The notes beneath the pieces are model-generated. The model saw nothing but the letters and a program-made list of their open reading frames with translations, searched no databases and had not been told where the DNA came from. Position numbers and translations under genes: made by a program. A stretch of DNA of 64,000 bases from an uncultured Chloroflexia bacterium. Lineage in GTDB: Bacteria > Chloroflexota > Dehalococcoidia > DSTF01 > JALHUB01. Numbering within the stretch: position 1 is the stretch's first letter; every line of letters starts with the position of its first letter. Positions 1-64,000 of the stretch are shown piece after piece. The stretch spans positions 8,342-72,341 of the forward strand of contig CAWJHZ010000007.1 in the NCBI GenBank assembly GCA_963842845.1, in the 5' to 3' direction.

Positions 1-174
1 AACTGCATGAGAATGTGCAACTTCGGCGCTATCGGCTACTCTGCCTACGCCAACAAGTGCACGGTAAACCAACTGCAGTGCTACGGCTGCGGCGTATGCA
101 GAGCGATTTGCCACAAGAAATCGATTGTCCTCGGGGACCGAACTGCCAGCCCGATGCTCGTCAACGAATGGTGA
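1..174 (+). CDS. 4Fe-4S ferredoxin-domain protein, C-terminal part (5' truncated by window edge)
   Basis: Frame 1 is open from position 1 and reads CNFGAIGYSAYANKC...CYGCGVCRAIC, i.e. CxxCxxCxxxC-type cluster motifs. It stops at TGA 172-174, overlapping the next start (ATGGTGA). Confidence 0.45.
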   Translation, partial: NCMRMCNFGAIGYSAYANKCTVNQLQCYGCGVCRAICHKKSIVLGDRTASPMLVNEW

Positions 175-494
175 TGCCGGTGATCGATTTGCAGGTCGAC
201 TCCCACAAGTGCGCCTCGCCCGACGAATGCCGCGTCTGCCTCGATCGCTGTCCCCAAAGCGTGTTCCAGATATATCCCGCCAATGGCCGAAGACCCGGCC
301 TCGCCACGACGGAATGGGCTATCCAACCGCTCTTCCTCAGCCTCTGCACCGCCTGCGGGATATGCCGCGACACCTGCCCTCAGCACGCCATCTCCATTGT
401 AGTCACGCAGGGCAGCGTCTCCCGGCCACCCGCCTCTAGAGGGTCGCTGCCCTCGGTGAGGCCGGCACATGGCAGGTCACCAGCTTCAGCCTAG
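168..494 (+). CDS. small dicluster 4Fe-4S ferredoxin-like protein
   Basis: ATG at 168 inside the ORF 15..494. Two Cys motifs, CRVCLDRCP and CTACGICRDTCP. The start overlaps the upstream stop, suggesting translational coupling. Confidence 0.5.
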   Translation: MVMPVIDLQVDSHKCASPDECRVCLDRCPQSVFQIYPANGRRPGLATTEWAIQPLFLSLCTACGICRDTCPQHAISIVVTQGSVSRPPASRGSLPSVRPAHGRSPASA

Positions 495-600
495 TAGACG
501 CGGCATCTGGTCACATGATTCTCAGTAACGCTGGCCTCTTGAGTCTCGCATTCGACCTTGATGTGTTCAAAGGGGCTTGCCCTGCTGAGGCACGGGTGAA

Positions 601-644
601 GGTCAATGCAGCACGCATACGACTAACGCCGAAACTGCTTGACA
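601..644. promoter_or_regulatory. 44-bp palindromic element, copy 1 (GGTCAATGCAG..N23..CTGCTTGACA), putative operator/promoter element upstream of the TSP3-dockerin gene
   Basis: The reverse complement matches copies at 7912-7955 and 11562-11605 with about 4 mismatches. Arms GTCAA(T)GCAG / CTGCTTGAC are inverted repeats. It contains a TTGACA hexamer. Confidence 0.5.
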
Positions 645-907
645 AAACCTTCTGAGAGTGCTAGAAAAACGACGACTGGTGGCCTTTCCCCGCTCAATGA
701 GCTGCGCAAATCGGCTGGCATTGATTGCCAAAGAACCAGCGAGGAGCGCTGTGCGTTTGTGTTTAGGTTCGTGTTCGGTCTGCCGATGGTTATGCGAAGG
801 ATTCTCCTCGTCACCAGTCCCCTTCGTCGGCCCGGCAGATCCCCCAGGCCGTGACCTTGTGGACGGGTCAGGCTGGTGTTGTTTTTCTCTCTGGTAGGAG
901 GAATGTG

Positions 908-3541
908 ATGATAAAGAGAGCCGTTTTCGTGACCGCCATCGGGCTGGTAGCGGTATTGGCAGCCCTCGGCCTGGGTTCGCTGAGTCGCGGCGCGACCCCG
1001 AGCCAAGCAGGCATCGGCATACCGATTCAGCCTTTCGCCCCGGACTGGTCCAACAGCGGAGAGTCCAGCGCTGCACTCGGAGACACCAACACCGGGGGGA
1101 ATGCCATAATAAACCTGGTTGCGCAGGATATCCCCCGCGGTCAGCGTATCGCCGGACCTTTGTTCTTCTCTGACCCAGCTTACCGCGTGCCTCTCGACAT
1201 GGACGGCACCGAGGGGGCGACTGTGGGCGACATCTTCGCCACACTGGACGTCATGTGTGACTCCACGGGTTCAGGCGCTGAGGACACGATGGGCAATGCG
1301 ACCCCGACCGACCCCTGGCCGTGGGTACAAAACACAACGGCAGCGCAAGGAACGATAGACTCCTTCCTCTACGCTGTGGTGCCGCCCTATCCTTGGCTTT
1401 TCCGTGACACTGTCACCGTCACGAAGTTCTGGATCGCCGGTGCCCCGGTCGGCACTAAGGTCGTGCTGAACAGCATTTGGACTTCGGTCCCCTGGTCAGC
1501 CAACGGCGCCGGCGACATCGTATCGACAAGGAACGGCGGCGACGCCCGCGTCTGGAGCGCGGCCACTGACGGTCTCTGCATCGACTCGCCGCAGAGCAGC
1601 GTATCTCACACTTCCACCAACTACGCGCCGCCTCTCTTGGGCGACACGGGCGGGGCTTGCACTGGCGGAAACTGCTCCGACGCGGCCGTCTACGGGCCAA
1701 TCGGCAAGTACACCCAGACCGGTGCTGGAACAGTCTCGGTCAAGGGCGTCTACGTGAATAGAGGACCCGACGCGGGCAACTTCACCGCCCACTGGGACAT
1801 TGAGGCGACAAACCCCAGCGTCGCCGACGCCAACTTCGTCACCGGCGGAACGAAGACCCTGGACCATGCTCAGGCCCTTCCGCTAGCCGTGTCTACCGAT
1901 GACCCGCAGAGCATCGCGATCACCTGTAGCGGCTCCGGCGAAGGGCTCCTCGTGGTCAAGGACGTCCTCTGGCCGGTTGCCCCGACTCAGGACTACTACC
2001 CGGCGGATAACGCCGACACCCTGGTAATCAAGGTCGTCTGCACGGCGGACGCGCCCACGCTCGTCGACCTGTCGGTCACGCAGCTTATCCAGAAGATGGG
2101 AGTTCCCGTGGTTTCGCCTGAGCCGTCCCAGCCCGAGCAGATCAACCTGCTGCAAGGCCAGGCGGCGACAGTTACCCTTCGTGACGTGACTACCAACAAT
2201 GCCACGAGCGTCCAGACCGCCACCGAGTGGCTCGACGCCCAGACATCCGGCGTTCTGACCTCGAGTTGGGGCTCAGCGACGTTGCCCAACGGCGGAAGCC
2301 AGACCAACGCCGGCGCTGGCACTCCCGATGCCAGTACTACAATCGCCGGCATCACCGAGCCTGTAGGCCAGAGCGACCTTACCGCACCTCTGACCGTCAC
2401 CTGCCCAGTTGCGGCGTTGGTGGGCCGCTACTCCGTCGTCGTGAAGGCTATCGTTGCCCCGAGCGCCAACGGAGAGCTGAAGCCCCAGGACAACGCCAAC
2501 CGCCTGGTTATCATGGTCAACTGCTGGACCACCATGCCGGCAGGCGACGGGTACGACGATGGCATGGGCCTGTACCCGCGCTGGACCATCGCTTTCAGCA
2601 ACCCGGACTCCCGTCAGTCGGGCAACCTCTCGTCGGGCACGCCTGAGACCTTGCTCCCGCCTAGCTTCCCGCAGGATGGCAATGGTGACACCAAATTGCA
2701 GCAGCCGATCGGCACCTACGTCGAGCGTTTCTTGCAGAACGGCTGCTACTGGGACGCGCCCGGTGGATGCCAGTTGACGCCCGGTGGCCCGACCACCGGA
2801 CCAGGGTCCTGCGACACCAACCTTGACGGCTACCTGACGCAGGCCGAGACGCAGCAGGACTACCGCCTGGTGGCTCTGGGTGGTATGGCCACCATCGACC
2901 CGAGCGGGGCCTGCCTCGAGCTGCCCCAGTACGCTCAGCCTGGACACCCGGTTGCGCTCCCGCAGACCAGCGCGGGCATGTGCCCGCAGGTACCGTGGGC
3001 AATGGCCGGCGGACCGCTCGCATCCCAGACCACGTACCCTGTGAACGCGGACCACGACTGCGACGGTATTCCGGACGGAGTCGAGGTTTCCTGGGGCTCC
3101 AACCCCTTGGTTGCCGACACGGACGGTGACGGCGCCAGCGACTACGTGGAGATGTTCGACCTCACGAACCCATTGAACCAGGACACCGACGCCGACGGCT
3201 TCCTCGACAAGCCATCCAACGTCTTTGGCGACAACACCGACAAGTCCATGGACAACTGCCCGACCGTCCCGAACGCAGACGGCCTCGGCGGCAACAGCCA
3301 GAAGAACACCGATGGCAAGCACCGCGCTGTCGGCAGCACAATCCCGGCGGGCAAGGCCAGCAACCCGAACAAGGACAAGATCGGCGACGCCTGTGACCCC
3401 GACAACGACAACGATGGGCTCCCGGACGCCGTCGAAGGTGTGATGGGCACGACATCCATAGGCACGGTAGGCGGCTGCAACCCGGCGACAGAATCCGAAC
3501 TGCCTGCCCGCCTACGACACCAACGGCAACCACTGCGTTGA
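908..3541 (+). CDS. large secreted protein with thrombospondin type-3-like Ca-binding repeats (N-terminal segment; likely continues into 3471..4124 after a frameshift)
   Basis: RBS AGGAGG then ATG at 908 (MIKRAVFVTAIGLVAVLAALGLG signal peptide). Repeats of the DTDGDGxxDxxE / DxDADG type near the C-terminal third. The frame ends at 3541 while an adjacent frame is open from 3471 and continues the same repeat style. Confidence 0.6.
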   Translation: MIKRAVFVTAIGLVAVLAALGLGSLSRGATPSQAGIGIPIQPFAPDWSNSGESSAALGDTNTGGNAIINLVAQDIPRGQRIAGPLFFSDPAYRVPLDMDGTEGATVGDIFATLDVMCDSTGSGAEDTMGNATPTDPWPWVQNTTAAQGTIDSFLYAVVPPYPWLFRDTVTVTKFWIAGAPVGTKVVLNSIWTSVPWSANGAGDIVSTRNGGDARVWSAATDGLCIDSPQSSVSHTSTNYAPPLLGDTGGACTGGNCSDAAVYGPIGKYTQTGAGTVSVKGVYVNRGPDAGNFTAHWDIEATNPSVADANFVTGGTKTLDHAQALPLAVSTDDPQSIAITCSGSGEGLLVVKDVLWPVAPTQDYYPADNADTLVIKVVCTADAPTLVDLSVTQLIQKMGVPVVSPEPSQPEQINLLQGQAATVTLRDVTTNNATSVQTATEWLDAQTSGVLTSSWGSATLPNGGSQTNAGAGTPDASTTIAGITEPVGQSDLTAPLTVTCPVAALVGRYSVVVKAIVAPSANGELKPQDNANRLVIMVNCWTTMPAGDGYDDGMGLYPRWTIAFSNPDSRQSGNLSSGTPETLLPPSFPQDGNGDTKLQQPIGTYVERFLQNGCYWDAPGGCQLTPGGPTTGPGSCDTNLDGYLTQAETQQDYRLVALGGMATIDPSGACLELPQYAQPGHPVALPQTSAGMCPQVPWAMAGGPLASQTTYPVNADHDCDGIPDGVEVSWGSNPLVADTDGDGASDYVEMFDLTNPLNQDTDADGFLDKPSNVFGDNTDKSMDNCPTVPNADGLGGNSQKNTDGKHRAVGSTIPAGKASNPNKDKIGDACDPDNDNDGLPDAVEGVMGTTSIGTVGGCNPATESELPARLRHQRQPLR

Positions 3542-3554
3542 TGGGTCCGAAGTC

Positions 3555-4124
3555 TTGCTCGGTGGCAACCCGCTGGGCACGGCCAAGTGCCCCGGTTCGC
3601 TTACCCTGGCCCAGGAGAAGTTCTTCCGTGCCTGTCACTGGAACCTCCCGGCCCTGGGCGCCTATGGTGGCCTATGGGACGCCAAGTACAGCACCAACAC
3701 CGACCGTACGGAGCTTGACCCTGACGACGACGGCGTCGCTTGCCAGACCCCTACCGGCGCTGTTGGAGACAAGGACAACGACAGCGGGCCGAGCGCCCTG
3801 CCCGACGTCCCGGACATCACTGAGATCGAGGGCTACAACACCAACCCGGCCAACAAGGACACGGACGGTGACGGGTGCGAAGACTACGTCCAGATCAACG
3901 ACGTGAACGGAAGCGGCGCTGTCGACACGACTGACCTGCTGATCGTTGCCAAGCGTCTCGGCGGAGCGACTCCGGCGAACAAGATGTCCGACGAGATAAT
4001 CGACGTCAACAAGGACGACACGATCAGCTCGAGCGACCTGCTTCAGGTTGCCAAGAACACCTGCACTGCCAAGGGTAATGCGGGTGGCTGTGGTGCGGCG
4101 GTCTGCAAGAACGCCGTCTACTAG
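3555..4124 (+). CDS. C-terminal segment of the same secreted protein: TSP3-like repeats plus a dockerin-like duplicated Ca-binding segment
   Basis: This frame is open from 3471 (NPNCLPAYDTNGNHCVDG...) without an ATG, so it is probably a continuation. Dockerin-like pair DVNGSGAVDTTDLLIVAKRLGG ... DVNKDDTISSSDLLQVAKN. Ends 4124. Confidence 0.55.
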   Translation: MLGGNPLGTAKCPGSLTLAQEKFFRACHWNLPALGAYGGLWDAKYSTNTDRTELDPDDDGVACQTPTGAVGDKDNDSGPSALPDVPDITEIEGYNTNPANKDTDGDGCEDYVQINDVNGSGAVDTTDLLIVAKRLGGATPANKMSDEIIDVNKDDTISSSDLLQVAKNTCTAKGNAGGCGAAVCKNAVY

Positions 4125-4184
4125 TTTACGGAAAGGCCGTTTCTGAAACGGAGCGGTGGAGCAACGGAATAGACGAGAATCAGT

Positions 4185-4223
4185 ACCGTCCGGGCCAACC
4201 CCCGAAAGGACGGCCCGGACGGT
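4185..4223 (+). terminator. GC-rich hairpin (12-bp stem ACCGTCCGGGCC / GGCCCGGACGGT) followed by a U-rich tract; likely rho-independent terminator
   Basis: Perfect inverted repeat read directly from the sequence, about 60 bp after the stop at 4124, followed by ATGTTGGTGTT. Confidence 0.5.
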
Positions 4224-4931
4224 ATGTTGGTGTTCAGCGCGGTTGTATTGAGTAGGATGAGTAGAAGCCTTCAGAGCGCTAACGGCTGAGCGACGGGCTC
4301 ACGACATCATCATGAGACGCTCTTATGTACAAGGGCCAGGCAATATCCCTCACCAGCGGTAATAGTACTGGTCTCACACCTGCCAGAGCCGCCAGATAGC
4401 TCGAATCAGGATTCGCTTGAGTGCACGTGGCCAGGACACAGTCGGGTCGGCCCAGTCCGCCTGCGCCTGTCCGCCGCGTGGCGTCCCAAAGCGGACGGTG
4501 GCTACCCCTCCCCAAGCATCGGTCGATAAGGGCTTGAGGAGGCCCCTGCCGAGTGCGCAGGCCTCCTCCGAACCCCCGGGGGCTGGACCTCTCCGAACAG
4601 GCGACATCAGCTCTTGACGCTCTCCCGCGGCCAGCTCAGAAGGAAGGCGCGATACGTCCGCACGACGAGGGGGATGGTCACGCCAGCTTCGGGCTTGGGC
4701 CCACGCTGCTGGAGCTGGCGTGAGCGATCTCACTGCTGCTCAAGCCTTGCCTCAATAGGTCCAAGATCTCCATCCTTCCGTCTGACAATCGGCCCTGATC
4801 GCATTGTCTGCGGGAGGGGCCCTCCGCCCAAACGGAAACTCCTGAGATAGCGCGATCCTGGGAATCTTTACATGGCGTGTGACAGTTAGCTCAAGGCGAC
4901 AGAGGTAAGCCCGCTTGAACCCCAGAGTCGG

Positions 4932-6482
4932 CTAGTAGCAGCCTATTTCTTCTTCCGTTACGTCAAGCTGCGCACCTGGAGTTCGCTCGAAGCAGAGCCC
5001 TAGCTGCTGGATGAACTGGTACGGCTCGAGGACGTCCGCAGGCACGTCCTTGACGCTAACGAGCACCCCCTGCCGACGAAGGGCTTCCTGCAGCTTCGCC
5101 ACGTCGAGCTTCTTCGGGCTTACGTTGTTTTGCGCCGCGAGCGCAGCCGCGGTGCCCGCGGCTTGCCCCGTGCAGATGCTGGGTGTGCAGTACCTCAGTC
5201 CGGCCATGGCGAAGGCGCCGCTCGACATCGTCGTTCCGGCCGCCATCAGATTGTCGATCCCCCTCGACAGCAGAGCGCGGTAGGGGACGTCGTGTGGTAC
5301 GATTTCGTACCTGAACCTGCCGGTCGCCTCATAGATGTCCGGCGGCATGTTGTTGATGGCAACGGAGTCCTCGAAGACCTTCCCCTCGCGCATCTCGCTC
5401 ACCGTCATCACGTGCTCACCGACGATCCTGTGACCTATCAGGGTGGGCGACTGCGGCAGCTTCTCGATATAGGAGTTCTCGAAACCAGGCACCTTCTCCT
5501 TGAGGAGTTGGTGCATCGCGAGGGTCTGCTTCCGGAGGTCTATCTCGCAGTCGGTCATCTCCTCCGCCATCCAGCCCGTGCGACCCAGCGGTACGGCGTG
5601 AACTGGATTCATGCAGTACACCTTGCCGGTGCCGTAGAAGTCCCATTCGGGCGAAAGGATGACGGAGCCGCTCTTGATGTCAGACCCCTTGGCCTGCGCT
5701 TCGCCGATAATCTTCCGCCCGCCGTACATTCCACCCCACTCGACCGGGTTCGCCTTCCGGAACTCGCGGAACTTTGCCAGGTCCACACCGTTCATGTAGA
5801 AGGCGTCGAGCATGCCGCCCGGATGTCCTTTGCGAGGCCCGACGGGGAAACCTTCGTCACCGAGGACGGGGGCGCCCGATCTCCACGCAATATCGCCCGT
5901 GCCCGTTACGTCGATGACCACTTTCCCCAGTATGGCTTGCCTGCCTTCCTTCGTCTCGACGATCACACCCTTGAGGGAATCGCCTTCCCGAATCGCGCCA
6001 GCCGCCAGCGTGTGGTAGAGCAGGTTAACTCCCGCTTCCGCCATCATCTGGTCGAGCATGCACTTGTAGTATTCGCCGTCGAAGGTGCGTCCCCAGCGTC
6101 CCCAATAGCCGACGCTCGTCTCTAGCAGGCGCTTCGGCAGCTGGTCAGGACTCTTGCCGTTCATGAAGGGCATCCTGCGGATGGCCTGTTCGGCGGTCGG
6201 TACATTCTCCTCGCTTCGCGAAGCGCCGGCCTTCACGAGACGGTCCAGGATCTCCATGACGATCCCGCCGTGCAAGCCGGGATCAACGAATGCGAAGATG
6301 GAGTTGTTGCCCTGCGTCTGAAGCCCGCCCAGGTTGCCAAATCGGTCTATTAGAATGGTCTGAGCTCCAGTTCGTGCCGAAGCTAATGCTGCTCCAATGC
6401 CCGCCGGCCCCCCGCCGACAACGATCACTTCGGTCTCGGCTAGTACGGGAACCTCTCTCTGCGGTTCTACGATTGTCTTCAA
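4932..6482 (-). CDS. FAD-dependent oxidoreductase
   Basis: N-terminal dinucleotide-binding motif VIVVGGGPAGIGAALASARTGAQTILIDRFGNLGG. 516 aa ORF. Confidence 0.7.
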   Translation of the reverse strand: MKTIVEPQREVPVLAETEVIVVGGGPAGIGAALASARTGAQTILIDRFGNLGGLQTQGNNSIFAFVDPGLHGGIVMEILDRLVKAGASRSEENVPTAEQAIRRMPFMNGKSPDQLPKRLLETSVGYWGRWGRTFDGEYYKCMLDQMMAEAGVNLLYHTLAAGAIREGDSLKGVIVETKEGRQAILGKVVIDVTGTGDIAWRSGAPVLGDEGFPVGPRKGHPGGMLDAFYMNGVDLAKFREFRKANPVEWGGMYGGRKIIGEAQAKGSDIKSGSVILSPEWDFYGTGKVYCMNPVHAVPLGRTGWMAEEMTDCEIDLRKQTLAMHQLLKEKVPGFENSYIEKLPQSPTLIGHRIVGEHVMTVSEMREGKVFEDSVAINNMPPDIYEATGRFRYEIVPHDVPYRALLSRGIDNLMAAGTTMSSGAFAMAGLRYCTPSICTGQAAGTAAALAAQNNVSPKKLDVAKLQEALRRQGVLVSVKDVPADVLEPYQFIQQLGLCFERTPGAQLDVTEEEIGCY

Positions 6483-6500
6483 GGTCCTTCTCCCGTTCGT

Positions 6501-7859
6501 CTATTGCGTCTCACCGGGCAGAGGAGCACCGGGTTGACCTTTTGCCTCTGCGGGGGGCGTCGGAACCGTACAGTTCTTGGTCGACTCAAAGCCGATCGGG
6601 TCGCCGAAGATCTGCCACCGGAAGACAGGCGACGCGCCGGTGCGGTCGACGGTTGCCTTCACGAAAACCTCTGACTCGAGAAAGCGGTGGTCGGTCGGAC
6701 TGGTGCTCGCCGGCAGGAGCGATAGGTCCGTGCCAAAATTACAGACGGACTCGGCCGCCGCAATCAAAGACTGACGGGTGAGATTCTTGCCTGCCTGCTT
6801 GAGGAGGCCCACCATACTTTCTCCCAGCTCGTAGCCCACGAGCGTGCTGTTGTCGAACGGTAGGTCCGGCGCGACCTGGGCCATGATGGCCTTCCGGCTG
6901 GCGACGCCGGGGATGTTCGTCTCCCACGCCTGGTGACCGACAGTGGTGCTAATCACGCCCTCGATATTGTCGAAGCCGGCAAGTTGCGCGGTAATGTCCA
7001 GGGCATTGGCTTCGTTGACCAGCATGGGGACGTTCCAGCTCAGAGTCTGCCGGACCGTCTTCATCATGTTCGCGGCCTGGACCGGGGAGCCCCAGAACAT
7101 GATTACTTCGACGCCGTCGGACTTCAGGCGCTCGACCTGAGCGGTGACGTCCGGCTGCGACACGTCATACCACTCAGTGGTGACATCCATGTTGGCTCCG
7201 AGGTCTTTGAGTCCTTGTCTTGTGCCCTGCTCGCCCTCTTTTCCGAAGTCGTCGTTCTGGGCGAGGATGCCCAGCTTCTTCCCATCGTAGTTCTGGTATA
7301 GATACGTCGCGAAGATGTGGCCTTCTGTCCCGTAGTCGACCATGGTCGTGAAGCGGTTCTTGCCCACCGGGTTGGTCAATTCGCTGGAGCCGCTCAGCGC
7401 GAACATGTCAGGGACACCCTTGTCTTCCAAGTACTTGTAGACAGCGTCTTCGGGCTCGGTACCGAGATTGCCGATGAGGGCAAAGACGCCGTCCTGCTCC
7501 ACCAGCGTCCGGACCACTTCAATGGCGACAGGTCCGGAGTATTGGCTATCACCGACGACAAGATTAATCTTCCGACCGTACATGCCGCCCTGCGTGTTTA
7601 TGTAGTCGAAGTACGCCTGCATGCCTTTGCTGATTTCGATTCCCCAGGCAGCCGTTGGGCTACCGCTCAGGGGCATGAGGGTTCCTAGCGTAATCGCCGT
7701 ATCGGTGACTCCCGTCGTGTCGCCACCGCCTCCCGTGGCGTTGCCGGAGTTGCTCGCATCATCATTGCTCGACCCACAAGAGCCCATGAAGATAGCGAAC
7801 ACCATGAGTGCCGCGGTCAAAAGGACGAGTATGCGCCTGAGTTGTTGTGCTTTCATCAC
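6501..7859 (-). CDS. ABC transporter substrate-binding lipoprotein (branched-chain amino acid / LivK-like periplasmic binding fold)
   Basis: Signal peptide plus lipobox (LMVFAIFMGSCGSS), Gly/Thr-rich linker, and a type-I periplasmic binding protein-like sequence. 452 aa. Confidence 0.6.
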   Translation of the reverse strand: MMKAQQLRRILVLLTAALMVFAIFMGSCGSSNDDASNSGNATGGGGDTTGVTDTAITLGTLMPLSGSPTAAWGIEISKGMQAYFDYINTQGGMYGRKINLVVGDSQYSGPVAIEVVRTLVEQDGVFALIGNLGTEPEDAVYKYLEDKGVPDMFALSGSSELTNPVGKNRFTTMVDYGTEGHIFATYLYQNYDGKKLGILAQNDDFGKEGEQGTRQGLKDLGANMDVTTEWYDVSQPDVTAQVERLKSDGVEVIMFWGSPVQAANMMKTVRQTLSWNVPMLVNEANALDITAQLAGFDNIEGVISTTVGHQAWETNIPGVASRKAIMAQVAPDLPFDNSTLVGYELGESMVGLLKQAGKNLTRQSLIAAAESVCNFGTDLSLLPASTSPTDHRFLESEVFVKATVDRTGASPVFRWQIFGDPIGFESTKNCTVPTPPAEAKGQPGAPLPGETQ

Positions 7860-7911
7860 TACCTCTCGTGGCTCCGGGATCGGAGTCCAGTGTGAATCTG
7901 GCGTCCGCGCC

Positions 7912-7955
7912 TGTCAAGCAGTTTCGGAGTTAGGCGTATGCGTACTGCATTGACC
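7912..7955. promoter_or_regulatory. 44-bp palindromic element, copy 2, 53 bp upstream of the ABC binding-protein gene
   Basis: TGTCAAGCAGTTTCGGAGTTAGGCGTATGCGTACTGCATTGACC. Inverted arms GTCAAGCAG / CTGCATTGAC. Confidence 0.5.
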
Positions 7956-8030
7956 TCTGCAGATCGTAGGGCCACGCTGCCGCGAGGACCTGGTCCTTCA
8001 GGCGGCAGGGTAGCATGCCATCGCATCGGT

Positions 8031-8987
8031 TCAATTTGATGGGTTGCTGCGCGTAAGGCCGGACCAGCGCACGATGTCCAAGCCCTCGTCGCGAGCGGCC
8101 TCGGCCAGTTTCTCCATCTCGCCCTCAGACATCAGATGATCTTGCGCGAGAGCGTAGGGACGGTCGAGGCGATGATACTTGGCGGAGCACGTGTTGTTGA
8201 AAGCGAGAAGGTCATATCGGTCAACCGTGGGCAGGTTGTCGCGGATAAAGGCAGCGACCCGGCGCACGGTTGCTTCGTCGGCAGTATAGCCGGGTATGAT
8301 CGGGGTTCGTATCCACATCGGCTTGCCAGACCGGGACACGCGCCGCGCGTTCTCCAGCACGATGTCCAGCGGCACGCCTGTGTGCGCCCGATGGCGCTCC
8401 TCGTCGAGCACCTTCAGGTCGAACAGAACAAGGTCCGCGAGATCGACGAGCGGCTGAAGACGTCGCCAGCTCGTGCCACCACAGGTGTCTAGCGCCAGGT
8501 GCACCCCCGCCTGCCGCACGACGCTCATTAGACTGTGGCAGAACTCTGTCTGCATCGATGGCTCGCCGCCGGAGAGGGTTACACCGCCGCCAGACGTCTC
8601 GAAGAACACGCGATCGCGCAGGACGATTTCGGCCACGTCCTCGACGCTTCTGCGCTTGCCCAGCACTTCGAGGGCGGCCGACGGGCATGCCTCAACGCAA
8701 TCGCCACAGGCATCGCACAGACCCCTGTCAATAGTCATCCCCTCTCTGGTCAGTGTAAGGGCGTGCGAGGGGCACGCATCGAGGCATTTCCTTGCACCGA
8801 CGCAGTGTGGCCCATACCACACAAGTTGGGGCCGTGTCCCAATTCCCTCGGGGTTATGACACCAGGGACAGCGCATGGGGCAGCCTTTGAGGAAGACCGT
8901 CGTGCGAACGCCGGGGCCATCCTCAGTGGAGTGGCGTTGAATATTGAAGATGTCACCGGTAGGGCCGGCACTCTCGCGGAGCATCAA
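8031..8987 (-). CDS. glycyl-radical enzyme activating enzyme (radical SAM, with extra ferredoxin-like 4Fe-4S clusters)
   Basis: CPMRCPWCHNPE radical-SAM cluster motif near the N-terminus. Additional motifs CxxCxxCxxxCP (CLDACPSHAL, CDACGDCVEACP). Immediately downstream of the GRE gene. Confidence 0.8.
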   Translation of the reverse strand: MMLRESAGPTGDIFNIQRHSTEDGPGVRTTVFLKGCPMRCPWCHNPEGIGTRPQLVWYGPHCVGARKCLDACPSHALTLTREGMTIDRGLCDACGDCVEACPSAALEVLGKRRSVEDVAEIVLRDRVFFETSGGGVTLSGGEPSMQTEFCHSLMSVVRQAGVHLALDTCGGTSWRRLQPLVDLADLVLFDLKVLDEERHRAHTGVPLDIVLENARRVSRSGKPMWIRTPIIPGYTADEATVRRVAAFIRDNLPTVDRYDLLAFNNTCSAKYHRLDRPYALAQDHLMSEGEMEKLAEAARDEGLDIVRWSGLTRSNPSN

Positions 8988-9016
8988 ATCAAAGCCTGCG
9001 CCTGAGTCTCGAGATC

Positions 9017-11431
9017 CTAAGAAACGCCGAACTCCGTTCTTTCGATGATGTCGTTCTGAAGGGACCTCGATAGATCGATGAACCGGTATGAATAGCCGCT
9101 GACTTTGACCATCAAATCAGGGTAGTCTCCCGGATTCTTCTGTGCATCCTTGAGCGTCTCCCTGCCCATCGGGTTGAACTGGACTTGTCTGCCGCCCAGT
9201 TTGAAGTAAGCCTCGAGCAGCGAGGCGAGTTTGTCCGCTCCCTCATCCGTCCTGATGGTGAGCGGATTAAGGGTCATGTTGACAGCGGTCCCAGAAGACA
9301 AGGAAGCGGACGACGCGGTCGCGGTTGAGTGGAGCGCAGCCGTCATCCCATTGAGTTCGGTCCCGTTTGCGGGAGACATACCGTTCGAAACAGGTCGTCC
9401 CTGCAACCTACCGTCCGGCGTGGCCCCCAGCACGCGACCCTCGGAAACCTGTGACCCGAGGGCAGAGATCAAGAGGGCCCGGTAGGGGCCGCCATCTATC
9501 ACGCGCCTGTGCTTTCGAGCTTCCTTGTCCAGCGTGTCAGTCACCCAAGCAGCGATTTCGTCCGCCTCTGGGTCGTCGTTGCCGTATTTGGGCGCTTTGC
9601 GAAGCAGTTGCTGCTTCAGCTCCTCGGCACTCTCGAAATTGTTGCGCAGGTGCTTGACGAGCTCTTCCATCGTGACGAGCTTCTTCTCGAACACAGCCCA
9701 ACGAATTGCGGCGAGCGAGTTGACGACTGTTCCCAGCCCCTGACAGGAAACCGAGGCATGATTGTACCGAGCCCCACCCCGGGTGATATCGCGACCTGAC
9801 TCTACGCATCCTTCGATGGTCGATGACAGGAGCGGGGTCGGGAAGGATTCGGCGAAGACCCGGTCCTTAGCGTCCGTCAGCTTGACCATGACGTCTATCG
9901 AATTGGCCAGTTGATCGGCGAAGGCCTTCTTCACGTCTGCGAACGTCTTGAGAGCGGCGGCCGGTGGAGTCCTCACGCCTATGCGTTCCCACTTGCTGGT
10001 GAGTGCGCAACCCTCGTTCAGCGCCATTTCCAGAGCAAGCACGAAGTGAGCGATGCTGCCCGATGTGTAGCCGTTGTTGTTCCCCGTCGACGTCAACTCG
10101 ACGCATCCGACAATGGCGTAGTCCCGCGCATCTTCCAGCGCGTAGCCGTCCTTCATCAGGTCCCTTATCACCACAGCGTCATTGTAGAAAGCTACGCCGG
10201 CGGTGTTTCTGTAGGTTTCGCAGGCCTTCACGAGAAAGTCACGAGGCGATTTCTCAGAGATCCTCACCGCCAAGCCGTTCCGAAGGCCTTTCAGCCGGTT
10301 GTAGGACTCAAGCATGAGATAGGATATCTCGTTCGTCGCGTCCTCACCGCTTCGGCCCAACCCACCGATTGTGATGTTGTTGGGGCCGAAGACGGTAAAG
10401 GTGGACACTTTGATAAAGTACTCATCGAGCGCCTCGAGAGCCTCCTCGCGCGTCAGCCTCCCGGCCTCTGTGTCCCTCTTGTAGTACGGGCAAAGATATT
10501 GGTCGACACGCCCCGGCGCAAAAATGGCGTCTTCACCGTAGCTTATCGCGGTGACGACCTGGGTCATCCAGACGGCCTGCACGGCATCCATGAAGGTAGT
10601 CGGCGGCTCCGCCGGCACGCGCCGGCAGCGATCAGCGATTTCGAGCAGCTCTGCTTTCCTTCGACCATCTGCCTCCTGAGCCATTTCTTCCGCGAGACGA
10701 GCGTAGCGCTCAGAGTGGTCGCAGACAGCCATAGCTGCCACCTGCACGGATTCGAGGAAGTCCTTACGCTGATCGTACTGTGCATCTCCCTCTTTGAGCC
10801 TGGCAAGTTGTTGCGCCGCTTGCCTCGCTATGCCGTTGAACCCCATATCGAGGACCTTCTTGACTCCTACCGTGACATGACCCTGCATATCCGCCACAAA
10901 GGCAACCCGCGGGGACGGACTGCTCTCGGAGACCAAGCCCTCTCTCTTCCACCGGTCAAGCATCAAGCTGTGCGCGTCCTTGCCTATCCAGTAGGGGAGG
11001 ATCTCCTCGGTCAATTCCTTGAGCATCTCATCAGGCATATTGAGGAGTTCCCTGATCCATTCCGGACCGACGGCCTCGATATCGTCCACAAAGCGGATAT
11101 CATCTGTGGTCTTCCCATGAAAGGGTATCCCGATGAATATGGCCCGGCTCAGGGATGACCTTTCGATGCCAATGGGAGCGGCAACCGTCTTGAAGGATTT
11201 TGCTCCAACCAGAAGGTCATCGTCGTCAATCTTGATGGACATGTGGCGCAGGGTCTCTTCCAGCCCCTTGGCCGCACGCATGCACGGAGGAACACCTTCT
11301 GTCCGCTTGTATGCCCTTGTATAATACTTGGCGCGTTCGATATCTGCCTCAAAGGGACTCGACAGCAGATTCTCTCGCAGCCTGCCCACCCTCTCTGAGT
11401 AGGCAGCTTCGCTCTTCGTAGTCGCGATCAT
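9017..11431 (-). CDS. glycyl radical enzyme (PFL-family, eliminase/dehydratase-type active site)
   Basis: 804 aa. C-terminal glycine radical motif RVSGYSYRF. Active-site loop IVGCVEL typical of GRE eliminases (glycerol dehydratase/CutC/HypD-like) rather than PFL. Confidence 0.8.
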   Translation of the reverse strand: MIATTKSEAAYSERVGRLRENLLSSPFEADIERAKYYTRAYKRTEGVPPCMRAAKGLEETLRHMSIKIDDDDLLVGAKSFKTVAAPIGIERSSLSRAIFIGIPFHGKTTDDIRFVDDIEAVGPEWIRELLNMPDEMLKELTEEILPYWIGKDAHSLMLDRWKREGLVSESSPSPRVAFVADMQGHVTVGVKKVLDMGFNGIARQAAQQLARLKEGDAQYDQRKDFLESVQVAAMAVCDHSERYARLAEEMAQEADGRRKAELLEIADRCRRVPAEPPTTFMDAVQAVWMTQVVTAISYGEDAIFAPGRVDQYLCPYYKRDTEAGRLTREEALEALDEYFIKVSTFTVFGPNNITIGGLGRSGEDATNEISYLMLESYNRLKGLRNGLAVRISEKSPRDFLVKACETYRNTAGVAFYNDAVVIRDLMKDGYALEDARDYAIVGCVELTSTGNNNGYTSGSIAHFVLALEMALNEGCALTSKWERIGVRTPPAAALKTFADVKKAFADQLANSIDVMVKLTDAKDRVFAESFPTPLLSSTIEGCVESGRDITRGGARYNHASVSCQGLGTVVNSLAAIRWAVFEKKLVTMEELVKHLRNNFESAEELKQQLLRKAPKYGNDDPEADEIAAWVTDTLDKEARKHRRVIDGGPYRALLISALGSQVSEGRVLGATPDGRLQGRPVSNGMSPANGTELNGMTAALHSTATASSASLSSGTAVNMTLNPLTIRTDEGADKLASLLEAYFKLGGRQVQFNPMGRETLKDAQKNPGDYPDLMVKVSGYSYRFIDLSRSLQNDIIERTEFGVS

Positions 11432-11561
11432 CGCAGTCTCCTTCAGCGCGCAAACAAAAGCCTCGCGCCGGCCAATCCCTCAAAACAACGGCGCACTTAA
11501 TCCCGGAATTGCAGTCGACGCACGGGCGCCGACCATTCAGTTTGAATCTGACATCGGCGCC

Positions 11562-11605
11562 TGTCAAGCAGTTTCGGAGTTAGGCGTGTGCGCCGCGTAC
11601 TTGCC
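11562..11605. promoter_or_regulatory. palindromic element, copy 3 (right arm partly degenerate), in the divergent GRE / MarR intergenic region
   Basis: TGTCAAGCAGTTTCGGAGTTAGGCGTGTGCG... is identical to copy 2 over about 30 nt. The preceding TGAATCTG context is also shared with copy 2. Confidence 0.45.
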
Positions 11606-11721
11606 TTCGCAGGCCGTTTAGAGGAACATGCCAACGCTTCGGACAACGTGTCACACCCTCAGCCTTATACGGTACCAGCCTGAAGTGTGATATCCTCTCT
11701 AGCATCAAGCCACGCGGGTGT

Positions 11722-12159
11722 GTGGAAGCTATGCCTATCGAAGAGTGGTGGAGCCTGTACGCGGCCTACGCCTGGATGCATAAGGAATGCGACCGCGCGT
11801 TGTCGCCCCGGGACCTCACGGTCTCGCAAGCTGCAGTGGTCGGGTTTCTAGGCATGGCCGGACGGCCGCTGAGGGTGACGACGCTGGCCCGGCTGCTGAT
11901 CCAGGAGAGTCAGAGCGCAACCAGTCTCGTTGACCGCATGTGCGCCGGCGGGCTCGTGGAGCGAGTAAAAGACCCCGACGATCGGCGTGTGGTCCGGGTC
12001 CGGCTAACTGATAAGGGCGAGCAATTGTACGATATCCTCCAGACGACGGCGCCCCAATTCAACGACGAGATGTTCAGCGTCCTGTCGTTCGAAGAGCGGG
12101 AGACCCTTAAAGACCTGCTTCAGAAGTTCACCCGACGCAACGTGCAGCGCTTTCGTTGA
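11722..12159 (+). CDS. MarR family transcriptional regulator
   Basis: 145 aa. Winged-helix region ...SQAAVVGFLGMAGRPLRVTTLARLLIQESQSATSLVDRMCAGGLVERVKDPDDRRVVRVRLTDKG. Divergent from the GRE operon. Confidence 0.75.
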   Translation: MEAMPIEEWWSLYAAYAWMHKECDRALSPRDLTVSQAAVVGFLGMAGRPLRVTTLARLLIQESQSATSLVDRMCAGGLVERVKDPDDRRVVRVRLTDKGEQLYDILQTTAPQFNDEMFSVLSFEERETLKDLLQKFTRRNVQRFR

Positions 12160-12207
12160 TGCCCATGTGATTTGTCTGAGCTAACCGTCGATAGGGGAAC
12201 AACGGCG

Positions 12208-12295
12208 CTGGCCTGCCCCCGAAAACGAGTCCACGCTCTATGTTACTCGTACAGGCACCATCTGGTATGACGGAGCCATGATTCCTGCCCACGGC
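12208..12295. mobile_element. solo remnant (about 90 bp) of an IS3-family terminal inverted repeat end
   Basis: CTGGCCTGCCCCCGAAAACGAGTCCACGCTCTATGTTACTCGTACAGG... is about 85% identical to the right end of the complete IS at 23145-23235. No transposase follows. Confidence 0.55.
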
Positions 12296-12403
12296 ATTAC
12301 TGCCCCCAAGCGCGCGTGGCCTGCACTCCAAGGCGTGGTGGGGACGCAAAACATGTGTGGTTGGTGTCGGCGATTCGGACTTCGACGAGCGTTGGACCGG
12401 GCG

Positions 12404-12434
12404 TTGACGGCGCTGCCTATTCTTTGCGTATAAT
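12404..12434 (+). promoter_or_regulatory. putative promoter of MmeI-like gene 1: TTGACG ... TATAAT with the -10 box only 7 bp from the ATG (leaderless or near-leaderless mRNA)
   Basis: TATAAT at 12429-12434, ATG at 12442. TTGACG about 19 bp upstream. The same TATAAT-7bp-ATG arrangement occurs upstream of the paralog at 33515. Confidence 0.35.
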
Positions 12435-12441
12435 CCGTCCG

Positions 12442-15228
12442 ATGAACCCCAACGAATTCGTACGCAAATGGGCTGCCTCCACCCAGAGCGAAAGTGCGGC
12501 TGCACAAGCGCATTTCATCAACCTGTGTCAGATGCTGGGCGAGGGAACGCCCAACGAAGACCCCAGCGGCGATTACTTCGCCTTCGAGAAAGGCGCGAAA
12601 AAGCCCGACGGCGACGGGTTTGCCGACGTGTGGCTCAGGAACCACTTTGCCTGGGAGTACAAGGGCAAACACAAAGACCTCGGGATTGCTTACAAGCAGG
12701 TTCAGACGTATCGCGAGGCGCTGGGTAACCCGCCGCTGCTCGTTGTCTGCGACATAGAACGATTCGAAGTCCACACCAACTGGACCAACACAGAGACCTG
12801 GATCTACCGCTTCCGCAACGCCGACATCGCGCTGGACGAGCCGGTCGAAGTCACCACTTACGGCGGGCCCGCTGCCGACGCCCCGAAGCTCACAGCCCTC
12901 CAAGTCCTGAAGGCGCTCTTCGAGGAGCCCGAGCGCCTGAAGCCTCTCCGGACTACCGAGCAGATCACACAGGAGGCCGCCAAGCTCTTCGGCCGCATCA
13001 CCGATGACCTGCGCAAATGGAAGGTAGAGGACATGCGCATCGCTCGCTTCGTGACGCGGGTCATGTTCTGCATGTTCGCGACAGACGTGGGCCTGTTGCC
13101 GCGCGAGACCTTTAGCGAGGTCATCAACGTCAACAAGGACGACCCCGCCGCATTCCGCGAGAACCTGTCGGCGCTCTTCGGCGTCATGGCGGAAGGCGGC
13201 AAGTTCCTCATGCACCCCGTCCCTTACTTTAACGGCCGCTTGTTCGAGGACAGCGACGTGCCCGACGAGATCCACGGCGAGCACGTGCGGCTTTTGGAAG
13301 ACCTGAACGACCTCAACTGGGCGGACGTGGAACCGGTCATCTTCGGCACGCTGTTCGAGCGCGTCATCGACCCCGCCCACCGCAAGCAACTGGGCGCGCA
13401 TTACACCTCTCGAGCCGACATCGAGCTGATCGTTGAGCCGGTGCTGATGGCGCCCCTGAGGCGGGAGTGGGACCAGATCAAGGCAGCGGCGGAGGACCTG
13501 CCGGAGAACGCGGCTTCGCGGCGGCGCATCGCCGGCGCGCTGCAGACGTTCCAGAACCGGCTGGCAACTATCCGTGTTCTTGACCCCGCCTGCGGCTCCG
13601 GCAATTTCCTCTACGTCTCCCTGGCTCTTCTCAAGGCCCTCGAAAAAGAGGTTATCGCCTTCGGGTCGTTGCATGACGTTGCGCTCTCCCCGCGCGTTCA
13701 CCCGCGCCAACTGATGGGCCTGGAGATCAGCGAGTACGCGCGGGAGCTGGCATCCATAGTCATATGGATAGGCTACCTGCAGTGGAAGCATAGAAACGTC
13801 ATCCCGTTTGCCGATGAGGTGCCCATTCTGCAGCCACTGGACCAAATCGAACTTCGCGATGCGATATTGGACCTTTCTAGCCCGTCGGGTCCCAGGGAAC
13901 CGGATTGGCCTGAGGTCGATATCATTATTGGGAATCCTCCGTTCCTTGGCACCAAGAAAATGCGGGAGGCTCTTGGCGATGATCTCACCCGCGCACTGAG
14001 ATCGGTCTACGCCGGACGCGTCCCCGGCTTTGCTGATTTGTGCTGCTACTGGTTTGAGAAGGCGCGGCGGGCCATCCAGGAGGGCAAGGCGAAGAGGGCC
14101 GGGCTCTTGGCCACGCAAGCGATTAGAGGCGGCCTCAACCGTGAAATCCTGAAGTCGATCAAGCGCACGGGCGATATCTTCTTTGCAGAATCCGATAGGC
14201 CGTGGATACTCGATGGCGCTGCTGTTCATGTTTCAATGATCGGGTTCGATGATGGGAGTGAACGGTGCCGATTTCTGGATGGCCGGCCCGTCGACAACAT
14301 CAATCCTGACCTCACGAGCCAGTCTAACGTGACGGCCGCAAGGCGACTCGCCGAGAACGCGGGCATTGGGTTCATCGGCGACGTGAAGGTAGGTTCGTTC
14401 GACATTGAACAGTCGCTGGCCGTTTCCTTCTTGGCGCTGAGCGGCAACCCCAACGGCAAGCCGAACGGTGATGTGATTCGGCCTTGGGTGAATGGCGCAG
14501 ATTTCACGGGGCGTTGTCGCTCCAGGTGGATCATCGACTTTCCTCCGGGTATGTCAGCCGAAGAGGCTGCCAAGTACGAGAAGCCATTTGAGTACGTAAG
14601 GGCTCACGTCAAGCCCCTGCGGGATACAAGCAAACGTAAGCCCTACCGAGAAAAGTGGTGGATCCATGCGGAAGCATGCGTGGCGATGCGAGACGCTATC
14701 AAGGGCCTCTTGGTTAGTCCGACCCTTACAAAGCATCGTCTCTTCGTATGGTGCGAGCCCCCAGCACTGCCAGATCATCAACTGGTCGTGTTCGCGCGGG
14801 ACGACGACTATTTCTTCGGCGTTCTCCACTCCCGCGCTCATGAGGTGTGGGCACGCGCCACAGGCACCCAGTTGCGAGAAGTGGAGAGCGGTTTCCGTTA
14901 TACCCCGACAACCTGTTTCGAGACGTTCCCGTTCCCAAGACAATCGCCAGAGCAGCCGGGCGCAATCGCAGAGGCGGCGCGGGAACTCGATGGTCTGCGG
15001 CAGACCTGGCTTGACCCGCCGGAAGACAGCATCGCTCCGAGTGAACTCAAGAAGCGCACTCTAACCAACCTCTACAACCAGCGCCCCACCTGGCTGGCAA
15101 ACGCGCATCGCAAGCTGGACGAGGCGGTGTTCGCGGCATACGGCTGGCTGGAGTCGCCGGACGCGCTGTCGGACGCGGACATCGTCAAGCGGCTGTTGGA
15201 GTTGAACCTCGCGAGAGAGCCCGCCTAG
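12442..15228 (+). CDS. MmeI-family Type IIL (IIG) restriction-modification enzyme: fused PD-(D/E)xK nuclease, N6-adenine methyltransferase and target-recognition domains; intact
   Basis: The N-terminus aligns with the MmeI pattern (FVRKWAAS...PDGDGFADVWLRNHFAWEYKGK...QVQTYREALGNPPLLVVCDIERFEV) with the D...EYK nuclease motif. SAM motif VLDPACGSGNFL. Motif IV GNPPF. The long C-terminal region is the TRD. Single ORF of 928 aa from the second Met. Confidence 0.8.
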   Translation: MNPNEFVRKWAASTQSESAAAQAHFINLCQMLGEGTPNEDPSGDYFAFEKGAKKPDGDGFADVWLRNHFAWEYKGKHKDLGIAYKQVQTYREALGNPPLLVVCDIERFEVHTNWTNTETWIYRFRNADIALDEPVEVTTYGGPAADAPKLTALQVLKALFEEPERLKPLRTTEQITQEAAKLFGRITDDLRKWKVEDMRIARFVTRVMFCMFATDVGLLPRETFSEVINVNKDDPAAFRENLSALFGVMAEGGKFLMHPVPYFNGRLFEDSDVPDEIHGEHVRLLEDLNDLNWADVEPVIFGTLFERVIDPAHRKQLGAHYTSRADIELIVEPVLMAPLRREWDQIKAAAEDLPENAASRRRIAGALQTFQNRLATIRVLDPACGSGNFLYVSLALLKALEKEVIAFGSLHDVALSPRVHPRQLMGLEISEYARELASIVIWIGYLQWKHRNVIPFADEVPILQPLDQIELRDAILDLSSPSGPREPDWPEVDIIIGNPPFLGTKKMREALGDDLTRALRSVYAGRVPGFADLCCYWFEKARRAIQEGKAKRAGLLATQAIRGGLNREILKSIKRTGDIFFAESDRPWILDGAAVHVSMIGFDDGSERCRFLDGRPVDNINPDLTSQSNVTAARRLAENAGIGFIGDVKVGSFDIEQSLAVSFLALSGNPNGKPNGDVIRPWVNGADFTGRCRSRWIIDFPPGMSAEEAAKYEKPFEYVRAHVKPLRDTSKRKPYREKWWIHAEACVAMRDAIKGLLVSPTLTKHRLFVWCEPPALPDHQLVVFARDDDYFFGVLHSRAHEVWARATGTQLREVESGFRYTPTTCFETFPFPRQSPEQPGAIAEAARELDGLRQTWLDPPEDSIAPSELKKRTLTNLYNQRPTWLANAHRKLDEAVFAAYGWLESPDALSDADIVKRLLELNLAREPA

Positions 15229-16806
15229 ACTTGCGAACCCTTTCGCTGATCCGGGTTGGGGCGGCGTCCCATGCGGCGCGCCATGTCGGCGGCGAAATTG
15301 GCGGCTGTTCCCACAACGCCGCGCTGGTGCGGGATGGGGCGCATCGCGTTCGACAGCTCCGGGTGCTTCTCGGCGTAAGCCCGCACCTCCTCCAGCGTCA
15401 CGCCGTAGGTGTCGAGCACGCGCTGCAGCTCCCCACGGGCCTTGTCTTTCGCTTCCTGCAGCTTCATCTGCACCCGGCTCTTGACCAGCACCTCGCCGTC
15501 TCCTGTCGTCTCGATAGAGACAAAGACTGTGTCGCCCAGGTCGCTCACCACCTTCGCCTGGACGCCGTCGCTGATCGTGCTGGGCATGCAGCCGAAAGGC
15601 TTGATGGAGATCATCATGTGGGCCTTGGCGTGTCGCACCATGTAGATGTGCTTGGTGACCTCCAAGTGGCCCTCGCCGGCGATGAGTCGCTTCTCATAGT
15701 AACCTTCGGAGTAGCGGTCGAGCATGCCCATCGCCGGGAAGCCCTGCGGCTTCATGTTCATGATGGCGCGGTAGAAAGTGTACAGGATCTCCCCGAAGTG
15801 CTTACCTACGCGGAGTCCGAACCAGACGAGCCAGGGGTTGGCCGTGCCCATCCCCTGCGGGTCTGATTTGACGAAGAGGCGGTCCCGCACCTTGAGCTCG
15901 TTGAGCCAGATCATGTACTCGAACCAGGCCCCGACCGTGTCGACCATCACCTCGGCGCCCTCGTCTTCCAGCCAGTGCAGGAGACGGTGGTTCGACTCGT
16001 CCTCCGCGTGCTTGAGGAAGAACTCCCCGGTGACCTTCACCCGCGGCTTGACCCTCAGGTAATCGACCTGGATGCGGCCGAGCTTGACCCTGATAGCCGC
16101 CATCGTCCTTGAGATGGAGAGCCCCTCTCTTGCTGCCACCCGCACCATCTCACGGGCCGCCGCCAGCGCCTTGTCGGTTGCGCCGGGGACGACCTCGTAG
16201 GGCCGTATCTGGCAGGCGAGATCGCCCAGGAGGTCGGCGGCGATCGCCGCCTTGGCGAGACGCCAGAACACCTTGGGCGTCATCCGCACCCCCGCCGACT
16301 CCTGATTAATGTCGAGACCGTGGGCGATGTCCAGCATCGCGATCCGGAAGTTGGGGAAGCCGGCCGCCTTGAGCGCCTTGCGCATGTCCGCCTCGTACAT
16401 CCCCATCCGGCAGGGCCCGCAGTCGCTCGCCCAGAGGAGGGCAAAGCGCTCTTCGATCTCGCTGGCTAAGAGCCCTTCCCGCCGTCGCTCGAATAGGAAC
16501 TTGAGCAGGGTGCCGATCGTGTAGTAAGTGGGGTTGCACTGCCCTCGGTTACAGAACTCCTTGCCGATGGCGAGCGACTCCTGGTTAGGGGTGGGAAGTC
16601 GCTGCGCTTTGTAGCCAAGCCCCTCCAGCACTCCCAGGAGCACCTCCTGGAGAGTCGCGGGAAGCGCGCAAAAGACGATGGTCGTCTCGGCCTTGTTTAT
16701 CGGCGTGGTGGGGTCGGCGGGCCGCTTGAAATGGCGTACCTCCGGTCCCTCGACGCCCATCTCCTGGACTAGGGCGCGTCGGAAGGCCTCAACCTTCGCC
16801 TCGATC

Positions 16807-16832
<26 letters not shown>
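15225..16832 (-). CDS. 2-hydroxyacyl-CoA dehydratase-related protein (HgdB/BcrC-like partner of CoA-enzyme activase)
   Basis: About 535 aa from a GTG at 16832 (VSTIESAAEIEAKVEAF...). Cys-containing segments CNRGQCNPTYY and DCGPCRMGMY. Located immediately downstream of the activase fusion gene. Assignment by family resemblance only. Confidence 0.4.
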
Positions 16833-20289
<3,457 letters not shown>

Positions 20290-20655
20290 GATCTACCCGC
20301 GATGCCATCCCCTGAAAAGGGCGAGCCCCGCCGGCGATAAGATGCCCTGTACAGTGTAAGCCCAGACCCTGCGTTCTCCAATAATACCAGTTGATATGCC
20401 CTCAATCCCGCGACCCTCTGCGAACGCTACCACAGTCCATGCTACTGCGGCCACCGCCCCCAGCCATAACGAGTCGGAGCACCTGCTCGGGAATCAGAAG
20501 TCCGGTATTAAGCCATCTCGTCTTGACCATGAGGTCATCGTGTGCGGCCCAGCCCCCTTGGCCGTCATCGGTCAATGCCTTGATGACCCGTCGCGCTAAC
20601 GTCGGCACCAGGCGGCTCCGAAGGTGTTAGAGCCTAGATTCGAGCTGAGCGGGGA

Positions 20656-21354
20656 TTAACGCAGCCCTTTGGCGAAGCGCCGCAAGCGGGTAGACCCCGC
20701 CTTCATCAGAACCGAGCCGTGTCCGAAGCACACGATGTCGCACTCCAGAGCGGCCAGCTTGCGGATGGATTCCCTGGCCTGGGCCTTGTCCTGGGTGAAC
20801 ATGCCGGGCGGAGGGCGCAAGCCAAAGACGTTCACGACGGCGTCCCCCACGTAGAGCACACCCCTGGAAGGCATGTGCAGGGCGATCTGCCCAGGGGTAT
20901 GGCCAGGGGCATGTACGACTCGTAGGCCGGCAACCCCAAGCTCGTCACCATCCTGGAGTTCCCGGTCCACCCGTGACGGTTTCGGCGGTCGCGCCAGGCG
21001 GACTAGGAGAGGACCGAGAAGGCCACTCAAGAGCCGTGGCATCTTCGGCGACGGCATGGACTCCTCACCCCGCACAACCGGGGCATCCAGTGCGTGCACA
21101 CACACTTGAGCGCCCGTAGCCTCGGCGAGTTCGGCCAGGCTGCCGGTGTGATCCCCGTGATAGTGAGTCACGACGATTTCTTTGAGGTCCTCGGGCTTGT
21201 GACCGATAGCAGCGATGGTCTGGAGCACCTTCTTTGTGGCACCGGCCATACCCGTGTCGACGAGAGTCAGATGGTCTTCTCCCTCGACGAGGTAGACCCC
21301 GCACCCCTTTATTCCCTCTACCTTGTACACGCCCTCGACAATCTTCATGAGCAT
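20656..21354 (-). CDS. MBL-fold metallo-hydrolase
   Basis: HYHGDHTG (HxHxDH) motif plus downstream His/Asp ligands (VHAPGHTPGQ, CFGHG). 232 aa. Confidence 0.75.
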   Translation of the reverse strand: MLMKIVEGVYKVEGIKGCGVYLVEGEDHLTLVDTGMAGATKKVLQTIAAIGHKPEDLKEIVVTHYHGDHTGSLAELAEATGAQVCVHALDAPVVRGEESMPSPKMPRLLSGLLGPLLVRLARPPKPSRVDRELQDGDELGVAGLRVVHAPGHTPGQIALHMPSRGVLYVGDAVVNVFGLRPPPGMFTQDKAQARESIRKLAALECDIVCFGHGSVLMKAGSTRLRRFAKGLR

Positions 21355-21490
21355 CTCCCTCCTCGAGGTTGTCGTCGCCGCTGGCGGCTGGATTATACGA
21401 CAACGTTCTTCGCCTTCGCAGCATCGCCTTGACTTTCGCGCACACTAATGCATCATGGTCATGATTCCACGTTTGCGAAGGAGAACGACC

Positions 21491-21715
21491 ATGACAGCGA
21501 CCATCATCCCCATCGGCGAGGAGGCAGCAGGCTGGGAACGCGCTCTCTACGCATTTCTTGCCGAAAAGGAGAGGCGGAGCGGCTCAAGACGCATAGTCGA
21601 AGGCTACTCGCGCACTCTCCAGCACTTCTTCGGGGCCGTTGGCAAGCCGCCGGACAGAATCACAAGCCAGGAGGTCTTCACCTGGGCTTACGGCAGAGGA
21701 CTCTCGGGCAACTGA
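21491..21715 (+). pseudogene. N-terminal fragment (about 75 aa) of a tyrosine integrase, near-identical to the N-terminus of the intact integrase at 37926
   Basis: MTATIIPIGEEAAGWERALYAFLAEKERRSGSRR(I/T)VEGYSRTLQHFFGA... matches 37926..38150 at both protein and nucleotide level, including about 60 bp of upstream sequence. It terminates after SGN, with no catalytic domain. Confidence 0.7.
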
Positions 21716-21759
21716 GTCAAGTATATTGTTGCCCAAGGAAGCGCAGGACTACAGCGGCC

Positions 21760-22060
21760 TATTTGAACGGGGCGCTGCCAGAGGAGGAGTGGCGGCGCGA
21801 GGTGCAAACAGTCGATGATCGCCTCGCTCGTCTTCCGCCTGGGTCTCCCGATGCCATCCGCTTTGCCGGCAAGCGGCTCGAGAGCATAGGCCAGCTATGG
21901 GACGGAATGACGATGGCGGAACGACGCGAAGCGTGCCGGATCTTGTTCGAGAGGGTGGGGATAGACACGAGAAGAAAGCGGTTGTGGGTCCATCCCTGGC
22001 CGGAGTTCCAGCCGCTGTTTGAGATGCGACGGAAGATGTGCAAGCGGTCTATCTGTGTAG
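21760..22060 (+). pseudogene. C-terminal fragment of a large serine recombinase (remnant)
   Basis: ...RLPPGSPDAIRFAGKRLESIGQLWDGMTMAERREACRILFERVGIDTRRKRLWVHPWPEF resembles the C-terminal tails of large serine recombinases. It lacks the resolvase and recombinase domains and abuts the tRNA 3' end. Confidence 0.45.
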
Positions 22061-22063
22061 GTA

Positions 22064-22139
<76 letters not shown>

Positions 22140-22210
22140 ACGCAGCCATCTTACCGCCTGTTTTGCCGACCTGACAAGGCCCCGCGTCCAGCGACGCCGG
22201 GCGCAGTCGC

Positions 22211-22453
22211 CTAATGGCACTGCCGGTCAAAGGTGCGGCGCGGCGGGTTCGCCAGTTCCCTGCTTATCGCCTGCTCGTAGACCTGCGCGATCACAGCGTG
22301 GCCGGCGTCGTTGGGGTGGATGTTGTCGCCGAAGCCGCTGCCGAGGAACGTCTTGTCCTGAGGCGTCGAAATCAGGCCAAGCTGCAGCTTCGTCGCGGTC
22401 CAGAGGTCGGCAACCGCGACGTCTCGCTTGGCCGCCGGCCCCATCCGCGACAT
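22211..22453 (-). pseudogene. possible C-terminal fragment of an SGNH/GDSL hydrolase
   Basis: 80-aa ORF containing GDNIHPNDAGHAVIAQ, which resembles the DxxH catalytic block at the C-terminus of SGNH hydrolases. No N-terminal GDS block present. Confidence 0.25.
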
Positions 22454-22513
22454 CCCGCATTCTAGCGCGGCGCGTGATAGCAGCGTAGAATCGGCGGTAA
22501 AGGAGGTCCTGGG

Positions 22514-23134
22514 ATGGACTCACTCGCCGGAATCGTGCGCCTCGAATCAGGACAGGTCGAAGACGCCGGAAAGATGCTCGGCCGCGCCTTCTTCGACAAC
22601 CCGATGGCGCTCTTCCTCCTGCCCGACGCCGATACCCGCAGCCGCCCGCTGACCTGGATGTTCGACCGAACTGCCCGCTACGGCCTGCTCTTCGGCGAGG
22701 TCTACACCACTGTCGATGCCGTCGACGGTGCCGCGATCTGGCTCGTGCCGGACGGTCCTCCCATGACCCGCGAGAACATCGCGGCCGCCGGAATGATGGA
22801 GATGCCCCAGCAGATGGGCGCGGAGCCGTTTCAGCGGTTGATGCTCATGAAGGGCCACTTCGATGAGCTGCGTCAGCGCGACGCTCCAGAGCGACACTGG
22901 TACCTGTGGACGCTCGGCGTGGACCCGCCGCGACAAGGCCAGGGCGTCGGCGGCGCGCTCATGCAGCCGGTATTTGCGCTGGCCGACCGCGAGGGCCTGC
23001 CGTGCTACCTGGAGGCGGACAAAGCGAAGAACGTCCCCTTCTACCAGCGACACGGCTTCGAGGTGGTGGAGGAGAGCGATCTGCCCGGCGGCGGCATGCA
23101 CTACTGGACAATGAAGCGCCCACCACAACGCTAA
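22514..23134 (+). CDS. GNAT family N-acetyltransferase
   Basis: 206 aa with the acetyl-CoA binding motif RQGQGVGGALM and a typical GNAT fold arrangement. Confidence 0.7.
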   Translation: MDSLAGIVRLESGQVEDAGKMLGRAFFDNPMALFLLPDADTRSRPLTWMFDRTARYGLLFGEVYTTVDAVDGAAIWLVPDGPPMTRENIAAAGMMEMPQQMGAEPFQRLMLMKGHFDELRQRDAPERHWYLWTLGVDPPRQGQGVGGALMQPVFALADREGLPCYLEADKAKNVPFYQRHGFEVVEESDLPGGGMHYWTMKRPPQR

Positions 23135-23173
23135 AGTGCGCAAGTGGCCTGCCCCCGAAAACGAGTCCACCCT

Positions 23174-24025
23174 CTATGTTACTCGTACAGGTAGCATCTG
23201 GTGTGACAGAGCTATACTTCCCGTCCACGGCAGCACCGTCTCCGGCGCCGGTGGCCGGTAACCCAGTGAGCTGTGGGGACGCACCGCATTGTAGTGCCGT
23301 CGCCAGCGCTCCACAAGCACCTGCGCCTCAAGAAGCGTGTCGAAGATCTCCGGGTTCAACAGCTCGTCCCTGAGCTTGCCATTGAACGACTCGACGTAGC
23401 CGTTCTCCCAGGGACTCCCGGGCTCTATGTACAGGGTCTTTACTCCTACCCTGGTCAGCCACTCCCGTACTACCTTCGCCGTGAACTCCGTGCCGTTGTC
23501 GGAGCGCAGGTGGCAGGGAGCGCCCTTCTCCACAAAGAGCTGAGCGAGCACCCCCAGAACGTCATCGCTGGTGATCCTCCTCGCCACGTATATGGCTAGG
23601 CACTCCCTGCTGAACTCGTCGATAATGACCAAGAGCCTGAAGGTGCGCCCGTCCCTCGTCCGCGCCGCCACGAAGTCGTAGCTCCAGACGTGTCCCTTGA
23701 AGGCGGGTCGCAGCCTCACGCAGGAGCCGTCGGTGAGCCAGAGACGCCCCCTCTTGGGCTGTCTCCTTGGCACCTTCAGACCCTCAAGCCGCCACAGCCT
23801 CTCCACCCGCTTGTGGTTGACTCGCCAGCCCTCACTGTTCAACATCGCCGTCACCCTACGATATCCGTATCTCCCGTACTCCGCCGCCAGCTCTACCATC
23901 CGCCGCACCAGAAGGGGCTCGTCAGATGGCGGCGCTCGTCCTCTCCTCTGGGTCGAACGTATCTGATTCAACACCAAGCAGGCCCGGCGCTCCGATACCG
24001 CCTCCCGGCCGAGCGCGTCCCTCAC
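23174..24025 (-). CDS. IS3-family transposase OrfB (DDE / rve integrase core)
   Basis: 283 aa. rve-type core ...[43 protein letters not shown]...[10 protein letters not shown]...[25 protein letters not shown] (the D, D, E catalytic context). Confidence 0.8.
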
Positions 24026-24057
24026 GTGCTCGACCGCAAGACCCCTCTTGGCCGGGC

Positions 24058-24336
24058 TCAGAAGTTTCCCTGGGCCGCCTCACGCAGAATGGCGTTGTCC
24101 AAGGAGAGGTCCGCCACCAGCTTCTTCAGCCGGGAGTTCTCCCGCTCTAGGTCCTTAAGCCTCCTCGCCTGATCCCTGCCCAAGCCCCCGTACTCCTTGC
24201 GCCAGCGGTAGTAGGTCTGCTCCGCCACCCCCAGCCTCCGGCATACGTCGGACACGGCAACGCCCTGCGCTAGAGCGACCTCAGCCTGTCTCAGCTTGCC
24301 GATGATTTCCTCGGCCGTGTGCTTCTTGCTGCCCAA
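24058..24336 (-). CDS. IS3-family transposase OrfA (HTH)
   Basis: 92 aa. [48 protein letters not shown] helix-turn-helix. Directly upstream of orfB in a different frame. Confidence 0.75.
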
Positions 24337-24677
24337 TTCAGATGCCCCCTTTCTTCGGCCCAGTATCCGATATTCCCTCGCTGAAGAGTAACATTGGATC
24401 TGGACTCGTTTTCGGGGGGCAGGTCAAAGACAGCGCCAGCAGTCCTCGCGGCTGTGGACGGTGAGGTCAAAGTACACCCACCCGCCGCAGTGGGGACAGC
24501 GCCGGCAGCCGATACTAGCCACACTCGGCAATGTCATTGTCCGAGTTTAGGAGGTGCCCACTCTTCGTGCAAGGCTGCGGCATGCCTCACAGCCCTCCAG
24601 GTTGACAGCCGTGCTATGATCCGCGTGATTCACTTTCTGCATTCCCAACCTGTTCACCTCTGCCAAGGAAGTGTGCG

Positions 24678-25247
24678 ATGAGACGACTAATAGGCCTGAC
24701 GCTCGTGCTCGCGGCCTTCTTTGGCCTTACCTGCAGCAATGGGAACAAGAACGGCGGCCCGTCCTTCGCGCAATTGGTTATGTCTTTCAGGACTGCGACG
24801 TTCCACGGAAAGTATGACGTTCGGGTCAACAACACTCTGGCAGGCAGTATTGAATGGTTCCAACTGCCGCCTCGCACTCGACTGGACGTGTCGATTCTGG
24901 GGAGTACCGAGACGACCCTCCTCACGCCTGACGGCAACTTCAAATGTGATGCGGGCCAATGTCAGAACACTTCGGGCAGCGAGGAGACTCTCGCTAAGGG
25001 GTTCGACGAGCTTCTCACAGGGACGCGAGTAGTCAGCGACAGTCGGAGAATCATCGCCGAAAGGGATGGATTCTGCTTCGACGTGGAGGCCACACAGGAA
25101 ATCAACTTCAAGACGGGCGAAGTCTGTTTCGACGCCAACGGTTTCCCCCTCTTGCTTACAGGAAACGACGGAACTGGCGAAACCAGCATGGAAGCAATGG
25201 AGCTCAGCGACCGCGTCTCTTCAGATGCTTTCGCACTGCCCAACTGA
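24678..25247 (+). CDS. lipoprotein, cassette A of the secreted-protein array (no C-terminal sorting tail)
   Basis: MRRLIGLTLVLAAFFGLTCSNG signal peptide with lipobox. Preceded by the shared promoter-leader cassette and followed by the shared 3' element at 25284. Confidence 0.55.
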   Translation: MRRLIGLTLVLAAFFGLTCSNGNKNGGPSFAQLVMSFRTATFHGKYDVRVNNTLAGSIEWFQLPPRTRLDVSILGSTETTLLTPDGNFKCDAGQCQNTSGSEETLAKGFDELLTGTRVVSDSRRIIAERDGFCFDVEATQEINFKTGEVCFDANGFPLLLTGNDGTGETSMEAMELSDRVSSDAFALPN

Positions 25248-25417
25248 CCGCCCGTTCATGATCCAGCTAGACCGCCACGGCAATGTGTGAAACTGTCCAT
25301 GTGAGAACCGCCTCCGCTCAGGGGGAATTGGCCTAACCGACGGTTGACATCAGTGCTATAATCCTCTTGGTTCACTTCTGATTATCCCCGCCGACCCGCC
25401 AACAGGGAGGTTGTGCG

Positions 25418-26173
25418 ATGCGTGTTGCCGTTCCCCACAAAGGCCAGAGGGCACCTCTTCTGTTGTTCCTGCTAATACTTGGGCTTATGGCCACGTTGGC
25501 CGCAGCCATCCTCTGTTCATGGGTTTCGTCGCCCGGGGCGGTCGCTTCGGGCCCCCTCCACGGCATCAGCTTCCTCAAGGGCTGCGCCGGTCCTACGAAC
25601 GTGGGTGACCCGTACAGCTGCACGTTCCGCGTTTCAAACACTGTCGACCAGGCCAGTGACACCCTGACGATCACATCAGTTGTTGATGTCGTACATGCTG
25701 GCTCAGGCGACGTCTCTTCGGGCAATTTGCTGCCGGGCGCAACGTTCACTTTCACCGGAGGAGCATTCTGCAACGTCGGCCAAACGCTCTGCACGCTCCC
25801 GTTCGGCGCGTCTATCACCTTCACGACAAGCCATTACACCGTTCAGCCCACTGATCCGAACCCATTGACCGACAATGCTTCATTGACGTGGCAGGACACC
25901 TGTTCGAGCGGCTCTGGAAACTGCCCCGCGGGAGACCAAAGTGGCTCCAGTGGGTCTTGGTCGGCGGTGCAGACGCTCACGCCGACGCCGACGCCGACGC
26001 CGACAAGCACGCCTACACCGGTCCCTTACGGCTGGGTCGGCGGCATAGCGGAACCGCCCGATGTCGCCGAATCAGCGGGCGGATCATCTTCGCTACCATT
26101 CGCTGGCATCGCTGCAGGCGTCATTGCACTAGGAGCGGGCGGCTGGTATGCCAGGAGGCGCTGGCTCCACTAG
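25418..26173 (+). CDS. secreted protein, cassette B: N-terminal Cys-containing domain, PT linker, C-terminal sorting-signal-like tail
   Basis: Signal peptide. The domain is shared with the paralog at 33880..35247. The TPTPTPTPTSTPTP linker is followed by VGGIAEPPDVAESAGGSSSLPFAGIAAGVIALGAGGWYARRRWLH (motif, hydrophobic helix, basic cluster). Confidence 0.65.
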   Translation: MRVAVPHKGQRAPLLLFLLILGLMATLAAAILCSWVSSPGAVASGPLHGISFLKGCAGPTNVGDPYSCTFRVSNTVDQASDTLTITSVVDVVHAGSGDVSSGNLLPGATFTFTGGAFCNVGQTLCTLPFGASITFTTSHYTVQPTDPNPLTDNASLTWQDTCSSGSGNCPAGDQSGSSGSWSAVQTLTPTPTPTPTSTPTPVPYGWVGGIAEPPDVAESAGGSSSLPFAGIAAGVIALGAGGWYARRRWLH

Positions 26174-26200
26174 CAATCCGCAGCGAAGACCGGCATCGCC

Positions 26201-26226
26201 GTGTGTGAAACTGTCCACGTGAGAAC
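26201..26226 (+). repeat. conserved 3' cassette element GTGTGTGAAACTGTCCACGTGAGAAC (one of five copies; others at about 25284, 27521, 29130 and an orphan at 39856)
   Basis: Exact or near-exact 24-26 nt repeat found 25-35 bp after the stop codon of each cassette gene. It is co-conserved with the last codons (CGCTGGCTCCACTAG) and a CAACCCGCAGC spacer. Confidence 0.7.
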
Positions 26227-26414
26227 AGGGTCATGGCAGGGAGAAGAGGGATGACTAACCGCTGATTGACATCCTCGCCCAACTCAGAGTACCTTGCGGG
26301 AGCCTGGGCAGGAGCAGTCCTCTGTCATGATGGCACAAGCGACTTGCGCTAGGCATCAGGTTACGATCTGCCGAAGTCGTCCCCGCCCTTGCTTCTCAAG
26401 AAAGGGATTTCAAC

Positions 26415-27494
26415 ATGCCACTCAAATCGCCCCCCACAAGTGTACGTCTTCGATTACTGGCAGGTCTCATGGCAGTCGCCGTGCTATCGTTGGTCGCAGG
26501 TGTCACGCCCTCCTGGCCACAGCCCGTACACGCCGCATTTCCCGGGATCAACGGCAAGATCGCTTTTCAGAGCGACCGCAACGGCGCCTATCAGATCTAT
26601 AAAATGAATGCTGACGGTAGCGGTCAGACTCGTTTGACGAACAATGCGGCCAACGATACAACGCCCGCATGGTCTGCTGATGGTTCCCAAATCGTCTTCG
26701 GCAGCACGCGTGACGGCAACCCCGAGATCTACAAGATGAACGCTGACGGTACGGGGCAGGTACGCCTCACTAACAACACAGCCAACGATCTTTGGCCATC
26801 GTGGTCCCCCGACGGCTCCAAGATCGTCTTCACCAGCGACAGGGACGGCCAGTTCCACACCTACGTCATGAACGCCGATGGCAGCAGTCAGGCTCTTCTC
26901 GGCCCGGGTAACACCGACGACGAGTGGCCGGCCTGGTCGCCAGACGGGTCGAAGATAGCGTTTGTCAATGGGAACGGGGTCATTTACGAGCTCTATACGA
27001 TGAACGCCAACGGCACGGGTCGTACCCAACTGACCTTTGACGGCGCCATCAACACATCGCCTGACTGGTCTCCAAACGGATTGAAGATAGCGTTTGGCAC
27101 CGATCGTGGGGGGAACCGCGACATCTACCTGATCAGTGCCAGTGGCGGTGCCGAGACACGCCTTACCAACAACGGCGCTGTCAACGGCAACCCGGCCTGG
27201 TCTCCCGACGGCCAGCGCGTCGTCTTTTCCTCCAACAACCAGGTCTATGTCATGAACGCGGATGGTAGCAGCCAGACGCGTCTGACCAACGACTCAGCAG
27301 ATGATCTGTCGCCTGACTGGCAGCCGATCAAGCTGGCGGCCGTCGGTGGTATCGCAGAGCCTCCTGACATCACCCAATCAACGAGGGGATCATCGTCACT
27401 GTCGTTCGGTGCTCTTGCTGGCATCGCTGCAGCAGGAGTCGTGGTAGTCACTGTAGGTGGGTGGTGGTACGCACGGAGGCGTTGGCTCCGATAG
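26415..27494 (+). CDS. secreted TolB-like (PD40/WD40-like) beta-propeller protein, cassette C, with the same C-terminal sorting tail
   Basis: Repeats of the form ...DG..IVF.S.RDGN.EIYKMNADGSGQ.RLTNN.A.D..P.WSPDG... (at least six blades). Tail VGGIAEPPDITQSTRGSSSLSFGALAGIAAAGVVVVTVGGWWYARRRWLR. Confidence 0.65.
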   Translation: MPLKSPPTSVRLRLLAGLMAVAVLSLVAGVTPSWPQPVHAAFPGINGKIAFQSDRNGAYQIYKMNADGSGQTRLTNNAANDTTPAWSADGSQIVFGSTRDGNPEIYKMNADGTGQVRLTNNTANDLWPSWSPDGSKIVFTSDRDGQFHTYVMNADGSSQALLGPGNTDDEWPAWSPDGSKIAFVNGNGVIYELYTMNANGTGRTQLTFDGAINTSPDWSPNGLKIAFGTDRGGNRDIYLISASGGAETRLTNNGAVNGNPAWSPDGQRVVFSSNNQVYVMNADGSSQTRLTNDSADDLSPDWQPIKLAAVGGIAEPPDITQSTRGSSSLSFGALAGIAAAGVVVVTVGGWWYARRRWLR

Positions 27495-27668
27495 CAACCC
27501 ACGGCTAGACCGCTACAGCAGTGTGTGAAACTGTCCACGTGAGAACGCCTACAGGACAGGGTGAATTAGGCGCATTGACAAGGGTTCAAACGGTGCTATA
27601 ATCTCCGCATTGGTGGCTCGTTACTGATTATCCCCCGTCATGGATTCCCGCCCGATAAGGAGAGTTGA

Positions 27669-29108
27669 ATGCGCACTGTGACTCCTTCAGTGGGGTTGCG
27701 GGTTTTTCTGGCTACGATGACCTTGGGCGTACTTCTGATCCTGTTGACGACGGCGTCGGAGAGCCGCGCCACCGGACCCTGGACAGTACTCCAGCCTGCA
27801 CCCGTCGCTCGTATGGGATTGCATACCGTAGCCTACGACAATAACGGACATCTCTTTGTTACCACAGGGCTGCTCGACTGGACCACCCCCACGGACGGCT
27901 TCTATCGTTACGATATCGCCACAGATTCCTGGACTCAGTTAGCATCTACACCCCAGCGGATGTTTGACAGCAAATCGGCCTACGATGGCGCAGGGCACAT
28001 ATACCTCATTCAAGGAGGGAATTACTCTTTTACTGCCGTACACAACTTCTATCGGTATGATATTGCCTCGAACACTTGGTCCCAACTCCCGCCGGTTCCA
28101 CTGGACTACGTGGCTGAGGCAGCGTCCTGCTCTGATGGGCGGCACATGTTCGTTACCGGCGGGAATCTGTACGATGTCCAGCACTTCTACTCCTTTGATA
28201 TGACGACGCTCGTTTGGACTGAATTGGCTTCGCCTCCGGGGATCATGTCTGGAGACTCCTTGAGATACGCCTGGCAGAACGCGTGCGCAACCGATGGGCA
28301 GGGCGTGTATCTGTTCGGCGGGGATACCGTTAACGGCGATGGGGACCATCCCATTGTCTACACGAATCGGCTGGTTCGATATGACATAGCAACTAACCAA
28401 TGGTTCCGCCTGGCTGACGGCCCAGAGATTATGATAGACAACGTGGCGGTCTATGATGGTCATCATCGCATACTCGTTTCAAGAGGCTTCCAGCCCCTTG
28501 AGAGCGGCGATTGGGTACCAACAGCCCAGTTGTACTCGTACGACATCAGCTCTGACGAGTGGACACAAATGCCGGATGCGCCCGGCCCTATGAGCGGGAA
28601 CAGTGGTGCCTACGATACCAACGCTGACGCTTTCTTTATCACTGCCGGCCTTGGCGATTCCGACGCAGCTTCCCTCTACGAGTTCGAGGAGAATCTCGTT
28701 CCACCGACCAATACGCCGACTCCCTGCCCTGGATCAGGGTGCCCAACTTCAACGGCTACGAGCTCACCCACGTCGATGCCTAGTCCATTACCTACGTCGA
28801 CGCCCAGTCCTTCGCCCACGTCGACGCCTAGCCCATCACCCACGTCTACGCCTAATCCATCACCTACGTCCACCCGCAGCCCATCCGCCACGCCAACACC
28901 TCCGCCTTCGGCAACCGCCAAACCCTCACAAGGCGTCGGAGGCACGGTGATGCTCCCGCCAGCCGCTGTGGTTGCTGCCTCCGATACCACGGCTGAGGAC
29001 TCCGGCTGGTCAGGTGGCGCGTATGCGGCGCTGGCTGTCGGCCTAAGTGCGGCGTTTGCGGCGCTTGGCGTCGGCGGCTGGTACGCAAAGAAGCGCTGGC
29101 TCCACTAG
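27669..29108 (+). CDS. secreted Kelch-repeat beta-propeller protein, cassette D, with P/S/T-rich linker and the same sorting tail
   Basis: Kelch-like blades (YRYDIATDSWTQLASTP, YRYDIASNTWSQLPP, YSFDMTTLVWTELASPP, VRYDIATNQWFRLADGP, YSYDISSDEWTQMPDAP). Linker SPTSTPSPSPTST... Tail ...GGAYAALAVGLSAAFAALGVGGWYAKKRWLH. Confidence 0.65.
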   Translation: MRTVTPSVGLRVFLATMTLGVLLILLTTASESRATGPWTVLQPAPVARMGLHTVAYDNNGHLFVTTGLLDWTTPTDGFYRYDIATDSWTQLASTPQRMFDSKSAYDGAGHIYLIQGGNYSFTAVHNFYRYDIASNTWSQLPPVPLDYVAEAASCSDGRHMFVTGGNLYDVQHFYSFDMTTLVWTELASPPGIMSGDSLRYAWQNACATDGQGVYLFGGDTVNGDGDHPIVYTNRLVRYDIATNQWFRLADGPEIMIDNVAVYDGHHRILVSRGFQPLESGDWVPTAQLYSYDISSDEWTQMPDAPGPMSGNSGAYDTNADAFFITAGLGDSDAASLYEFEENLVPPTNTPTPCPGSGCPTSTATSSPTSMPSPLPTSTPSPSPTSTPSPSPTSTPNPSPTSTRSPSATPTPPPSATAKPSQGVGGTVMLPPAAVVAASDTTAEDSGWSGGAYAALAVGLSAAFAALGVGGWYAKKRWLH

Positions 29109-29465
29109 CAACCCGCAGCCAACACGGGAGTGTGTGAAACTGTCCACGTGGGCACCCACACCAAGGGAAGATGTTGTCACCGCCAGACGGTCTGCGGAAC
29201 AGGTGATCTGCCCCACAAGCCGCGCCTGTCCGCCGGCCACGCCCTGCGTGTTCAAGGACTTCTGGCAGGGCTGGCGGGCCCGAGATGTGAAAATGGATCT
29301 ATTCGCCACTTGACAAGCGCCTACAAGATGTTATACTCCGCTTTGCTGGTGGAAATTCCCTGAATCCCCGCCGAACTCGAAGTCCTCGCCAACAGAGAAT
29401 TTGTGTGGCGGCGAGTTCTTATTGCTTGAATGCCGCTTGCGCGGTTCCTATTCGGAGGTGGCGAA

Positions 29466-30530
29466 ATGACAAAGAGACTTCTCGTCGCGGCTATCATCTT
29501 CGGGTCTTTCATGGTATCGGCGGCCGGAACCACGGCCAGCCCAGCTTATGGTTTTGTCCAAGTCAGCGGAGGTCTGGACTACACATGTGCTATGGAGGCG
29601 AATGGCAGCCTCATTTGTTGGGGGGGAATCTACGGGGCGTCTTATCCCTTTGCGGATATGTTCAGCCAAATCAACGCCGGTGATGACCATGGTTGTGGAG
29701 TCAGAGTTGACGGTACCTTGGAGTGTTGGGGTGATAATTCCGTCGGGCAATCAACACCTCCCTCCGGCACCTTCACTCAAGTTAGCGCTGGCTTCCGGTT
29801 CACTTGCGGGGTAAGGACGAATGGTGTCATAGCCTGCTGGGGAGCCAATGATGAAGGTCAGTTGAACACTCCATCTGGCACGTTCGGCCAGGTAAGCGCT
29901 GGCGGCTACCATGCCTGTGGCTTGCGAACGGACGGGACTCTGACCTGCTGGGGTTGGGACAACTTTGGGCAAGCGTCACCTCCGAGCGGCACTTTCGGGC
30001 AAATTGATGCAGGATATGAGCAAACATGCGGAGTGAAGACTGACGGCACTATGGTTTGTTGGGGCAATAATCAATACGGACAGTCCACTCCGCCGGCGGG
30101 GACATTCACGCATGTCGCCTCAGGTTATATTCACACTTGCGGAATAAAGACCAACGGCACTATCGCTTGTTGGGGATACAATGGCTTTGGACAATCAACG
30201 CCTCCGTCTGGCGTCTTTGCTCAAATCGGGGCCGGGTACGACCATACCTGCGCCATAAACTTGAGCGGAGCAATTGCCTGCTGGGGAGACAATGAATCGG
30301 GGCAGGCAACGCCACCAGTACTGCCACCTCCCCCATCTCCGACACCCGGCAGCGTCGGCGGCAAGATACTGCTTCCTGTGGCGTTGGACCCTCAGCAAGA
30401 TTTCGATGGGGCAAGAGGAGCTTCTGGAGGGTCGGGTATCCCGCTGGCTGCGTGGCCTGTGCTGGCCAGTGCCCTGGGAGGCGTTTTGGCGGCGGCTGGC
30501 TGGCGTGCACGGAGGCGCTGGCTGAGGTAG
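29466..30530 (+). CDS. secreted RCC1-repeat (BLIP-II-like) beta-propeller protein, cassette E, with the same sorting tail
   Basis: RBS GGAGGTGG then ATG (MTKRLLVAAIIFGSFMVSAAG). Seven repeats of the form ..CG...DGT..CWG.N..GQ..PPSGTF.Q..AG. Tail VGGKILLPVALDPQQDFDGARGASGGSGIPLAAWPVLASALGGVLAAAGWRARRRWLR. Confidence 0.65.
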   Translation: MTKRLLVAAIIFGSFMVSAAGTTASPAYGFVQVSGGLDYTCAMEANGSLICWGGIYGASYPFADMFSQINAGDDHGCGVRVDGTLECWGDNSVGQSTPPSGTFTQVSAGFRFTCGVRTNGVIACWGANDEGQLNTPSGTFGQVSAGGYHACGLRTDGTLTCWGWDNFGQASPPSGTFGQIDAGYEQTCGVKTDGTMVCWGNNQYGQSTPPAGTFTHVASGYIHTCGIKTNGTIACWGYNGFGQSTPPSGVFAQIGAGYDHTCAINLSGAIACWGDNESGQATPPVLPPPPSPTPGSVGGKILLPVALDPQQDFDGARGASGGSGIPLAAWPVLASALGGVLAAAGWRARRRWLR

Positions 30531-30691
30531 CCCGATTCCAGCGCCTCGCGAAGACCGCTGTTGGGTCGCTCAAAAAAGCCATCGCGACCCCATATGACAC
30601 TAAGTGTGGATGTTGATGGCTAGGTTCGCCATTCCAGCCCAAGGCCGGGCCGCCCGACGAATGCCCCCTCGAGCGCCAGACCCGGCCTCAG

Positions 30692-33515
30692 CTACTGCGC
30701 CGGTTCCCGCTCAAGGTTGAGGCGCAGCAAGCGGGTGACGATCTCAGAATCCGACAGCGCGTCAGACGGCTCCTGCCACCCGTAAGCGGCGAACACCGCC
30801 TCGTCCAGCTTGCGATGCGCGTTTACCAGCCACATGGGGCGCTGGTTGTAGAGCTTCGTAAGCGTGCGGCGTTCTGACTTCTTCACGCCCGGCTTTTCCT
30901 CCGGCGCCTTCAGCCAGTTCTGGCGGGGCTCTTCCAACTCCCGCGCCGCCTCTGCGATTGCGCGCTGCTGCTCTGGCGATGGTCTTGGGAACGAGAACGT
31001 CTCGAAACAGGTTGTCGGGGTATAACGGAAACCGCTCTCCACTTCTCGCAACTGGGTGCCGGTGGCGCGCGCCCACACCTCATGAGCGCGGGAGTGCACC
31101 ACGCCGAAGAAGTAGTCATCATCGCGAGCGAAGACTATGGTGGCCTGGTTGCAGAGGACCTCGGGAGCCACCCAGACGAAAAGACGGTGCTTCGAGTGGC
31201 AGGGCGTGGCTATGAATCTCCACATGCCCTGCAACGCCCTTCTCATGTTTACCCTCGGCTCCCCGTAGATCCACCACCGGTCGGCGTATGCCTTACGTCT
31301 GTTTCTCTCGCGGATTGGCTTCACAACAGAGCGCAGGTGCTCGAAAGGCATTTCGTACTGGGCCGCTTGTTCCTCTCTTGTCCCAGGAGGGAAGTCGATT
31401 GTCCACAAGCCCCGTGGGCGCTGGACCAGATCGACGGCGCTCATCAAAGGTCTTACGATGTCGCTGTTTGGGCGCCCGTTAGGATTCCTAGACCTCAACA
31501 TGCGCCTGGCAAGTTCCGCCGAGATGTCAAACCCCGCCTTCGGTGACGGCCCTTGGAAGCAAATCCTCAGGTTCTCTCTAAGAGGTCGAGCCATCGTCAG
31601 AATCGACACCCGCCGTCAAGTTGGCGTTGATAACTGCAACTTGGTGCCCGTCGAGCGTCCGCTCTAGCTCTGAACCCTTGTCGAAGCCGAGCATCGAGAC
31701 GTGGACCGCCGCCCCGTCCAGAATCCAAGGCCTGTCCGAATAGGCCAAGAACATCTCGCCCGTCTCTTTTATCCGCTCAAGAACGCGCCTATTTGCGCCG
31801 CCCCGAATGCCCTGTGTTGCCAAGAGTCCTGCTCTGGTTGATCGTTCGTCGGCAATCATCTCACGTGCTTGTTCAAACCAATAACAGCAGAGGTCGCTGA
31901 AATGGGGAAGCCGGTCACCATACAGCGAGAACAACGCTTCGACGTATTCGCCGCCAAGATGTTTGCGCAACAAGCTTCCCCCCAAGAACGGAGGATTTCC
32001 GACGATTACGTCCGCTTCCGGCCACTCAGGGATACGCGGCTGGCTGGGGTCCGAGAGGTCAACGATTGCGTCCCTCATCTCTATCTGGTCGAGCGGTTGA
32101 AGGATGGGAGTCTCGTCCGTGAACGGGATCACGTTGCGGTGCTTCCATTGCAGGTAGCCTATCCAGATGACTATAGACGCCAGCTCGCGGGCGTACTCGT
32201 TGATCTCGATGCCCATCAGCTGGCGCGGGTGAACGCGCGGGGAGAGTGGAACGTCGTATGACGCCGCGAAGGCGATAACCTCCTTCTCCAGAGCCTTGAG
32301 GAGAGCCAGGGAGACGTAGAGGAAGTTGCCGGAGCCGCAAGCGGGGTCAAGGACACGGATGGTCGCCAGCCGCTCATGAAACGTCTTTAGAGCGCCGGCG
32401 ATGCGGCTGTGCAGCGTCTCCGGCTTGAACCGCCGGGAGGCCGCGTTCTCCGATAGGTCCTCCGCCGCCACCTTGATCTGGTTCCATTCCCGTCTGAGAG
32501 GGGCCATCAGCACCGGCTCCACTATTAGCTCGATGTCGACACGAGACGTATAGTGCGCGCCGACCTGTCGCCGCTTCTCACGGTCAATAACGCGCTCAAA
32601 AAGAGTGCCGAAGATTGACGGCTCGACATCGGCCCAGTTGAGGCTGTCCAGGTCCTCCAGCAGGCGGACATGCTCGCCGTGGATCTCGTCGGGAACGTCG
32701 CTGTCCTCGAACAAGCGGCCGTCGAAGTAAGGGACGGAGTGCATGAGGAACTTGCCGCCCTTCCGCATGACCTCGAAGAGCTCCGACAGGTTCTCGCGGA
32801 ATGCGGCGGGGTCGTCCTTGTTGACGTTGATGACCTCGCTAAAGGTCTCGCGCGGCAACAGGCCCACGTCTGTCGCGAACATGCAGAACATGACCCGCGT
32901 CACGAAGCGAGCGATGCGCATGTCCTCTACCTTCCATTTGCGCAGGTCATCGGTGATGCGGCCGAAGAGCTTGGCGGCCTCCTGTGTGATCTGCTCGGTA
33001 GTCCGGAGAGGCTTCAGGCGCTCGGGCTCCTCGAAGAGCGCCTTCAGGACTTGGAGGGCTGTGAGCTTCGGGGCGTCGGCAGCGGGCCCGCCGTAAGTGG
33101 TGACTTCGACCGGCTCGTCCAGCGCGATGTCGGCGTTGCGGAAGCGGTAGATCCAGGTCTCTGTGTTGGTCCAGTTGGTGTGGACTTCGAATCGTTCTAT
33201 GTCGCAGACAACGAGCAGCGGCGGGTTACCCAGCGCCTCGCGATACGTCTGAACCTGCTTGTAAGCAATCCCGAGGTCTTTGTGTTTGCCCTTGTACTCC
33301 CAGGCGAAATGGTTCTTGAGCCATACGTCCGCGAACCCGTCGCCGTCAGGTTTCTTCGCGCCTTTCTCAAACGCGAAGAAAGCGCCGCTGGGGTCGGCCT
33401 CGTTCGGGGTCTGCTCGTTGAGCAACCGGCACAGGTCAATGAAGTGCTCCTGCGCAGCCGCATTTTCGCTCTGGGTGGAGGCGGCCCACTTCTTGACGAA
33501 TCCAAGGGAGTCCAT
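30692..33515 (-). pseudogene. second MmeI-family Type IIL RM gene (paralog of 12442..15228), interrupted by a +1/-1 frameshift near 31580-31610 in the TRD; possibly inactive or a sequencing artefact
   Basis: Two overlapping ORFs (31578..33569 and 30692..31609) together reproduce the full architecture: nuclease block, VLDPACGSGNFL, GNPPF, TRD, conserved C-terminus. ATG at 33515 is preceded by TATAAT 7 bp upstream. The frame switches at ACGGCGGGTGTCG (GGG run). Both frames align with copy 1 on either side of the switch. Confidence 0.7.
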
Positions 33516-33879
33516 GAATGCGATTATAGCGAAGGATCGTGGAACCGCCAATGTGGGCTTTTGCCGCAAGGAGTTATTTCAGGACCGACACGATCAGGTC
33601 ATCGTGTGCGGTCCCGCGCACAACGGCTCGGGATGTCGTCAGGCGACGCCCGCCTCGACAGACAGCGCATGAACGGTTCGCGAGTCGAGCGCGCTGACCG
33701 CGTCACGCCGCGCACGCCAGTTGGGGGTTCTTGCGCTCGCCCGACTACGATCTCTTCGATGTCGCCCCTCACCCTCGGCTGGGATAATCGCCATGCGAAA
33801 CCAAGCAAACAGTTGGGGAAGGCGTCTGTCGCCTTCCCCAGCTAGTGTCTTTGGTTTAGATGTGGCTTCTACCGGTTGA

Positions 33880-35247
33880 TTACCACCACCACCAGAAGTG
33901 ACGGTCAGGCCCGTAGCACTGCCTGTCGTGCGACCATTGAATCACGAAGCCAGTGCAAACCTTCGGTCGCGACGGCGTGGCCGTAGGCGTCTTGGTCGGT
34001 TTCGGCGTCGCCGTTTGACATTGACATGGCGGCTTTGTTGTCGGCGTGGCCGTGTGTGTCGGGCTCGGCCCTCCAGATGGAGTCGGTGTGGCCGTAGGCG
34101 TCTTGGTCGGTTTCGGCGTCGCCGTTTGACACGGCGGCTTTGTTGTTGGCGTCGCCGTGACCGTGTTTGTAGCCGTCGGCGTCGCAGTATCGGTCGGCGT
34201 GGCCGTGTCCGTGGCCGTCGGCGTCGCAGTATCGGTCGGCGTGGCGGTGTCCGTGGCCGTCGGCGTCGCAGTATCGGTCGGCGTGGCCGTGTCTGTGGCC
34301 GTCGGCGTGGCCGTGTCTGTCGGCGTGGCCGTGTTCGTAGCCGTCGGCGTGGCCGTGTCTGTCGGCGTGGCCGTGTCCGTGGCCGTCGGCGTGGCCGTGT
34401 CTGTCGGCGTGGCCGTGTCCGTGGCCGTCGGCGTCGCAGTATCGGTCGGCGTGGCCGTGTCCGTCGGCGTGGGCGTGGGCGTGTTCGTAGCCGTCGGCGT
34501 GGCCGTGTCCGTCGGCGTCGGCGTGGCAGTATCGGTCGGCGTGGCCGTGTCCGTAGGCGTCGGCGTGGCTGTATCCGTGGCCGTCGGCGTGGCTGTGTTC
34601 GTGGCCGTCGGCGTGGCTGTATCCGTGGCCGTCGGCGTGAACGTACTCGTCGGCGTCGGCGTGAGCGTCTGCACCGCCGACTGAGACCCACTGGAGCCAC
34701 CTTGGTCTCCCACGGGGCAGTTTCCAGAGCCGCTCGAACAGGTGTCCTGCCACGTCAATGTTGCATTGTCGGTCAATGGGTTCGGATCATTGGCCTGAAC
34801 GGTGTAATGGCTTGTCGTGAAGGTGATAGATGCGCCGAACGGGAGCGTACATAGCGTCTGCCCACCGTTGCAGGATGCTCCGCCAGTGAAAGTGATGCTT
34901 GCGCCCGGCAGCAGGTTGCCCGAAGCTACGTCGCCTGAGCCAGCATGTACGACATCCACCACTGATGTGATCGTCAAGGTGTCACTGGCCTGGTCAACCG
35001 CGTTCGAAACGGAGAACGTGCAGCTGTACGGGTCACCCACATTCGTAGGACTGGCGCAGCCCTTGAGGAAGCTGATGCCGTGGAGGGGTCCCGAACCGGT
35101 GTTCGCCTGAGCCCAGGGGGACCAAATGGCCGTCGCGGCGATCATGGCTAAGCCCACCGCCAGGACCAAGGCGGCTCCTCCCCGTCTTCCGATCACCCGG
35201 GCAGCGCGCCTTGTGCTGTGGTCGTCGCTCGTATACCTCATTTCCAC
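33880..35247 (-). CDS. secreted protein, paralog of cassette B domain, with a long ([14 protein letters not shown])n linker; lacks the sorting tail and ends ...HFWWWW
   Basis: The N-terminal 200 aa are about 85% identical to 25418..26000 ([10 protein letters not shown]...[16 protein letters not shown]). Then about 180 aa of perfect PT-type repeats. Two KPPCQ segments at the C-terminus. Confidence 0.55.
34150..34690. repeat. tandem DNA repeat (about 42-bp unit, roughly 12 copies) encoding the [14 protein letters not shown] linker
   Basis: Periodic GCCGTCGGCGTGGCCGTGTCCGTGGCCGTCGGCGTCGCAGTATCGGTCGGCGTG... read directly. It produces mirror-image artefactual ORFs on both strands (VAVGVAVS..., [10 protein letters not shown]...). 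Confidence 0.7.
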
Positions 35248-35691
35248 CTCTTCTACGATGTGGCGCGGCGTTCCAATGCCGCGGAGTCCGACTGTTGCTG
35301 GACGCCGTCATCACCAGCCTCCGCCCTTCCACCGATCATAAGCACCAGATCGTTTCGGGTATATCGGTATTTTCCCTTATTTGCTGCGGTCGTCTTTGAC
35401 CAAAGCAAAGCCGGGACGACGCGGTCCTGGCGTCCGCTTCTGGCTACGCATCGATAGCGTATCGCCTTGACTTCCCCGCACACTAATGCATCATGGTGGG
35501 CGCCTTAGACCGGCTTCAATGGCGCGATCAGTGGCGCGCCTCCCGCGAACCCGGCGCTTGAGACATCCATGGCGACGGGCGGAGACGCGACTTTGGCGTG
35601 AAGCTTGAAAGATGGACAAGGGGCTGACAGCGAACTGAGCTCACGGTTACCTAGGCAGCAACTGGGTCGGCGAATGGCCCGCAGCGGATAG

Positions 35692-37671
35692 TCAACCAGT
35701 CGGCGCCCCGGGCCCGTAGATCACGACGTCATAGAATGCGCCGTAGGTGAGACCTAGCTTGCCACCGCTTGGGCCATCCGGGTCGACAATGCTGTAGGAG
35801 TCGCCTGATTTGCCTGAAAGTACGATCCAATGCGGTATGCCTAGCTTGCCCTTCACTTCAACGATCGGCGGTCTCCCCTGAGACAGCGCGTTGTCGATGG
35901 CCTGTTCCCTTGCCGCCAGATCATATTGGCTTGTCCGCAGGATCGTCGGCTCGCCGACATATCCACCAGTTGAGTTGGCGGCGACCTCCCAAGAGATTTT
36001 GCAGCCTCCGTAGCCACCGTGGGCCGTGAGCCATCTGTTGAGATTGTCCGGGCTGACCGGTCCGTATCCCTGAGTCAGCTGAGGCGTTCCGTAGTAGGCG
36101 AGCACATCTGCAACGGATGTCAGCGCGCACCCCGCGACTGCAACAGTAGGGCACCCGGACTTGCCAGCGAGATGATCATTGCCCCATCCCAGATCCCTTT
36201 GCTTGAAATCGGGTACCCCTGTGTACTTGATGGTGGCATAGTCGTACCCAGTGCCCAGGCCAAAGGAGTCACCTGTCACGTAGACATTGCCCGCGCCGTC
36301 CACGGCTATGGCCCGGGGTTCGTCAATTCCCTTGCCGGGGCCGTTGTAGCGTTGTGCCCACTGCTCGCTCCCTTTTGGCCCGTATTTGATAGTCGCGAAC
36401 TCGTCCTCGCCGCTAGACACAAACGAGGAGCCGGTCACGTATGCGTTGCCTAGTGCATCCACAGCGATGGCCGAGGCCACGTCATCGCCGTTGGCCGGGC
36501 CGTCATAGCGGGCCACCCACTGCCTGTCGCCGTCCGGCCCGTACTTGATGGTGGCGTAGTCGTCGTGACCACCAGAACCTCCAGAGCCACCTGTGACGTA
36601 GACATTGCCCGAACCGTCCACGGCAATGTCGTTGCCTGAATTCCATGCGTGACGTGCATCCGGACCATGGTAGTAGCGCTCCCACACCATATGCCCGTCT
36701 GCCGCTCCGAACTTGACGGTTACACAGTTGACGGCGGCACCTTCGACCCAGCCTGTCACGTACGCGTTCCCCAGAGCGTCGACAGCAAGAGCCTGGACGC
36801 CCCCCTGGAAACCCAGGGGTGGATAGTAACCCACCCACAGCAGGCTCCCGTCCGGCCCGTACTTCACGATGGCGAAGTCGTAGCCATAGTTCGCGGAGGG
36901 ATCAATATCATAGCCCTGACCCGCCACGTACACGTTGCCAGCGCTGTCTATTGCGATGTCCCGGGCGTGGTAATCGTAGCCGTCCGGGAGCCTGAAGCGA
37001 CGTGCCCACAACTCGCTCCCGTCCGGTCCGTATTTGACGGTGGCGTAGTCGTACAAGTTGTCGGGGCCCTGAGATGACCCCGTCACATATGCGTTCCCTT
37101 GACGGTCCACGACCAGGCCAACAGGCCGATCGGACCCAGCACCTCCACTGCTGCACGGGCCGGAGCCGTTACCAGGGCCGTTGCATCGTCGCGTCCACAG
37201 CTCCCTCCCGTCCGGTCCGTACTTTATGGTGAGGTAGTCATTCCCCGTATCGACGCCCTCTGACAAGCCTGTGACGTACACGTTTCCCTGGTTGTCGACT
37301 GCCACAGCGACGGCCTCGTCAGAGCCGTTGGCCGAGCCGTTGTATGACTTTGTCCACAGAACCGTCCCGTCTGATGCGTACTTCGCTGTGGCGTAGTCCG
37401 TTCCGCTGACAGAGCCTGTGGAGTAGCCTGTGACGTATACGTTGCCTGAGTTGTCCACAGCAACCGCCGCGCTACGATCGTCGCCACTGGCAGAACCGTC
37501 GTAGCGGGCCACCCAATCTCGCGTAACCACGCCGCTGCCGTTCGCGACGAGGCTCTCGCCAGGGACTGGACCGGCACGGGCACGCGAAGGGCCCAATAGC
37601 AGCCCGCCGACAACCGCCAGCACAGAGAAGAGGTATTGTAGGGTGGTTCGCCCAATTGGAGCGTGCATCAT
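35692..37671 (-). CDS. secreted SBBP-type beta-propeller repeat protein with a C-terminal putative papain-like/C39-like cysteine peptidase domain
   Basis: Signal peptide. At least eight repeats YDG...DD.A.AIAVD..GNVYVTG.S.G. The C-terminal region has CPTVAVAGCALTSVADVLAYYG ... GIPHWIVLSG (candidate Cys and His). Domain call is tentative. Confidence 0.45.
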   Translation of the reverse strand: MMHAPIGRTTLQYLFSVLAVVGGLLLGPSRARAGPVPGESLVANGSGVVTRDWVARYDGSASGDDRSAAVAVDNSGNVYVTGYSTGSVSGTDYATAKYASDGTVLWTKSYNGSANGSDEAVAVAVDNQGNVYVTGLSEGVDTGNDYLTIKYGPDGRELWTRRCNGPGNGSGPCSSGGAGSDRPVGLVVDRQGNAYVTGSSQGPDNLYDYATVKYGPDGSELWARRFRLPDGYDYHARDIAIDSAGNVYVAGQGYDIDPSANYGYDFAIVKYGPDGSLLWVGYYPPLGFQGGVQALAVDALGNAYVTGWVEGAAVNCVTVKFGAADGHMVWERYYHGPDARHAWNSGNDIAVDGSGNVYVTGGSGGSGGHDDYATIKYGPDGDRQWVARYDGPANGDDVASAIAVDALGNAYVTGSSFVSSGEDEFATIKYGPKGSEQWAQRYNGPGKGIDEPRAIAVDGAGNVYVTGDSFGLGTGYDYATIKYTGVPDFKQRDLGWGNDHLAGKSGCPTVAVAGCALTSVADVLAYYGTPQLTQGYGPVSPDNLNRWLTAHGGYGGCKISWEVAANSTGGYVGEPTILRTSQYDLAAREQAIDNALSQGRPPIVEVKGKLGIPHWIVLSGKSGDSYSIVDPDGPSGGKLGLTYGAFYDVVIYGPGAPTG

Positions 37672-37925
37672 GCTGCTCCCGCGGCTTTTGAGAGTGTCCC
37701 GATCCTAGATGATGTCCTTTCGATCCCCTTATCGGAAGAAAGGGCCGAATCTAGAGCGGGTGTAACCCTGTAGACCTGCTCAGCGATGCCGGTAGGTGGA
37801 GAGTGGAGCGATCATTGACTAGCAGAGTCTCTCGCTGCGAGCATCTGCTCTTGAGGACTGGCTTGACTTCCGCGCACACTAATGCAATATGGTCGTGATT
37901 CTACGTTTGCGAAGGAGAAACGACC

Positions 37926-38858
37926 ATGACAGCAACCATCATCCCCATCGGCGAGGAAGCCGCTGGCTGGGAACGTGCTCTGTACGCATTCCTTGCCGAA
38001 AAGGAGCGACGCAGCGGCTCAAGACGAACAGTCGAGGGTTATTCCAGAACCCTCCAGCACTTCTTCGGGGCCATCGGCAAGCCGCCCGACCGGATCACGA
38101 GTCAGGAGGTCTTCGCCTGGGCCTACGGCAAGGGGTTGTCTGGCAAGGAGCCCTCGGCAATCACGATCGGGGCCAGGCTTGCCTGCCTCAGTTCCTTCTA
38201 CCGCTTCCTGATCCGCATGGAGATCGTCTCCGCCAACCCCTGCGACCAGATCGAGCGACCCAAGCCCTCGCCCAGCCCACCGCGGGGGATCAGCGCCGAG
38301 GGGATCAGAAAGCTGCTCACCGTCATCCCCGAGACGCCGGCCGGTCTGCGGGACCGAGCCATCATCCTCACACTTGTCTTGACGGGTCGGCGCCGCGCAG
38401 AGGTCTTCAACCTGAAGGTCGGCGACCTCATTCGAACCGATGGCCTCTTCTACACCTACCGCGGCAAGGGAGGCAAGCAGGGGAAGCGGGAACTGCCTTT
38501 ACCCGCATTCGAGGCGATTAAGGTGGCGCTGGCCGCATTCGCCAAGGACCTCGACACGATGAAGCCCGGGGAGTCACTCTGGCCATCGCCCGGTCGGAGC
38601 GGCACTGGCATCACCAGCGGCACCTTCTATGGCAACCTGCAGCGCTACCTGCGCAAGGCGGGGCTGCCGCCCGCCGGCGTCCACATCTTCCGCCACAGTG
38701 CCGCCAAGCTACGGCGAGACGTCGGAGAGTCGGTGGAAGATGTCAGCCTTTTCCTCGACCACAGCTCGCTGGCGGTCACGACGGTCTACCTGCGGAGGCT
38801 CGAGGGGCAAGAGGACAGGAATTGGCAGAAGGTGGCGATGGCACTGGGTATCTGTTGA
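37926..38858 (+). CDS. tyrosine-type site-specific recombinase / phage integrase family
   Basis: 310 aa. Catalytic region ...GLRDRAIILTLVLTGRRRAEV...HIFRHSAAKLRR (HxxR)...LAVTTVYLRRL (Tyr). Its N-terminus and 5' flank are duplicated at 21426-21715. Confidence 0.8.
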   Translation: MTATIIPIGEEAAGWERALYAFLAEKERRSGSRRTVEGYSRTLQHFFGAIGKPPDRITSQEVFAWAYGKGLSGKEPSAITIGARLACLSSFYRFLIRMEIVSANPCDQIERPKPSPSPPRGISAEGIRKLLTVIPETPAGLRDRAIILTLVLTGRRRAEVFNLKVGDLIRTDGLFYTYRGKGGKQGKRELPLPAFEAIKVALAAFAKDLDTMKPGESLWPSPGRSGTGITSGTFYGNLQRYLRKAGLPPAGVHIFRHSAAKLRRDVGESVEDVSLFLDHSSLAVTTVYLRRLEGQEDRNWQKVAMALGIC

Positions 38859-38965
38859 ATACAGCGACTGAGCAGTCACAGAGACGAATCGCACAGGGCC
38901 GGCCGCGAGGCCGGTCTTCTCGTTCTAAGCGCGCGGTCGATAATGCCAGTAGGAAGGAGCTAGAG

Positions 38966-39322
38966 ATGACGAACGCCGCCAGGGATGAAAAGGACATCGA
39001 GCCGCTCTCGGACGCTGGACAAGTCCGCAACGACATGGTTTCTTGGGTCGCGGACTTGGCGCAACAGCATAAAGAGGACGCGGCCAATCCGGACTCAAGA
39101 CTCTCTCTCCTACACCTAGACGAGGGGCATCTGCGTCATGCCTCTCCCTCCCACGTCAACGAGTGGCATCTGATCCAGGCCTCCCGATTGGGGAAATTGG
39201 CGGACTTTCTCGAAGCCCTGCCAGACGACGACCCGCTCATCCAGTCAGAGACACGGCAGGCCATGCGAAAGTGGCACGACCAACGGATCGAGGAGTGGTT
39301 CGACTATATGGCCAAGTTTTGA
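38966..39322 (+). CDS. hypothetical protein
   Basis: RBS AGGAAGGAG, 8 bp, ATG. 118 aa, acidic. No recognisable motif. Confidence 0.35.
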   Translation: MTNAARDEKDIEPLSDAGQVRNDMVSWVADLAQQHKEDAANPDSRLSLLHLDEGHLRHASPSHVNEWHLIQASRLGKLADFLEALPDDDPLIQSETRQAMRKWHDQRIEEWFDYMAKF

Positions 39323-40100
39323 GCGGGGGAGAGCGGCGACGACGCTCAACCAGTACCGTGCCTATCATCGAGGCCAAAACGTCGATTATCTCACTGAGAG
39401 GCGAGAAAGGTGTCAGGTGTGCGTAGACTCGGAGTGCTGGCAATAGGTACAGCTATTCTTGGCTGGGTGGTTAACAACCTGCTGAGAACGGATGAGGACA
39501 AGGCTGTTTCATCAGTGATGGGGCCGCCACGCCACGAAGATGCGAATTCTAACGGGGCGACTTTCCCGCGAGAAGCGGAACCAGCCTCTCTAGCAGCTGA
39601 CCTCCCTCCTGGACAAGCAGACCCTCTCGACGAACCTGCGAATGTCATTCCCCTGGAAGCCATGCGCGCGCATCCCCCCCGGAATCGTCCGCCTTCGCCG
39701 CCGAACGAAAACGGAAATGCGAGAATGAGACGCGCTCGAAATGCCGTCGATAAACGCTTCCGGCAATTGCCGGAAAAGGGTGATCGACGCAAGAGAGGCG
39801 CAGCTTAGCCATCGCGGGTCTGGCTCCACTGGCAGCCCGCAGCTAAGACGCGACCGTGTGAAACTGTCCACGTGCGAACACCTACGGTAACCCCTGCAAT
39901 GAGACCGCTCACTAATAGGCGGCCTCCCTTGAAGACGTTGGCGGACGCTTGGAGTGTGACGCTGGCGTCCTCATTGCGAGCGAGTATTCAGATAAGCTTG
40001 GTTTCTATTCGAGATGCGCTACCAGTTTCTATCTGCGTCGTGGTAGAATCGAGCGCAGGATGAGGCGGGGCATCCGAATCTATCCTCGGAGGTCAACGAT

Positions 40101-41312
40101 ATGCCTCGCCACTACTCGCCTCGCGACTTTCTTCGGCTAGCTCCGAATGCGCTGCTCGCCCGCTACTTTCACGAACGCAACCTTCTGACTGATCTCGATA
40201 TCGATTCTCTTGCGGAAACCGATGTGCAGCCCATCTTTGAGGCCTTGACGGCACTCGCGCCTGAGCTGTCCGCTCCGGTCAACAGCGACTTTGAGCTCGT
40301 CACAGCTCTGGCAGACGAGCAAGGCATTCAGGCTATTCTCGACGAAGCCCAGTATCACGAATTCGACTTTACCGACGCCTTCGATTCCATGCCGGGCTTC
40401 TTCGACAAGGCGCTGTGGACGTTCCTCGAGCACCCAAGAATTGCGGCGGTTGCGCGCCTGCTGTCTGAAGTCGAGCGCTATCCGACCGCCTCCTGGGTCC
40501 GCCGACGCGACGAGGCATTCGGGGCTGAGCCACGTGACGATGACGGCGCGCGAGCCGAACTTTCAGGAGCGCTCGGTTCATACTTCCATATGAAGGAAGG
40601 ACGAGGAAGCGAGTGTTTCGTCGACGTGTACCGCCGCGGGACGAAACTATACTACTTCGCCTTCCCTGAGGACTATGCCCAGACAAGCTTGGAATACCTG
40701 GCGGGCAAACTCGAACGCCGAGCGCATCGGCCCGTCTTCCAGGTGGTCTTCGTCTGCGATCCGGCAACGGGAACGCTCGATACCTACTTCCGTGGCCAGA
40801 AGAAGACACGCCTAGAGATCGAGACGAAATTCTCCCGCGTGATCCTCGGCAGGGAACTCGACCCCTGGAAGGACGACCGCGTCTACGATCTGAACGCCTT
40901 TAAGGGACGCGGTGTGACGTTCGTGTACGACCCCACCTCGGGAATCCACGACATCCGCGTGAAGCAGCTCCGCCTCACACTGATCGGGGGCGGCTCGCGG
41001 CGCATTACTCTAGAGGCTGATCCGAGCGCAGCCAAAGAGGCAGTCCACGACATGCTGGCCACGCTCTTCGCGTCTGATAGCGGTCACGCTCATGGTGGAT
41101 GGTCGCCTGCGTTCGCCAACGTTACCCGGGTCGGGCTACAAGTGTATTTCTCGTCCGGCAGCCGCAGGGGCCGGAACACCAAGACCTTCTACCTGACTTA
41201 TCCCAACGGTTGCACGCTCGGACACCACGGGCGGGACGCCATTCTCCGACAGATGCTGATCGACTCTAAGATAGAGACAATCAGCCACGCGCCCGCACGC
41301 GAGAAAGCATGA
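40101..41312 (+). CDS. hypothetical protein (403 aa), first gene of a coupled two-gene module inside the integrated element
   Basis: Long ORF with good coding periodicity. Its stop overlaps the start of the next ORF (ATGA). I cannot assign it to any family. Confidence 0.5.
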   Translation: MPRHYSPRDFLRLAPNALLARYFHERNLLTDLDIDSLAETDVQPIFEALTALAPELSAPVNSDFELVTALADEQGIQAILDEAQYHEFDFTDAFDSMPGFFDKALWTFLEHPRIAAVARLLSEVERYPTASWVRRRDEAFGAEPRDDDGARAELSGALGSYFHMKEGRGSECFVDVYRRGTKLYYFAFPEDYAQTSLEYLAGKLERRAHRPVFQVVFVCDPATGTLDTYFRGQKKTRLEIETKFSRVILGRELDPWKDDRVYDLNAFKGRGVTFVYDPTSGIHDIRVKQLRLTLIGGGSRRITLEADPSAAKEAVHDMLATLFASDSGHAHGGWSPAFANVTRVGLQVYFSSGSRRGRNTKTFYLTYPNGCTLGHHGRDAILRQMLIDSKIETISHAPAREKA

Positions 41313-41947
41313 TCGCCGAACTGGCCGACCAACTCCTTCAACGCGCTCGGTCCAACGTCCCGAACGACCGAATTGTGACTGCCGACGAGGTGACGCGGTG
41401 GCCCGAAGGAATGCTCGACGCGCTTCTGCGCGACGGTATTGTGAAGGAAATCCAGCCCGCCACATCCGTCGAGTGCGATGCCTGCTATGAAGGGCATGCC
41501 GAGGTCGTGGAGTTCATCGAAGAACCGCCGGGCTCACCATTGCGAGCGTATATCGCGTGTCCCGAGTTCGGTCGAGTGAAGGTGGACCCGCAGAGGATGC
41601 GGCGCTGGGAACTCGTAGCAAACGAACCAGAGACCGCCGTGTTCTTGAGTTCTGACGCGGTCATCGACGACGGTCCGAAGAGCATCTCTCGCTTCCGCCA
41701 TTCACCTGACTTCCGGTCGGTGAACCTCGATGACCACGAGTATTCTTTGACAGGCCGACAAGCCCAAGTCGTCGAGTTCCTCTACCAGATGTACCAGAAC
41801 AAAACACCAGAGGTGAGCCAGAGCCTTGTCCTTGAGCACCTCGAGTCCAAATACACCGAGCTCCGGTACGTCTTCAAGAACAACCCCGCCTGGGGGACAC
41901 TGGTCGTTTCCGGAAAAACGAAGGGGACTGTCCGCCTCAACCTCTAG
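41309..41947 (+). CDS. hypothetical protein (212 aa) with CxxC...H...C putative zinc-binding segment
   Basis: Translationally coupled to the upstream ORF. SVECDACYEGHAEVVEF...YIACPEF suggests a small zinc finger. No family recognised. Confidence 0.45.
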   Translation: MIAELADQLLQRARSNVPNDRIVTADEVTRWPEGMLDALLRDGIVKEIQPATSVECDACYEGHAEVVEFIEEPPGSPLRAYIACPEFGRVKVDPQRMRRWELVANEPETAVFLSSDAVIDDGPKSISRFRHSPDFRSVNLDDHEYSLTGRQAQVVEFLYQMYQNKTPEVSQSLVLEHLESKYTELRYVFKNNPAWGTLVVSGKTKGTVRLNL

Positions 41948-42155
41948 TTCCCGCGAAACTCCCGTCTACGGTGCGGGGTAGTTTGAAACCAACCTCCTAG
42001 ACTGGTCTCGTGGACAAACACGAGAGGCCGCTGCGACTTGCTATTGTCCCGCAGGTAGAGCGTGTATACACACCTGACCGCGAGGCGATGCGGGAAGCCC
42101 TGCGAGTGGTGCTGGGACTCCCCAAGCGACCGTCCTTCGGTCAGGAGGTACCGGC

Positions 42156-43751
42156 GTGACAGAAGAGCAAACCCCTGTGGCGGTCTACATGCGGGTCTCA
42201 AGCGACGACCAGCGGGACCGCGAGACGATCAAGACGCAGCGTGAGGCTATCGACCGCTTCCTCGCGCAGAACCCTCAGTACGTCGTCTACCGCTACTACG
42301 AGGACGACGGCGTCTCCGGCACTGTCCCCATGGCCGTGCGACCCGGCGGCGCTCAAATGGTCGCCGGCGCCAAGGCCGGCAAGTTCTCCAAGATCATCGT
42401 CCTGCGCGCCAGCCGACTTGGCCGAGAGGAGATCGACCTGCTCACAACCTACAACCTGTTCGTGGACGCGCTGGACATCGAGATCATCGGCGTCGCTGAG
42501 CCGCTTGGCGACCGGACGATGTTCGGCTTCCAGTCCATCATGGCCGGCTATGCCCGTCGTCAGTTCCTCGCTGACTCGGCTCGGGGGATGGACAGGGCGG
42601 TGCGCGAAGGTCGCTTCACCGGCGGGATCGTGCCGACTGGCTACAGAGTTGAGGGCCGTAGGCAGACGGCCAGGCTTATCCCCGATGACACGATCGTCTG
42701 GGGCGATTGGACCGCGGTAGACCTGATCCGCCGCATCTATCACTGGCTGGGCGTTGAAGGGAAGAGCTGCCGCTGGATCTCCCGCGAACTAAACTCGCTC
42801 GGCGTCCCCACCGCGTACCAGCGAGACGGTCGCGGCGTGCGCGGCAAGCGTACGCAGGAACTGTGGCGGCCGGGACGGATCCGGCAGTTGGTCGTCAACC
42901 CGGTGTACATGGGAACGCTCCTCTATGGGCGCCGCAGAAGTCGTTACTCGAAGAGGACCGAACTAATCCCCGGCGCCGTGCCGGCGCTGGTGTCCAGCGA
43001 GCTCTGGGAGGCTGCGCAGCGAACCCTGGCCGCCAACCGTATCTGCGCCAAGAACACGCAAAGAGTCTACCTTCTCCGCTCGGTGATGGTCTGCGGAGTC
43101 TGTGGCCTGCACTACGGCGGAACTCCCGGAAGGGACGGTATCTCTTGGTACCGCTGCAACGGCCAGCTCGTCGAGCGGGGCAGGATCGATGGCAAGTGCC
43201 CGGGCAAGTCCATTCGCTCGGACTGGCTAGAACCTATCGTCTGGGATGACATCGAGCGATGGCTGCGCAACCCCGGCGATCTCCTCGACGAGATCAACGT
43301 CGACGAGGAGCAGGAGAACCAGCGGGCGATTATCGAAGCGGAGCAAATCACTCTTCAGAAAGCACTAGGGGGATTAGCTGAGCGACGCAAGAGGGCAATC
43401 GACCTCCACGTCCGAGGACGCATCCAGGAAGCCGAACTGGATGAGATTCTGGAAAACCTACACAAGGAGAGAAGCGCCCTGGAAGAGCGTCTCGCCCGCA
43501 TCGCTCTCCCCGTCGAGGAGGAAATCGAAACGCTGGACCCGGACCTGCTCGCCAAGCTACGGCGACGCCTGAATGCGGGCCTCGACGATGCCACCCGTCA
43601 CGAGGTCGTCAGATTGCTCGTCCGCCAGATTCTGGTAGACACGGTTTTCGTCGAGAATGGACGGAAGATGCTCAGAATCCGGATTGAGTACCGATTCCCT
43701 GCTGTACCACCGTCTAGCAGGGGCACGGGTTCATCGCCGCGACGAGCATGA
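42156..43751 (+). CDS. large serine recombinase (resolvase/invertase N-domain, recombinase domain, zinc ribbon, coiled coil)
   Basis: [12 protein letters not shown] catalytic Ser motif. ...RLGRE... Zinc ribbon [10 protein letters not shown]...YRCNG...C. C-terminal coiled-coil region. 531 aa. Confidence 0.8.
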
Positions 43752-44778
43752 AGTTGCTGGGGAACGTGGTCGTGCCGTGGGCGCGGCTGATGGTCACCAT
43801 GCGGTCCTCCATCGGCTGGCGCAGCACCTCGAGGACGGTCTGTCCGAACTCCGGCAGCTCGTCGAGAAACAGCACGCCGCGATGGCTCAGCGTTATCTCG
43901 CCCGGGCGCACCTGCCGTCCGCCGCCGACAAGCCCCGCGTGTGACACGGTGTGGTGCGGCGAGCGGAAGGGCCGTCGTCGGATCAGCGGCGTGTCAGCCG
44001 GCAGCAGCCCGCCGACGCTGTAGATCTTCGTCACCTCCAGCGCCTCCTCCGGGCTCATCGGCGGCAGTATCGACGGCATCGCGCGGGCAAGCAGCGTCTT
44101 GCCGCTTCCCGGCGGGCCCGTCATCAGCAGGTTGTGGCCGCCCGCCGCGGCGACCTCCAGCGCGCGCTTGACGTGCTCCTGTCCCTTGATGTCGGCGAAG
44201 TCCGCGCCGTCCCAGACCGGCTCCTCGACCGCGACGTCGAGCGGCCCGGCGACGAACGGCGCGATAGGCTCGATGCCGGCCAGATGCGCCGCAAGCTGCG
44301 CCAGCGACTTCACAGGCAGCACCGTCACGCCTTCGATGAGCGCGGCTTCCGCGGCGTCGGCCTCCGGCACGTAGACCGTCTCGAGACCGCGTTCTTTCGC
44401 CAGCGCCACCATCGACAGGATGCCGTGGGCGTGGCGCACCTGCCCGTCCAGCGCCAGCTCGCCGAGAAAGAGCGCGTTCGAGAGGTCGGCGACGACCTGC
44501 TGCGACGCGAGCATGATGCCGACGGCAATCGGCAAATCGTAGGCCGGGCCTTCCTTCCGAACGTCGGCGGGCGCCAGGTTGACGGTGATGCGCCGCGACG
44601 GGAACTGGAGGCCGGAGTTGCGCACCGCCGAGCGCACGCGCTCCTTCGCCTCCTGGACGGCGGTGTCGGGCAGCCCGACGATATAGAAAGCGGACAGTCC
44701 GGAGGCAATGTCGACCTCGACTTCGACGACGGCGCCTTCGAGGCCGACAACGGCGCAGGATAGTACTTTGGCGAGCAT
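43714..44778 (-). pseudogene. comM: yifB/comM-family Mg-chelatase-like AAA+ ATPase, 3'-truncated: the reading frame ends right after the NPCPC motif where the serine-recombinase element begins
   Basis: N-terminal Lon-like domain plus AAA+ core ([21 protein letters not shown], Walker [10 protein letters not shown]). Stops at ...AAMNPCPC*, whereas family members continue for about 150 more residues. The 3' end overlaps the recombinase gene end by about 38 bp. Confidence 0.65.
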
Positions 44779-44861
44779 GCGCCCATTTATCGCACATTCA
44801 TGCTACGTGGGACAAGGGGCTTGGGCACCGGAGGGACCGTGTTTCTCCCGCCGTTCCCCGT

Positions 44862-44885
44862 AGCCGAGGCTTTCCAGCCTCGGCT
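44862..44885. repeat. REP-like hairpin (GCCGAGGCTTTCCAGCCTCGGC) flanking the RAYT; inverted partner at about 45371-45393 (CCGAGGCTGGAAAGCCTCGG)
   Basis: The two palindromes are reverse complements of each other and sit on either side of the RAYT gene (REPtron-like arrangement). Confidence 0.6.
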
Positions 44886-44896
44886 ATAATCCGCGC

Positions 44897-45361
44897 GTGA
44901 GCAAACTCCATCGATTCCCGATTGAGGACGCCTGCTATCACGTCGTCACTAGAACGCGAGGAGGCCTCCCCCGCTTTAGCGACTCGACAGAAGCCCTTGT
45001 GGTGGTCGCCGCACTCCAATTCGTGCGCGGGAGAAGGGCCTACCTCCTCGGCTACGCCGTGCTGCCAGATCATTTCCATGCTCTTCTCGTGCCAATAGGC
45101 GACATGACGATCTCTGCCCTGATGCATGGCATCAAGGGGTACTCGTCTCGCGTCCTCAACGCTCGGCAAGGTCGACGCGGCCCGATCTGGCAACGGAGCT
45201 TCTACGACCGTGTGATAAGAAGCGAGCCTCAGTTGATTAGCACTTTGGAGTACATCCACAACAACCCGGTCATAGCGGGTTTAGCGGAGGTGCCGGAGGA
45301 GTATCGATTCTCTTCGGCGCCCCCAGAGGCAGGGACGGACTTGGAGCTGTTTCTCGGTTGA
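44897..45361 (+). CDS. REP-associated tyrosine transposase (RAYT) / IS200-like Y1 transposase
   Basis: GTG start. HUH motif LPDHFHALLVP and a downstream Tyr region (...RSFYDRVIR). 154 aa. Flanked by inverted hairpins. Confidence 0.7.
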   Translation: MSKLHRFPIEDACYHVVTRTRGGLPRFSDSTEALVVVAALQFVRGRRAYLLGYAVLPDHFHALLVPIGDMTISALMHGIKGYSSRVLNARQGRRGPIWQRSFYDRVIRSEPQLISTLEYIHNNPVIAGLAEVPEEYRFSSAPPEAGTDLELFLG

Positions 45362-45621
45362 TAGAGGGGCACCGAGGCTGGAAAGCCTCGGCTACCTGGC
45401 GTAAACCGTGGGTCTGGAGTATTCGGCTAGCGATGCTTGTGCGGACGCGCGTAAATCCCCTCATTCACCATCAGCGAAAACAGCGCCAGCCCGAACATTG
45501 TCGCCGTCCACTTCATCTCCGCATGAATCGCGCCGCTCCACAACAGCCCCACCAGCACGACAAGCGCAACCAGGAAGATGTTCCTCATTCCGACCTCTTT
45601 CTCGCCTGAACGTCGATTCCG

Positions 45622-46431
45622 CTACGTCGTTCGCTGGTAGCGCCACACGGACAGCGGCGCGAATACCGCGAGTATGCCCGCCATCCAGGCCAGCGTCTTC
45701 AGCACGTCGGGCCACGCCGAGCCGCCCAACAGCAGCGTCCGCACTGCTGATATCGTGACCGACACCGGCTGATGATCCGCGTACACCCGCAACCAGCCCG
45801 GCATGGTCGATGTCGGCACGAACGCCGACGACGCGAACACGAGTATCGCCAGCACCGGGAATGACGCCGCCTGCGCCGACTCCGGATCGCGCGTCAACAG
45901 CCCAACGCCGGCGAATATCCACGAGAACACGTAGCCGAACAGCAGCACGAGGGCCATCGCGACGATGAATGACTGCGCATCGGTGTGCGGCCGCCAGCCG
46001 ACCGCAAACCCCACGATAAGCATCAGCGCCAGCACAACCGCATTTCGGCCCAATTCGGCCATCGTCCGGCCCGCCAGTACCGCCGCGCGCGACATCGGCA
46101 GCGAGCGGAATCGCTCCAGCAGGCCGCTCTGCAGGTCGGTGGCCAGACCGACCGCCGTGCCTATGGCGCCGAACACCGTCGTCTGGACAAAGATGCCCGG
46201 CATCAAGAAGTCGACGTAGTTGCCGGTCGGAACTCGAACGGCGCCGCCGAACACGTAGCGGAACAGCAGCACGAAGATCACTGGCTGAATGCTGGAGAAG
46301 ATGAGCAACTGCGGCACTCGGAAATAGGTGATCAGGTTCCGGCCGGCCACCGCCTCGATGTCGGATAGCGCATTGGCGATGGCCCGCATGCCGCCTGGTT
46401 GCCTGAAAACAACGCGGCCGCTTGCGCTCAT
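45622..46431 (-). CDS. ABC-2 type transporter permease
   Basis: 269 aa with six predicted hydrophobic spans. Its stop overlaps the upstream ATPase gene. Confidence 0.65.
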   Translation of the reverse strand: MSASGRVVFRQPGGMRAIANALSDIEAVAGRNLITYFRVPQLLIFSSIQPVIFVLLFRYVFGGAVRVPTGNYVDFLMPGIFVQTTVFGAIGTAVGLATDLQSGLLERFRSLPMSRAAVLAGRTMAELGRNAVVLALMLIVGFAVGWRPHTDAQSFIVAMALVLLFGYVFSWIFAGVGLLTRDPESAQAASFPVLAILVFASSAFVPTSTMPGWLRVYADHQPVSVTISAVRTLLLGGSAWPDVLKTLAWMAGILAVFAPLSVWRYQRTT

Positions 46432-47405
46432 GTCATCCTCGCTCCTCTTGGCCGTCCTTCGAGTCGGGTTGCTCGTCGACGTGCTCGCCGGTCAGCGCCA
46501 GGAACGCGTCGTCGAGGCTCGGCTCGCGTACCGTCAGGTTGGCGAGCTTCGAGCCCGGCGTCTTCCAGCGAGCAGAGCTTCTCGACCAGAGAGCGAGCGC
46601 CATCGCTGGTCCTGAAGCGGACCGATTTGCCCTCGCTTTCGGCGTTGACGTGCGCGAGCATCTCCCGCGCCTGCGCTACCTGACTCTCGTCGGCGAGTTC
46701 CACCTCGACCACCGTGCTGCCGAGCCGCGCCTTGAGCTCTTCCGACGTCCCTTCCGCGATAATCCTACCGTGGTCCACCACCACCAGACACTGTGCCAGG
46801 CGGTCGGCCTCCTCCAGATACTGCGTCGTCAGGAGCACAGTCGTCCCGTCGGCGACGAGCTGGCGAATGACGGCCCACATCTGCAGGCGCCCCTGCGGGT
46901 CCAGCCCCGTCGTCGGCTCGTCCAGAAAGACGACCTCCGGCCGGTGTACCAGCGCCGCCGCCAGGTCGAGGCGACGCCGCATGCCGCCGGAATAGGTACG
47001 CACCAGCCGGTCCGCGGCGTCCGCCAGCCCAAATGCCGTCAGGAGCTCGTTCGCGCGGGCCGCAATGTCCTTCCGGGGAATATGCGTCAGCCGGCCGATA
47101 AGGCGCAGGTTCTCGCGACCCGTCAGGTTGCCGTCCACCGCCGCGTACTGCCCCGCCAGGCCGATAAGGGAGCGCACGGTTCCTGCCTCGCGAACGACGT
47201 CGTGGCCGAGAACGCTCGCTTGGCCGCCGTCTGGCCGAAGGATCGTGGTGAGGATGCGGACAGCGGTCGTCTTGCCGGCGCCGTTGGGGCCGAGCAGCCC
47301 AAACACGGTGCCGCGCGTCACTTCGAGGTCGATGTTGTCGAGAGCGACGACGTCGCCGTACCGCTTGCTCAGCCCTTCGATGGTGATGGCTGCCTGATCC
47401 CTCAT
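46428..47405 (-). CDS. ABC transporter ATP-binding protein (DrrA-like)
   Basis: Walker A GLLGPNGAGKTT, signature YSGGMRRRL, Walker B VVFLDEPTTGLD. Confidence 0.8.
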   Translation of the reverse strand: MRDQAAITIEGLSKRYGDVVALDNIDLEVTRGTVFGLLGPNGAGKTTAVRILTTILRPDGGQASVLGHDVVREAGTVRSLIGLAGQYAAVDGNLTGRENLRLIGRLTHIPRKDIAARANELLTAFGLADAADRLVRTYSGGMRRRLDLAAALVHRPEVVFLDEPTTGLDPQGRLQMWAVIRQLVADGTTVLLTTQYLEEADRLAQCLVVVDHGRIIAEGTSEELKARLGSTVVEVELADESQVAQAREMLAHVNAESEGKSVRFRTSDGARSLVEKLCSLEDAGLEARQPDGTRAEPRRRVPGADRRARRRATRLEGRPRGARMT

Positions 47406-47491
47406 AACACCAAACTACCATCTTCGCGGGAGCTTCTCAAGTGCCGCCGCACCGCATGCGAGTGGATAGGGCTGCTGTGAGCCTGATACTG

Positions 47492-49693
47492 CTAGGGCTT
47501 GGTTGCGCCGTCGTGGCTCTTTGCCAGGCCGCCCTCGAAGTGCCGGTCCACGGAAAAGACGCCGCGCGCTACCTCCAGCTTGCTCATCAGCCGCGTGATC
47601 TGGTCCACGCCGGCGGTCAACAGCGTAAGGAAAACGCTGACAGTGTGGTCGTTGTGCTCCTGAGTGCGCACCGCCGCCATGTTCACCTTTTCCTCGGCGA
47701 CGATGCTGCCGATGTCCCGCAGCAGCCCGACGCGGTCCCATGCTTCGATGCGCACCGCAACCGGATAGAGCTGCCCACCGCGCCCCCATTCCACCTCGAC
47801 GAGGCGCTCCTTCTCGTCCTCGCGCAGCACGTTGCCGCAGTCGCTCCGGTGCACCGTCACGCCGCGGCTCCGCGTCACGTAGCCGACGATAAGGTCGCCG
47901 GGGACCGGGTTGCAACAGCGCGCAAGCTGCGTCAGCAGGTCGCCCGTGCCCAGCACCTCGACGTTCGCGGTATATACCGGCTTCAGCGGCGCCTCTACGA
48001 GCGCCTCCGCCTCTCCTGCTCGCTGCACCAGTGGCGCCAGCTTGGAAGCTATCTGCTGCAGGCTGATGCCGCCGTAGCCCAGCGCCGCCAGTAGCTCATC
48101 CATCTCGTCGATCTTCAAGGACCGCAGCAGCAGCTCTTGCGTCTCCGTCAGGGTCAGCCCCAGCCGCCGCAGCTCCTTATGCAGCAGGTCGCGACCGCGC
48201 TCCACGTTCGCCGCCCGTTCCTGCAGCTTGAACCAGCCGCGGATCTTCTCCCGCGCATGACTCGTCATCGCGTAGCCGAGGTCGGGGTTCAGCCAGTCGC
48301 GGGAAGGCCCACGCGGTGCCTTGCTCGTCAGGATCTCGACTATGTCGCCGTTCTGAAGCTGGTAGTTCAGCGGGACCAGCCGTCCGTTGACCCGCGCGCC
48401 GATGCAGCGGTGGCCGATATCCGTGTGGATGCGGTAAGCGAAGTCGATCGGCGTCGAGCTTACAGGCAGGTCCTTCACCTCGCCCTTCGGCGTGTACACG
48501 AAGACCTGGTCCTGGAAGAGATCGGTCTTGACCAGTTCCACGAAGTCGTCGGCTGCGGCCATGTCGCGCTGCCACTCCAGCAGTTGCCGAAGCCACGAAA
48601 CGCGCTCCTCGAAGCGATGGTCGCGCTTGCCGCCCTCTTTGTAGCGCCAGTGCGCCGCGACGCCGTACTCCGCCAGCCGGTGCATGTCATGCGTGCGTAT
48701 CTGCACCTCCAGCGCCCGTGCGTTGAGACACAGCACAGTCGTGTGCAGCGACCGGTAGACGCCTTCCTTGGGATTGGCGATGTAGTCGTCGAACTGGCCG
48801 GGAATCGGTCGCCAGAGGTTGTGAACGACGCCCAGCGTTCGATAGCAGTCCGCTTCGGTCTCGACCAGCACGCGCAGGGCCAGCAGGTCATATATCTCGT
48901 GGAACGTCTTTCCCTGCGTAGCGTACTTCGCCATCTTCTGGCTGATGCTGTACAGGTGCTTGGCGCGCCCCTGCACCTCGGCGTGAATGCCGTTCTTTTC
49001 CAGCTCCTTGCGCAGGATGGTCTCGACTTGCGATATGTACTTCTCCCGCGCCGCCCGGCTCGATGCCAGCAGGTTCGCGATCTGACGGTATCGCTCCTCA
49101 TCGAGGTAACGGAACGACAGGTCCTCCAACTCGCGGCTGATCTGCCAGATGCCGAGCCGGCTGGCGAGCGGCGCGTAGATCTCCATCGTCTCTTGCGCCA
49201 CCAGCCGCTGCTTCTCCGGCGACAGCGCGTACAGCGTGCGCATGTTGTGCAGCCGGTCCGCCAGCTTGATGATGACGACCCGTACGTCGCGCGCCATAGC
49301 CAGGAACATCTTGCGAAGGTTCTCGGCCTGGGCGGCCCTGTCGCCGACGGCCCCCTCCGGCGCTTTCCAGGCGATCTTCTCCAGCTTCGTCGCGCCGTCG
49401 ACGAGATGGGCCACCTCGCGCCCGAAGCGCTTCGCCACCTCGGCGTTGGAGACGCCGCAGTCCTCCTGCACATCGTGGATAAGCGCCGCCGCGACCGCCG
49501 ATGCGTCGAGCTGCAGCTCAGCGACGGTGGCAGCGGTGTCAAGCGGATGCGTTATGTAGGGGTCGCCGGTCTTTCGCAGTTGGCCGCGGTGACATTCCTC
49601 CGCGAAGCGGTACGCCTCCTCCACGAGCTGCGGCCTGTCGCCCGGCAGGTACGACTCCGTCTTTTCGAGCAGCTCATCGATTGTCGCGACCAT
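47492..49693 (-). CDS. rel: bifunctional (p)ppGpp synthetase/hydrolase RelA/SpoT family
   Basis: HD hydrolase region near the N-terminus, RelA/SpoT synthetase block (...YRSLHTTVL...), TGS and C-terminal ACT-like region. About 733 aa from MVATIDELL. Confidence 0.85.
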   Translation of the reverse strand: MVATIDELLEKTESYLPGDRPQLVEEAYRFAEECHRGQLRKTGDPYITHPLDTAATVAELQLDASAVAAALIHDVQEDCGVSNAEVAKRFGREVAHLVDGATKLEKIAWKAPEGAVGDRAAQAENLRKMFLAMARDVRVVIIKLADRLHNMRTLYALSPEKQRLVAQETMEIYAPLASRLGIWQISRELEDLSFRYLDEERYRQIANLLASSRAAREKYISQVETILRKELEKNGIHAEVQGRAKHLYSISQKMAKYATQGKTFHEIYDLLALRVLVETEADCYRTLGVVHNLWRPIPGQFDDYIANPKEGVYRSLHTTVLCLNARALEVQIRTHDMHRLAEYGVAAHWRYKEGGKRDHRFEERVSWLRQLLEWQRDMAAADDFVELVKTDLFQDQVFVYTPKGEVKDLPVSSTPIDFAYRIHTDIGHRCIGARVNGRLVPLNYQLQNGDIVEILTSKAPRGPSRDWLNPDLGYAMTSHAREKIRGWFKLQERAANVERGRDLLHKELRRLGLTLTETQELLLRSLKIDEMDELLAALGYGGISLQQIASKLAPLVQRAGEAEALVEAPLKPVYTANVEVLGTGDLLTQLARCCNPVPGDLIVGYVTRSRGVTVHRSDCGNVLREDEKERLVEVEWGRGGQLYPVAVRIEAWDRVGLLRDIGSIVAEEKVNMAAVRTQEHNDHTVSVFLTLLTAGVDQITRLMSKLEVARGVFSVDRHFEGGLAKSHDGATKP

Positions 49694-49864
49694 CGGAATC
49701 TCCCACAATCCACTGTAGCATACCGGCGCAAGCGCTTCTAATCGAGCGCCGCCTTTACAACGTCGCTGCCCCTTCGCTATGCTTGGCCTGACCTTTCGAC
49801 CCTACGGGCCGTCTGGCTTGCCCGCCGGTTCCTAGCGAAGTACGTCGAAAGACAGGAGCAGCCC

Positions 49865-51133
49865 TTGATCTCCGCGCCACGCGGCACCGCCGACGTCCTT
49901 CCCGCCGACCAGCCTTACTGGCGCAAGGCCTTCGACGCGTCAGAGCGCCTCTGCCGCCTCTTCGGCTACGCACGCATCGACACGCCGGTTTTCGAGGAGG
50001 CCGCCCTCTTCGAACGCGGCGCCGGCGAGGGCTCCGACGTCGTGCGCAAAGAGATGTACGTCTTCGAAGATCGCAGCGGCGACCGCCTCGCCCTCAAGCC
50101 GGAGGGCACCGCCAGCGTCTGTCGCGCCTACCTCCAGCACGGCATGAAGAACCTGCCCCAGCCCGTCCGCCTGTACTGCCTGTCGCCGGCCTTCCGCTAC
50201 GAGCGCCCTCAGGCCGGGCGACGCCGCCAGCACACCCAGTTCGACATCGAGGCCATCGGCGATGCTGACCCGGCTATCGACGCCGAGGTCATCGAGCTGC
50301 TCTGGCGCCTCTTCGCCGACCTCGGCCTGACCGACCTCGTGCTCATGCTAAACAGCATCGGCGACCGCAACTGCCGCCCGCGCTATCTCGAGGCGCTGAA
50401 AGCGTACTACCAGCCGCACTTGACCTCCGTCTGCCGCGACTGCCGCGAGCGCTACGAGCGCAATCCCCTGCGACTGCTCGACTGCAAGCAGGAGAGCTGC
50501 CAGCCGGTCATCGCCGGCGCGCCGTCAATCGTCGACTACCTCTGCGACGACTGCGCGCAGCACTTCGCCGACGTCCGCCGCTTCCTCGATGCCCTCGCCG
50601 TCCCGTACGAGCTAACGCCCCACCTCGTGCGCGGCCTCGACTACTACACCCGCACCGTCTTCGAAATCCAGCCGCGCCGCGGCGGCGCGCAGAGCACCAT
50701 CGGCGCGGGTGGCCGCTACGACGGCCTCATCGAAGAGTTAGGTGGCCCGCCGACCCCCGCCATGGGCTTCGCAACGGGAATTGAGCGCATCATCCTGAAT
50801 ATGAAGCAGAGCAACGCGCCTGCTCCACCGCCGGACACACCCGACGCCTACGTCGCGCACCAGGGAGCCGCCGCACGAATCGAAGCGCTGAAGCTGGCGA
50901 GCCTGTTGCGTCGCGACGGCATCCCGAGCGTGACGGCGACCGGCGAGCGCAGCCTGAAGTCGCAGATGCGACAGGCGAACGCCCTCGGCGCGAAGTGGGT
51001 GCTCATCCTGGGCGAGCGCGAGCTTACGGCCGGTACCGTCGTCCTGCGCAACATGGCCGACGCCGGCCAGCGCGAGTTGCCGCAATCCGACGCCATCGAC
51101 TTCCTCAAGAAGGCATCGAGCCGGCCCCAGTGA
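49865..51133 (+). CDS. hisS: histidine--tRNA ligase
   Basis: Class II aaRS motifs and a HisRS-typical N-terminus (...RGTADVLPADQPYWRKAF...KEMYVFEDRSGDRLALKPEGTASVCRAY...). 422 aa. Confidence 0.85.
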   Translation: MISAPRGTADVLPADQPYWRKAFDASERLCRLFGYARIDTPVFEEAALFERGAGEGSDVVRKEMYVFEDRSGDRLALKPEGTASVCRAYLQHGMKNLPQPVRLYCLSPAFRYERPQAGRRRQHTQFDIEAIGDADPAIDAEVIELLWRLFADLGLTDLVLMLNSIGDRNCRPRYLEALKAYYQPHLTSVCRDCRERYERNPLRLLDCKQESCQPVIAGAPSIVDYLCDDCAQHFADVRRFLDALAVPYELTPHLVRGLDYYTRTVFEIQPRRGGAQSTIGAGGRYDGLIEELGGPPTPAMGFATGIERIILNMKQSNAPAPPPDTPDAYVAHQGAAARIEALKLASLLRRDGIPSVTATGERSLKSQMRQANALGAKWVLILGERELTAGTVVLRNMADAGQRELPQSDAIDFLKKASSRPQ

Positions 51134-51206
51134 CCGCGTATTCGACGCGTGGTATCATTGACTCGGCCCGGAAGCCCCGACGCGTTCGGGGTTTCTCTGC
51201 GAATGG

Positions 51207-52283
51207 ATGACTATGCTTAACCGATTGCAATCCCTCGTCGACCGCTACGAAGAGCTCTCCGCCGAAATGGCGCGCCCTGACCTCACCGCCGACTACGAGA
51301 GGCTGCAGGCGCTCGCCAAAGAGCGCGCGTCGCTGGAGGAGATCGTCTCCCTCTACCGTCACTACCGCGAGACGCAGCAGGGCATCGCCGAAGCCCGCGC
51401 CCTCCTCGACGAGACGCACGACGCCGATATGGAAGCCCTGGCCCGCGAGGAGCTGGACCGCCTGACGCAGCGACAGCAGTCTCTCGACATCGACATTCGC
51501 CGCGCCCTCCTTCCGCCTGATCCGCGCGACGAGAAGAGCGTCATCGTCGAAATCCGCGCCGGCACCGGCGGCGACGAGGCCGCCCTCTTCGCGGCCGACC
51601 TTTTCCGCATGTACACGCGCTACGCGGAGACGCGCGGCTGGCAGGCCGAAGTTATGTCGCACAGCGAGAGCGGCATGGGCGGCATGAAGGAGATCGTCTT
51701 CGAAGTCAAAGGCAAAGGCGCCTACTCGCGACTGAAGTACGAGAGCGGCGTCCACCGCGTCCAGCGCGTGCCGCTCACCGAGGCGCAGGGCCGCATCCAC
51801 ACCTCGACCGCGACGGTCGCGGTGCTGCCGGAAGCGGAGGAGGTCGACGTCGCAATCAACGAAGAAGACCTCCGCATCGACATCTTCCACAGCAGCGGCC
51901 ACGGCGGACAGAACGTCCAGAAGGTCGCCACCGCCGTCCGCATCACGCACGTCCCCACCGGCCTCGTCGTCGTCTGCCAGGACGAGCGCTCGCAGTGGAA
52001 GAACCGCGTTCGCGCCATGGCCGTCCTCCGCGCCCGCCTCTTCGACCACGAGCAGCAGCGCCAGGCGGCGGAGGTCTCCGAGACACGGCGCTCTCAGGTC
52101 GGCAGCGGCGAGCGCGCGGAGAAGATACGCACCTACAACTTCCCCCAGGACCGCGTCACCGACCACCGCATCGGCCTGACGCTGCACAACCTGCCCGGCA
52201 TCCTCAGCGGCGACCTCGACGCCCTGATCGACGCCGTCTCCTCCAGCGAGCAGGCGCGCCTGCTGGAAGAGCAGCTCGTGTGA
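51207..52283 (+). CDS. prfA: peptide chain release factor 1
   Basis: GGQ motif ([11 protein letters not shown]), PxT-type tripeptide region ([14 protein letters not shown]). Followed by prmC in the conserved operon order. Confidence 0.85.
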
Positions 52284-53122
52284 CAGCGTCCGAGGCGCTC
52301 CACGCCGCCCGGTGCCGCCTCGAAGACGCCGGCATCGACGACGCCGCGCTGGAGGCGGAAGTCCTCCTCCGGCACGTCCTCGGCCTCGACCGCGCCCGTC
52401 TCTTCGCCCGCCTCGACGACGCCATCGACGAAAACGCCCTCCTCGCCTTTCAGCGCCTCGTCGACCGAAGGCTCGCCCACGAGCCAACCGCCTACATCAT
52501 CGGCCACCGCGAGTTGTACGGACTCGACCTCGAGACGACGCCGGATGCCCTCATCCCGCGTCCCGAGACCGAGCTTCTGGTCGAGGAGGCGCTCCGCCTC
52601 GCTCCCGACAGTCCCTTCACGATAGCCGACGTCGGCACCGGCTGCGGCGCCATCGCTGTCGCGCTGGCAACGCGGCTGCCGCAAGCAGACGTCTACGCCG
52701 TGGACGACTCGGCGTCCGCCCTCGCCCTCGCCGCCCGCAACGTCGCGCGACATGGCCTGACGGAACGCATCCGCGTCCTTCCCGGCGACCTGCTGAGCCC
52801 CCTGCCGGAGCCCGTCGACCTCATCGTCGCCAACCTTCCTTATGTAAAGACCGCCGACTGGGAGGCGCTGCCGCCGGAGATACGCGACTACGAGCCGCGC
52901 GCCGCCCTCGACGCCGGGCCGAACGGCACGGAAGTGCTGGAGCGGCTGCTGCGTGCGGCGCCGTCTCACATGCGGCCGGCCGGACGCCTGCTGGCGGAGC
53001 TCGCCTGGGACGAAGGGGAACGATTGCTGGAAGTTGCGCGGGAGTGCTTCCCCGCAGCGCAGGCTGCAATCATCACAGATTTGGGCGGATTGGACCGCGT
53101 CATCCGCGTCGAGGTGCCTTAG
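52280..53122 (+). CDS. prmC: release factor glutamine N5-methyltransferase
   Basis: GTG start overlapping the prfA stop. SAM motif [12 protein letters not shown] and NPPY-type motif (VANLPY). Confidence 0.8.
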
Positions 53123-53324
53123 GTCCAACGCTCTGCTGGCTTCAAACCGATTCGGCAACGCAAACCGGCGACAATGGGGAGGAATACGATTCGCAGGAGC
53201 GAGTACCGTCCTTTGCGTTGTCACAGGTTGGCGGAACTTCCGGAAGGCTGAGGGTTTCAACGGTAACTATCCCTTGACTGTAGAGGACTCTTGTGTTAGA
53301 GTTAGGGCATGGAGGACAAAAGCC

Positions 53325-54251
53325 ATGCCGCCAGTAAATAGAAACCAGCCGATCCGAGCCCTGTCTTCGGACTCGCGTTACTCCCTTATGGAGTTCATGC
53401 GCGAGTTTCCGGACGATGCTACCTGCCTTGAGTGGCTGTGGCGCAACCGCTACTCTTCGGACGGCGTTCACGCCGATTGTCCGGAGTGTGGCGTTGAGCG
53501 AACGTTCAAGCGTTACCACACCGCGCAGACGCGGCAGTCTTGGACGTGTACGGCTTGCGGAGAACACCTTCACCCCACGGCTGGCACGATCTTCCATAAG
53601 TCCTCCACTTCGCTTCATCTATGGTTTTACGCCATGTACCTCATGACCAGCACCCGATGCGGCGTTTCCGCTAAGCAGTTGGAGCGCGAACTTGGCGTTA
53701 CCTACAAGACGGCGTGGCGCATGGCCCACGAAATCAGACACAAGCTGATGACTGAGGACGGGGAGCCGCTGTCCGGCGCAGTCGAGATTGACCACACCTA
53801 CATCGGCGGGCGACGACGCGGCATGGGGCGCGGGTACATCGACAACAAAGAGGCCGTCTTCGGAGCCGTTGAGCGCAAGGGACGCGTCAAGGTCGAGCAC
53901 GTCGGCACGGTTCGCTCTAACGTCAACTCTCGCCTCATTCGCAAGCACGTCATGCCGAGCACCCTCATTTACACCGATGAGGGGCGAGAGTTCGCTAAAC
54001 TCGGCAAGCGCGGTTGGGAGCATCGGCGCATCCGGCATGAAGCGAGTGTCTACGTGAGTGGAGATATCCACACCAACACCGTTGAGGGCTTTTGGTCCAT
54101 CGTGAAGCGCGGCATCAGCGGGGTATATCATGCCGTCTCTGCTAAGCATCTTCAGGACTACCTAAACGAGTATGCGTGGCGCTACAATCACCGGAAGTCG
54201 GCTCGCGCCCAGTTTGAGGAGTTACTTCTTCGGGGGACTCTTCCGAGTTGA
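53325..54251 (+). CDS. IS1595-family (ISXO2-like) transposase with N-terminal zinc ribbon
   Basis: RBS GGAGGA then ATG. CPECG...CTACG zinc ribbon, then a DDE-type region (...VEIDHTYIGG...IYTDEGREF...NTVEGFWSIVKRG). Confidence 0.7.
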   Translation: MPPVNRNQPIRALSSDSRYSLMEFMREFPDDATCLEWLWRNRYSSDGVHADCPECGVERTFKRYHTAQTRQSWTCTACGEHLHPTAGTIFHKSSTSLHLWFYAMYLMTSTRCGVSAKQLERELGVTYKTAWRMAHEIRHKLMTEDGEPLSGAVEIDHTYIGGRRRGMGRGYIDNKEAVFGAVERKGRVKVEHVGTVRSNVNSRLIRKHVMPSTLIYTDEGREFAKLGKRGWEHRRIRHEASVYVSGDIHTNTVEGFWSIVKRGISGVYHAVSAKHLQDYLNEYAWRYNHRKSARAQFEELLLRGTLPS

Positions 54252-54375
54252 GGGCTTCGCTGCCTTTTTCAGGTCGCGCATAAAATCCTTGCGCTTGGGT
54301 ACAGGGATTTCGAGGCCCTTTGGGGTTTTCTGGGTAGGTCGCCTGTTGTCCTCTGTCATATAACGAGGGTACTCC

Positions 54376-55170
54376 TTGGGTGAAATAAATCCAACCTGCG
54401 CTCTTACTCTCAGGCTCAAGCGTGCATGGTTCCACATCTCTGAGTTCGAAGAGCGGGTCAAGAATTGGACAGATCAGAAGCCCTGCACGAGTTACACCGA
54501 ACACTATGATCGGGAGGATCACGTCCTCTGGTTGGAGCGCATCCACGTCAACCAACCGTTGCCGGCCCATCTTGGCGTCGTTGTCGGCGATGCGGTTCAC
54601 AACATGCGAGCCACCCTTGATAATCTCTTCTGGTCGCTCGTTCCTGTCATCGCCAGAAGCAATGCCCTCAAGTTCCCCATCGTCTTCTCTGGCGATGACC
54701 TCCTCCTTGCAGCTGGTGTCGATACCCTGTCGCTCAACGTCGTCGCTGCTCTCGACTCGGTACAGCCTTACAAGGCTGGGAATCCGGCGGGCAGACATCT
54801 TCACCTTCTCAATTCCTTGTGGAATGAGGACAAGCATCGACAGGTCGCTGTCTTCGCCTCGATTCCTATGTTCGCAAGACAAAACTCCCAGACGGGATGG
54901 GAAGTCAAGCTGTTCGGCGGGCCGGTGGTAGACGGCAAGATACTGGCTCGAATTATTACCCCGATAACTGACGAACCGGACCACAATCCCTCTCTCTCCC
55001 TGGATGTAGTCTTTGATGGGGGACCGGCTGACGGCCAACTCGCAGTTCTCGTTCTGAAGAATTGCCACAAGGCTGTCCGAGAAATACTCACCAAGGTATT
55101 CCCCGGCTTCGATCCATGGGCGACCATTCAGGGCGATTTCGGCCATTCGTCGCCAGAGGTTAGCAGTTGA
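54376..55170 (+). CDS. hypothetical protein, passenger gene inside the IS1595-like element
   Basis: 264-aa ORF lying between the transposase stop and the right inverted repeat. No recognisable family. Confidence 0.4.
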   Translation: MGEINPTCALTLRLKRAWFHISEFEERVKNWTDQKPCTSYTEHYDREDHVLWLERIHVNQPLPAHLGVVVGDAVHNMRATLDNLFWSLVPVIARSNALKFPIVFSGDDLLLAAGVDTLSLNVVAALDSVQPYKAGNPAGRHLHLLNSLWNEDKHRQVAVFASIPMFARQNSQTGWEVKLFGGPVVDGKILARIITPITDEPDHNPSLSLDVVFDGGPADGQLAVLVLKNCHKAVREILTKVFPGFDPWATIQGDFGHSSPEVSS

Positions 55171-55286
55171 CCTCTTCTGTGTGGCGTTCGCATCGCGTCT
55201 CATTCTAGGCATGAGACGCCTCTACAGTAAAGGGATAGTTGCCGTTTCAACCCTCAGAACGGCTCTCCTATCAGCAAGGAGCGTCG

Positions 55287-56396
55287 CTAGGCCGAGGTAA
55301 TCGTCTTCCCTTCCGTCTTTATCGAAGGCGCAATCACCATCTCCGCCTGGTGGAACTCGCGGACGTTGCTCGCCCCGCAGACGCCCAGCGCGGTCCGCAG
55401 AACGCCGGCAAGGTTCTCCGTGCCGTCGCTGCGAGACGTCGGCCCGTAGAGGATCTTTTCCAGGCTCGCCCGCACGCCAACGTGGACGCGCTTGCCCCGC
55501 GGCAGCTCCGCGTGCGGCGCCGACATCCCCCAGTGGTAGCCGCCTCCCGGCGCCTCCTCCGCAACGGCCAGAAGCGTCCCCAGCATCGCCGCGTCGGCGC
55601 CCGCCGCAAACGCCTTGCACAGGTCGCCGCCGGTGTGGATGCCGCCGTCGGCGATTATCGGCACGTAGCGGCCGCTTTCCCGCTCGAACGCGTCGCGCGC
55701 GGCGGCGCAGTCGATTATCGCCGTCACTTGCGGCACGCCGATGCCCAGCACGTCGCGCGTCGTGCAAATGACACTTGGCCCGACACCGATGAGCACGGCC
55801 GCGATGCCCGTCTCCATCAGGTCCTTGCAAGGACCGAAGCTGACGGTGTTGCCGACTATCACGGGCACCGGCACTTGCTCGCACAGCTTGTCGAAGCGAA
55901 GGCCTTCCAGGCTGCGAGAGCTGTGACGCGCCGTCGTCACGGTCGACTGGACGACGAACACGTCCACGCCTGCTTCCACGGCCACCGGCGCGAATCGCTT
56001 GGCGTTCGCCGGCGTACAGGAGACGGCGCAGAGGGCGCCCTCTCGCTTGACGGCCCGCACGCGCTCGCCGACGAGGTCGAGGCGCACCGGCTGCGAATAG
56101 ATTCGCTGCAGTAGCGCGCCGACGGTCTCCTGCGGCGCCGCGGCTATCTCTCGAAGAACGCTCTCCGGGTCCCCGTACCGCGTCTGCAGGCCGTCGACGT
56201 TGAGAACGGCAAGCCCACCGAGTTGCGAGAAGACGGCGGCCGACCGCGGGTCGACTACCGCGTCCATGCCGGCCGCCAGGAACGGCAGTCGCAGCTTGAC
56301 ATCGCCGAGGGCAAACGAGATATCGACAAGTTCCGGGTTGATGGTAACGTCGCCGGGGACAATCGCGACCTCGTCGAAGCCGTAGGCGCGGCGCAT
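55287..56396 (-). CDS. IMP dehydrogenase/GMP reductase family protein (GuaB-like, no CBS pair)
   Basis: Catalytic loop GVGPSVICTTRDVLGIGVPQVTAI and ...IIADGGIHTGGDLCKAFAAGADAAMLG. Start chosen at MRRAYGFDEVAIVPGD, matching the IMPDH N-terminus. The ORF extends upstream to 56507. Confidence 0.6.
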   Translation of the reverse strand: MRRAYGFDEVAIVPGDVTINPELVDISFALGDVKLRLPFLAAGMDAVVDPRSAAVFSQLGGLAVLNVDGLQTRYGDPESVLREIAAAPQETVGALLQRIYSQPVRLDLVGERVRAVKREGALCAVSCTPANAKRFAPVAVEAGVDVFVVQSTVTTARHSSRSLEGLRFDKLCEQVPVPVIVGNTVSFGPCKDLMETGIAAVLIGVGPSVICTTRDVLGIGVPQVTAIIDCAAARDAFERESGRYVPIIADGGIHTGGDLCKAFAAGADAAMLGTLLAVAEEAPGGGYHWGMSAPHAELPRGKRVHVGVRASLEKILYGPTSRSDGTENLAGVLRTALGVCGASNVREFHQAEMVIAPSIKTEGKTITSA

Positions 56397-56693
56397 CTGC
56401 TTCGCGCCGGGCGGCGCCAGGCGCATCTCTTCCCGTTGCTCGGCGTCGATAACCGCAGAGGATGCAGACGCCCGACCCGGGACGCCCTGCCAGCCAACGT
56501 CCCTCATTGCGCTACCCTCCCTTCGGACGGTGGAACTACGAGGAGTATAGTGAAACTAGGTTTCGGGAAACGCTGTCCGTCTCCGCTTTTCGAACCTATG
56601 ACTGAAAACGATTTCGGCTGAACTACTCGAGGTAAATCGGCTGCTTGAAGAATAGTATAACCGGCTCCGCTGAGGAGGGTCTAGGGATGGCGC

Positions 56694-57372
56694 TCAAAAA
56701 GTCGTCACAATTTGCGCCGCTATTCCACCTAACAACATCAGCGCCCCAGTGCCGAACACGAAAGTGCGTAGGCTAGCACCTCCCGACAACACCTTCTGCG
56801 CAAGTCCGAGGAGCCACAGTGTAATGGCTGGGAGAATCAAAAAGGGAACGACTCCAAGGATATGGAAAGGAATGCCTAGTATCCACAACATCCATTGGAG
56901 AATACTCGTTCTAGCCGTGCCGCCGAATGCGAGCGGATTCAGCAGATCCCAATTGACGCGTGCCATCCGTTTCACTATCTCTATCGCATGACGGCGGCGC
57001 ACCAGCGGCACAGTCTTTGCAACCGCAAGTCGGCAGACCTCATCAGAGATAGCACTTGCAAATATCACAGCGAGCAACGCGCCTTTTGCTGGGTGCGAAA
57101 GCGAGCGACCGAAGATCAAGACGAGCACGACGGGAACGAGCGACAAGACTGCAAGATACGCTGTAAGTAGCAGAATCACTCCCCACACAACGTGGCGACT
57201 CCCCAGTCCCTTTCGAAGCGCCTCTTCAACGCCCCTTAGGCGCTCGGGCCCAAGTATCTCCGGCGCAATGAGGAAGAACGAGAAGAACTCCGCGAGTAGA
57301 CCCGCGCGACCCATCCACGCGCCCGTCCAGATCGAGAGGGGCGGCAAGTCGAGATGACCAAGAATGGCCTGC
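56694..57372 (-). CDS. hypothetical integral membrane protein
   Basis: Multiple hydrophobic spans. Start tentatively at MQAILGHL (the ORF extends to 57536). Confidence 0.4.
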
Positions 57373-57540
57373 ATGGACGGATTATAGCATCGTGGGATAC
57401 CCCTTCTAGCTACGTAGGGCACAAATCCTCGCCCCTTGGATGCTGCTGTCGGCTCTGCCTGTCGGTCTCCTCCTTCTTTTGTCTTGCCTCTTCTTCCGGA
57501 TTGTGTTGACAAGTAGAATGCACACCGGAGGTGCAAGCAG

Positions 57541-58086
57541 ATGAACGTGAGCTATAAATGCACAGACGAAGATTGGCGCAAGTCAACACGGGCAGGCTGG
57601 GAACGCATGCCAGCCCTCAAGCGTGCGCTGTACTTCGAGCGGTTCGTCTTCACTGCCATCGCCTTCCTGCTCGGTCTGTCACTGGGGAGGCATTCAATCC
57701 CTTGGGTCGCTTTCCCCGTGGCTCTTGTGGTGTTCCTGCTCTATCCGTACTTGATAAAGGCGTCTCTGGGTCGTCGCGCGGATCGGTTGATGAGAGAAGC
57801 GCATGGTGTGCCCTCGTGGGAGACGGAGGAATACGTGATTGACGAGTATGGGATGACGAATCGTGACGTTCTCGGCGAGACAACTACGCGGTGGTGGGCG
57901 TGCAAGGGAGCTTCGATGCATCGCGGAGATGTCTATATTGACACAATCCGAGGGGGTTATCGAGTTGCGAGGCGCGGTTTCAGAAGCGAGACGGAGCTCC
58001 GTGCTTTTGTGGATTTCGTCAACAATCACAAGGGGTTCAAGAGCGTCGCGGCGACGGATGCTGCGGAACGAGATAGTGTTGGCTGA
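57541..58086 (+). CDS. hypothetical membrane protein (YcxB-like)
   Basis: 181 aa with two predicted N-terminal TM helices. No motif recognised. Confidence 0.35.
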   Translation: MNVSYKCTDEDWRKSTRAGWERMPALKRALYFERFVFTAIAFLLGLSLGRHSIPWVAFPVALVVFLLYPYLIKASLGRRADRLMREAHGVPSWETEEYVIDEYGMTNRDVLGETTTRWWACKGASMHRGDVYIDTIRGGYRVARRGFRSETELRAFVDFVNNHKGFKSVAATDAAERDSVG

Positions 58087-58231
58087 GGTTGTGGCCGTCG
58101 AGTCGGAGATATAGACACCGACTCGACGCCATCGATAAGGCGACAGCGCCGTCTATCTTCGCCGTTCCCGAACCTGTAACGATCTGATATAATTCCGAAA
58201 AAAGCTAGTCGTTAGGGCAACTCTTGACATA

Positions 58232-59050
58232 ATGGGCACGCTCTACCTCGTCGCGACGCCGATCGGCAACCTGGAAGACGTCACGCTGCGGGCGCTGCGA
58301 ACGCTGAAAGAGGTCGACCTCATCGCCGCCGAGGACACCCGCACGACGCGCAAGCTCCTCTCCCACTACGACGTCCACACGCCCCTGACCAGCTACAACG
58401 ACCGCAACAAGCGCTCGAAGACGTCGGTCATCCTCGCGAAGCTGGCCGACGCCGACGTTGCCCTCGTCTCGGAAGCCGGCATGCCCGCCATCAGCGACCC
58501 CGGGCAGGACCTGGTCCGCGCCGTCTACGCCGCCGGCCTTTCGGTCGTCCCCGTGCCCGGCCCGTCGGCGATTACGACGGCGCTTGCCGCCGCCGGCCTG
58601 CCGACGCGCGCCTTCACGTACCTCGGCTTCCTGCCGCGCCAGGCGATGGAACGTCGGCGCCTCCTGCAGTCGCTGGCGGCGCGCGAAGAGACGCTCGTCG
58701 CTTTCGAGGCGCCGCACCGTCTGCGCCGGACGCTTTCGGACATCGAGCAGGCGCTGGGCAACCGCGACGTCGCCGTCTGCCGCGAGCTGACGAAGCTCTA
58801 CGAGGAGGTGTTTCGCGGCCGCATTTCCGAAGCCCTGCGGCACTTCTCGGAGCCGCGCGGCGAGTTCACGCTCGTCATCGCCGGCGCTCCTGCCCCATCG
58901 GCCGACGAAGCGATCTCACCTGAGGTCATCGCCGAGATGCAGCGGCTGCGCCAAGAGGGCGTCGGCGCGCAGGCCGCGACGGCGCAGCTCTCGCAACGCT
59001 ACGGGCTGCCGCGGCGCCGGCTCTACCGCATCTGGCTCTCCCTCGACTAG
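58232..59050 (+). CDS. rsmI: 16S rRNA (cytidine1402-2'-O)-methyltransferase
   Basis: MGTLYLVATPIGNLEDVTLRALRTLKEVDLIAAEDTR is the typical RsmI/tetrapyrrole-methylase-fold N-terminus. 272 aa. Confidence 0.8.
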   Translation: MGTLYLVATPIGNLEDVTLRALRTLKEVDLIAAEDTRTTRKLLSHYDVHTPLTSYNDRNKRSKTSVILAKLADADVALVSEAGMPAISDPGQDLVRAVYAAGLSVVPVPGPSAITTALAAAGLPTRAFTYLGFLPRQAMERRRLLQSLAAREETLVAFEAPHRLRRTLSDIEQALGNRDVAVCRELTKLYEEVFRGRISEALRHFSEPRGEFTLVIAGAPAPSADEAISPEVIAEMQRLRQEGVGAQAATAQLSQRYGLPRRRLYRIWLSLD

Positions 59051-59095
59051 TCCTCCCTCTCGGTCGAACCGCCGAGTCTGCTACAATACTCTCCC

Positions 59096-61489
59096 ATGGA
59101 CGAAAAGACCCTCGCGACGCTGGAGTTCGAAAAGGTCCTGGCGCGGCTGGCGAAGCATACCGCCTTCTCCGCCGGCCGCGACCTCGCCTTAGCCCTGCGC
59201 CCGTCGAGCGACTACGAGGAGGTGCTGCGCAACCAGCGTCTCACCGCCGAAGCGCGACGCCTGCGCGATGCTGTCCCCCGCAGCGGGCTCGGCGGCGTTC
59301 ACGACGTGCGACAGCTCGCCAACAAGGCGAATCTCGGCGGCATCCTCGAGCCGTCGGAGTTGCTCGATGTCGCCGGCACGCTGGCGGCGGGACGCTCCCT
59401 CAAAGAGACGCTCGTTCGACAGGGCGGACCGCCCGCCGACAAGCTGCCCCTCCTCGTGGAGATAGCCGGCCGCATCACCGACCTCGCCGAAGTCCCCTCC
59501 GAGATCTACCGCTGCATCACGCCGCGCGCCGAGATCGCCGACGCCGCCAGCCCGACGCTCGCGATCGTCCGCCGCGACCTCCACACGGTTCACGACCGCC
59601 TCTACGCTAAGCTCCAGGAGCTCCTGACCGCGCCCGACATGCGCGCCGCCATCCAGGAGCCCATCATTACCCTGCGCGAAGGCCGCTACGTCATCCCTAT
59701 CAAGGTCGAGGCCGGCGGCCAGGTACGCGGCATCATCCACGACGTGTCGGCCAGCGGCGCGACGGTCTTCATCGAGCCTCTCGCGGTCGTCGACCTCGGC
59801 AACGTCTGGCGCGAGACGCAGGCGGAGGAGCAGCGCGAAGTCGAGCGCGTCCTCCGCCGTCTCAGCGCCCTCGTCGGCCGCTCCGCCCACGCTATCGGCG
59901 TGAACATCCAATCGCTCGCGGAGCTCGACCTCGCTTTCGCCAAAGCCGCACTCGCCGAAGAGCTCGGCGCGACCGAGCTGCCCTACGACGGCGAATCGCA
60001 GCCCTGGCTCACTCGCCCGCCCGGCTCCCTTCACCTCGTGAACGCCCGTCATCCGCTGCTCCGCGGCGAAGTCGTCCCAATCTCGCTCTCCGTCGGCGGC
60101 AACTACAGCGTGCTGCTCATCACCGGCCCGAACACCGGCGGCAAGACGGTCGCCCTGAAGACGGTCGGCCTGCTGATCGCAATGGCCCAGGCCGGCCTGC
60201 CCGTGCCCGCCGACGCCGGCAGCCGCCTGCCCGTTTTCGACGCCGTCTTCGCCGACATCGGCGACGAGCAGAGCATCGAGCAATCGCTCTCCACCTTCAG
60301 CAGCCACATGACGAACATCATCGGTATCCTCGCCGGGGCCGGCCCAAACAGCCTCGTCCTCCTCGACGAGCTCGGCGCCGGAACCGACCCCGACGAAGGC
60401 GCCGCGCTTGCCCGCGCCCTCCTCGAGCGCGTCTTGACGATTGGCTGCCTGACGGTCGCGACGACCCACCACGGCGAGCTCAAGGTCTTCGCCCACACGA
60501 CCACCGGCATCATGAACGCCTCCGTCGAGTTCGACACCGAGACCCTCGCGCCGGCCTACCGCATCACCATCGGCCTGCCCGGCAGCAGCAACGCCCTGGC
60601 CATCGCCGAGCGGCTGGGCCTGCCGAAAGACGTCCTCGCCTCTGCCCGCGAGTCCATCGAGCCCGAGCGCGCGCACGCCGAAAGCCTACTGGCGGAGATA
60701 CAGCGCGAGCGCTCCGCCGCCGAAGACGCCCGCCGCGCCGAGTTGGTCGCCCGCAAAGAGGCGGAGCAGATCCGCCTGCGCCTGGAGGACAAGCTCGACG
60801 CCATCGAAGAGGAGCGCGAGCAAATCCTCGCCAACGCCCGCAACGAGGCGGAAGAAGAGCTGACGCGCATTCGACAGCTCCTCGCCCACGCCGGCCGCCG
60901 CATCGAACGACAGAAGCCGGAAGCCGCCGCCGAAAAGGTTGCCGCCGCCGAAGCCGTCGCCGAGACCCTGAAGCCGCCGCCGCCGTCGCCGAGACGCCGC
61001 GCTCGGAAGGGTGGCGACCTCGTGCTGCCGGAAGAGATCCAGGCCGGCGACATCGTCTGGGTGCGCGGGCTCGGCCGCTTCGGCGAAGCGCTGTCGCCGC
61101 CGGACGAGAAAGGCGAGGTGGCCATCCGACTCGGCTCGTTGCACAGCCAGGTGCCGCTGAAGAAGGTCGAAAAGGTGCAGCGCGTCAAGGCCCACGGCCC
61201 CGTTGTCGGTGGGACCGCCGCCGTCACGCCGCCGCCGTCCTCCGTGCCGATGGAGCTTCACATTCGCGGCGCCCGGCCTGAGCAGGTGCTGCCCGACGTC
61301 GACAAGTACCTCGACGACGCCTTCCGCGCCGGCCTGCCCTGGGTACGCATCGTCCACGGCAAAGGGACGGGCGTCCTGGCGCGCGCCGTCCGGCAGATGC
61401 TAGCGTCGCATCCGCTCGTGAAGGACTACGACTTCGCGCCGCGTGAAGAGGGCGGCGAAGGCGTCACCATCGCCCATCTGGCCAGCTAG
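59096..61489 (+). CDS. mutS2: endonuclease MutS2 (MutS domain ATPase plus C-terminal Smr domain)
   Basis: Walker A GPNTGGKTVALKTVGL. Long coiled-coil/KOW-like middle. C-terminal Smr (ELHIRGARPEQVLPDVDKYLDDAFRAGLPWVRIVHGKGTGVLARAVRQML). Confidence 0.85.
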   Translation: MDEKTLATLEFEKVLARLAKHTAFSAGRDLALALRPSSDYEEVLRNQRLTAEARRLRDAVPRSGLGGVHDVRQLANKANLGGILEPSELLDVAGTLAAGRSLKETLVRQGGPPADKLPLLVEIAGRITDLAEVPSEIYRCITPRAEIADAASPTLAIVRRDLHTVHDRLYAKLQELLTAPDMRAAIQEPIITLREGRYVIPIKVEAGGQVRGIIHDVSASGATVFIEPLAVVDLGNVWRETQAEEQREVERVLRRLSALVGRSAHAIGVNIQSLAELDLAFAKAALAEELGATELPYDGESQPWLTRPPGSLHLVNARHPLLRGEVVPISLSVGGNYSVLLITGPNTGGKTVALKTVGLLIAMAQAGLPVPADAGSRLPVFDAVFADIGDEQSIEQSLSTFSSHMTNIIGILAGAGPNSLVLLDELGAGTDPDEGAALARALLERVLTIGCLTVATTHHGELKVFAHTTTGIMNASVEFDTETLAPAYRITIGLPGSSNALAIAERLGLPKDVLASARESIEPERAHAESLLAEIQRERSAAEDARRAELVARKEAEQIRLRLEDKLDAIEEEREQILANARNEAEEELTRIRQLLAHAGRRIERQKPEAAAEKVAAAEAVAETLKPPPPSPRRRARKGGDLVLPEEIQAGDIVWVRGLGRFGEALSPPDEKGEVAIRLGSLHSQVPLKKVEKVQRVKAHGPVVGGTAAVTPPPSSVPMELHIRGARPEQVLPDVDKYLDDAFRAGLPWVRIVHGKGTGVLARAVRQMLASHPLVKDYDFAPREEGGEGVTIAHLAS

Positions 61490-61546
61490 GTTCGCAATGT
61501 AGAGGAGGCCGTGCGTCCCACAGCACCTCCCGCGAGGAACCCGGAC

Positions 61547-62071
61547 ATGGAGTCGGGAAACGAACTCAAATACGGCCAAGGCGCCACTCGCATTAAGCCC
61601 AGCGCTGCTCCCCTTCCGCCGAGAGGCCGACGCCTATTCGCGTTCCTGATCGACCTTACTATCGCCTTCTTTGTGGCGAGTTTCTTGTTCTCCACCTGGA
61701 TGAACGAGACGTTTGCCGAGTCCGACGCGAATCCACTTATAGGCGCATGGGTTTTCCTGCTAGTGCTTCCGGTTGCTTTGCCATACTACACTGTCTGCGA
61801 AATGCTTTGGGGACGCACCATCGGAAAAGCTTTACTTAGCATAAAGGTAGTCCCTCTTTCTGGCGATATGAAGCGCTGGCGAATCCTCATTCGAAACCTT
61901 GTGCGAATGACCTGGTTCATCCCTTACTTGGGTTACCCTTTCATCCTTTTCACTGATGCAATGCTTGTGATCGCGACCGAGAAGCATCAACGCTTGGGAG
62001 ATATGCTCGGCGGAACGACCGTAATACGGGCCAGCATATTCGGCAGTCACAATGAGGAGTCAAGAAGCTAA
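61547..62071 (+). CDS. RDD family membrane protein
   Basis: ...RGRRLFAFLIDLTIAFF...GKALLSIKVVPLSGD... typical RDD-domain layout. About 174 aa. Confidence 0.5.
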   Translation: MESGNELKYGQGATRIKPSAAPLPPRGRRLFAFLIDLTIAFFVASFLFSTWMNETFAESDANPLIGAWVFLLVLPVALPYYTVCEMLWGRTIGKALLSIKVVPLSGDMKRWRILIRNLVRMTWFIPYLGYPFILFTDAMLVIATEKHQRLGDMLGGTTVIRASIFGSHNEESRS

Positions 62072-62774
62072 TCTCGCCGTTGAGATTGACGCCCGCCTCC
62101 GCGCCGTCGCCAGCCCGGAGCGACAGCGTATCGCCGTCACCTACTTCCCCACCGCAATGGAGGTCATCGGCGTCTCCGTGCCCGACCTCCGCGCCATCGT
62201 CCGCGACGTCTCGAAGCGCTTGCGCGACGCGCCCCCCGAAGAAGTCCTGCGACTCGCCGACGCCGTTATCGACGCCGGCGCTTTCGAAGGCCGCCAGGTC
62301 GCCTACGAGCTCATCTACCGCCACCGCGGCGCCATGGCCGCTCTCACCGCCGAGCGCGTCGAAGCGCTGGGACGCGGCATCGACAACTGGGCTTCCGTCG
62401 ACGCCTTCGCCGGGACAATCAGCGGGCCGCTCTGGGCCAGGGGCGGGCTCGACGACGCCACGATTGTCCGCTGGGCCCGTTCGCCCGACCGCTGGTGGCG
62501 ACGCGCCGCCGTCGTCTCAACCGTCGTCCTCAGCCGCGAGTCGAAGGGAGCGGCGAGCGCCCGCACGCTGGCGGTCTGTGAGCTCGTCGCCTCTGACCGC
62601 GACGACATGGTGGCGAAGGCGCTCTCCTGGGCTTTGCGCGCCCTCAGCCAGTTCGACCGCGACGCCGTCATCGCCTTCGTCGAGCGGCACGAGTCGGAAC
62701 TGCCCGCGCGCGTCCGCCGCGAAGTCGCGACGAAACTGGCGACGGGGCTCAAGTCCAAGCGGCGAACCGTCTGA
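62052..62774 (+). CDS. DNA alkylation repair enzyme (AlkD/HEAT-repeat family)
   Basis: 240 aa. A pattern typical of the DNA alkylation repair protein family (...VTYFPTAMEVIGVSVPDLRAI...WASVDAF...WWRRAAVV...). Family-level call. Confidence 0.5.
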   Translation: MRSQEANLAVEIDARLRAVASPERQRIAVTYFPTAMEVIGVSVPDLRAIVRDVSKRLRDAPPEEVLRLADAVIDAGAFEGRQVAYELIYRHRGAMAALTAERVEALGRGIDNWASVDAFAGTISGPLWARGGLDDATIVRWARSPDRWWRRAAVVSTVVLSRESKGAASARTLAVCELVASDRDDMVAKALSWALRALSQFDRDAVIAFVERHESELPARVRREVATKLATGLKSKRRTV

Positions 62775-63010
62775 ACCCTCCCCCAATATTTGTCCAGGTC
62801 CAGACTGCGCCCCCGCTCCGGAGTGAAGTCCGGGGCTCTTCCTGGGTGTCGCTTGCCAGTGCAAGAACTCCCCCTCACCTACCTTGACAAGTGTCGATGA
62901 CAAGACTATAGTTGGTCTCGCCAACGGTTGGGGGATACACCTTCTCTGTGCGGCGCAACTCCATTCGCTGTTGCTCGCATGCTCACGATAGGCCCGAAAG
63001 GCAGGCAACA

Positions 63011-63490
63011 ATGAGACGAACTACGGCGCTTGAGGGGCCGATTCGCCTATCAACGAAAGAATATCTTCAGATCAACCAGGCGCTCTTCAGCCTCGCCCAT
63101 GCATACGAGTCGCGCATGGCCGCGGCGGAGGCGCAGAAGCCGACGGGCCTGACGCTCTCCGATCGGGCCGTCCTGATGGTTGTCGGGCGGTTCGCGCCGA
63201 CGAACGCTGCCGCCCTTTCGACCAAGATGGACATCAACCCCGGCACCATCTCTGTCTACGTGCAGCGCCTGGTCACTGGGGGCTTGCTCCAGCGCGAGCA
63301 GGATACTGATGACCGCCGAAACTGGTGGCTCACGCTCACAGACAAAGGAAAGACGGCTTACGAAGAGACCATCGCCGGCACCGTCGACTATACGCGCGGC
63401 TTCCTGTCCGCCCTCGACAAGAACGAGCAGCGCGCGCTCCGCAACCTGCTGTTGAAGGCGTCGCACAGCCTTGGATTCGACTGGCAGTAG
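63011..63490 (+). CDS. MarR family transcriptional regulator
   Basis: ...LTLSDRAVLMVVGRFAPTNAAALSTKMDINPGTISVYVQRLVTGGLLQREQDTDDRRNWWLTLTDKGK... is a winged HTH. Confidence 0.7.
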   Translation: MRRTTALEGPIRLSTKEYLQINQALFSLAHAYESRMAAAEAQKPTGLTLSDRAVLMVVGRFAPTNAAALSTKMDINPGTISVYVQRLVTGGLLQREQDTDDRRNWWLTLTDKGKTAYEETIAGTVDYTRGFLSALDKNEQRALRNLLLKASHSLGFDWQ

Positions 63491-63503
63491 GAGAGAGCAG
63501 GCA

Positions 63504-64000
63504 ATGCCCGAACGACGCAAACTGCTACTGGTGAACCCCGTGAACCCCGCGCGGACCGGGCTGACGGTTAACCGCAGATCACGTTTCCCTCCAATCGGCC
63601 TGGGCATCGTTGCGGCCCTGACGCCCGCAGACTGGGACGTGGAACTCGTGGACGAGAACTGGAGCGTGGAACGCGTGGATGAGAACTGGGAGGCGTTCTG
63701 CTTCCGAGAGGCAGACCTCGTCGGCATCACCGCCTTCACCGCCTCAGTCAACCGAGCGTACGATATCGCCTCCACCTTCCGGACACGCGGCACGCCTGTC
63801 GTCATGGGCGGCATCCACGCATCGATGAGGCCGGATGAGGCTCTGCGCTTCGTCGACGCCGTTGTCATTGGTGAGGCGGAAGGCGTCTGGCCTCAAGTCG
63901 TGGCTGACTTCGAGGCCGGGCGGCTCCAGAGGACGTACCAGGGCGTGTGGCCGGAACTTGCAGGCATTCGGCCCCCGCGCCGCGACCTCTTCCATCCGGG
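63504..64000 (+). CDS. B12-binding domain radical SAM protein (N-terminal part; continues beyond window)
   Basis: ATG at 63504, frame open to the window end. B12-binding-like N-terminus (LLLVNPVNP...FPPIGLGIVAALTP...VVMGGIHAS...VVIGEAEGVW). Confidence 0.55.
   Translation, partial: MPERRKLLLVNPVNPARTGLTVNRRSRFPPIGLGIVAALTPADWDVELVDENWSVERVDENWEAFCFREADLVGITAFTASVNRAYDIASTFRTRGTPVVMGGIHASMRPDEALRFVDAVVIGEAEGVWPQVVADFEAGRLQRTYQGVWPELAGIRPPRRDLFHP

Follow-up and report, generated by a model that had tools for sequence, protein, structure and literature searches.

The tandem ssrA genomic islands of Dehalococcoides have a 20-bp direct repeat at their borders (McMurdie et al. 2011, PMC3146451). Short conserved sites also delimit the modules of SCCmec composite islands and of pdif (Xer) systems, which are movable by a recombinase encoded elsewhere, and integron cassettes with their attC sites (integrase-less attC clusters among them) are mostly single-gene, unrelated units with a one-orientation site and occasional reversed genes. 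The REP/BIME and ERIC repeats are short non-coding sequences that lie after genes, and some of them are IS insertion targets. We describe here an element, E, which resembles each of these systems in some of the features just named and which was found in a 64,000-nt stretch of Chloroflexota DNA (hereafter the window, meaning the whole stretch that was analysed). The view that we favour, at roughly even chances, is that E serves as an att-like recombination junction at the borders of cis-mobilisable cassettes, comparable to that of the ssrA islands.

The full element is about 50 nt long, larger than a preliminary description of this DNA had noted. It consists of a semi-conserved 5' box (...GCT-N-CTAGACC-N3-ACGG-N-GT) followed by a 24-nt near-invariant core, and a loosely conserved 25-nt 3' arm is often attached. 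The core, GTGTGAAACTGTCCAYGTGRGAAC, has five + strand copies in the window versus 0 expected by chance, at 25283, 26201, 27521, 29130 and 39854. These copies, whose places had been reported correctly, differ from the 26-mer at 0–3 positions (shuffled-sequence expectation 0.00), and the 17-mer GTGAAACTGTCCACGTG is observed 5 times against an expected 0.12. In the alignment the core has the 3' end ...GTGRGAAC, and two direct GTGWGAA(A)C repeats can be read inside E, 16 nt apart. The copies and the genes around them are as follows.

23145–24425, − strand: IS3-family element that heads the array
24678–25247, + strand: gene 1, secreted protein of 189 aa with no sorting tail and no Pfam match
25263–25308, + strand: E copy c1, 5' box plus core ATGTGTGAAACTGTCCATGTGAGAAC, 36 nt past the stop of gene 1
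25418–26173, + strand: module gene 2, 251 aa, PT linker and tail ...GGIAEPP...GGWYARRRWLH-stop
26178–26226, + strand: E copy c2, 28 nt past the TAG stop of gene 2
26415–27494, + strand: module gene 3, PD40 beta-propeller plus tail
27498–27546, + strand: E copy c3, 27 nt past the TAG stop of gene 3
27669–29108, + strand: module gene 4, Kelch propeller, PT repeats and tail
29118–29155, + strand: E copy c4, core ending GGGCAC, 22 nt past the TAG stop of gene 4
29466–30530, + strand: module gene 5, RCC1 repeats and tail ...RRRWLR-stop, the final gene of the array
30548–30558, + strand: truncated E after gene 5, 5' box retained, core gone
37926–38858, + strand: tyrosine recombinase, 1 kb upstream of c5
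39817–39879, + strand: E copy c5 with a 15-nt tail-end remnant, TCTGGCTCCACTGG, whose stop codon is altered
42156–43751, + strand: large serine recombinase, abutting a truncated comM (43714–44778, − strand)

The element had been said to follow every cassette gene, which is so for four of the five tandem genes. The first has an E copy after it yet no sorting tail, and the fifth, a tail gene (29466–30530), is followed by the 5' box GCGAAGACCGC and no core; from 30559 on the sequence runs into a convergent MmeI-like gene. The last tail codons and the spacer are co-conserved with E at c2, c3 and c4, as had been proposed, except that the tail end at c3 reads CTCCGATAG (WLR-stop) and not CACTAG. A consensus sigma-70 promoter lies at 27575–27602, downstream of c3, and a promoter at 29310–29337, downstream of c4. 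Copy c5, which is flanked by ORFs at 39410–39808 and 40101–41312, does carry the tail end with a mutated stop that had been reported for it (TGGCTCCACTGG). To call it the relic of a sixth cassette, however, goes beyond the evidence: the same short tail-end remnant accompanies E in other genomes too (L022 1293–1402, L011 and L006 3443–3540) and, since it travels with E there, it may belong to the left arm of the element. Two further readings, of c4 and c5 as the attL and attR of a 10.7-kb island and of c5 as the E copy that once followed gene 5 and was displaced, are unsupported because gene 5 retains its own 5' box and the neighbours of c5 (an integrase and an ORF) are also adjacent to each other in another genome.

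The exact core is confined to a narrow group of Chloroflexota MAGs and to peat and sediment metagenomes. It occurs in 3 of 185,579 species-representative genomes, with 2–4 copies in each, and is absent from plasmid and phage collections; four IMG/VR matches share the 17-mer only and are chance hits, so that a viral origin was ruled out. Exact-protein look-ups with the window genes gave matches only on short contigs from one sample. Carrying contigs have 2–5 copies, which usually form same-orientation arrays at a spacing of 0.5–1.6 kb. All copies lie on the same strand in the window (5/5), L022 (5/5), L002 (3/3), L001 (3/3) and L019, L006 and L023 (2/2 each), a uniformity that random orientation would give with a chance of about 2^-15. 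The units between the copies are unrelated single genes, encoding tail proteins, MFS, SnoaL, GYD (reversed) and dehydratase proteins, or an ncRNA-like unit. Thus L022 has the order tail gene – E – ncRNA-like unit – E – SnoaL – E – GYD (reverse) – E – FAS1-type dehydratase – E, and L002 has E – MFS – E ... E. The preliminary description had named abundance irrespective of gene context as the mark of a generic dispersed repeat; E does occur in contexts beyond tail genes, but it is rare and clustered and therefore not such a repeat.

Among the roles that had been suggested for E (a protein-binding site, an RNA element or a recombination signal used to move cassettes), the last is the best supported, by the exchange of flanks, the arrays and the junctions with integrase elements. 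E is most likely an attachment-type site and not a terminator or RNA element, because it is placed exactly where the neighbouring DNA of related genomes differs. The flanks form a mosaic when the 37 distinct copies are compared. A right flank with a 3' fragment of comM is joined to five different left flanks, at least four of them unrelated: an HTH/AAA_25 element, a fragment of the IS3 left end, a sequence unlike the others and two different tail genes (the order tail gene – E – comM fragment is found in L010 and L012); an ncRNA-like left flank is joined to four different right flanks; and when tail and IS-like left flanks are crossed with the comM fragment and a "type P" arm on the right, all four combinations are present. 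Between related contigs, homology sets in or breaks off only a few bases from the core, for example at 1396 between L022 and L004, at 2752 between L022 and L006 and at 150 between L022 and L003. E shows the junction pattern of an att site, one short sequence at which flanks of different origin swap. The core is invariant though its flanks are unrelated, yet some copies are decaying in place, a combination that fits selection on a mobile unit rather than on the host.

The comM locus itself differs between close relatives. In L037, which is 85–94% identical to the window, one tail gene and one decayed E lie at the comM–acetyltransferase locus, and the position of the array head is occupied by an IS3 left-end fragment, the decayed E and the comM 3' fragment. 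In the window, by comparison, that E is missing, comM is cut short, and the IS3 element and the five-gene array lie beside the acetyltransferase. Truncation of the window comM falls right after CCCTGC, which is 46 nt upstream of where the comM fragment and E are joined elsewhere. E as the att site of the window serine recombinase in comM was ruled out, there being no homology across the gap. A clean pair of identical flanks with and without one cassette was not found, nor was any circular junction or excised form observed.

Two lineages have a tyrosine integrase on one side of E and HTH/AAA_25 genes on the other, and each of these sides is also joined to something else via E. The order in L005 is AAA_25, HTH, E, terminator, tyrosine integrase. 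L013 has a homologous HTH gene (50% identical, E-value 2e-33) with AAA_25, joined via E to the comM fragment (only 34 nt of this junction precede the contig end), and L015 and L025 have an integrase, 82–84% identical to that of L005, joined via E to other genes; a homologue search with the L005 HTH protein gave itself as the sole match. Tyrosine integrases adjoin E in L005, L015 and L025, but no E lies beside the 87% and 69% identical integrases of L034–36 and L031–33, respectively, and no recombinase consistently linked to E was found. The window tyrosine recombinase, the only one there, is of a very common family (>70% conserved) with varied neighbours and no consistent link to E. With TIGR02249, the integron-integrase model, it reaches 39 bits where the cut-off is 265, and no IntI-type integrase was found in the L022 or L002 arrays.

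If E is indeed an att-like junction, it would be the conserved directional core of that junction, used by a narrow group of Chloroflexota from soil, peat and sediment, its direct repeats bounding small modules that mostly hold one gene with its own promoter. The window would then contain four modules in a tandem "accretion" array, each encoding a surface protein that is secreted and tail-anchored, with a fifth E on a recombinase-rich island. A recombinase supplied in trans would recombine two E sites conservatively, so that the segment between direct copies could be excised as a circle with a single E and inserted again at any other copy; integrase-bearing elements would share E as their site. 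The element with its anatomy, the arrays, the mosaic flanks that break at E and the integrase, HTH and AAA_25 genes next to it are direct observations; we infer that the exchange is site-specific rather than homologous and that the cassettes are mobile today. Against the att-like reading count the negative results for a consistently linked recombinase, a circular form and a clean pair with and without one cassette, together with two further points: homologous recombination between 50-nt repeats could yield the same mosaic, and the majority of the copies still sit just 3' of a same-strand gene, the position expected of a 3' element. So does the symmetry of E, since a dyad is usual in simple tyrosine- or serine-recombinase sites. 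In E the best arrangement has 7.3 of 20 complementary positions versus a background of 5.0, with no dyad at any centre, and inverted recombinase-binding half-sites around a crossover were not found.

The resemblance to the ssrA islands, which belong to the same phylum, extends to tandem modules between short same-orientation direct repeats with extra conserved adjacent bases, to the many modules that are without integration genes and to a region of high strain-to-strain variability. Unlike the ssrA repeat, E copies the 3' end of neither tmRNA nor any recognised gene. Its modules are much smaller (0.5–1.6 kb, usually one gene) and its arrays occur at several loci; moreover, no DsiB/CcrB-type serine integrase module lies next to E, where the adjacent integrase is of the tyrosine type and present in some lineages only. 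SCC repeats originate in the 3' end of rlmH and require Ccr serine recombinases. The pdif site is a 28-bp XerC-6-XerD sequence with partial dyad symmetry and alternating orientation; E has neither of these. REP/BIME and ERIC sequences are palindromic or hairpin-forming, with tens to hundreds of copies, whereas E is unstructured and rare.

We advance only tentatively the further proposal that E is the site of an integron-like cassette system, one that is linear, sequence-conserved and double-stranded, with a recombinase unrelated to IntI and with own-promoter cassettes encoding mainly tail-anchored surface proteins. The attC site is an imperfect palindrome, used as a folded single strand and conserved in structure, whereas E has neither fold nor dyad and is conserved in sequence; attC cassette boundaries have GTTRRRY on the 3' side and RYYYAAC on the 5' side, a pattern not shared by E, in whose alignment GTTRRRY is not conserved. 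Unlike integron cassettes, those bounded by E bear their own promoters, and an integron-type integrase is absent. The main cargo seen consists of beta-propeller proteins that are secreted and tail-anchored and that have a C-terminal sorting signal of an undescribed type, which suggests that cell-surface variation is what is exchanged, and an integron-like system would let populations shuffle their surface repertoire. An active E would, in addition, be a simple sequence marker for variable gene cassettes in abundant uncultured soil and sediment Chloroflexota, and would mean that single-gene cassette arrays can arise without the attC hairpins of integrons.

The strongest alternative to the att-like junction, though one that we consider rather unlikely, is that E is a cis-acting protein-binding site of the host (an operator, an upstream activating site or a ParB/HTH-type site) kept by host selection; a binding role was also among the earlier suggestions. 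The mosaic flanks would then have arisen incidentally, through homologous recombination between the repeats, and E would merely be a convenient conserved target for mobile elements. Twenty-four near-invariant bases without structure are compatible with such a site, as is the position of E 28–157 nt upstream of the promoter of all four window tail genes that have a preceding gene, the first gene of the window, which is tailless, having no E upstream; in at least nine copies the loose 3' arm (…CAGGGTGAA…) connects E to the promoter of a tail gene. However, the distance to the promoter varies (28, 36, 40 and 157 nt), a convergent gene or a terminator comes after some copies (L022 E3, L005, L015), the genes downstream have no functional relation to one another (MFS, cupin, dehydratase, hydrolase) and several copies are decaying. 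As for ParB, GTGAAAC, a perfect half-site of parS, can be read in the core together with the parS centre CCACGTGA, but E is non-palindromic and more than 2 mismatches from parS, a match requiring one deletion and one insertion; neither the window nor 40 loci contain the 16-bp parS palindrome TGTTNCACGTGNAACA at up to 2 mismatches.

It is improbable, in our judgement, that E forms the conserved terminus of a transposable unit that is small and non-autonomous, either MITE-like or one-ended and possibly IS3-related, by which blocks of left flank plus E have been copied. This idea draws on a composite of an IS3 left inverted repeat, a leader of ~100 nt and E, present with the same junction in at least four loci in three genomes (L001 3190–3340, L001 4015–4168, L006 about 4150–4279 and L037 15650–15506), and on the full IS3 at the head of the window array. 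The two sides of E are also unequal, the 3' side stopping sharply at GAAC and the 5' side having recurring blocks (tail end, IS leader, tRNA-like arm). Yet an inverted partner was found nowhere, the array copies being all direct; no target-site duplications were seen; E is unlike IS3 ends; and right flanks recur with different left flanks, which one-ended copying does not explain.

Weaker still, and in our view very improbable, is an RNA-level role as a 3'-UTR element of the tail-protein mRNAs, serving stability, localisation to a secretion or sorting machinery or factor-dependent termination: although ~12 of 29 exact copies lie 22–60 nt past a tail-gene TAG stop on the same strand, co-conserved with the last codons, and the strand orientation is strict, other copies follow non-tail genes, a reverse-strand gene, an other-strand integrase terminator or an IS fragment, one window tail gene is without the core, no conserved structure or covariation was found, and there are neither terminator features nor an Rfam match at E-value ≤1. 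The absence of an obvious hairpin, as first described, is borne out by mean folding z-scores of +0.3 for the top and 0.0 for the bottom strand (27 copies) and by a terminator scan with no terminator-like site (GC-rich hairpin plus T run) at any copy. The only possible hairpin, GGCAGU/ACUGUC with the loop GUGUGAA, was ruled out: its 5' arm varies freely without compensation and its 3' side is invariant. Rfam 15 gave no gathering-score match in the window or 15 loci and none at E-value ≤1 in 24400–30700, and a hammerhead, other ribozyme or known RNA was accordingly excluded.

Several other candidates were rejected. A coding extension beyond the TAG stop was ruled out by the core frame, which differs between c2 and c3, and a small reverse-strand ORF ending in ...VLTWTVSHTAVLV and a stop by the invariance of all three codon positions and the lack of a conserved ORF. 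For a sigma-70, sigma-54 or ECF promoter within E, a −10 at fixed spacing is inconsistent across the three types of 3' arm. Finally, in four loci E directly follows a tRNA-like 3' end, a further point of likeness to the ssrA islands. This region is not called as tmRNA by ARAGORN, nor by Rfam at E-value ≤1, and its T-arm/acceptor end lies 6–10 nt before E, clear of any overlap with the element.

The 26-mer motif lies on the + strand of the window at 25283, 26201, 27521, 29130 and 39854, with 0-3 mismatches each, and its count in dinucleotide-preserving shuffles is zero; the 17-mer GTGAAACTGTCCACGTG occurs five times in the window against 0.12 expected. At the second, third and fourth copies the motif is conserved together with a short spacer and the 3'-terminal codons of the gene before it, and the copy at 39854 has an identical 15 nt of tail end, but with the TAG stop changed to TGG. 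The five copies announced in the preliminary description, and the tail ends conserved with some of them, are real; its statement that the element follows every cassette gene was slightly overstated. The five tandem genes have four intergenic copies: the last gene for a tailed surface protein (29466-30530) has lost the core, though its tail end and, at 30548-30558, the box GCGAAGACCGC are still there, and gene 1, upstream of the first copy, has no tail.

The window, three MAGs and 19 metagenome contigs together supply 29 distinct copies with the exact core, and their alignment gives the consensus ...A-y-r-GCT-N5-7-CTAGACC-N3-ACGG-N3-GT, then GTGAAACTGTCCAYGTGRGAAC. The 3'-most 24 bases are nearly invariant and the 25 bases 5' of these semi-conserved; conservation ends abruptly after GAAC, beyond which there are a few recurring 3' arms. 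The frame in which the core is read differs between upstream genes. On neither strand did we find secondary structure (mean z +0.3 and 0.0, 27 copies); dyad symmetry and terminator features are likewise absent. Rfam has no matching family even at E<=1, and the plasmid and phage collections gave no match. A parS identity was rejected despite a parS half-site and centre in the core.

Clustering of the 300-nt left and right flanks of 37 distinct copies gave a mosaic. One recurrent right flank, directly 3' of the element, is a displaced 3' fragment of comM (TVSRYQKRISGP..., 35-105 nt) at one conserved locus, with an intact comM 2-3 kb upstream. Through the element it is joined, in the comparison loci (L numbers), to different left partners:

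L010, 4558-4595: a tail gene
L012: a different tail gene
L020: unrelated sequence
L037, 15505-15400, - strand: an IS3 left-end fragment
L013: an HTH/AAA_25 mobile element

The fragment resembles the remains of an element that had integrated into comM, bringing a replacement 3' end with it. Moreover, an ncRNA-like left flank has four different right flanks (L001, L019, L003, L022), and all four combinations of tail or IS-like left flank with comM fragment or 'type P' right arm are present. Homology breakpoints in pairwise comparisons of related contigs fall no more than a few bases from the core, and from this hotspot we tentatively infer site-specific recombination by a dedicated enzyme. At the comM-acetyltransferase locus the close relative L037 (85-94% identical) has one tail gene and one decayed copy; the window has no such copy, a shortened comM, and an IS3 plus the five-gene array next to the acetyltransferase.

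Of the three roles proposed in the preliminary description (protein-binding site, RNA element, recombination signal), the last is the best supported. We give an even chance to the element being an att-like, directional junction for recombination at the edges of small modules, most of them without an integrase. A serious rival is that the 50-nt repeats are preserved by a host function, as protein-binding sites, and that homologous recombination acts between them.

Some copies do lie beside recombinases. In L005 a tyrosine integrase and its terminator are followed by the element, convergent with the integrase, and then by HTH and AAA_25 genes; in L013 a homologous HTH gene (50% identical, 2e-33) with AAA_25 is joined via the element to the comM fragment (a junction resting on 34 nt before the contig end), and in L015 and L025 an integrase (82-84% identical) is joined via it to other genes. 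Such a pattern would be expected of attP, attR, attB and attL. No copy lies beside integrases 87% and 69% identical, and the link to integrases is not general. The tyrosine recombinase of the window is a member of a highly conserved and very common family whose neighbours vary, and the window serine recombinase cuts comM 46 nt off the junction seen elsewhere.

The exact 19-mer occurs in only three of 185,579 species-representative genomes, with 2-4 copies each, all of them Chloroflexota MAGs from peat or soil; metagenome contigs bearing it come from peat and freshwater sediment. Viral matches to the motif were rejected as chance. A profile search added diverged and decaying copies; the copies as a whole are clustered, and uniformly oriented inside every array:

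L022: five copies in 2.7 kb
L002: three copies in 7.5 kb
L001: three copies
L019, L006, L023: two copies each

The units between copies are unrelated single genes (tail proteins, an MFS transporter, a SnoaL-like protein, a FAS1-type dehydratase, a DUF3303 protein and, on the opposite strand, a GYD protein), along with a promoter-bearing non-coding unit of ~390 nt ending in a tRNA-like arm; the element is therefore not specific to tail genes. A MITE-like copy mechanism is less likely, as is a 3'-UTR role, although, among the 29 exact copies, about 12 sit after a tail gene and several more carry a short tail-end remnant.

Among known systems, the tandem ssrA islands of Dehalococcoides are bounded by a 20-bp direct repeat, and 15 of them, without an integration module, have been proposed to be cis-mobilisable (PMC3146451). 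Our arrays likewise have a direct repeat bounding mostly integrase-less modules, but the element is no copy of an RNA gene end. Functionally the arrays resemble those of integron cassettes; unlike attC, the element has no fold, no GTTRRRY and no IntI. It also differs from dif/pdif in having no dyad symmetry, and from REP in being neither palindromic nor abundant. Since the defining tests of these families fail, we place it with att-bounded modules, outside the attC, dif/pdif, REP and ssrA-repeat families. It is unusual to find, in an uncultured phylum, a hairpin-free cassette junction that is defined by sequence and carries genes for surface proteins, though the system is close to known accretion arrays.

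Several contigs end at or near a copy: both long contigs of the long-read MAG MFD03726 stop 0.4-1.4 kb from one (L002 at the beginning of one of 1.44 Mb, L005 at the end of one of 0.83 Mb), and the short Logan contig L026, identical to the window, terminates at the final base of the third core. These ends are compatible with population heterogeneity at the element. A composite of IS3-family left inverted repeat, ~100 nt leader and element recurs with an identical junction, in L037 at the position of the window's full IS3 (23145-24425):

L001, 3190-3340 and 4015-4168
L006, about 4150-4279
L037, 15650-15506, - strand

Further features were noted:

Window 43714-43751: comM cut after ...NPCPC by an insertion, its C-terminal third absent from the window
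Window 42156-43751: large serine recombinase at the end of that insertion
Window 21423-21711 and 37857-38146: tyrosine recombinase promoter and first 76 codons, duplicated 16 kb apart
Window 35461-35497: third copy of a 37-nt segment of this promoter
Window 21448-22128: ORF fusing the recombinase 5' end to a serine recombinase 3' end, the latter gene intact in L037
Window 22067-22139, - strand: tRNA gene
L005 1350-1400 and 1470-1500, L013 110-150, L015 500-540: recurring family of hairpins GGGAGGCC-N5-9-GACCTCCC on either side of the element near integrase and HTH genes, one being the integrase's intrinsic terminator

The ~390-nt region is 84-93% conserved between genomes (L001 4960-5347; L022 215-600; L019 about 1950-1565, - strand; L003 about 6440-6030, - strand), with the element always within 10 nt 3' of it. 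Inside it are a promoter-like site (TTGACT-N17-TACAAT) and a long hairpin, and its end is formed by a perfect tRNA-like T-arm (GAGGGTTCGAATCCCTC) and an acceptor strand, with CCA encoded in two genomes; ARAGORN made no call and Rfam no match at E<=1.

The tail genes share a conserved promoter and 5' UTR module, TTGACA-N16-TGcTATAAT then ...CTGATTATCCCC... (window 24601-24680, 25343-25420, 27573-27670, 29310-29470; L010 2069-2158, L011, L012, L017, L025). At 24603 and 25345 the TTGACA-TATAAT spacer is just 7 nt, so that only the extended -10 element is usable. The tail reads GG(I/V)AE(P/Y)P, ~15-20 residues, a hydrophobic helix and GGWYARRRWL[HRT], always with a TAG stop (window 26040-26173, 27340-27494, 28930-29108, 30420-30530; homologues in L008-L012, L017, L019, L023). 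No NCBIfam sorting-domain model reached its cut-off (best LAETG, E=0.04, 13.7 bits against 30), and the tail may represent a sorting signal that has yet to be described. Module gene 2 has a paralogue sharing its N-terminal domain (33880-35247, - strand); this has ~200 residues of TPTATD-type repeats, visible in the DNA too as a large tandem repeat, and in place of a proper tail the C-terminus ...FWWWW*. Finally, an MmeI-like restriction-modification enzyme, convergent with the last tail gene, occupies two overlapping ORFs (30692-31609 and 31578-33569, - strand), probably split by a frameshift.

Follow-up and report, generated by a model that had tools for sequence, protein, structure and literature searches.

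Introduction

The closest structural counterparts of the locus analysed here are DNA-binding proteins of the RdgC fold. RdgC of Escherichia coli is a recombination-associated and nucleoid-associated protein (PDB 2OWL) encoded by a solitary chromosomal gene. RdgC, lambda RexA, Iml3 and Chl4 have a common fold and bind DNA; RdgC-fold proteins do so non-specifically, and RdgC inhibits RecA functions (PMC11077077 and work cited there). RexA and RexB of lambda form a two-gene module on a mobile element, in which RexA has the RdgC fold, modulates the lysis-lysogeny decision and so biases a genetic switch (PMC11077077). RexA has also been proposed as a sensor of replication or recombination intermediates or of foreign DNA. 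Nucleoid-associated proteins of the YejK/NdpA type, encoded for example on pCAR1, are DNA clamps whose N-terminal domain is weakly similar to RdgC and CENP-N, and yejK copies are found on plasmids and thus on mobile elements (PMC11229321).

Two other systems resemble the locus in gene order or in position. In MqsR/MqsA the partner gene comes first and is followed by a gene for a protein with an N-terminal zinc domain and a C-terminal DNA-binding domain, which is the order found here. The DNA-binding domain of MqsA is an XRE-type helix-turn-helix, whereas the model of the second protein described below has a winged helix instead; the first protein is not an RNase-type toxin like MqsR, and no sequence match was found. 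The defence system PD-Lambda-2 is brought in by position, since a gene like PD-Lambda-2_B occupies the same slot in a related element, but neither of our two proteins matches a PADLOC model.

The gene pair, called A-B here, lies in the window, that is, the whole stretch of 64,000 nucleotides that was analysed, from an uncultured Chloroflexia bacterium. Unlike RdgC, A is paired with B and carried on mobile elements. It exceeds RdgC by about 100 residues, bears at its N terminus an acidic helical domain that RdgC lacks, and shows no detectable sequence relationship to it. The fold class and the idea of DNA-binding accessory proteins of mobile elements were known already; what is new is an unannotated and widespread pair with a reproducible architecture and context. 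Our preferred reading, to which we give a probability of roughly 0.4, is that A and B join in a complex that binds DNA and works on that of the element itself or on its genetic switch.

The A-B gene pair

The two genes were placed as follows.

40101-41312, + strand, gene A, open reading frame of 403 aa
41309-41947, + strand, gene B, open reading frame of 212 aa, overlapping gene A by ATGA

The overlap is at 41309-41312, where the ATG of B (41309-41311) lies over the TGA of A (41310-41312), and this bears out the translational coupling proposed in the first-pass annotation. A Shine-Dalgarno sequence, GGAGG at 40088-40092, stands 8 nt 5' of the ATG of A. The strong coding character ascribed to both frames was also found, as GC content per codon position is coding-like (0.65/0.45/0.71 in A, 0.64/0.39/0.73 in B). 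Homologues of both are numerous, and therefore A and B are real genes rather than chance open reading frames.

An indexed protein search gave more than 217 relatives of A. At E <= 1e-3, 2,962 representatives of 50% identity clusters matched A among 1.84 billion, and 378 loci were found among the genomes of 185,579 species. These loci belong to Chloroflexota, Pseudomonadota, Acidobacteriota, Nitrospinota, Planctomycetota, Desulfobacterota, Gemmatimonadota and other phyla. The family of the B N-terminal domain contains at least 692 proteins. Cultured carriers of the pair include Arhodomonas aquaeolei DSM 8974, Nitrosomonas marina Nm71 and Thalassotalea sp. 42_200_T64.

A-B is a conserved unit in many phyla. 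A B-like open reading frame follows A directly on the 3' side in about 75 of 83 non-redundant loci, the exceptions being mostly contig ends, so the earlier concern that the pair might be missing as a unit elsewhere does not apply. The 4-nt overlap recurs in 41 of 73 loci. A and the B N-terminal domain diverge together: their pairwise identities are strongly correlated (r = 0.87), and none of 500 Mantel permutations gave so high a value. Among the representatives, P0259 (610 aa) and P0260 (667 aa) have A and B fused into one protein, which could be a frameshift artefact. In one locus (L028) A is intact and B has been cleanly deleted.

Predicted structures of A and B

Protein A was modelled with a pLDDT of 86. 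The model divides into a helical, acidic N-terminal domain (residues 1-125, pI 4.3) and a basic alpha/beta body (residues ~130-390, pI 9.4), and the predicted fold of the body is RdgC/CENP-N/TBP-like and of the RdgC type. A Foldseek search of A against the viral models of BFVD gave weak matches, with probabilities of 0.98-0.99 and low TM-scores, and several of them bear RdgC-type names ('Recombination-associated protein', 'Exonuclease'). The link between A and RdgC suggested by the model is at the level of the fold only, and no sequence homology was seen: the RdgC profile of Pfam (PF04381) did not match A, and hhalign comparison of the A profile gave a probability of 0.14% with E. coli RdgC and of below 1% with lambda RexA. 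Neither a known toxin fold nor homology to RexA was found in A.

Protein B was modelled with a pLDDT of 89 as a soluble protein of two domains. It would consist of an acidic zinc-binding domain (residues 1-105, pI 4.7), a disordered linker (109-124) and a basic winged helix (129-212, pI 9.05), and its structure matches are all winged-helix DNA binders.

41474..41560, + strand, predicted zinc site of B (C56 at 41474-41476, C59 at 41483-41485, H63 at 41495-41497, C84 at 41558-41560)
41693..41947, + strand, winged-helix C-terminal domain of B, supported as an exchanged part by the blastn break, by partial protein matches and by proteins P0149-P0151

The CxxC..H..C motif pointed out earlier in the 212-aa protein is C56-x2-C59-x3-H63-x20-C84, and it proved to be a family trait of the form C-x2-C-x3-H/C-x20-C. 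Of the 62 relatives of B in the alignment, 59 retain C56, C59 and C84, and at position 63 there is a cysteine in 37 and a histidine in 23. The three exceptions to the zinc site share only the C-terminal domain with B.

The C-terminal domain of B is less constant than the zinc domain. P0149-P0151 have only this domain in common with B, and in some other protein matches, of 65-75% identity, the alignment is confined to the first 47-55% of B. In blastn comparisons the DNA homology to L008, L089 and L095 ends at 41610 and resumes at ~42026. Position 41610 is the end of the B N-terminal domain, and therefore the C-terminal domain itself has been swapped among close relatives. Other B lineages, whose proteins measure ~200 to 490 aa, have different C-terminal regions, and none contains a Pfam domain.

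Family searches

The first-pass annotation could assign neither protein to a family, and this holds in Pfam (no match at E <= 1), in NCBIfam and in PADLOC-DB v2, whose 5,027 models gave no family match (A only PDC-S15 at E 0.051, B none). A proteobacterial A (P0070) and a proteobacterial B (from L005) likewise matched nothing in PADLOC. The sole PHROGs match of the pair was that of A to phrog_37634, a phage family that carries no annotation (E 2e-21; residues 6-325 align with positions 5-340 of the 416 in the profile). Sequence-profile searches of the PDB gave no match for A and only a chance match of B to ribosomal protein L24 (E 0.047). No catalytic, toxin or membrane domain was detectable in A or B in any library scanned, and B did not match the AlpA/Xis-type excisionase profiles of Pfam (PF05930, PF12728) at E <= 1. 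AlpA and HTH_17 are separate genes 3' of B in most loci.

The A of the window and one proteobacterial A gave no tblastn match in phage and plasmid collections, and A is rare in IMG/VR (10 contigs). A literature search on RdgC-like proteins in defence systems or islands brought up only the RexA and YejK structure papers, and the A-B pair does not appear in a 2026 preprint on genomic islands.

Membership of A-B in the Rex system proper was considered and rejected, because there is no RexB-like partner and B is modelled as a soluble zinc and winged-helix protein.

The slot in the window and in close relatives

The element that carries the pair in the window is made up of the following features.

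37859..38858, + strand, tyrosine-integrase module (gene 37926-38858, 310 aa, PF00589 and PF02899; left edge ~37859 by blastn)
38849..42025, + strand, variable slot between the integrase and recombinase blocks, holding two orphan open reading frames and the A-B cassette
38822-39322 and 39410-39808, the two orphan open reading frames in the slot
40025..41610, + strand, A-B cassette block (leader of ~75 nt with GGAGG, gene A and the B N-terminal domain), from blastn against L002, L008, L089, L092 and L095
42026..43751, + strand, large serine recombinase module (gene 42156-43751, 531 aa, Resolvase, Recombinase and Zn_ribbon_recom domains; conserved upstream leader)
43714..44778, - strand, 5' part of comM/yifB (354 aa, cut inside the Mg_chelatase domain, of which profile positions 1-161 of 207 are matched, and lacking the C-terminal domain)

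The serine recombinase gene abuts the truncated comM, and comM/yifB is the integration target of the serine-recombinase element. The same comM junction is present in L002, L088-L093 and L108. Six-frame motif searches of the window and its relatives and Pfam scans of the open reading frames at the left edge of the island did not find the 3' part of comM. The edges of the cassette are sharp, with homology beginning at 40025-40040 and ending at 41610 in several relatives. No terminator-like site was found on the + strand between B and the serine recombinase, and scans for promoters, terminators and repeats around the cassette gave nothing informative. The orphan open reading frames have relatives in no fetched locus except L001, a contig with a 100% identical copy.

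We compared metagenomic loci with close relatives of the serine recombinase (67-88% identity over the best segment) by blastp and blastn. Both blocks are kept in all of these relatives, namely the integrase (37859-38848 in the window) and the recombinase (from ~42026 into comM). The slot between them holds A-B in L089, L092 and L095, and in L088 an unrelated 397-aa gene on the reverse strand. L097 has a gap of similar size that matches neither A nor B. The genes in the slot of L094 encode a HigB-like protein, an XRE-M78 peptidase with a PADLOC match to PD-Lambda-2_B (E 3.6e-35), a protein of 377 aa and a Toprim protein resembling JetD. Since the blocks are constant and the contents vary, the description of the site as a cargo position between tyrosine integrase and serine recombinase, made at first from the window alone, is correct for this element family. 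The slot can take defence-type genes. A-B is not essential to the backbone of this element family, because unrelated cargo, including a known defence-type set, replaces it there.

The contents of L094 bear on the idea that A-B is an addiction module stabilising the island, in which A would be a growth inhibitor that clamps DNA. B would be the antitoxin, built like MqsA: it would neutralise A through its zinc domain and autoregulate the operon through its DNA-binding domain. The HigB-like/XRE-M78 pair in the same slot, the translational coupling and tight co-divergence of A and B, and the layout of B (zinc domain, linker, DNA-binding domain, 3' of its partner), which parallels MqsA, are consistent with this idea, and so is the position of the pair beside excision genes, where killing triggered by loss would help. 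However, A has no known toxin fold, and neither PADLOC nor Pfam gave a toxin-antitoxin match. The A-B fusions fit a stable complex rather than a labile antitoxin, and L028 retains A intact in the absence of B. We therefore regard an addiction role as improbable and return below to a complex of A and B acting on the DNA of the element.

Genomic context across phyla

Neighbouring genes were clustered for 83 loci. Every distant locus was found through A, and therefore the observation that A-B always heads an operon is uninformative about the share of backbones that have no A-B. Three layouts recur. The first is A-B-AlpA-primase/helicase (Toprim_3 and DUF3987), and the second is A-B-AlpA-HTH_17-tyrosine integrase, usually followed by a convergent P4-like integrase. 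The third, found in Chloroflexota including the window and often in comM, is tyrosine integrase-(x)-A-B-large serine recombinase. Downstream sequence of 4 kb or more is available in 58 loci, and 48 of these have a co-directional AlpA, Toprim-DUF3987 primase, HTH_17, tyrosine integrase or serine recombinase gene within 6 kb. Seven further loci have other genes downstream: a Prim-Pol-helicase in L011, a ParA-like ATPase in L012, family-A polymerases in L035, L064 and L025, a large protein with no Pfam match in L023 and, in L054, an outer-membrane protein gene after A, B being missing. The most divergent members lead DUF1580-AAA_24(Sak4)-DUF669-helicase (L107) or Toprim-DUF927 (L105).

In acidobacterial islands, homology is colinear from 70-95 nt 5' of A through B, AlpA, HTH_17 and both integrases, and everything upstream is unrelated. 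The divergence of A follows that of the downstream genes loosely (r = 0.57 for the integrase, 0.45 for AlpA and 0.05 for the primase). A-B is thus a self-contained module that has been joined to different backbones, always at the same place and in the same orientation. A conserved divergent repressor upstream of A was considered as a further component, and it is not general, the CopG-like gene being common to only 6 loci.

The third layout suggests that A-B could be a recombination directionality factor for the adjacent serine recombinase, as in the window, L002, L007, L008, L017 and L108 the pair immediately precedes a large serine recombinase gene of the same strand. Most members, however, stand beside AlpA/HTH_17 and tyrosine integrases or beside replication genes only, and L088, L094 and L097 have the same recombinase but no A-B. 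On these grounds the proposal is highly improbable, and we reject it.

Among 55 loci, restriction or defence genes are the most frequent nearest large neighbours upstream of A, and they mostly lie on the other strand (ResIII in 10 loci, N6_Mtase in 7, Eco57I in 5, MmeI, Mrr, N6_N4_Mtase and SNF2 in 3 each, and type ISP and Cas3 in 2 each). An integrase takes this position in 8 of the 55. The proposed check for co-occurrence in the defence islands of other genomes gave a mixed picture: A-B is a conserved unit that often lies beside restriction-modification or other defence genes, but instead of being scattered within such islands it keeps to one position and one orientation, leading the genes for replication, excision or recombination of the element.

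These neighbours are one reason to consider a Rex-like function in exclusion or defence, with the pair as island cargo. A would recognise foreign DNA, or intermediates of replication and recombination, and, together with B, would block phages or plasmids, for example by clamping or repressing the DNA of the invader. The RdgC fold is that of RexA, one partner in an exclusion system of two genes (PMC11077077). The contents of the slot can be swapped, L094 having there the PD-Lambda-2-like set with the JetD-like Toprim protein, and the exchange of the B C-terminal domain among close relatives resembles what is often seen in the sensor or specificity domains of defence systems. On the other hand, none of the 5,027 PADLOC models matched, and the pair includes no nuclease, NTPase, NADase or membrane protein; B is predicted to be soluble, whereas RexB is a membrane protein. 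The fixed place and orientation before mobility genes in 48 of 58 loci is atypical of defence cargo, and A gave no tblastn match in the phage and plasmid collections and was found in only 10 IMG/VR contigs. A Rex-like role is rather unlikely in our view.

The position at the head of the operon is also the basis for proposing an early function in host takeover or anti-defence, directed for example against RecA/SOS, RecBCD or restriction when the element enters a cell or is induced. Plasmid leading regions carry anti-SOS and anti-restriction genes, and A-B leads an early replication-type operon in all backbone types. A and B are strongly acidic in their N-terminal domains (pI 4.3 and 4.7), and the RdgC protein inhibits RecA functions (cited in PMC11077077). 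However, neither protein has homology to any known anti-defence protein, and the islands themselves bear restriction systems upstream. The proposal is purely inferential, and this function is hardly probable.

The first-pass annotation noted that two-gene modules of this kind in mobile elements are frequently defence, addiction or exclusion systems. For A-B such a role did not find support, as no effector or toxin domain was detected and both proteins have DNA-binding folds in the models. Because A-B has a fixed head position across phyla, the context fits a role in element maintenance or regulation at least as well as a role in defence.

Discussion

Our data are consistent with A-B being one two-protein DNA-binding module that moves as a unit between integrative elements. 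A might act as a clamp-like DNA binder built on the RdgC/RexA/CENP-N fold, to which an acidic helical N-terminal domain has been added. B may be the partner of A; its zinc-binding N-terminal domain is constant and coupled to A, and is probably the part that binds A. The exchangeable C-terminal domain of B, a winged helix in the model of the window protein, would provide specificity for DNA or for another target.

We infer that A-B would be transcribed as the first genes of the excision, replication or recombination operon and would act on the DNA transactions of the element once the element has been switched on. This could take two forms. A-B may bias the on/off switch, as RexA does for lambda. 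Alternatively, once the DNA of the element has been excised or is replicating, the pair may organise it or protect it from host RecA and recombination, in the manner of RdgC. We consider a role as a toxin-type effector unlikely.

A bolder possibility is a non-enzymatic DNA-clamp system, in which the C-terminal domain of B directs a ring of the RdgC-fold protein A to particular DNA and thereby either protects the activated island or stops the recombination-dependent replication of an invader. We consider this doubtful. If true, it would represent a widespread effector-less mechanism of immunity or maintenance of islands in more than ten phyla.

In several integrative elements of unrelated type, A-B stands where variable defence cargo gives way to the backbone of mobility and replication genes. 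If A-B controls the island switch or DNA handling, it would help to explain the activation and upkeep of defence-carrying islands. If it is instead an exclusion system, the RdgC/RexA fold would serve immunity in a second system, and one much more widely distributed. In both cases, A-B is a practical marker for finding such islands and, since it is carried by cultured strains, a well-defined experimental target.

Probable boundaries of the island

A sequence 86-88% identical to 37859-38142, the left end of the tyrosine-integrase module, was found within the window at 21428-21712, 16 kb upstream of the integrase module at 37859. This partial second copy comprises a leader of ~65 nt and the first ~72 integrase codons, and it is directly adjoined by a metallo-beta-lactamase-fold gene. 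It probably either delimits a ~22-kb composite island on the left or is the remnant of an earlier element. At the other end, a truncated comM/yifB gene is broken inside its Mg_chelatase domain, and the break is the exact start of the serine-recombinase gene. The same junction was found in the fetched loci L002, L088-L093 and L108, and the missing 3' part of comM was absent from the window and from 10-kb flanks of relatives. An IS200-like Y1 transposase gene lies outside the element, just past comM.

Features at the boundaries
20656-21354, metallo-beta-lactamase-fold gene
21428-21712, partial copy of the integrase module
43714-44778, minus strand, comM/yifB, truncated
44897-45361, plus strand, IS200-like Y1 transposase gene (PF01797, E 1e-10)

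Other genes of the island and its surroundings

Two MmeI-family type IIL restriction-modification genes are present, one inside the island and the other outside it. The island gene is divided into two ORFs, 31578-33569 and 30692-31609, a split that points to a possible frameshift. Two minus-strand genes of the island encode proteins that are likely secreted; one has a long Thr/Pro/Asp-rich repeat of the TPTATDTA type and the other, an SBBP beta-propeller protein of 659 aa, shows a weak match to Peptidase_C10 around residue 510 that falls below threshold (E 3.5e-4; 21.3 bits, cut-off 26 bits).

Features inside and near the island
12316-15228, plus strand, MmeI-family type IIL restriction-modification gene, outside the island, intact (970 aa)
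22514-23134, GNAT acetyltransferase gene, adjoining the IS3-type transposase
23174-24025, minus strand, IS3-type transposase (rve, rve_3, HTH_21), inside the island
30692-33569, minus strand, MmeI-family type IIL restriction-modification gene, inside the island
33880-35247, minus strand, putative secreted-protein gene, inside the island
35692-37671, minus strand, putative secreted-protein gene, inside the island

Variation in the slot and in the A-B pair

The slot between the two recombinase modules holds, together with the A-B pair, two putative orphan ORFs without a family match.

Further ORFs in the slot
38822-39322, plus strand, putative orphan ORF, 166 aa
39410-39808, plus strand, putative orphan ORF, 132 aa

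Their sole relative among the fetched loci was L001, a contig with a 100% identical copy. In the close relative L094 the slot (370-4234) contains a HigB-like gene and genes for an XRE-M78 peptidase matching PADLOC PD-Lambda-2_B (E 3.6e-35), an unknown protein of 377 aa, and a protein of 354 aa that is weakly similar to JetD/DUF2399 Toprim proteins. These genes could constitute a variant defence set.

The pair itself also varies. In the relatives P0259 (610 aa) and P0260 (667 aa), one polypeptide contains the whole of A linked to a complete zinc domain and tail of the B type; they are natural fusions, or else artefacts of a frameshift at the ATGA junction. In the acidobacterial island locus L028 (10001-11674), B is cleanly deleted and AlpA directly follows A, and the remaining backbone is colinear with that of the locus L049. 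The proteins P0149-P0151 carry the same winged-helix domain that forms the C-terminal part of B (HSPDFRSV...KGTVRLNL), there preceded by unrelated N-terminal regions. The winged helix is therefore an independently mobile domain.

Follow-up and report, generated by a model that had tools for sequence, protein, structure and literature searches.

A large serine recombinase element in the comM gene of an uncultured Dehalococcoidia bacterium, probably a decayed remnant

Known elements in comM and the locus studied here

Elements of the type described in this paper are already known, and Mg-chelatase/ComM genes are the top target of large serine recombinases (LSRs). According to Durrant et al. 2022 (PMC10083194), 12.4% of the predicted site-specific LSRs hit 'magnesium chelatase/ATP-dependent protease' genes, and competence genes are enriched among the targets. 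The sr1WO group of Wolbachia phage WO comprises LSR prophages in a magnesium chelatase gene, with the gene halves flanking the prophage, and in some Wolbachia strains the prophage was later rearranged and the chelatase halves were separated (PMC9203015). In Gram-negatives, comM is an insertion hotspot for the AbaR islands of Acinetobacter and for elements in Aggregatibacter, Mannheimia, Francisella and Pseudomonas, and the gain proposed for comM-inactivating elements is less curing by natural transformation (PMC4774983, PMC12378983). The first-pass annotation of our locus called comM a classical integration hotspot.

The stretch of DNA that we analysed, here called the window, is 64 kb long and comes from a metagenome-assembled genome of the Dehalococcoidia. 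We consider it about 80% probable that it holds a decayed LSR temperate-phage-like element in comM, the far end of which has since been lost. The Gram-negative elements inactivate the same gene, but their insertion positions in comM differ. AbaR is a Tn7-like transposon, and the other Gram-negative comM elements use tyrosine-type integrases. With the Wolbachia WO sr1WO prophages the window element shares the type of target gene, while the host phylum differs. The window element also resembles those in PMC10083194, in which a site-specific LSR disrupts a conserved ComM-family site and many divergent LSR clusters share the target; its host is of the Dehalococcoidia, and it differs from them in the loss of attL and in an LSR reading frame that runs through attP. 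Among cultured phages the nearest serine recombinases are those of the Paenibacillus larvae phages Harrison and Paisley, yet they are distant (34.5% identity over 96% of the protein). The features of the window are collected in Table 1.

Table 1. Positions of the features in the 64-kb window
Feature	Position	Strand	Remarks
Second integration hotspot	21428-22139	.	tRNA-Arg(CCG) at 22064-22139 (-) and tyrosine recombinase relic
GNAT acetyltransferase	22514-23134	+	opens the chromosomal DNA of the far side; adjoins or is close to the comM 3' end where relatives have an intact comM
IS3-family insertion sequence, 1282 bp	23145-24426	-	orfA and orfB, TG...CA inverted repeats, AAG on both sides
Variable region	24427-37861	.	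may be element cargo or captured DNA
Type IIG (MmeI-like) restriction-modification gene	30692-33569	-	frameshifted
Xer-like tyrosine recombinase, 310 aa	37862-38858	+	gene at 37926-38858 plus conserved 64-bp leader
403-aa protein	40101-41312	+	phrog_37634, unknown function
212-aa protein	41309-41947	+	relatives have it immediately upstream of their LSR; matches no family
Large serine recombinase, 531 aa	42156-43751	+	ORF and Pfam; apparently intact; convergent with comM
attR hybrid site	43699-43748	.	P arm, putative central CA and comM-derived B' arm
comM/yifB 5' fragment, 354 aa	43714-44778	-	codons 1-354 of about 508; ends ...AAMNPCPC and stop

The junction between the recombinase gene and comM

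The comM of the window is a gene fragment. Its product contains the ChlI and AAA+ Mg_chelatase domains of the ComM/YifB family and ends at residue 354, short of the full AAA+ module and Mg_chelatase_C domain of a protein of about 500 aa: ChlI (PF13541) is matched in full, Mg_chelatase (PF01078) only at positions 1-161 of 207, and Mg_chelatase_C (PF13335), which is found in the 508-aa relatives, was not found by Pfam in the window ComM. The NCBIfam model YifB (TIGR00368) gives 437 bits over model positions 1-350 of 499. The first-pass annotation had noted that the ORF stops at 43714 right after ...AAMNPCPC, where homologs go on, and indeed the intact homologs (508 aa, 90-92% identity) read on past NPCPC with ...NPCPCGFYGDPTKEC... 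It had also proposed a comparison with an uninterrupted comM of relatives. Such genes exist at loci L004, L005-L007 and L092, with 90-100% protein identity to P0002, and the window comM is 82-94% identical in DNA to the intact loci L004, L005 and L092 up to 43717-43718, where the homology breaks at the junction. A tblastn search of the 64-kb window with residues 341-508 of a 508-aa homolog (E<=10) matched only the 14 residues before the comM stop, so that the 3' part is absent from the window, as the earlier reading had it. Because the end of the AAA+ domain and the Mg_chelatase_C domain are missing, we infer that the ComM fragment is inactive unless the 3' fragment persists elsewhere in the genome; the role of the comM product as branch-migration helicase of natural transformation would be lost with the truncation.

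On the other side of the junction stands a protein with the domain order of a large serine recombinase, a catalytic-serine resolvase domain (Resolvase PF00239, residues 8-153, E=5.7e-21) followed by recombinase (PF07508, 189-293) and zinc-ribbon (Zn_ribbon_recom PF13408, 306-366) domains. It matches the integrase family phrog_95 (E=1.1e-82) and keeps all 49 invariant residues of a 33-member alignment, in which the YxRVSSxxQ motif, R13, S15 and Q19 are invariant. The protein is a predicted serine integrase of the attP x attB type. Its best NCBIfam match, to the XisF model, is weak (54 bits versus a cut-off of 375). A tblastn search of a phage collection with the LSR returned eight records named Wolbachia, all below 60% identity, and a scan of viral_contigs with the LSR as single-sequence query gave no match. 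An LSR that is still intact is slightly unexpected for an old, immobilised remnant.

The LSR and comM ORFs overlap by 38 bp (43714-43751), which confirms an earlier statement that the last 38 bp of comM coincide with the 3' end of the LSR gene. The last 9 or so LSR codons and the stop are comM read antisense (...GTGSSPRRA and stop). Such a tail is present in about 79 of the 120 LSR homologs, 66 by pattern and 13 by eye, and the call was checked by translating intact comM antisense.

The attachment sites can be read from this overlap and from the relatives. The P arm of attR carries the motif CTGCTGTA at 43699-43706, and the B' arm, derived from comM, is GGGTTCATCGCCGCGAC. In attP an 11-bp inverted repeat (CTGCTGTAGTT/AACTACAGCAG) encloses 30 bp with CA at the centre, and the symmetry of attP in L008 places the crossover dinucleotide CA/TG probably at 43724-43725, where the first Cys codon has its TG. 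The host-derived comM DNA probably ends at 43724-43726. The codons CCC-TGC-TAG (43714-43722) at the end of the fragment are element-arm DNA; with the crossover at 43724-43725, the terminal C-P-C-stop of the truncated ComM would therefore be element DNA that mimics attB. The reciprocal arm is carried by attL in L002, L003 and L097 and by attP in L008, L088 and L104. This P' arm has the form ..CGYGTG.AGGTCAGAACTAC.. and runs with the LSR tail as CGYGTGNAGGTCAGAACTAC..., an attB- or attP-type joint would have the form GGGACA followed by GGGGTTCAT, and the P' arm motif was not found in the 64-kb window. The attP (L008, L088, L104), attB (L004, L005), attL (L002, L003, L097) and attR (window and 17 further loci) sequences are related to each other as expected: they are short sites with imperfect dyad symmetry and hybrid attL and attR, as for serine integrases, and attB is uninterrupted in close relatives (L004, L005-L007, L092). 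In the window itself the element is not flanked by both halves of the target gene and has attR only.

The same junction is frequent. The LSR meets the 5' part of comM at the same codon in 16 GTDB species-representative Dehalococcoidia genomes, with a conserved P arm and fixed spacing, and in L001 the LSR abuts the stop of the short comM. The complementary comM 3' fragments occur in relatives as separate ORFs joined to the other element arm. In DAOULP010000114.1 the two parts of comM are 43.6 kb apart, with a Prim-Pol primase and a Terminase_4 small subunit beside attL; L097/L098 are family members of about 44 kb, and relatives have a Prim-Pol/D5 primase and Terminase_4 small subunit adjoining attL or attP. 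Several of the short ComM proteins and LSR homologs come from contigs of equal size. The intact comM of relatives, the homology break, the recurrent junction and the complementary attL, attP and attB sites together support the insertion of an LSR element into comM, which the first-pass annotation had put forward from the letters of the window.

The LSR reading frame spans attP, and integration would therefore swap the last 17 or so LSR codons. The tail of the free form, excised or viral, is conserved (...TGTR..QNY(T/S)..RRV(V/I/L).(L/A) and stop), and in L008 the stop of this tail and the beginning of the primase gene overlap. In the integrated form about 10 residues of antisense comM take its place. 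At attL the tail codons stay in frame and are changed only synonymously, with 5 synonymous and 0 non-synonymous differences in 8 tail codons between L088 and L003, and 2 and 0 between L008 and L002. The same read-through design is seen in a sister LSR type at tRNA-Arg(CCG). Mycobacteriophages reportedly possess an integration-dependent immunity with attP inside the repressor gene. In both cases attP lies inside a coding sequence, so integration alters a protein C-terminus, but the mycobacteriophage gene is a repressor and the integrase a tyrosine recombinase, whereas in the Dehalococcoidia clade the gene is the LSR itself. It seems doubtful, though conceivable, that integration serves as a built-in switch of the LSR C-terminus, acting on stability or directionality and uncoupling the LSR from the replication genes. 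The tail swap is a small idea that is cheap to check.

The far side of the insert and competing explanations

At 22.0-23.1 kb the window contains the GNAT gene, a GDSL remnant and tRNA-Arg in the order and orientation in which they stand beside the comM 3' end in relatives; in L004 the GNAT gene is 14 bp past comM. L092 is a complete chromosome in which comM is intact; the window is collinear with it at 20535-21711, 21734-22436 and 22482-23133, and the next such block runs from 43717 to 44820. Since the chromosomal flank resumes at GNAT, collinear with relatives in which comM is intact, the insert is at most 20.6 kb long. It is without attL, without comM-3' and without the primase and terminase genes found at that end in relatives. 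Where the chromosomal flank and the insert meet, an IS3 copy lies no more than 10 bp from the joint; the matching AAG on both of its sides fits a simple insertion rather than an IS-mediated deletion. The first-pass annotation had suggested that the element is either more than 40 kb long or has a rearranged far side, and this flank and the IS3 at the joint speak for the rearranged far side rather than for the greater length.

No match to the 403-aa or the 212-aa protein was found in PADLOC, NCBIfam or Pfam. Several relatives also have the 403-aa protein in the interval from the tyrosine recombinase to the LSR (30-72% identity), and the 212-aa protein has a conserved C-terminal domain of about 85 aa (35-67% identity). 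Across elements whose LSRs share only 36-86% identity, the tyrosine recombinase is 75-92% identical, and Dehalococcoidia genomes have multiple copies of it. The variable region encodes PD40, Kelch, RCC1 and SBBP propeller proteins along with a lipoprotein and a repeat protein; in a metagenome scan the SBBP protein found only relatives, at 46% identity or less. The ORF in which an 87-bp match of positions 24428-24514 to L093 falls is Arg-rich and doubtful. Neither primase nor terminase nor structural genes were found in 24427-37861, and a look for replication, packaging and structural genes in 24427-43714 gave none, so the insert lacks the genes by which a prophage would be recognised. Nearby, the second hotspot includes a 284-bp relic of a second tyrosine recombinase copy (21428-21711). 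We dropped the idea of a tyrosine recombinase integrating beside a Lactamase_B gene, as L092 has at this place tRNA-Arg(CCG) and a second LSR with its 3' end overlapping it.

We suggest that the window shows the integration-module end of a Dehalococcoidia temperate-phage-like element. The circular element would have carried attP within the 3' end of its own LSR gene, and attP would have recombined with an attB of about 45 bp lying over a run of comM codons. Integration would have left comM in two pieces, the 5' fragment directly next to the LSR at attR, which is present, and the 3' fragment at the far end, at attL. A later loss of the far end may have removed attL together with comM codons 355-508 and the native LSR tail, as well as the phage genes that relatives have there, among them those for the primase and the small terminase, and the chromosomal flank with GNAT and tRNA-Arg would now be joined to the remnant through the IS3. 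With attL gone from the locus, the remnant would not be precisely excisable there by the LSR.

Other explanations account for parts of this pattern. Instead of being deleted, the 3' fragment of comM may have been carried elsewhere, together with the element's left part, by inversion or translocation between IS3, tyrosine-recombinase or MmeI-like copies. The window has the repeats for this (the IS3, the remnant of an IS3 end at 12209-12348, a pair of tyrosine-recombinase copies and two inverted MmeI-like genes), and rearranged LSR prophages with split Mg-chelatase halves are known in Wolbachia wRi and wAna (PMC9203015). We nevertheless regard relocation as unlikely: no C-terminal ComM fragment from a 617-kb contig was among the best 120 hits of the protein search, and the flank and comM-5' still face each other as in the ancestral arrangement, a layout that simple inversion between window repeats does not produce. 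An inversion between the two MmeI-like paralogs was rejected because reversing it does not restore the ancestral order. An intact element of more than 43.7 kb, whose attL and 3' fragment of comM would be situated further left than the window reaches, would fit the 43.6-kb span of one family member and the failure to find attL in the window. It would also turn GNAT, GDSL and tRNA-Arg, and further along PFL, all of them at 11-23 kb, into cargo, yet in relatives these genes flank comM-3' in conserved order and orientation and are chromosomal in L004, L005 and L092, which makes so long an element very improbable. Little more weight can be given to a chimeric join at the IS3 repeat that hides a complete prophage of the true genome. 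The genome was assembled from a metagenome, the joint falls on the IS and the frameshift in the MmeI-like gene may be a sequencing error; the IS, on the other hand, has both inverted repeats and identical 3-bp flanks, and the contigs of relatives, which stem from projects of this type, are long-read assemblies on a megabase scale.

An excision-competent regulatory switch that restores comM, like the Listeria comK phage, B. subtilis skin or Anabaena fdxN/XisF, would suit the intact LSR with its weak XisF match, and the intact elements of relatives could in principle act in this way. The skin/SpoIVCA and fdxN/XisF elements excise precisely and restore their gene, whereas in the window remnant attL and the comM 3' half are missing from the locus, and no recombination directionality factor was recognised by sequence, the 212-aa and 403-aa neighbours matching no characterised family; for this genome we find such a switch hard to credit. 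The least probable reading, with next to no chance of being right, is a short ComM that is a natural variant of the lineage or the product of a simple nonsense mutation, the LSR being a mere neighbour. The first-pass annotation had named common short YifB variants as the observation that would overturn it, and taken literally they are common, as this end point is shared by 17 of the 120 best ComM hits. They go back to insertions of this type and are not natural short forms, and 100 of the 120 hits have at least 500 aa; the extra tail of the ComM protein P0003 comes from read-through into the sequence of the window element, where TGG replaces TAG. The natural short form and the nonsense mutation are refuted by the loss of comM homology exactly at the junction, by the conserved LSR P arm that follows the stop and by the occurrence of comM 3' fragments as ORFs of their own, attached to the other arm. 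A decayed LSR element that has lost its far end is the reading that we retain.

Meaning for the Dehalococcoidia

For this genome, comM would be a pseudogene made by a mobile element, and the block from 23.1 to 43.7 kb is foreign or rearranged DNA and not core genome. The natural set of matched attB, attP, attL and attR sites, in which LSRs 36-86% identical share one target, may be useful for the study of integrase site specificity. Codon 351 of comM appears to be a heavily used landing site of LSRs in the Dehalococcoidia, and with it an uncultured lineage now joins the known pattern in which serine integrases favour ComM and other competence genes.

Disruption of comM by a serine recombinase element

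The comM/yifB gene of the window ends directly after its NPCPC motif and converges on the large serine recombinase (LSR) gene with an overlap of 38 bp, as the first-pass annotation had described, and the ORFs, Pfam matches and homologs agree with every particular of that description. The 531-aa product has the Resolvase, Recombinase and Zn_ribbon_recom domains of the LSR architecture. The 354-aa product matches ChlI and Mg_chelatase in Pfam, the latter up to profile position 161 of 207, has no Mg_chelatase_C match in Pfam, and covers positions 1-350 of the 499 of the NCBIfam YifB-family ATPase model. Among the 120 best ComM homologs, most of which carry the names of Dehalococcoidia or Chloroflexi MAG proteins, 100 have at least 500 residues. 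P0002 and P0009, the closest of the intact homologs (508 aa, 90-92% identity), run on past the window's stop. The annotation had also found no recognisable comM 3' part in the window, and a tblastn search of the window in which the last 168 residues of P0002 served as query recovered only the 14 residues before the stop.

Coordinates of the features, with the four attachment sites written in the direction of the LSR
Feature	Location	Strand	Description
LSR ORF	42156-43751	+	531 aa
comM/yifB ORF	43714-44778	-	354 aa
tRNA-Arg(CCG)	22064-22139	-	second integration hotspot, ~1 kb from comM flank
Tyrosine-recombinase gene relic	21428 onward, within 21428-22139		284 bp, 86% identical to 37862-38146
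IS3-family element	23145-24426		1282 bp, at the joint; TG...CA inverted repeats, orfA + orfB, AAG both sides
MmeI-like type IIG restriction-modification gene 1	12316-15228	+	
MmeI-like type IIG restriction-modification gene 2	30692-33569	-	frameshift at 31578-31609
attB	L005		GTCGCCGTAGAAGCCGCAGGGA-CA-GGGGTTCATCGCGGCGAC
attP	L008		CCCTGCTGTAGTTAGTTTCTCCCCGGG-CA-CGCGTGGAGGTCAGAACTACAGCAGAC
attR	window 43697-43748		CCCTGCTGTACCACCGTCTAGCAGGGG-CA-CGGGTTCATCGCCGCGAC
attL	L002		GTCGCCGTAGAAGCCGCACGGG-CA-CGCGTGGAGGTCAGAACTACAGCAGAC

Comparison with the uninterrupted comM of relatives (L004, L005-L007, L092; 82-94% identity) shows DNA homology from window 44819 down to 43717-43718, where it stops. 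Past this break the sequence is not random. Among the GTDB species representatives, 16 Dehalococcoidia genomes have a comM 5' fragment abutted at the same codon by an LSR homolog (36-86% identity), and the same junction is also found in several metagenome contigs. All these junctions contain the conserved arm TAC.G.TTCCCTGCTGTAG..., at a fixed spacing to the comM-derived GGGTTCAT.

One might ask whether short YifB proteins ending at this position are simply common in the lineage, which the first-pass annotation had named as evidence against an insertion. They are indeed common, with 17 of the 120 best matches ending at NPC(P)(C), but they are products of the same insertion and not natural variants. 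P0085 adjoins an LSR, the 14-residue extension of P0003 is exactly the element sequence of the window with TAG read as TGG, and several others lie on contigs equal in size to those of LSR homologs. The LSR tails give evidence that is independent of these short proteins. About 79 of 120 LSR homologs end in ...TG(R/T/K)(G/D)S(S/W)...A and a stop (66 by pattern and 13 by eye), and intact comM read antisense in the LSR frame gives the same tail (RDRGSSRRRA-stop in L005, TGKGSWRRPA-stop in L004).

Attachment sites and the recombinase tail

The reciprocal junction is present in L002, L003 and L097, where ...CTGCTGTAGTTCTGACCTCCACGCG precedes the comM codons from ~352 onward, and both arms are contiguous, as an unrecombined site, in L008 (an IMG/VR viral contig), L088 and L104. 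The attP site contains a perfect 11-bp inverted repeat (CTGCTGTAGTT/AACTACAGCAG) with 30 bp between its halves. On this symmetry the centre would be the CA at window 43724-43725, which in comM is the TG of the codon for the first Cys in N-P-C-P-C. Because attP and attB share ~9 bp around it, the crossover cannot be placed from the junction sequences alone. If the crossover is placed there, the final C-P-C-stop of the truncated comM ORF would be element DNA resembling attB.

In the LSR clade of the window the ORF runs through attP. The attP form ends in ...PGTRGGQNYSRLQRVVQV and a stop in L008, where this stop overlaps the primase start codon, and 25 of 120 LSR homologs have such tails. At attL the tail codons are still in frame with their stop. 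Between L088 and L003 the last 8 tail codons show 5 synonymous and 0 non-synonymous changes, and between L008 and L002 the tail codons show 2 and 0. Since the changes are synonymous only and this stretch lies outside the 25-bp half-site, they hint at selection for the protein sequence of a tail that is absent from the LSR once integrated. On the L088 contig (ERZ25074053, 139 kb), attP is intact inside the LSR gene, yet there are apparently chromosomal genes on both sides, with Lactamase_B on one and an Opp transporter on the other; this element would be kept, or have been integrated, by a route other than its LSR attP.

Other LSRs also land in comM. In the closest relative (L089, the same as L094; 7669-16231), an 8.6-kb element splits comM a second time near codon 197, equivalent to window 44183/44184, which makes this codon a second LSR landing site within the gene. 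The element encodes a different LSR, of 571 aa, together with a Prim-Pol/D5 primase and an HTH gene of its own. Distant LSRs (31-39% identical) on 36-63-kb IMG/VR viral contigs are found at comM codons ~341-356. Comparison of L021, L025, L026, L029, L040 and L042 with L011 and L048 showed that the comM 3' part follows some of these LSRs co-directionally, whereas others converge on the 5' part, so different LSR lineages use the same site in both orientations.

The far side of the insert

In L004, intact comM is followed after 14 bp by the GNAT gene, then by a GDSL lipase gene and tRNA-Arg(CCG); a pyruvate-formate-lyase-like gene lies beyond these. The complete 2.28-Mb chromosome L092, whose comM is intact and 92% identical, has the order Lactamase_B, tyrosine recombinase, 299-aa ORF, second LSR, tRNA-Arg, GDSL, GNAT, ~3 kb, comM. 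The window is collinear with L092 at 20535-21711, 21734-22436 and 22482-23133, the next block being 43717-44820, and the same flank is 91-95% identical to L002. From this collinearity and match, the chromosome resumes at the GNAT stop codon at 23134. The stretch from 23145 to ~43724 is thus inserted relative to relatives, and the ~0.5-3 kb expected to contain comM-3' is gone from the locus. The first-pass annotation had proposed that the element was either more than 40 kb long or rearranged; as the chromosome resumes at 23134 with the genes that flank the 3' end of comM in relatives (GNAT, tRNA-Arg), the comparison supports the rearrangement and not the length.

The joint is occupied by the IS3-family element. 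The AAG on both of its sides would fit a simple insertion (chance probability ~1 in 64), so the IS3 may have caused the deletion or may have arrived afterwards. An assembly error at the IS3 may also be involved. The missing comM-3' and attL may have been deleted or moved elsewhere.

A solo left-end fragment of an IS3-family element (12209-12348, 80% identical to 23145-23283), directly upstream of the first MmeI-like gene, suggests an earlier IS-mediated rearrangement; a MarR-like ORF nearby (11728-12129) resembles one in the L001 element. Directly upstream of comM, an IS200-like Y1 transposase gene (PF01797; 44897-45361) is another insertion specific to the source genome, because homology to L089 and L092 ends at ~44820. 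In L092 a relic of comM codons ~365-411 lies beside GNAT (15382-15522), 2.4 kb from the intact gene and separated from it by a 728-aa ORF without family match, and may be the scar of an earlier event.

The tRNA-Arg site of L092 (12328-13838) carries a 3.9-kb mini-element with a tyrosine recombinase, a 299-aa ORF and a 499-aa LSR of a second type, whose 3' end overlaps tRNA-Arg(CCG) antisense, just as the LSR ORF reads through into comM. A decayed copy of this element type is found at 21.4-22.1 kb of the window. The Xer-like tyrosine recombinase associated with the LSR elements is conserved between them at 75-92% identity, against 36-86% for their LSRs. Many Dehalococcoidia MAGs have several copies of its gene (GTDB loci L092-L171; 66-92% identity to that of the window): JALYKW01 has at least 9 loci, CAVWFD01 at least 8, and chromosome OY969584.1 has 3. 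As an LSR is missing from the 10 kb around most copies among these loci, the recombinase may be the sign of a separate mobile unit.

Element family, cargo and fate of the remnant

A complete family member is found in DAOULP010000114.1, where comM-3' and comM-5' are 43.6 kb apart (computed from contig ranges). Directly inside its attL are genes for an 879-aa Prim-Pol/PriCT primase and for the small subunit of a terminase (Terminase_4), and the same pair directly follows the LSR in L008. The start of L002 falls within a putative primase gene (read as such from zinc-finger and Toprim-like motifs), and L003 and L088 have ParB-methyltransferase, RAMA and further genes at the attL/attP side. On IMG/VR viral contigs of 35-63 kb, LSRs (30-39% identity) lie at one end, adjoining comM fragments. 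Given the primase and terminase at attL or the LSR and these viral contigs, the description that suits the family best is that of temperate phages or phage-like elements.

The window keeps only the LSR-proximal module, with the Xer-like tyrosine recombinase (37926-38858), small ORFs, a 403-aa ORF (phrog_37634), a 212-aa ORF and the LSR, an order that recurs in L098, L110, L114, L169 and L171. To its left, 24427-37861 contains secreted propeller proteins and the frameshifted MmeI-like gene, and no phage genes. Four other genomes (L113, L126, L129, L163) have an MmeI-like gene only a few kb from the tyrosine recombinase, and an RCC1-like gene precedes it in the closest relative, L089/L094; these neighbourhoods suggest that part of the region may be element cargo.

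Several repeats were observed in the window. The two MmeI-like paralogs are inverted; at protein level they share 82% identity across the N-terminal and methyltransferase part, and 61% where the target is recognised. The frameshift of the second reflects either a pseudogene or a sequencing error. A 455-aa ORF (33880-35247) consists of ~111-bp tandem repeats (33973-34663) and shows a strong compositional skew between strands (AT skew -0.42). The gene of a 251-aa membrane-anchored protein (25418-26173) contains, at 25543-25993, an inverted copy of the 3' part of this ORF (34648-35098) with 91.6% identity. Short intergenic repeats (45-85 bp, 77-93% identity), which could be terminator-like or REP-like, occur downstream of several genes (26138-26221, 27465-27541, 29073-29150 and 39820-39874; also 600-644, 7888-7956 and 11538-11592), one copy being inside the LSR module.

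The insertion of an LSR element in comM is an already known kind of event, seen here in an uncultured lineage and as a decayed copy. Durrant et al. (PMC10083194) report that 12.4% of predicted site-specific LSRs target magnesium chelatase/ATP-dependent protease (ComM/YifB) genes, and that competence genes are over-represented among LSR targets. In Wolbachia, most sr1WO prophages integrate in the magnesium chelatase gene through an LSR, and those of wRi and wAna were later rearranged, leaving the gene halves apart (PMC9203015). Insertions in comM, a recognised hotspot in many Gram-negative bacteria, have been interpreted as a means by which an element prevents transformation from removing it (PMC4774983, PMC12378983). 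The closest cultured-phage LSRs, of Paenibacillus phages Harrison and Paisley, are only 34.5% identical, and a structure search found no close solved structure for the window LSR.

We count as shown the architecture, the junction and its recurrence, the relationships among the sites and the synteny, whereas the crossover dinucleotide, the loss of ComM function and the immobility of the remnant are inferred. A circular element would have integrated when its LSR recombined attP with attB at CA/TG, splitting comM, and attL, comM-3' and the greater part of the element would have been lost in a later deletion or rearrangement. Because attL is absent at the locus, the remnant would not be precisely excisable by the LSR and comM would stay inactive. 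All 49 invariant alignment positions are present in the window LSR, which itself looks intact, and this suggests either that the element decayed recently or that something else maintains the gene.
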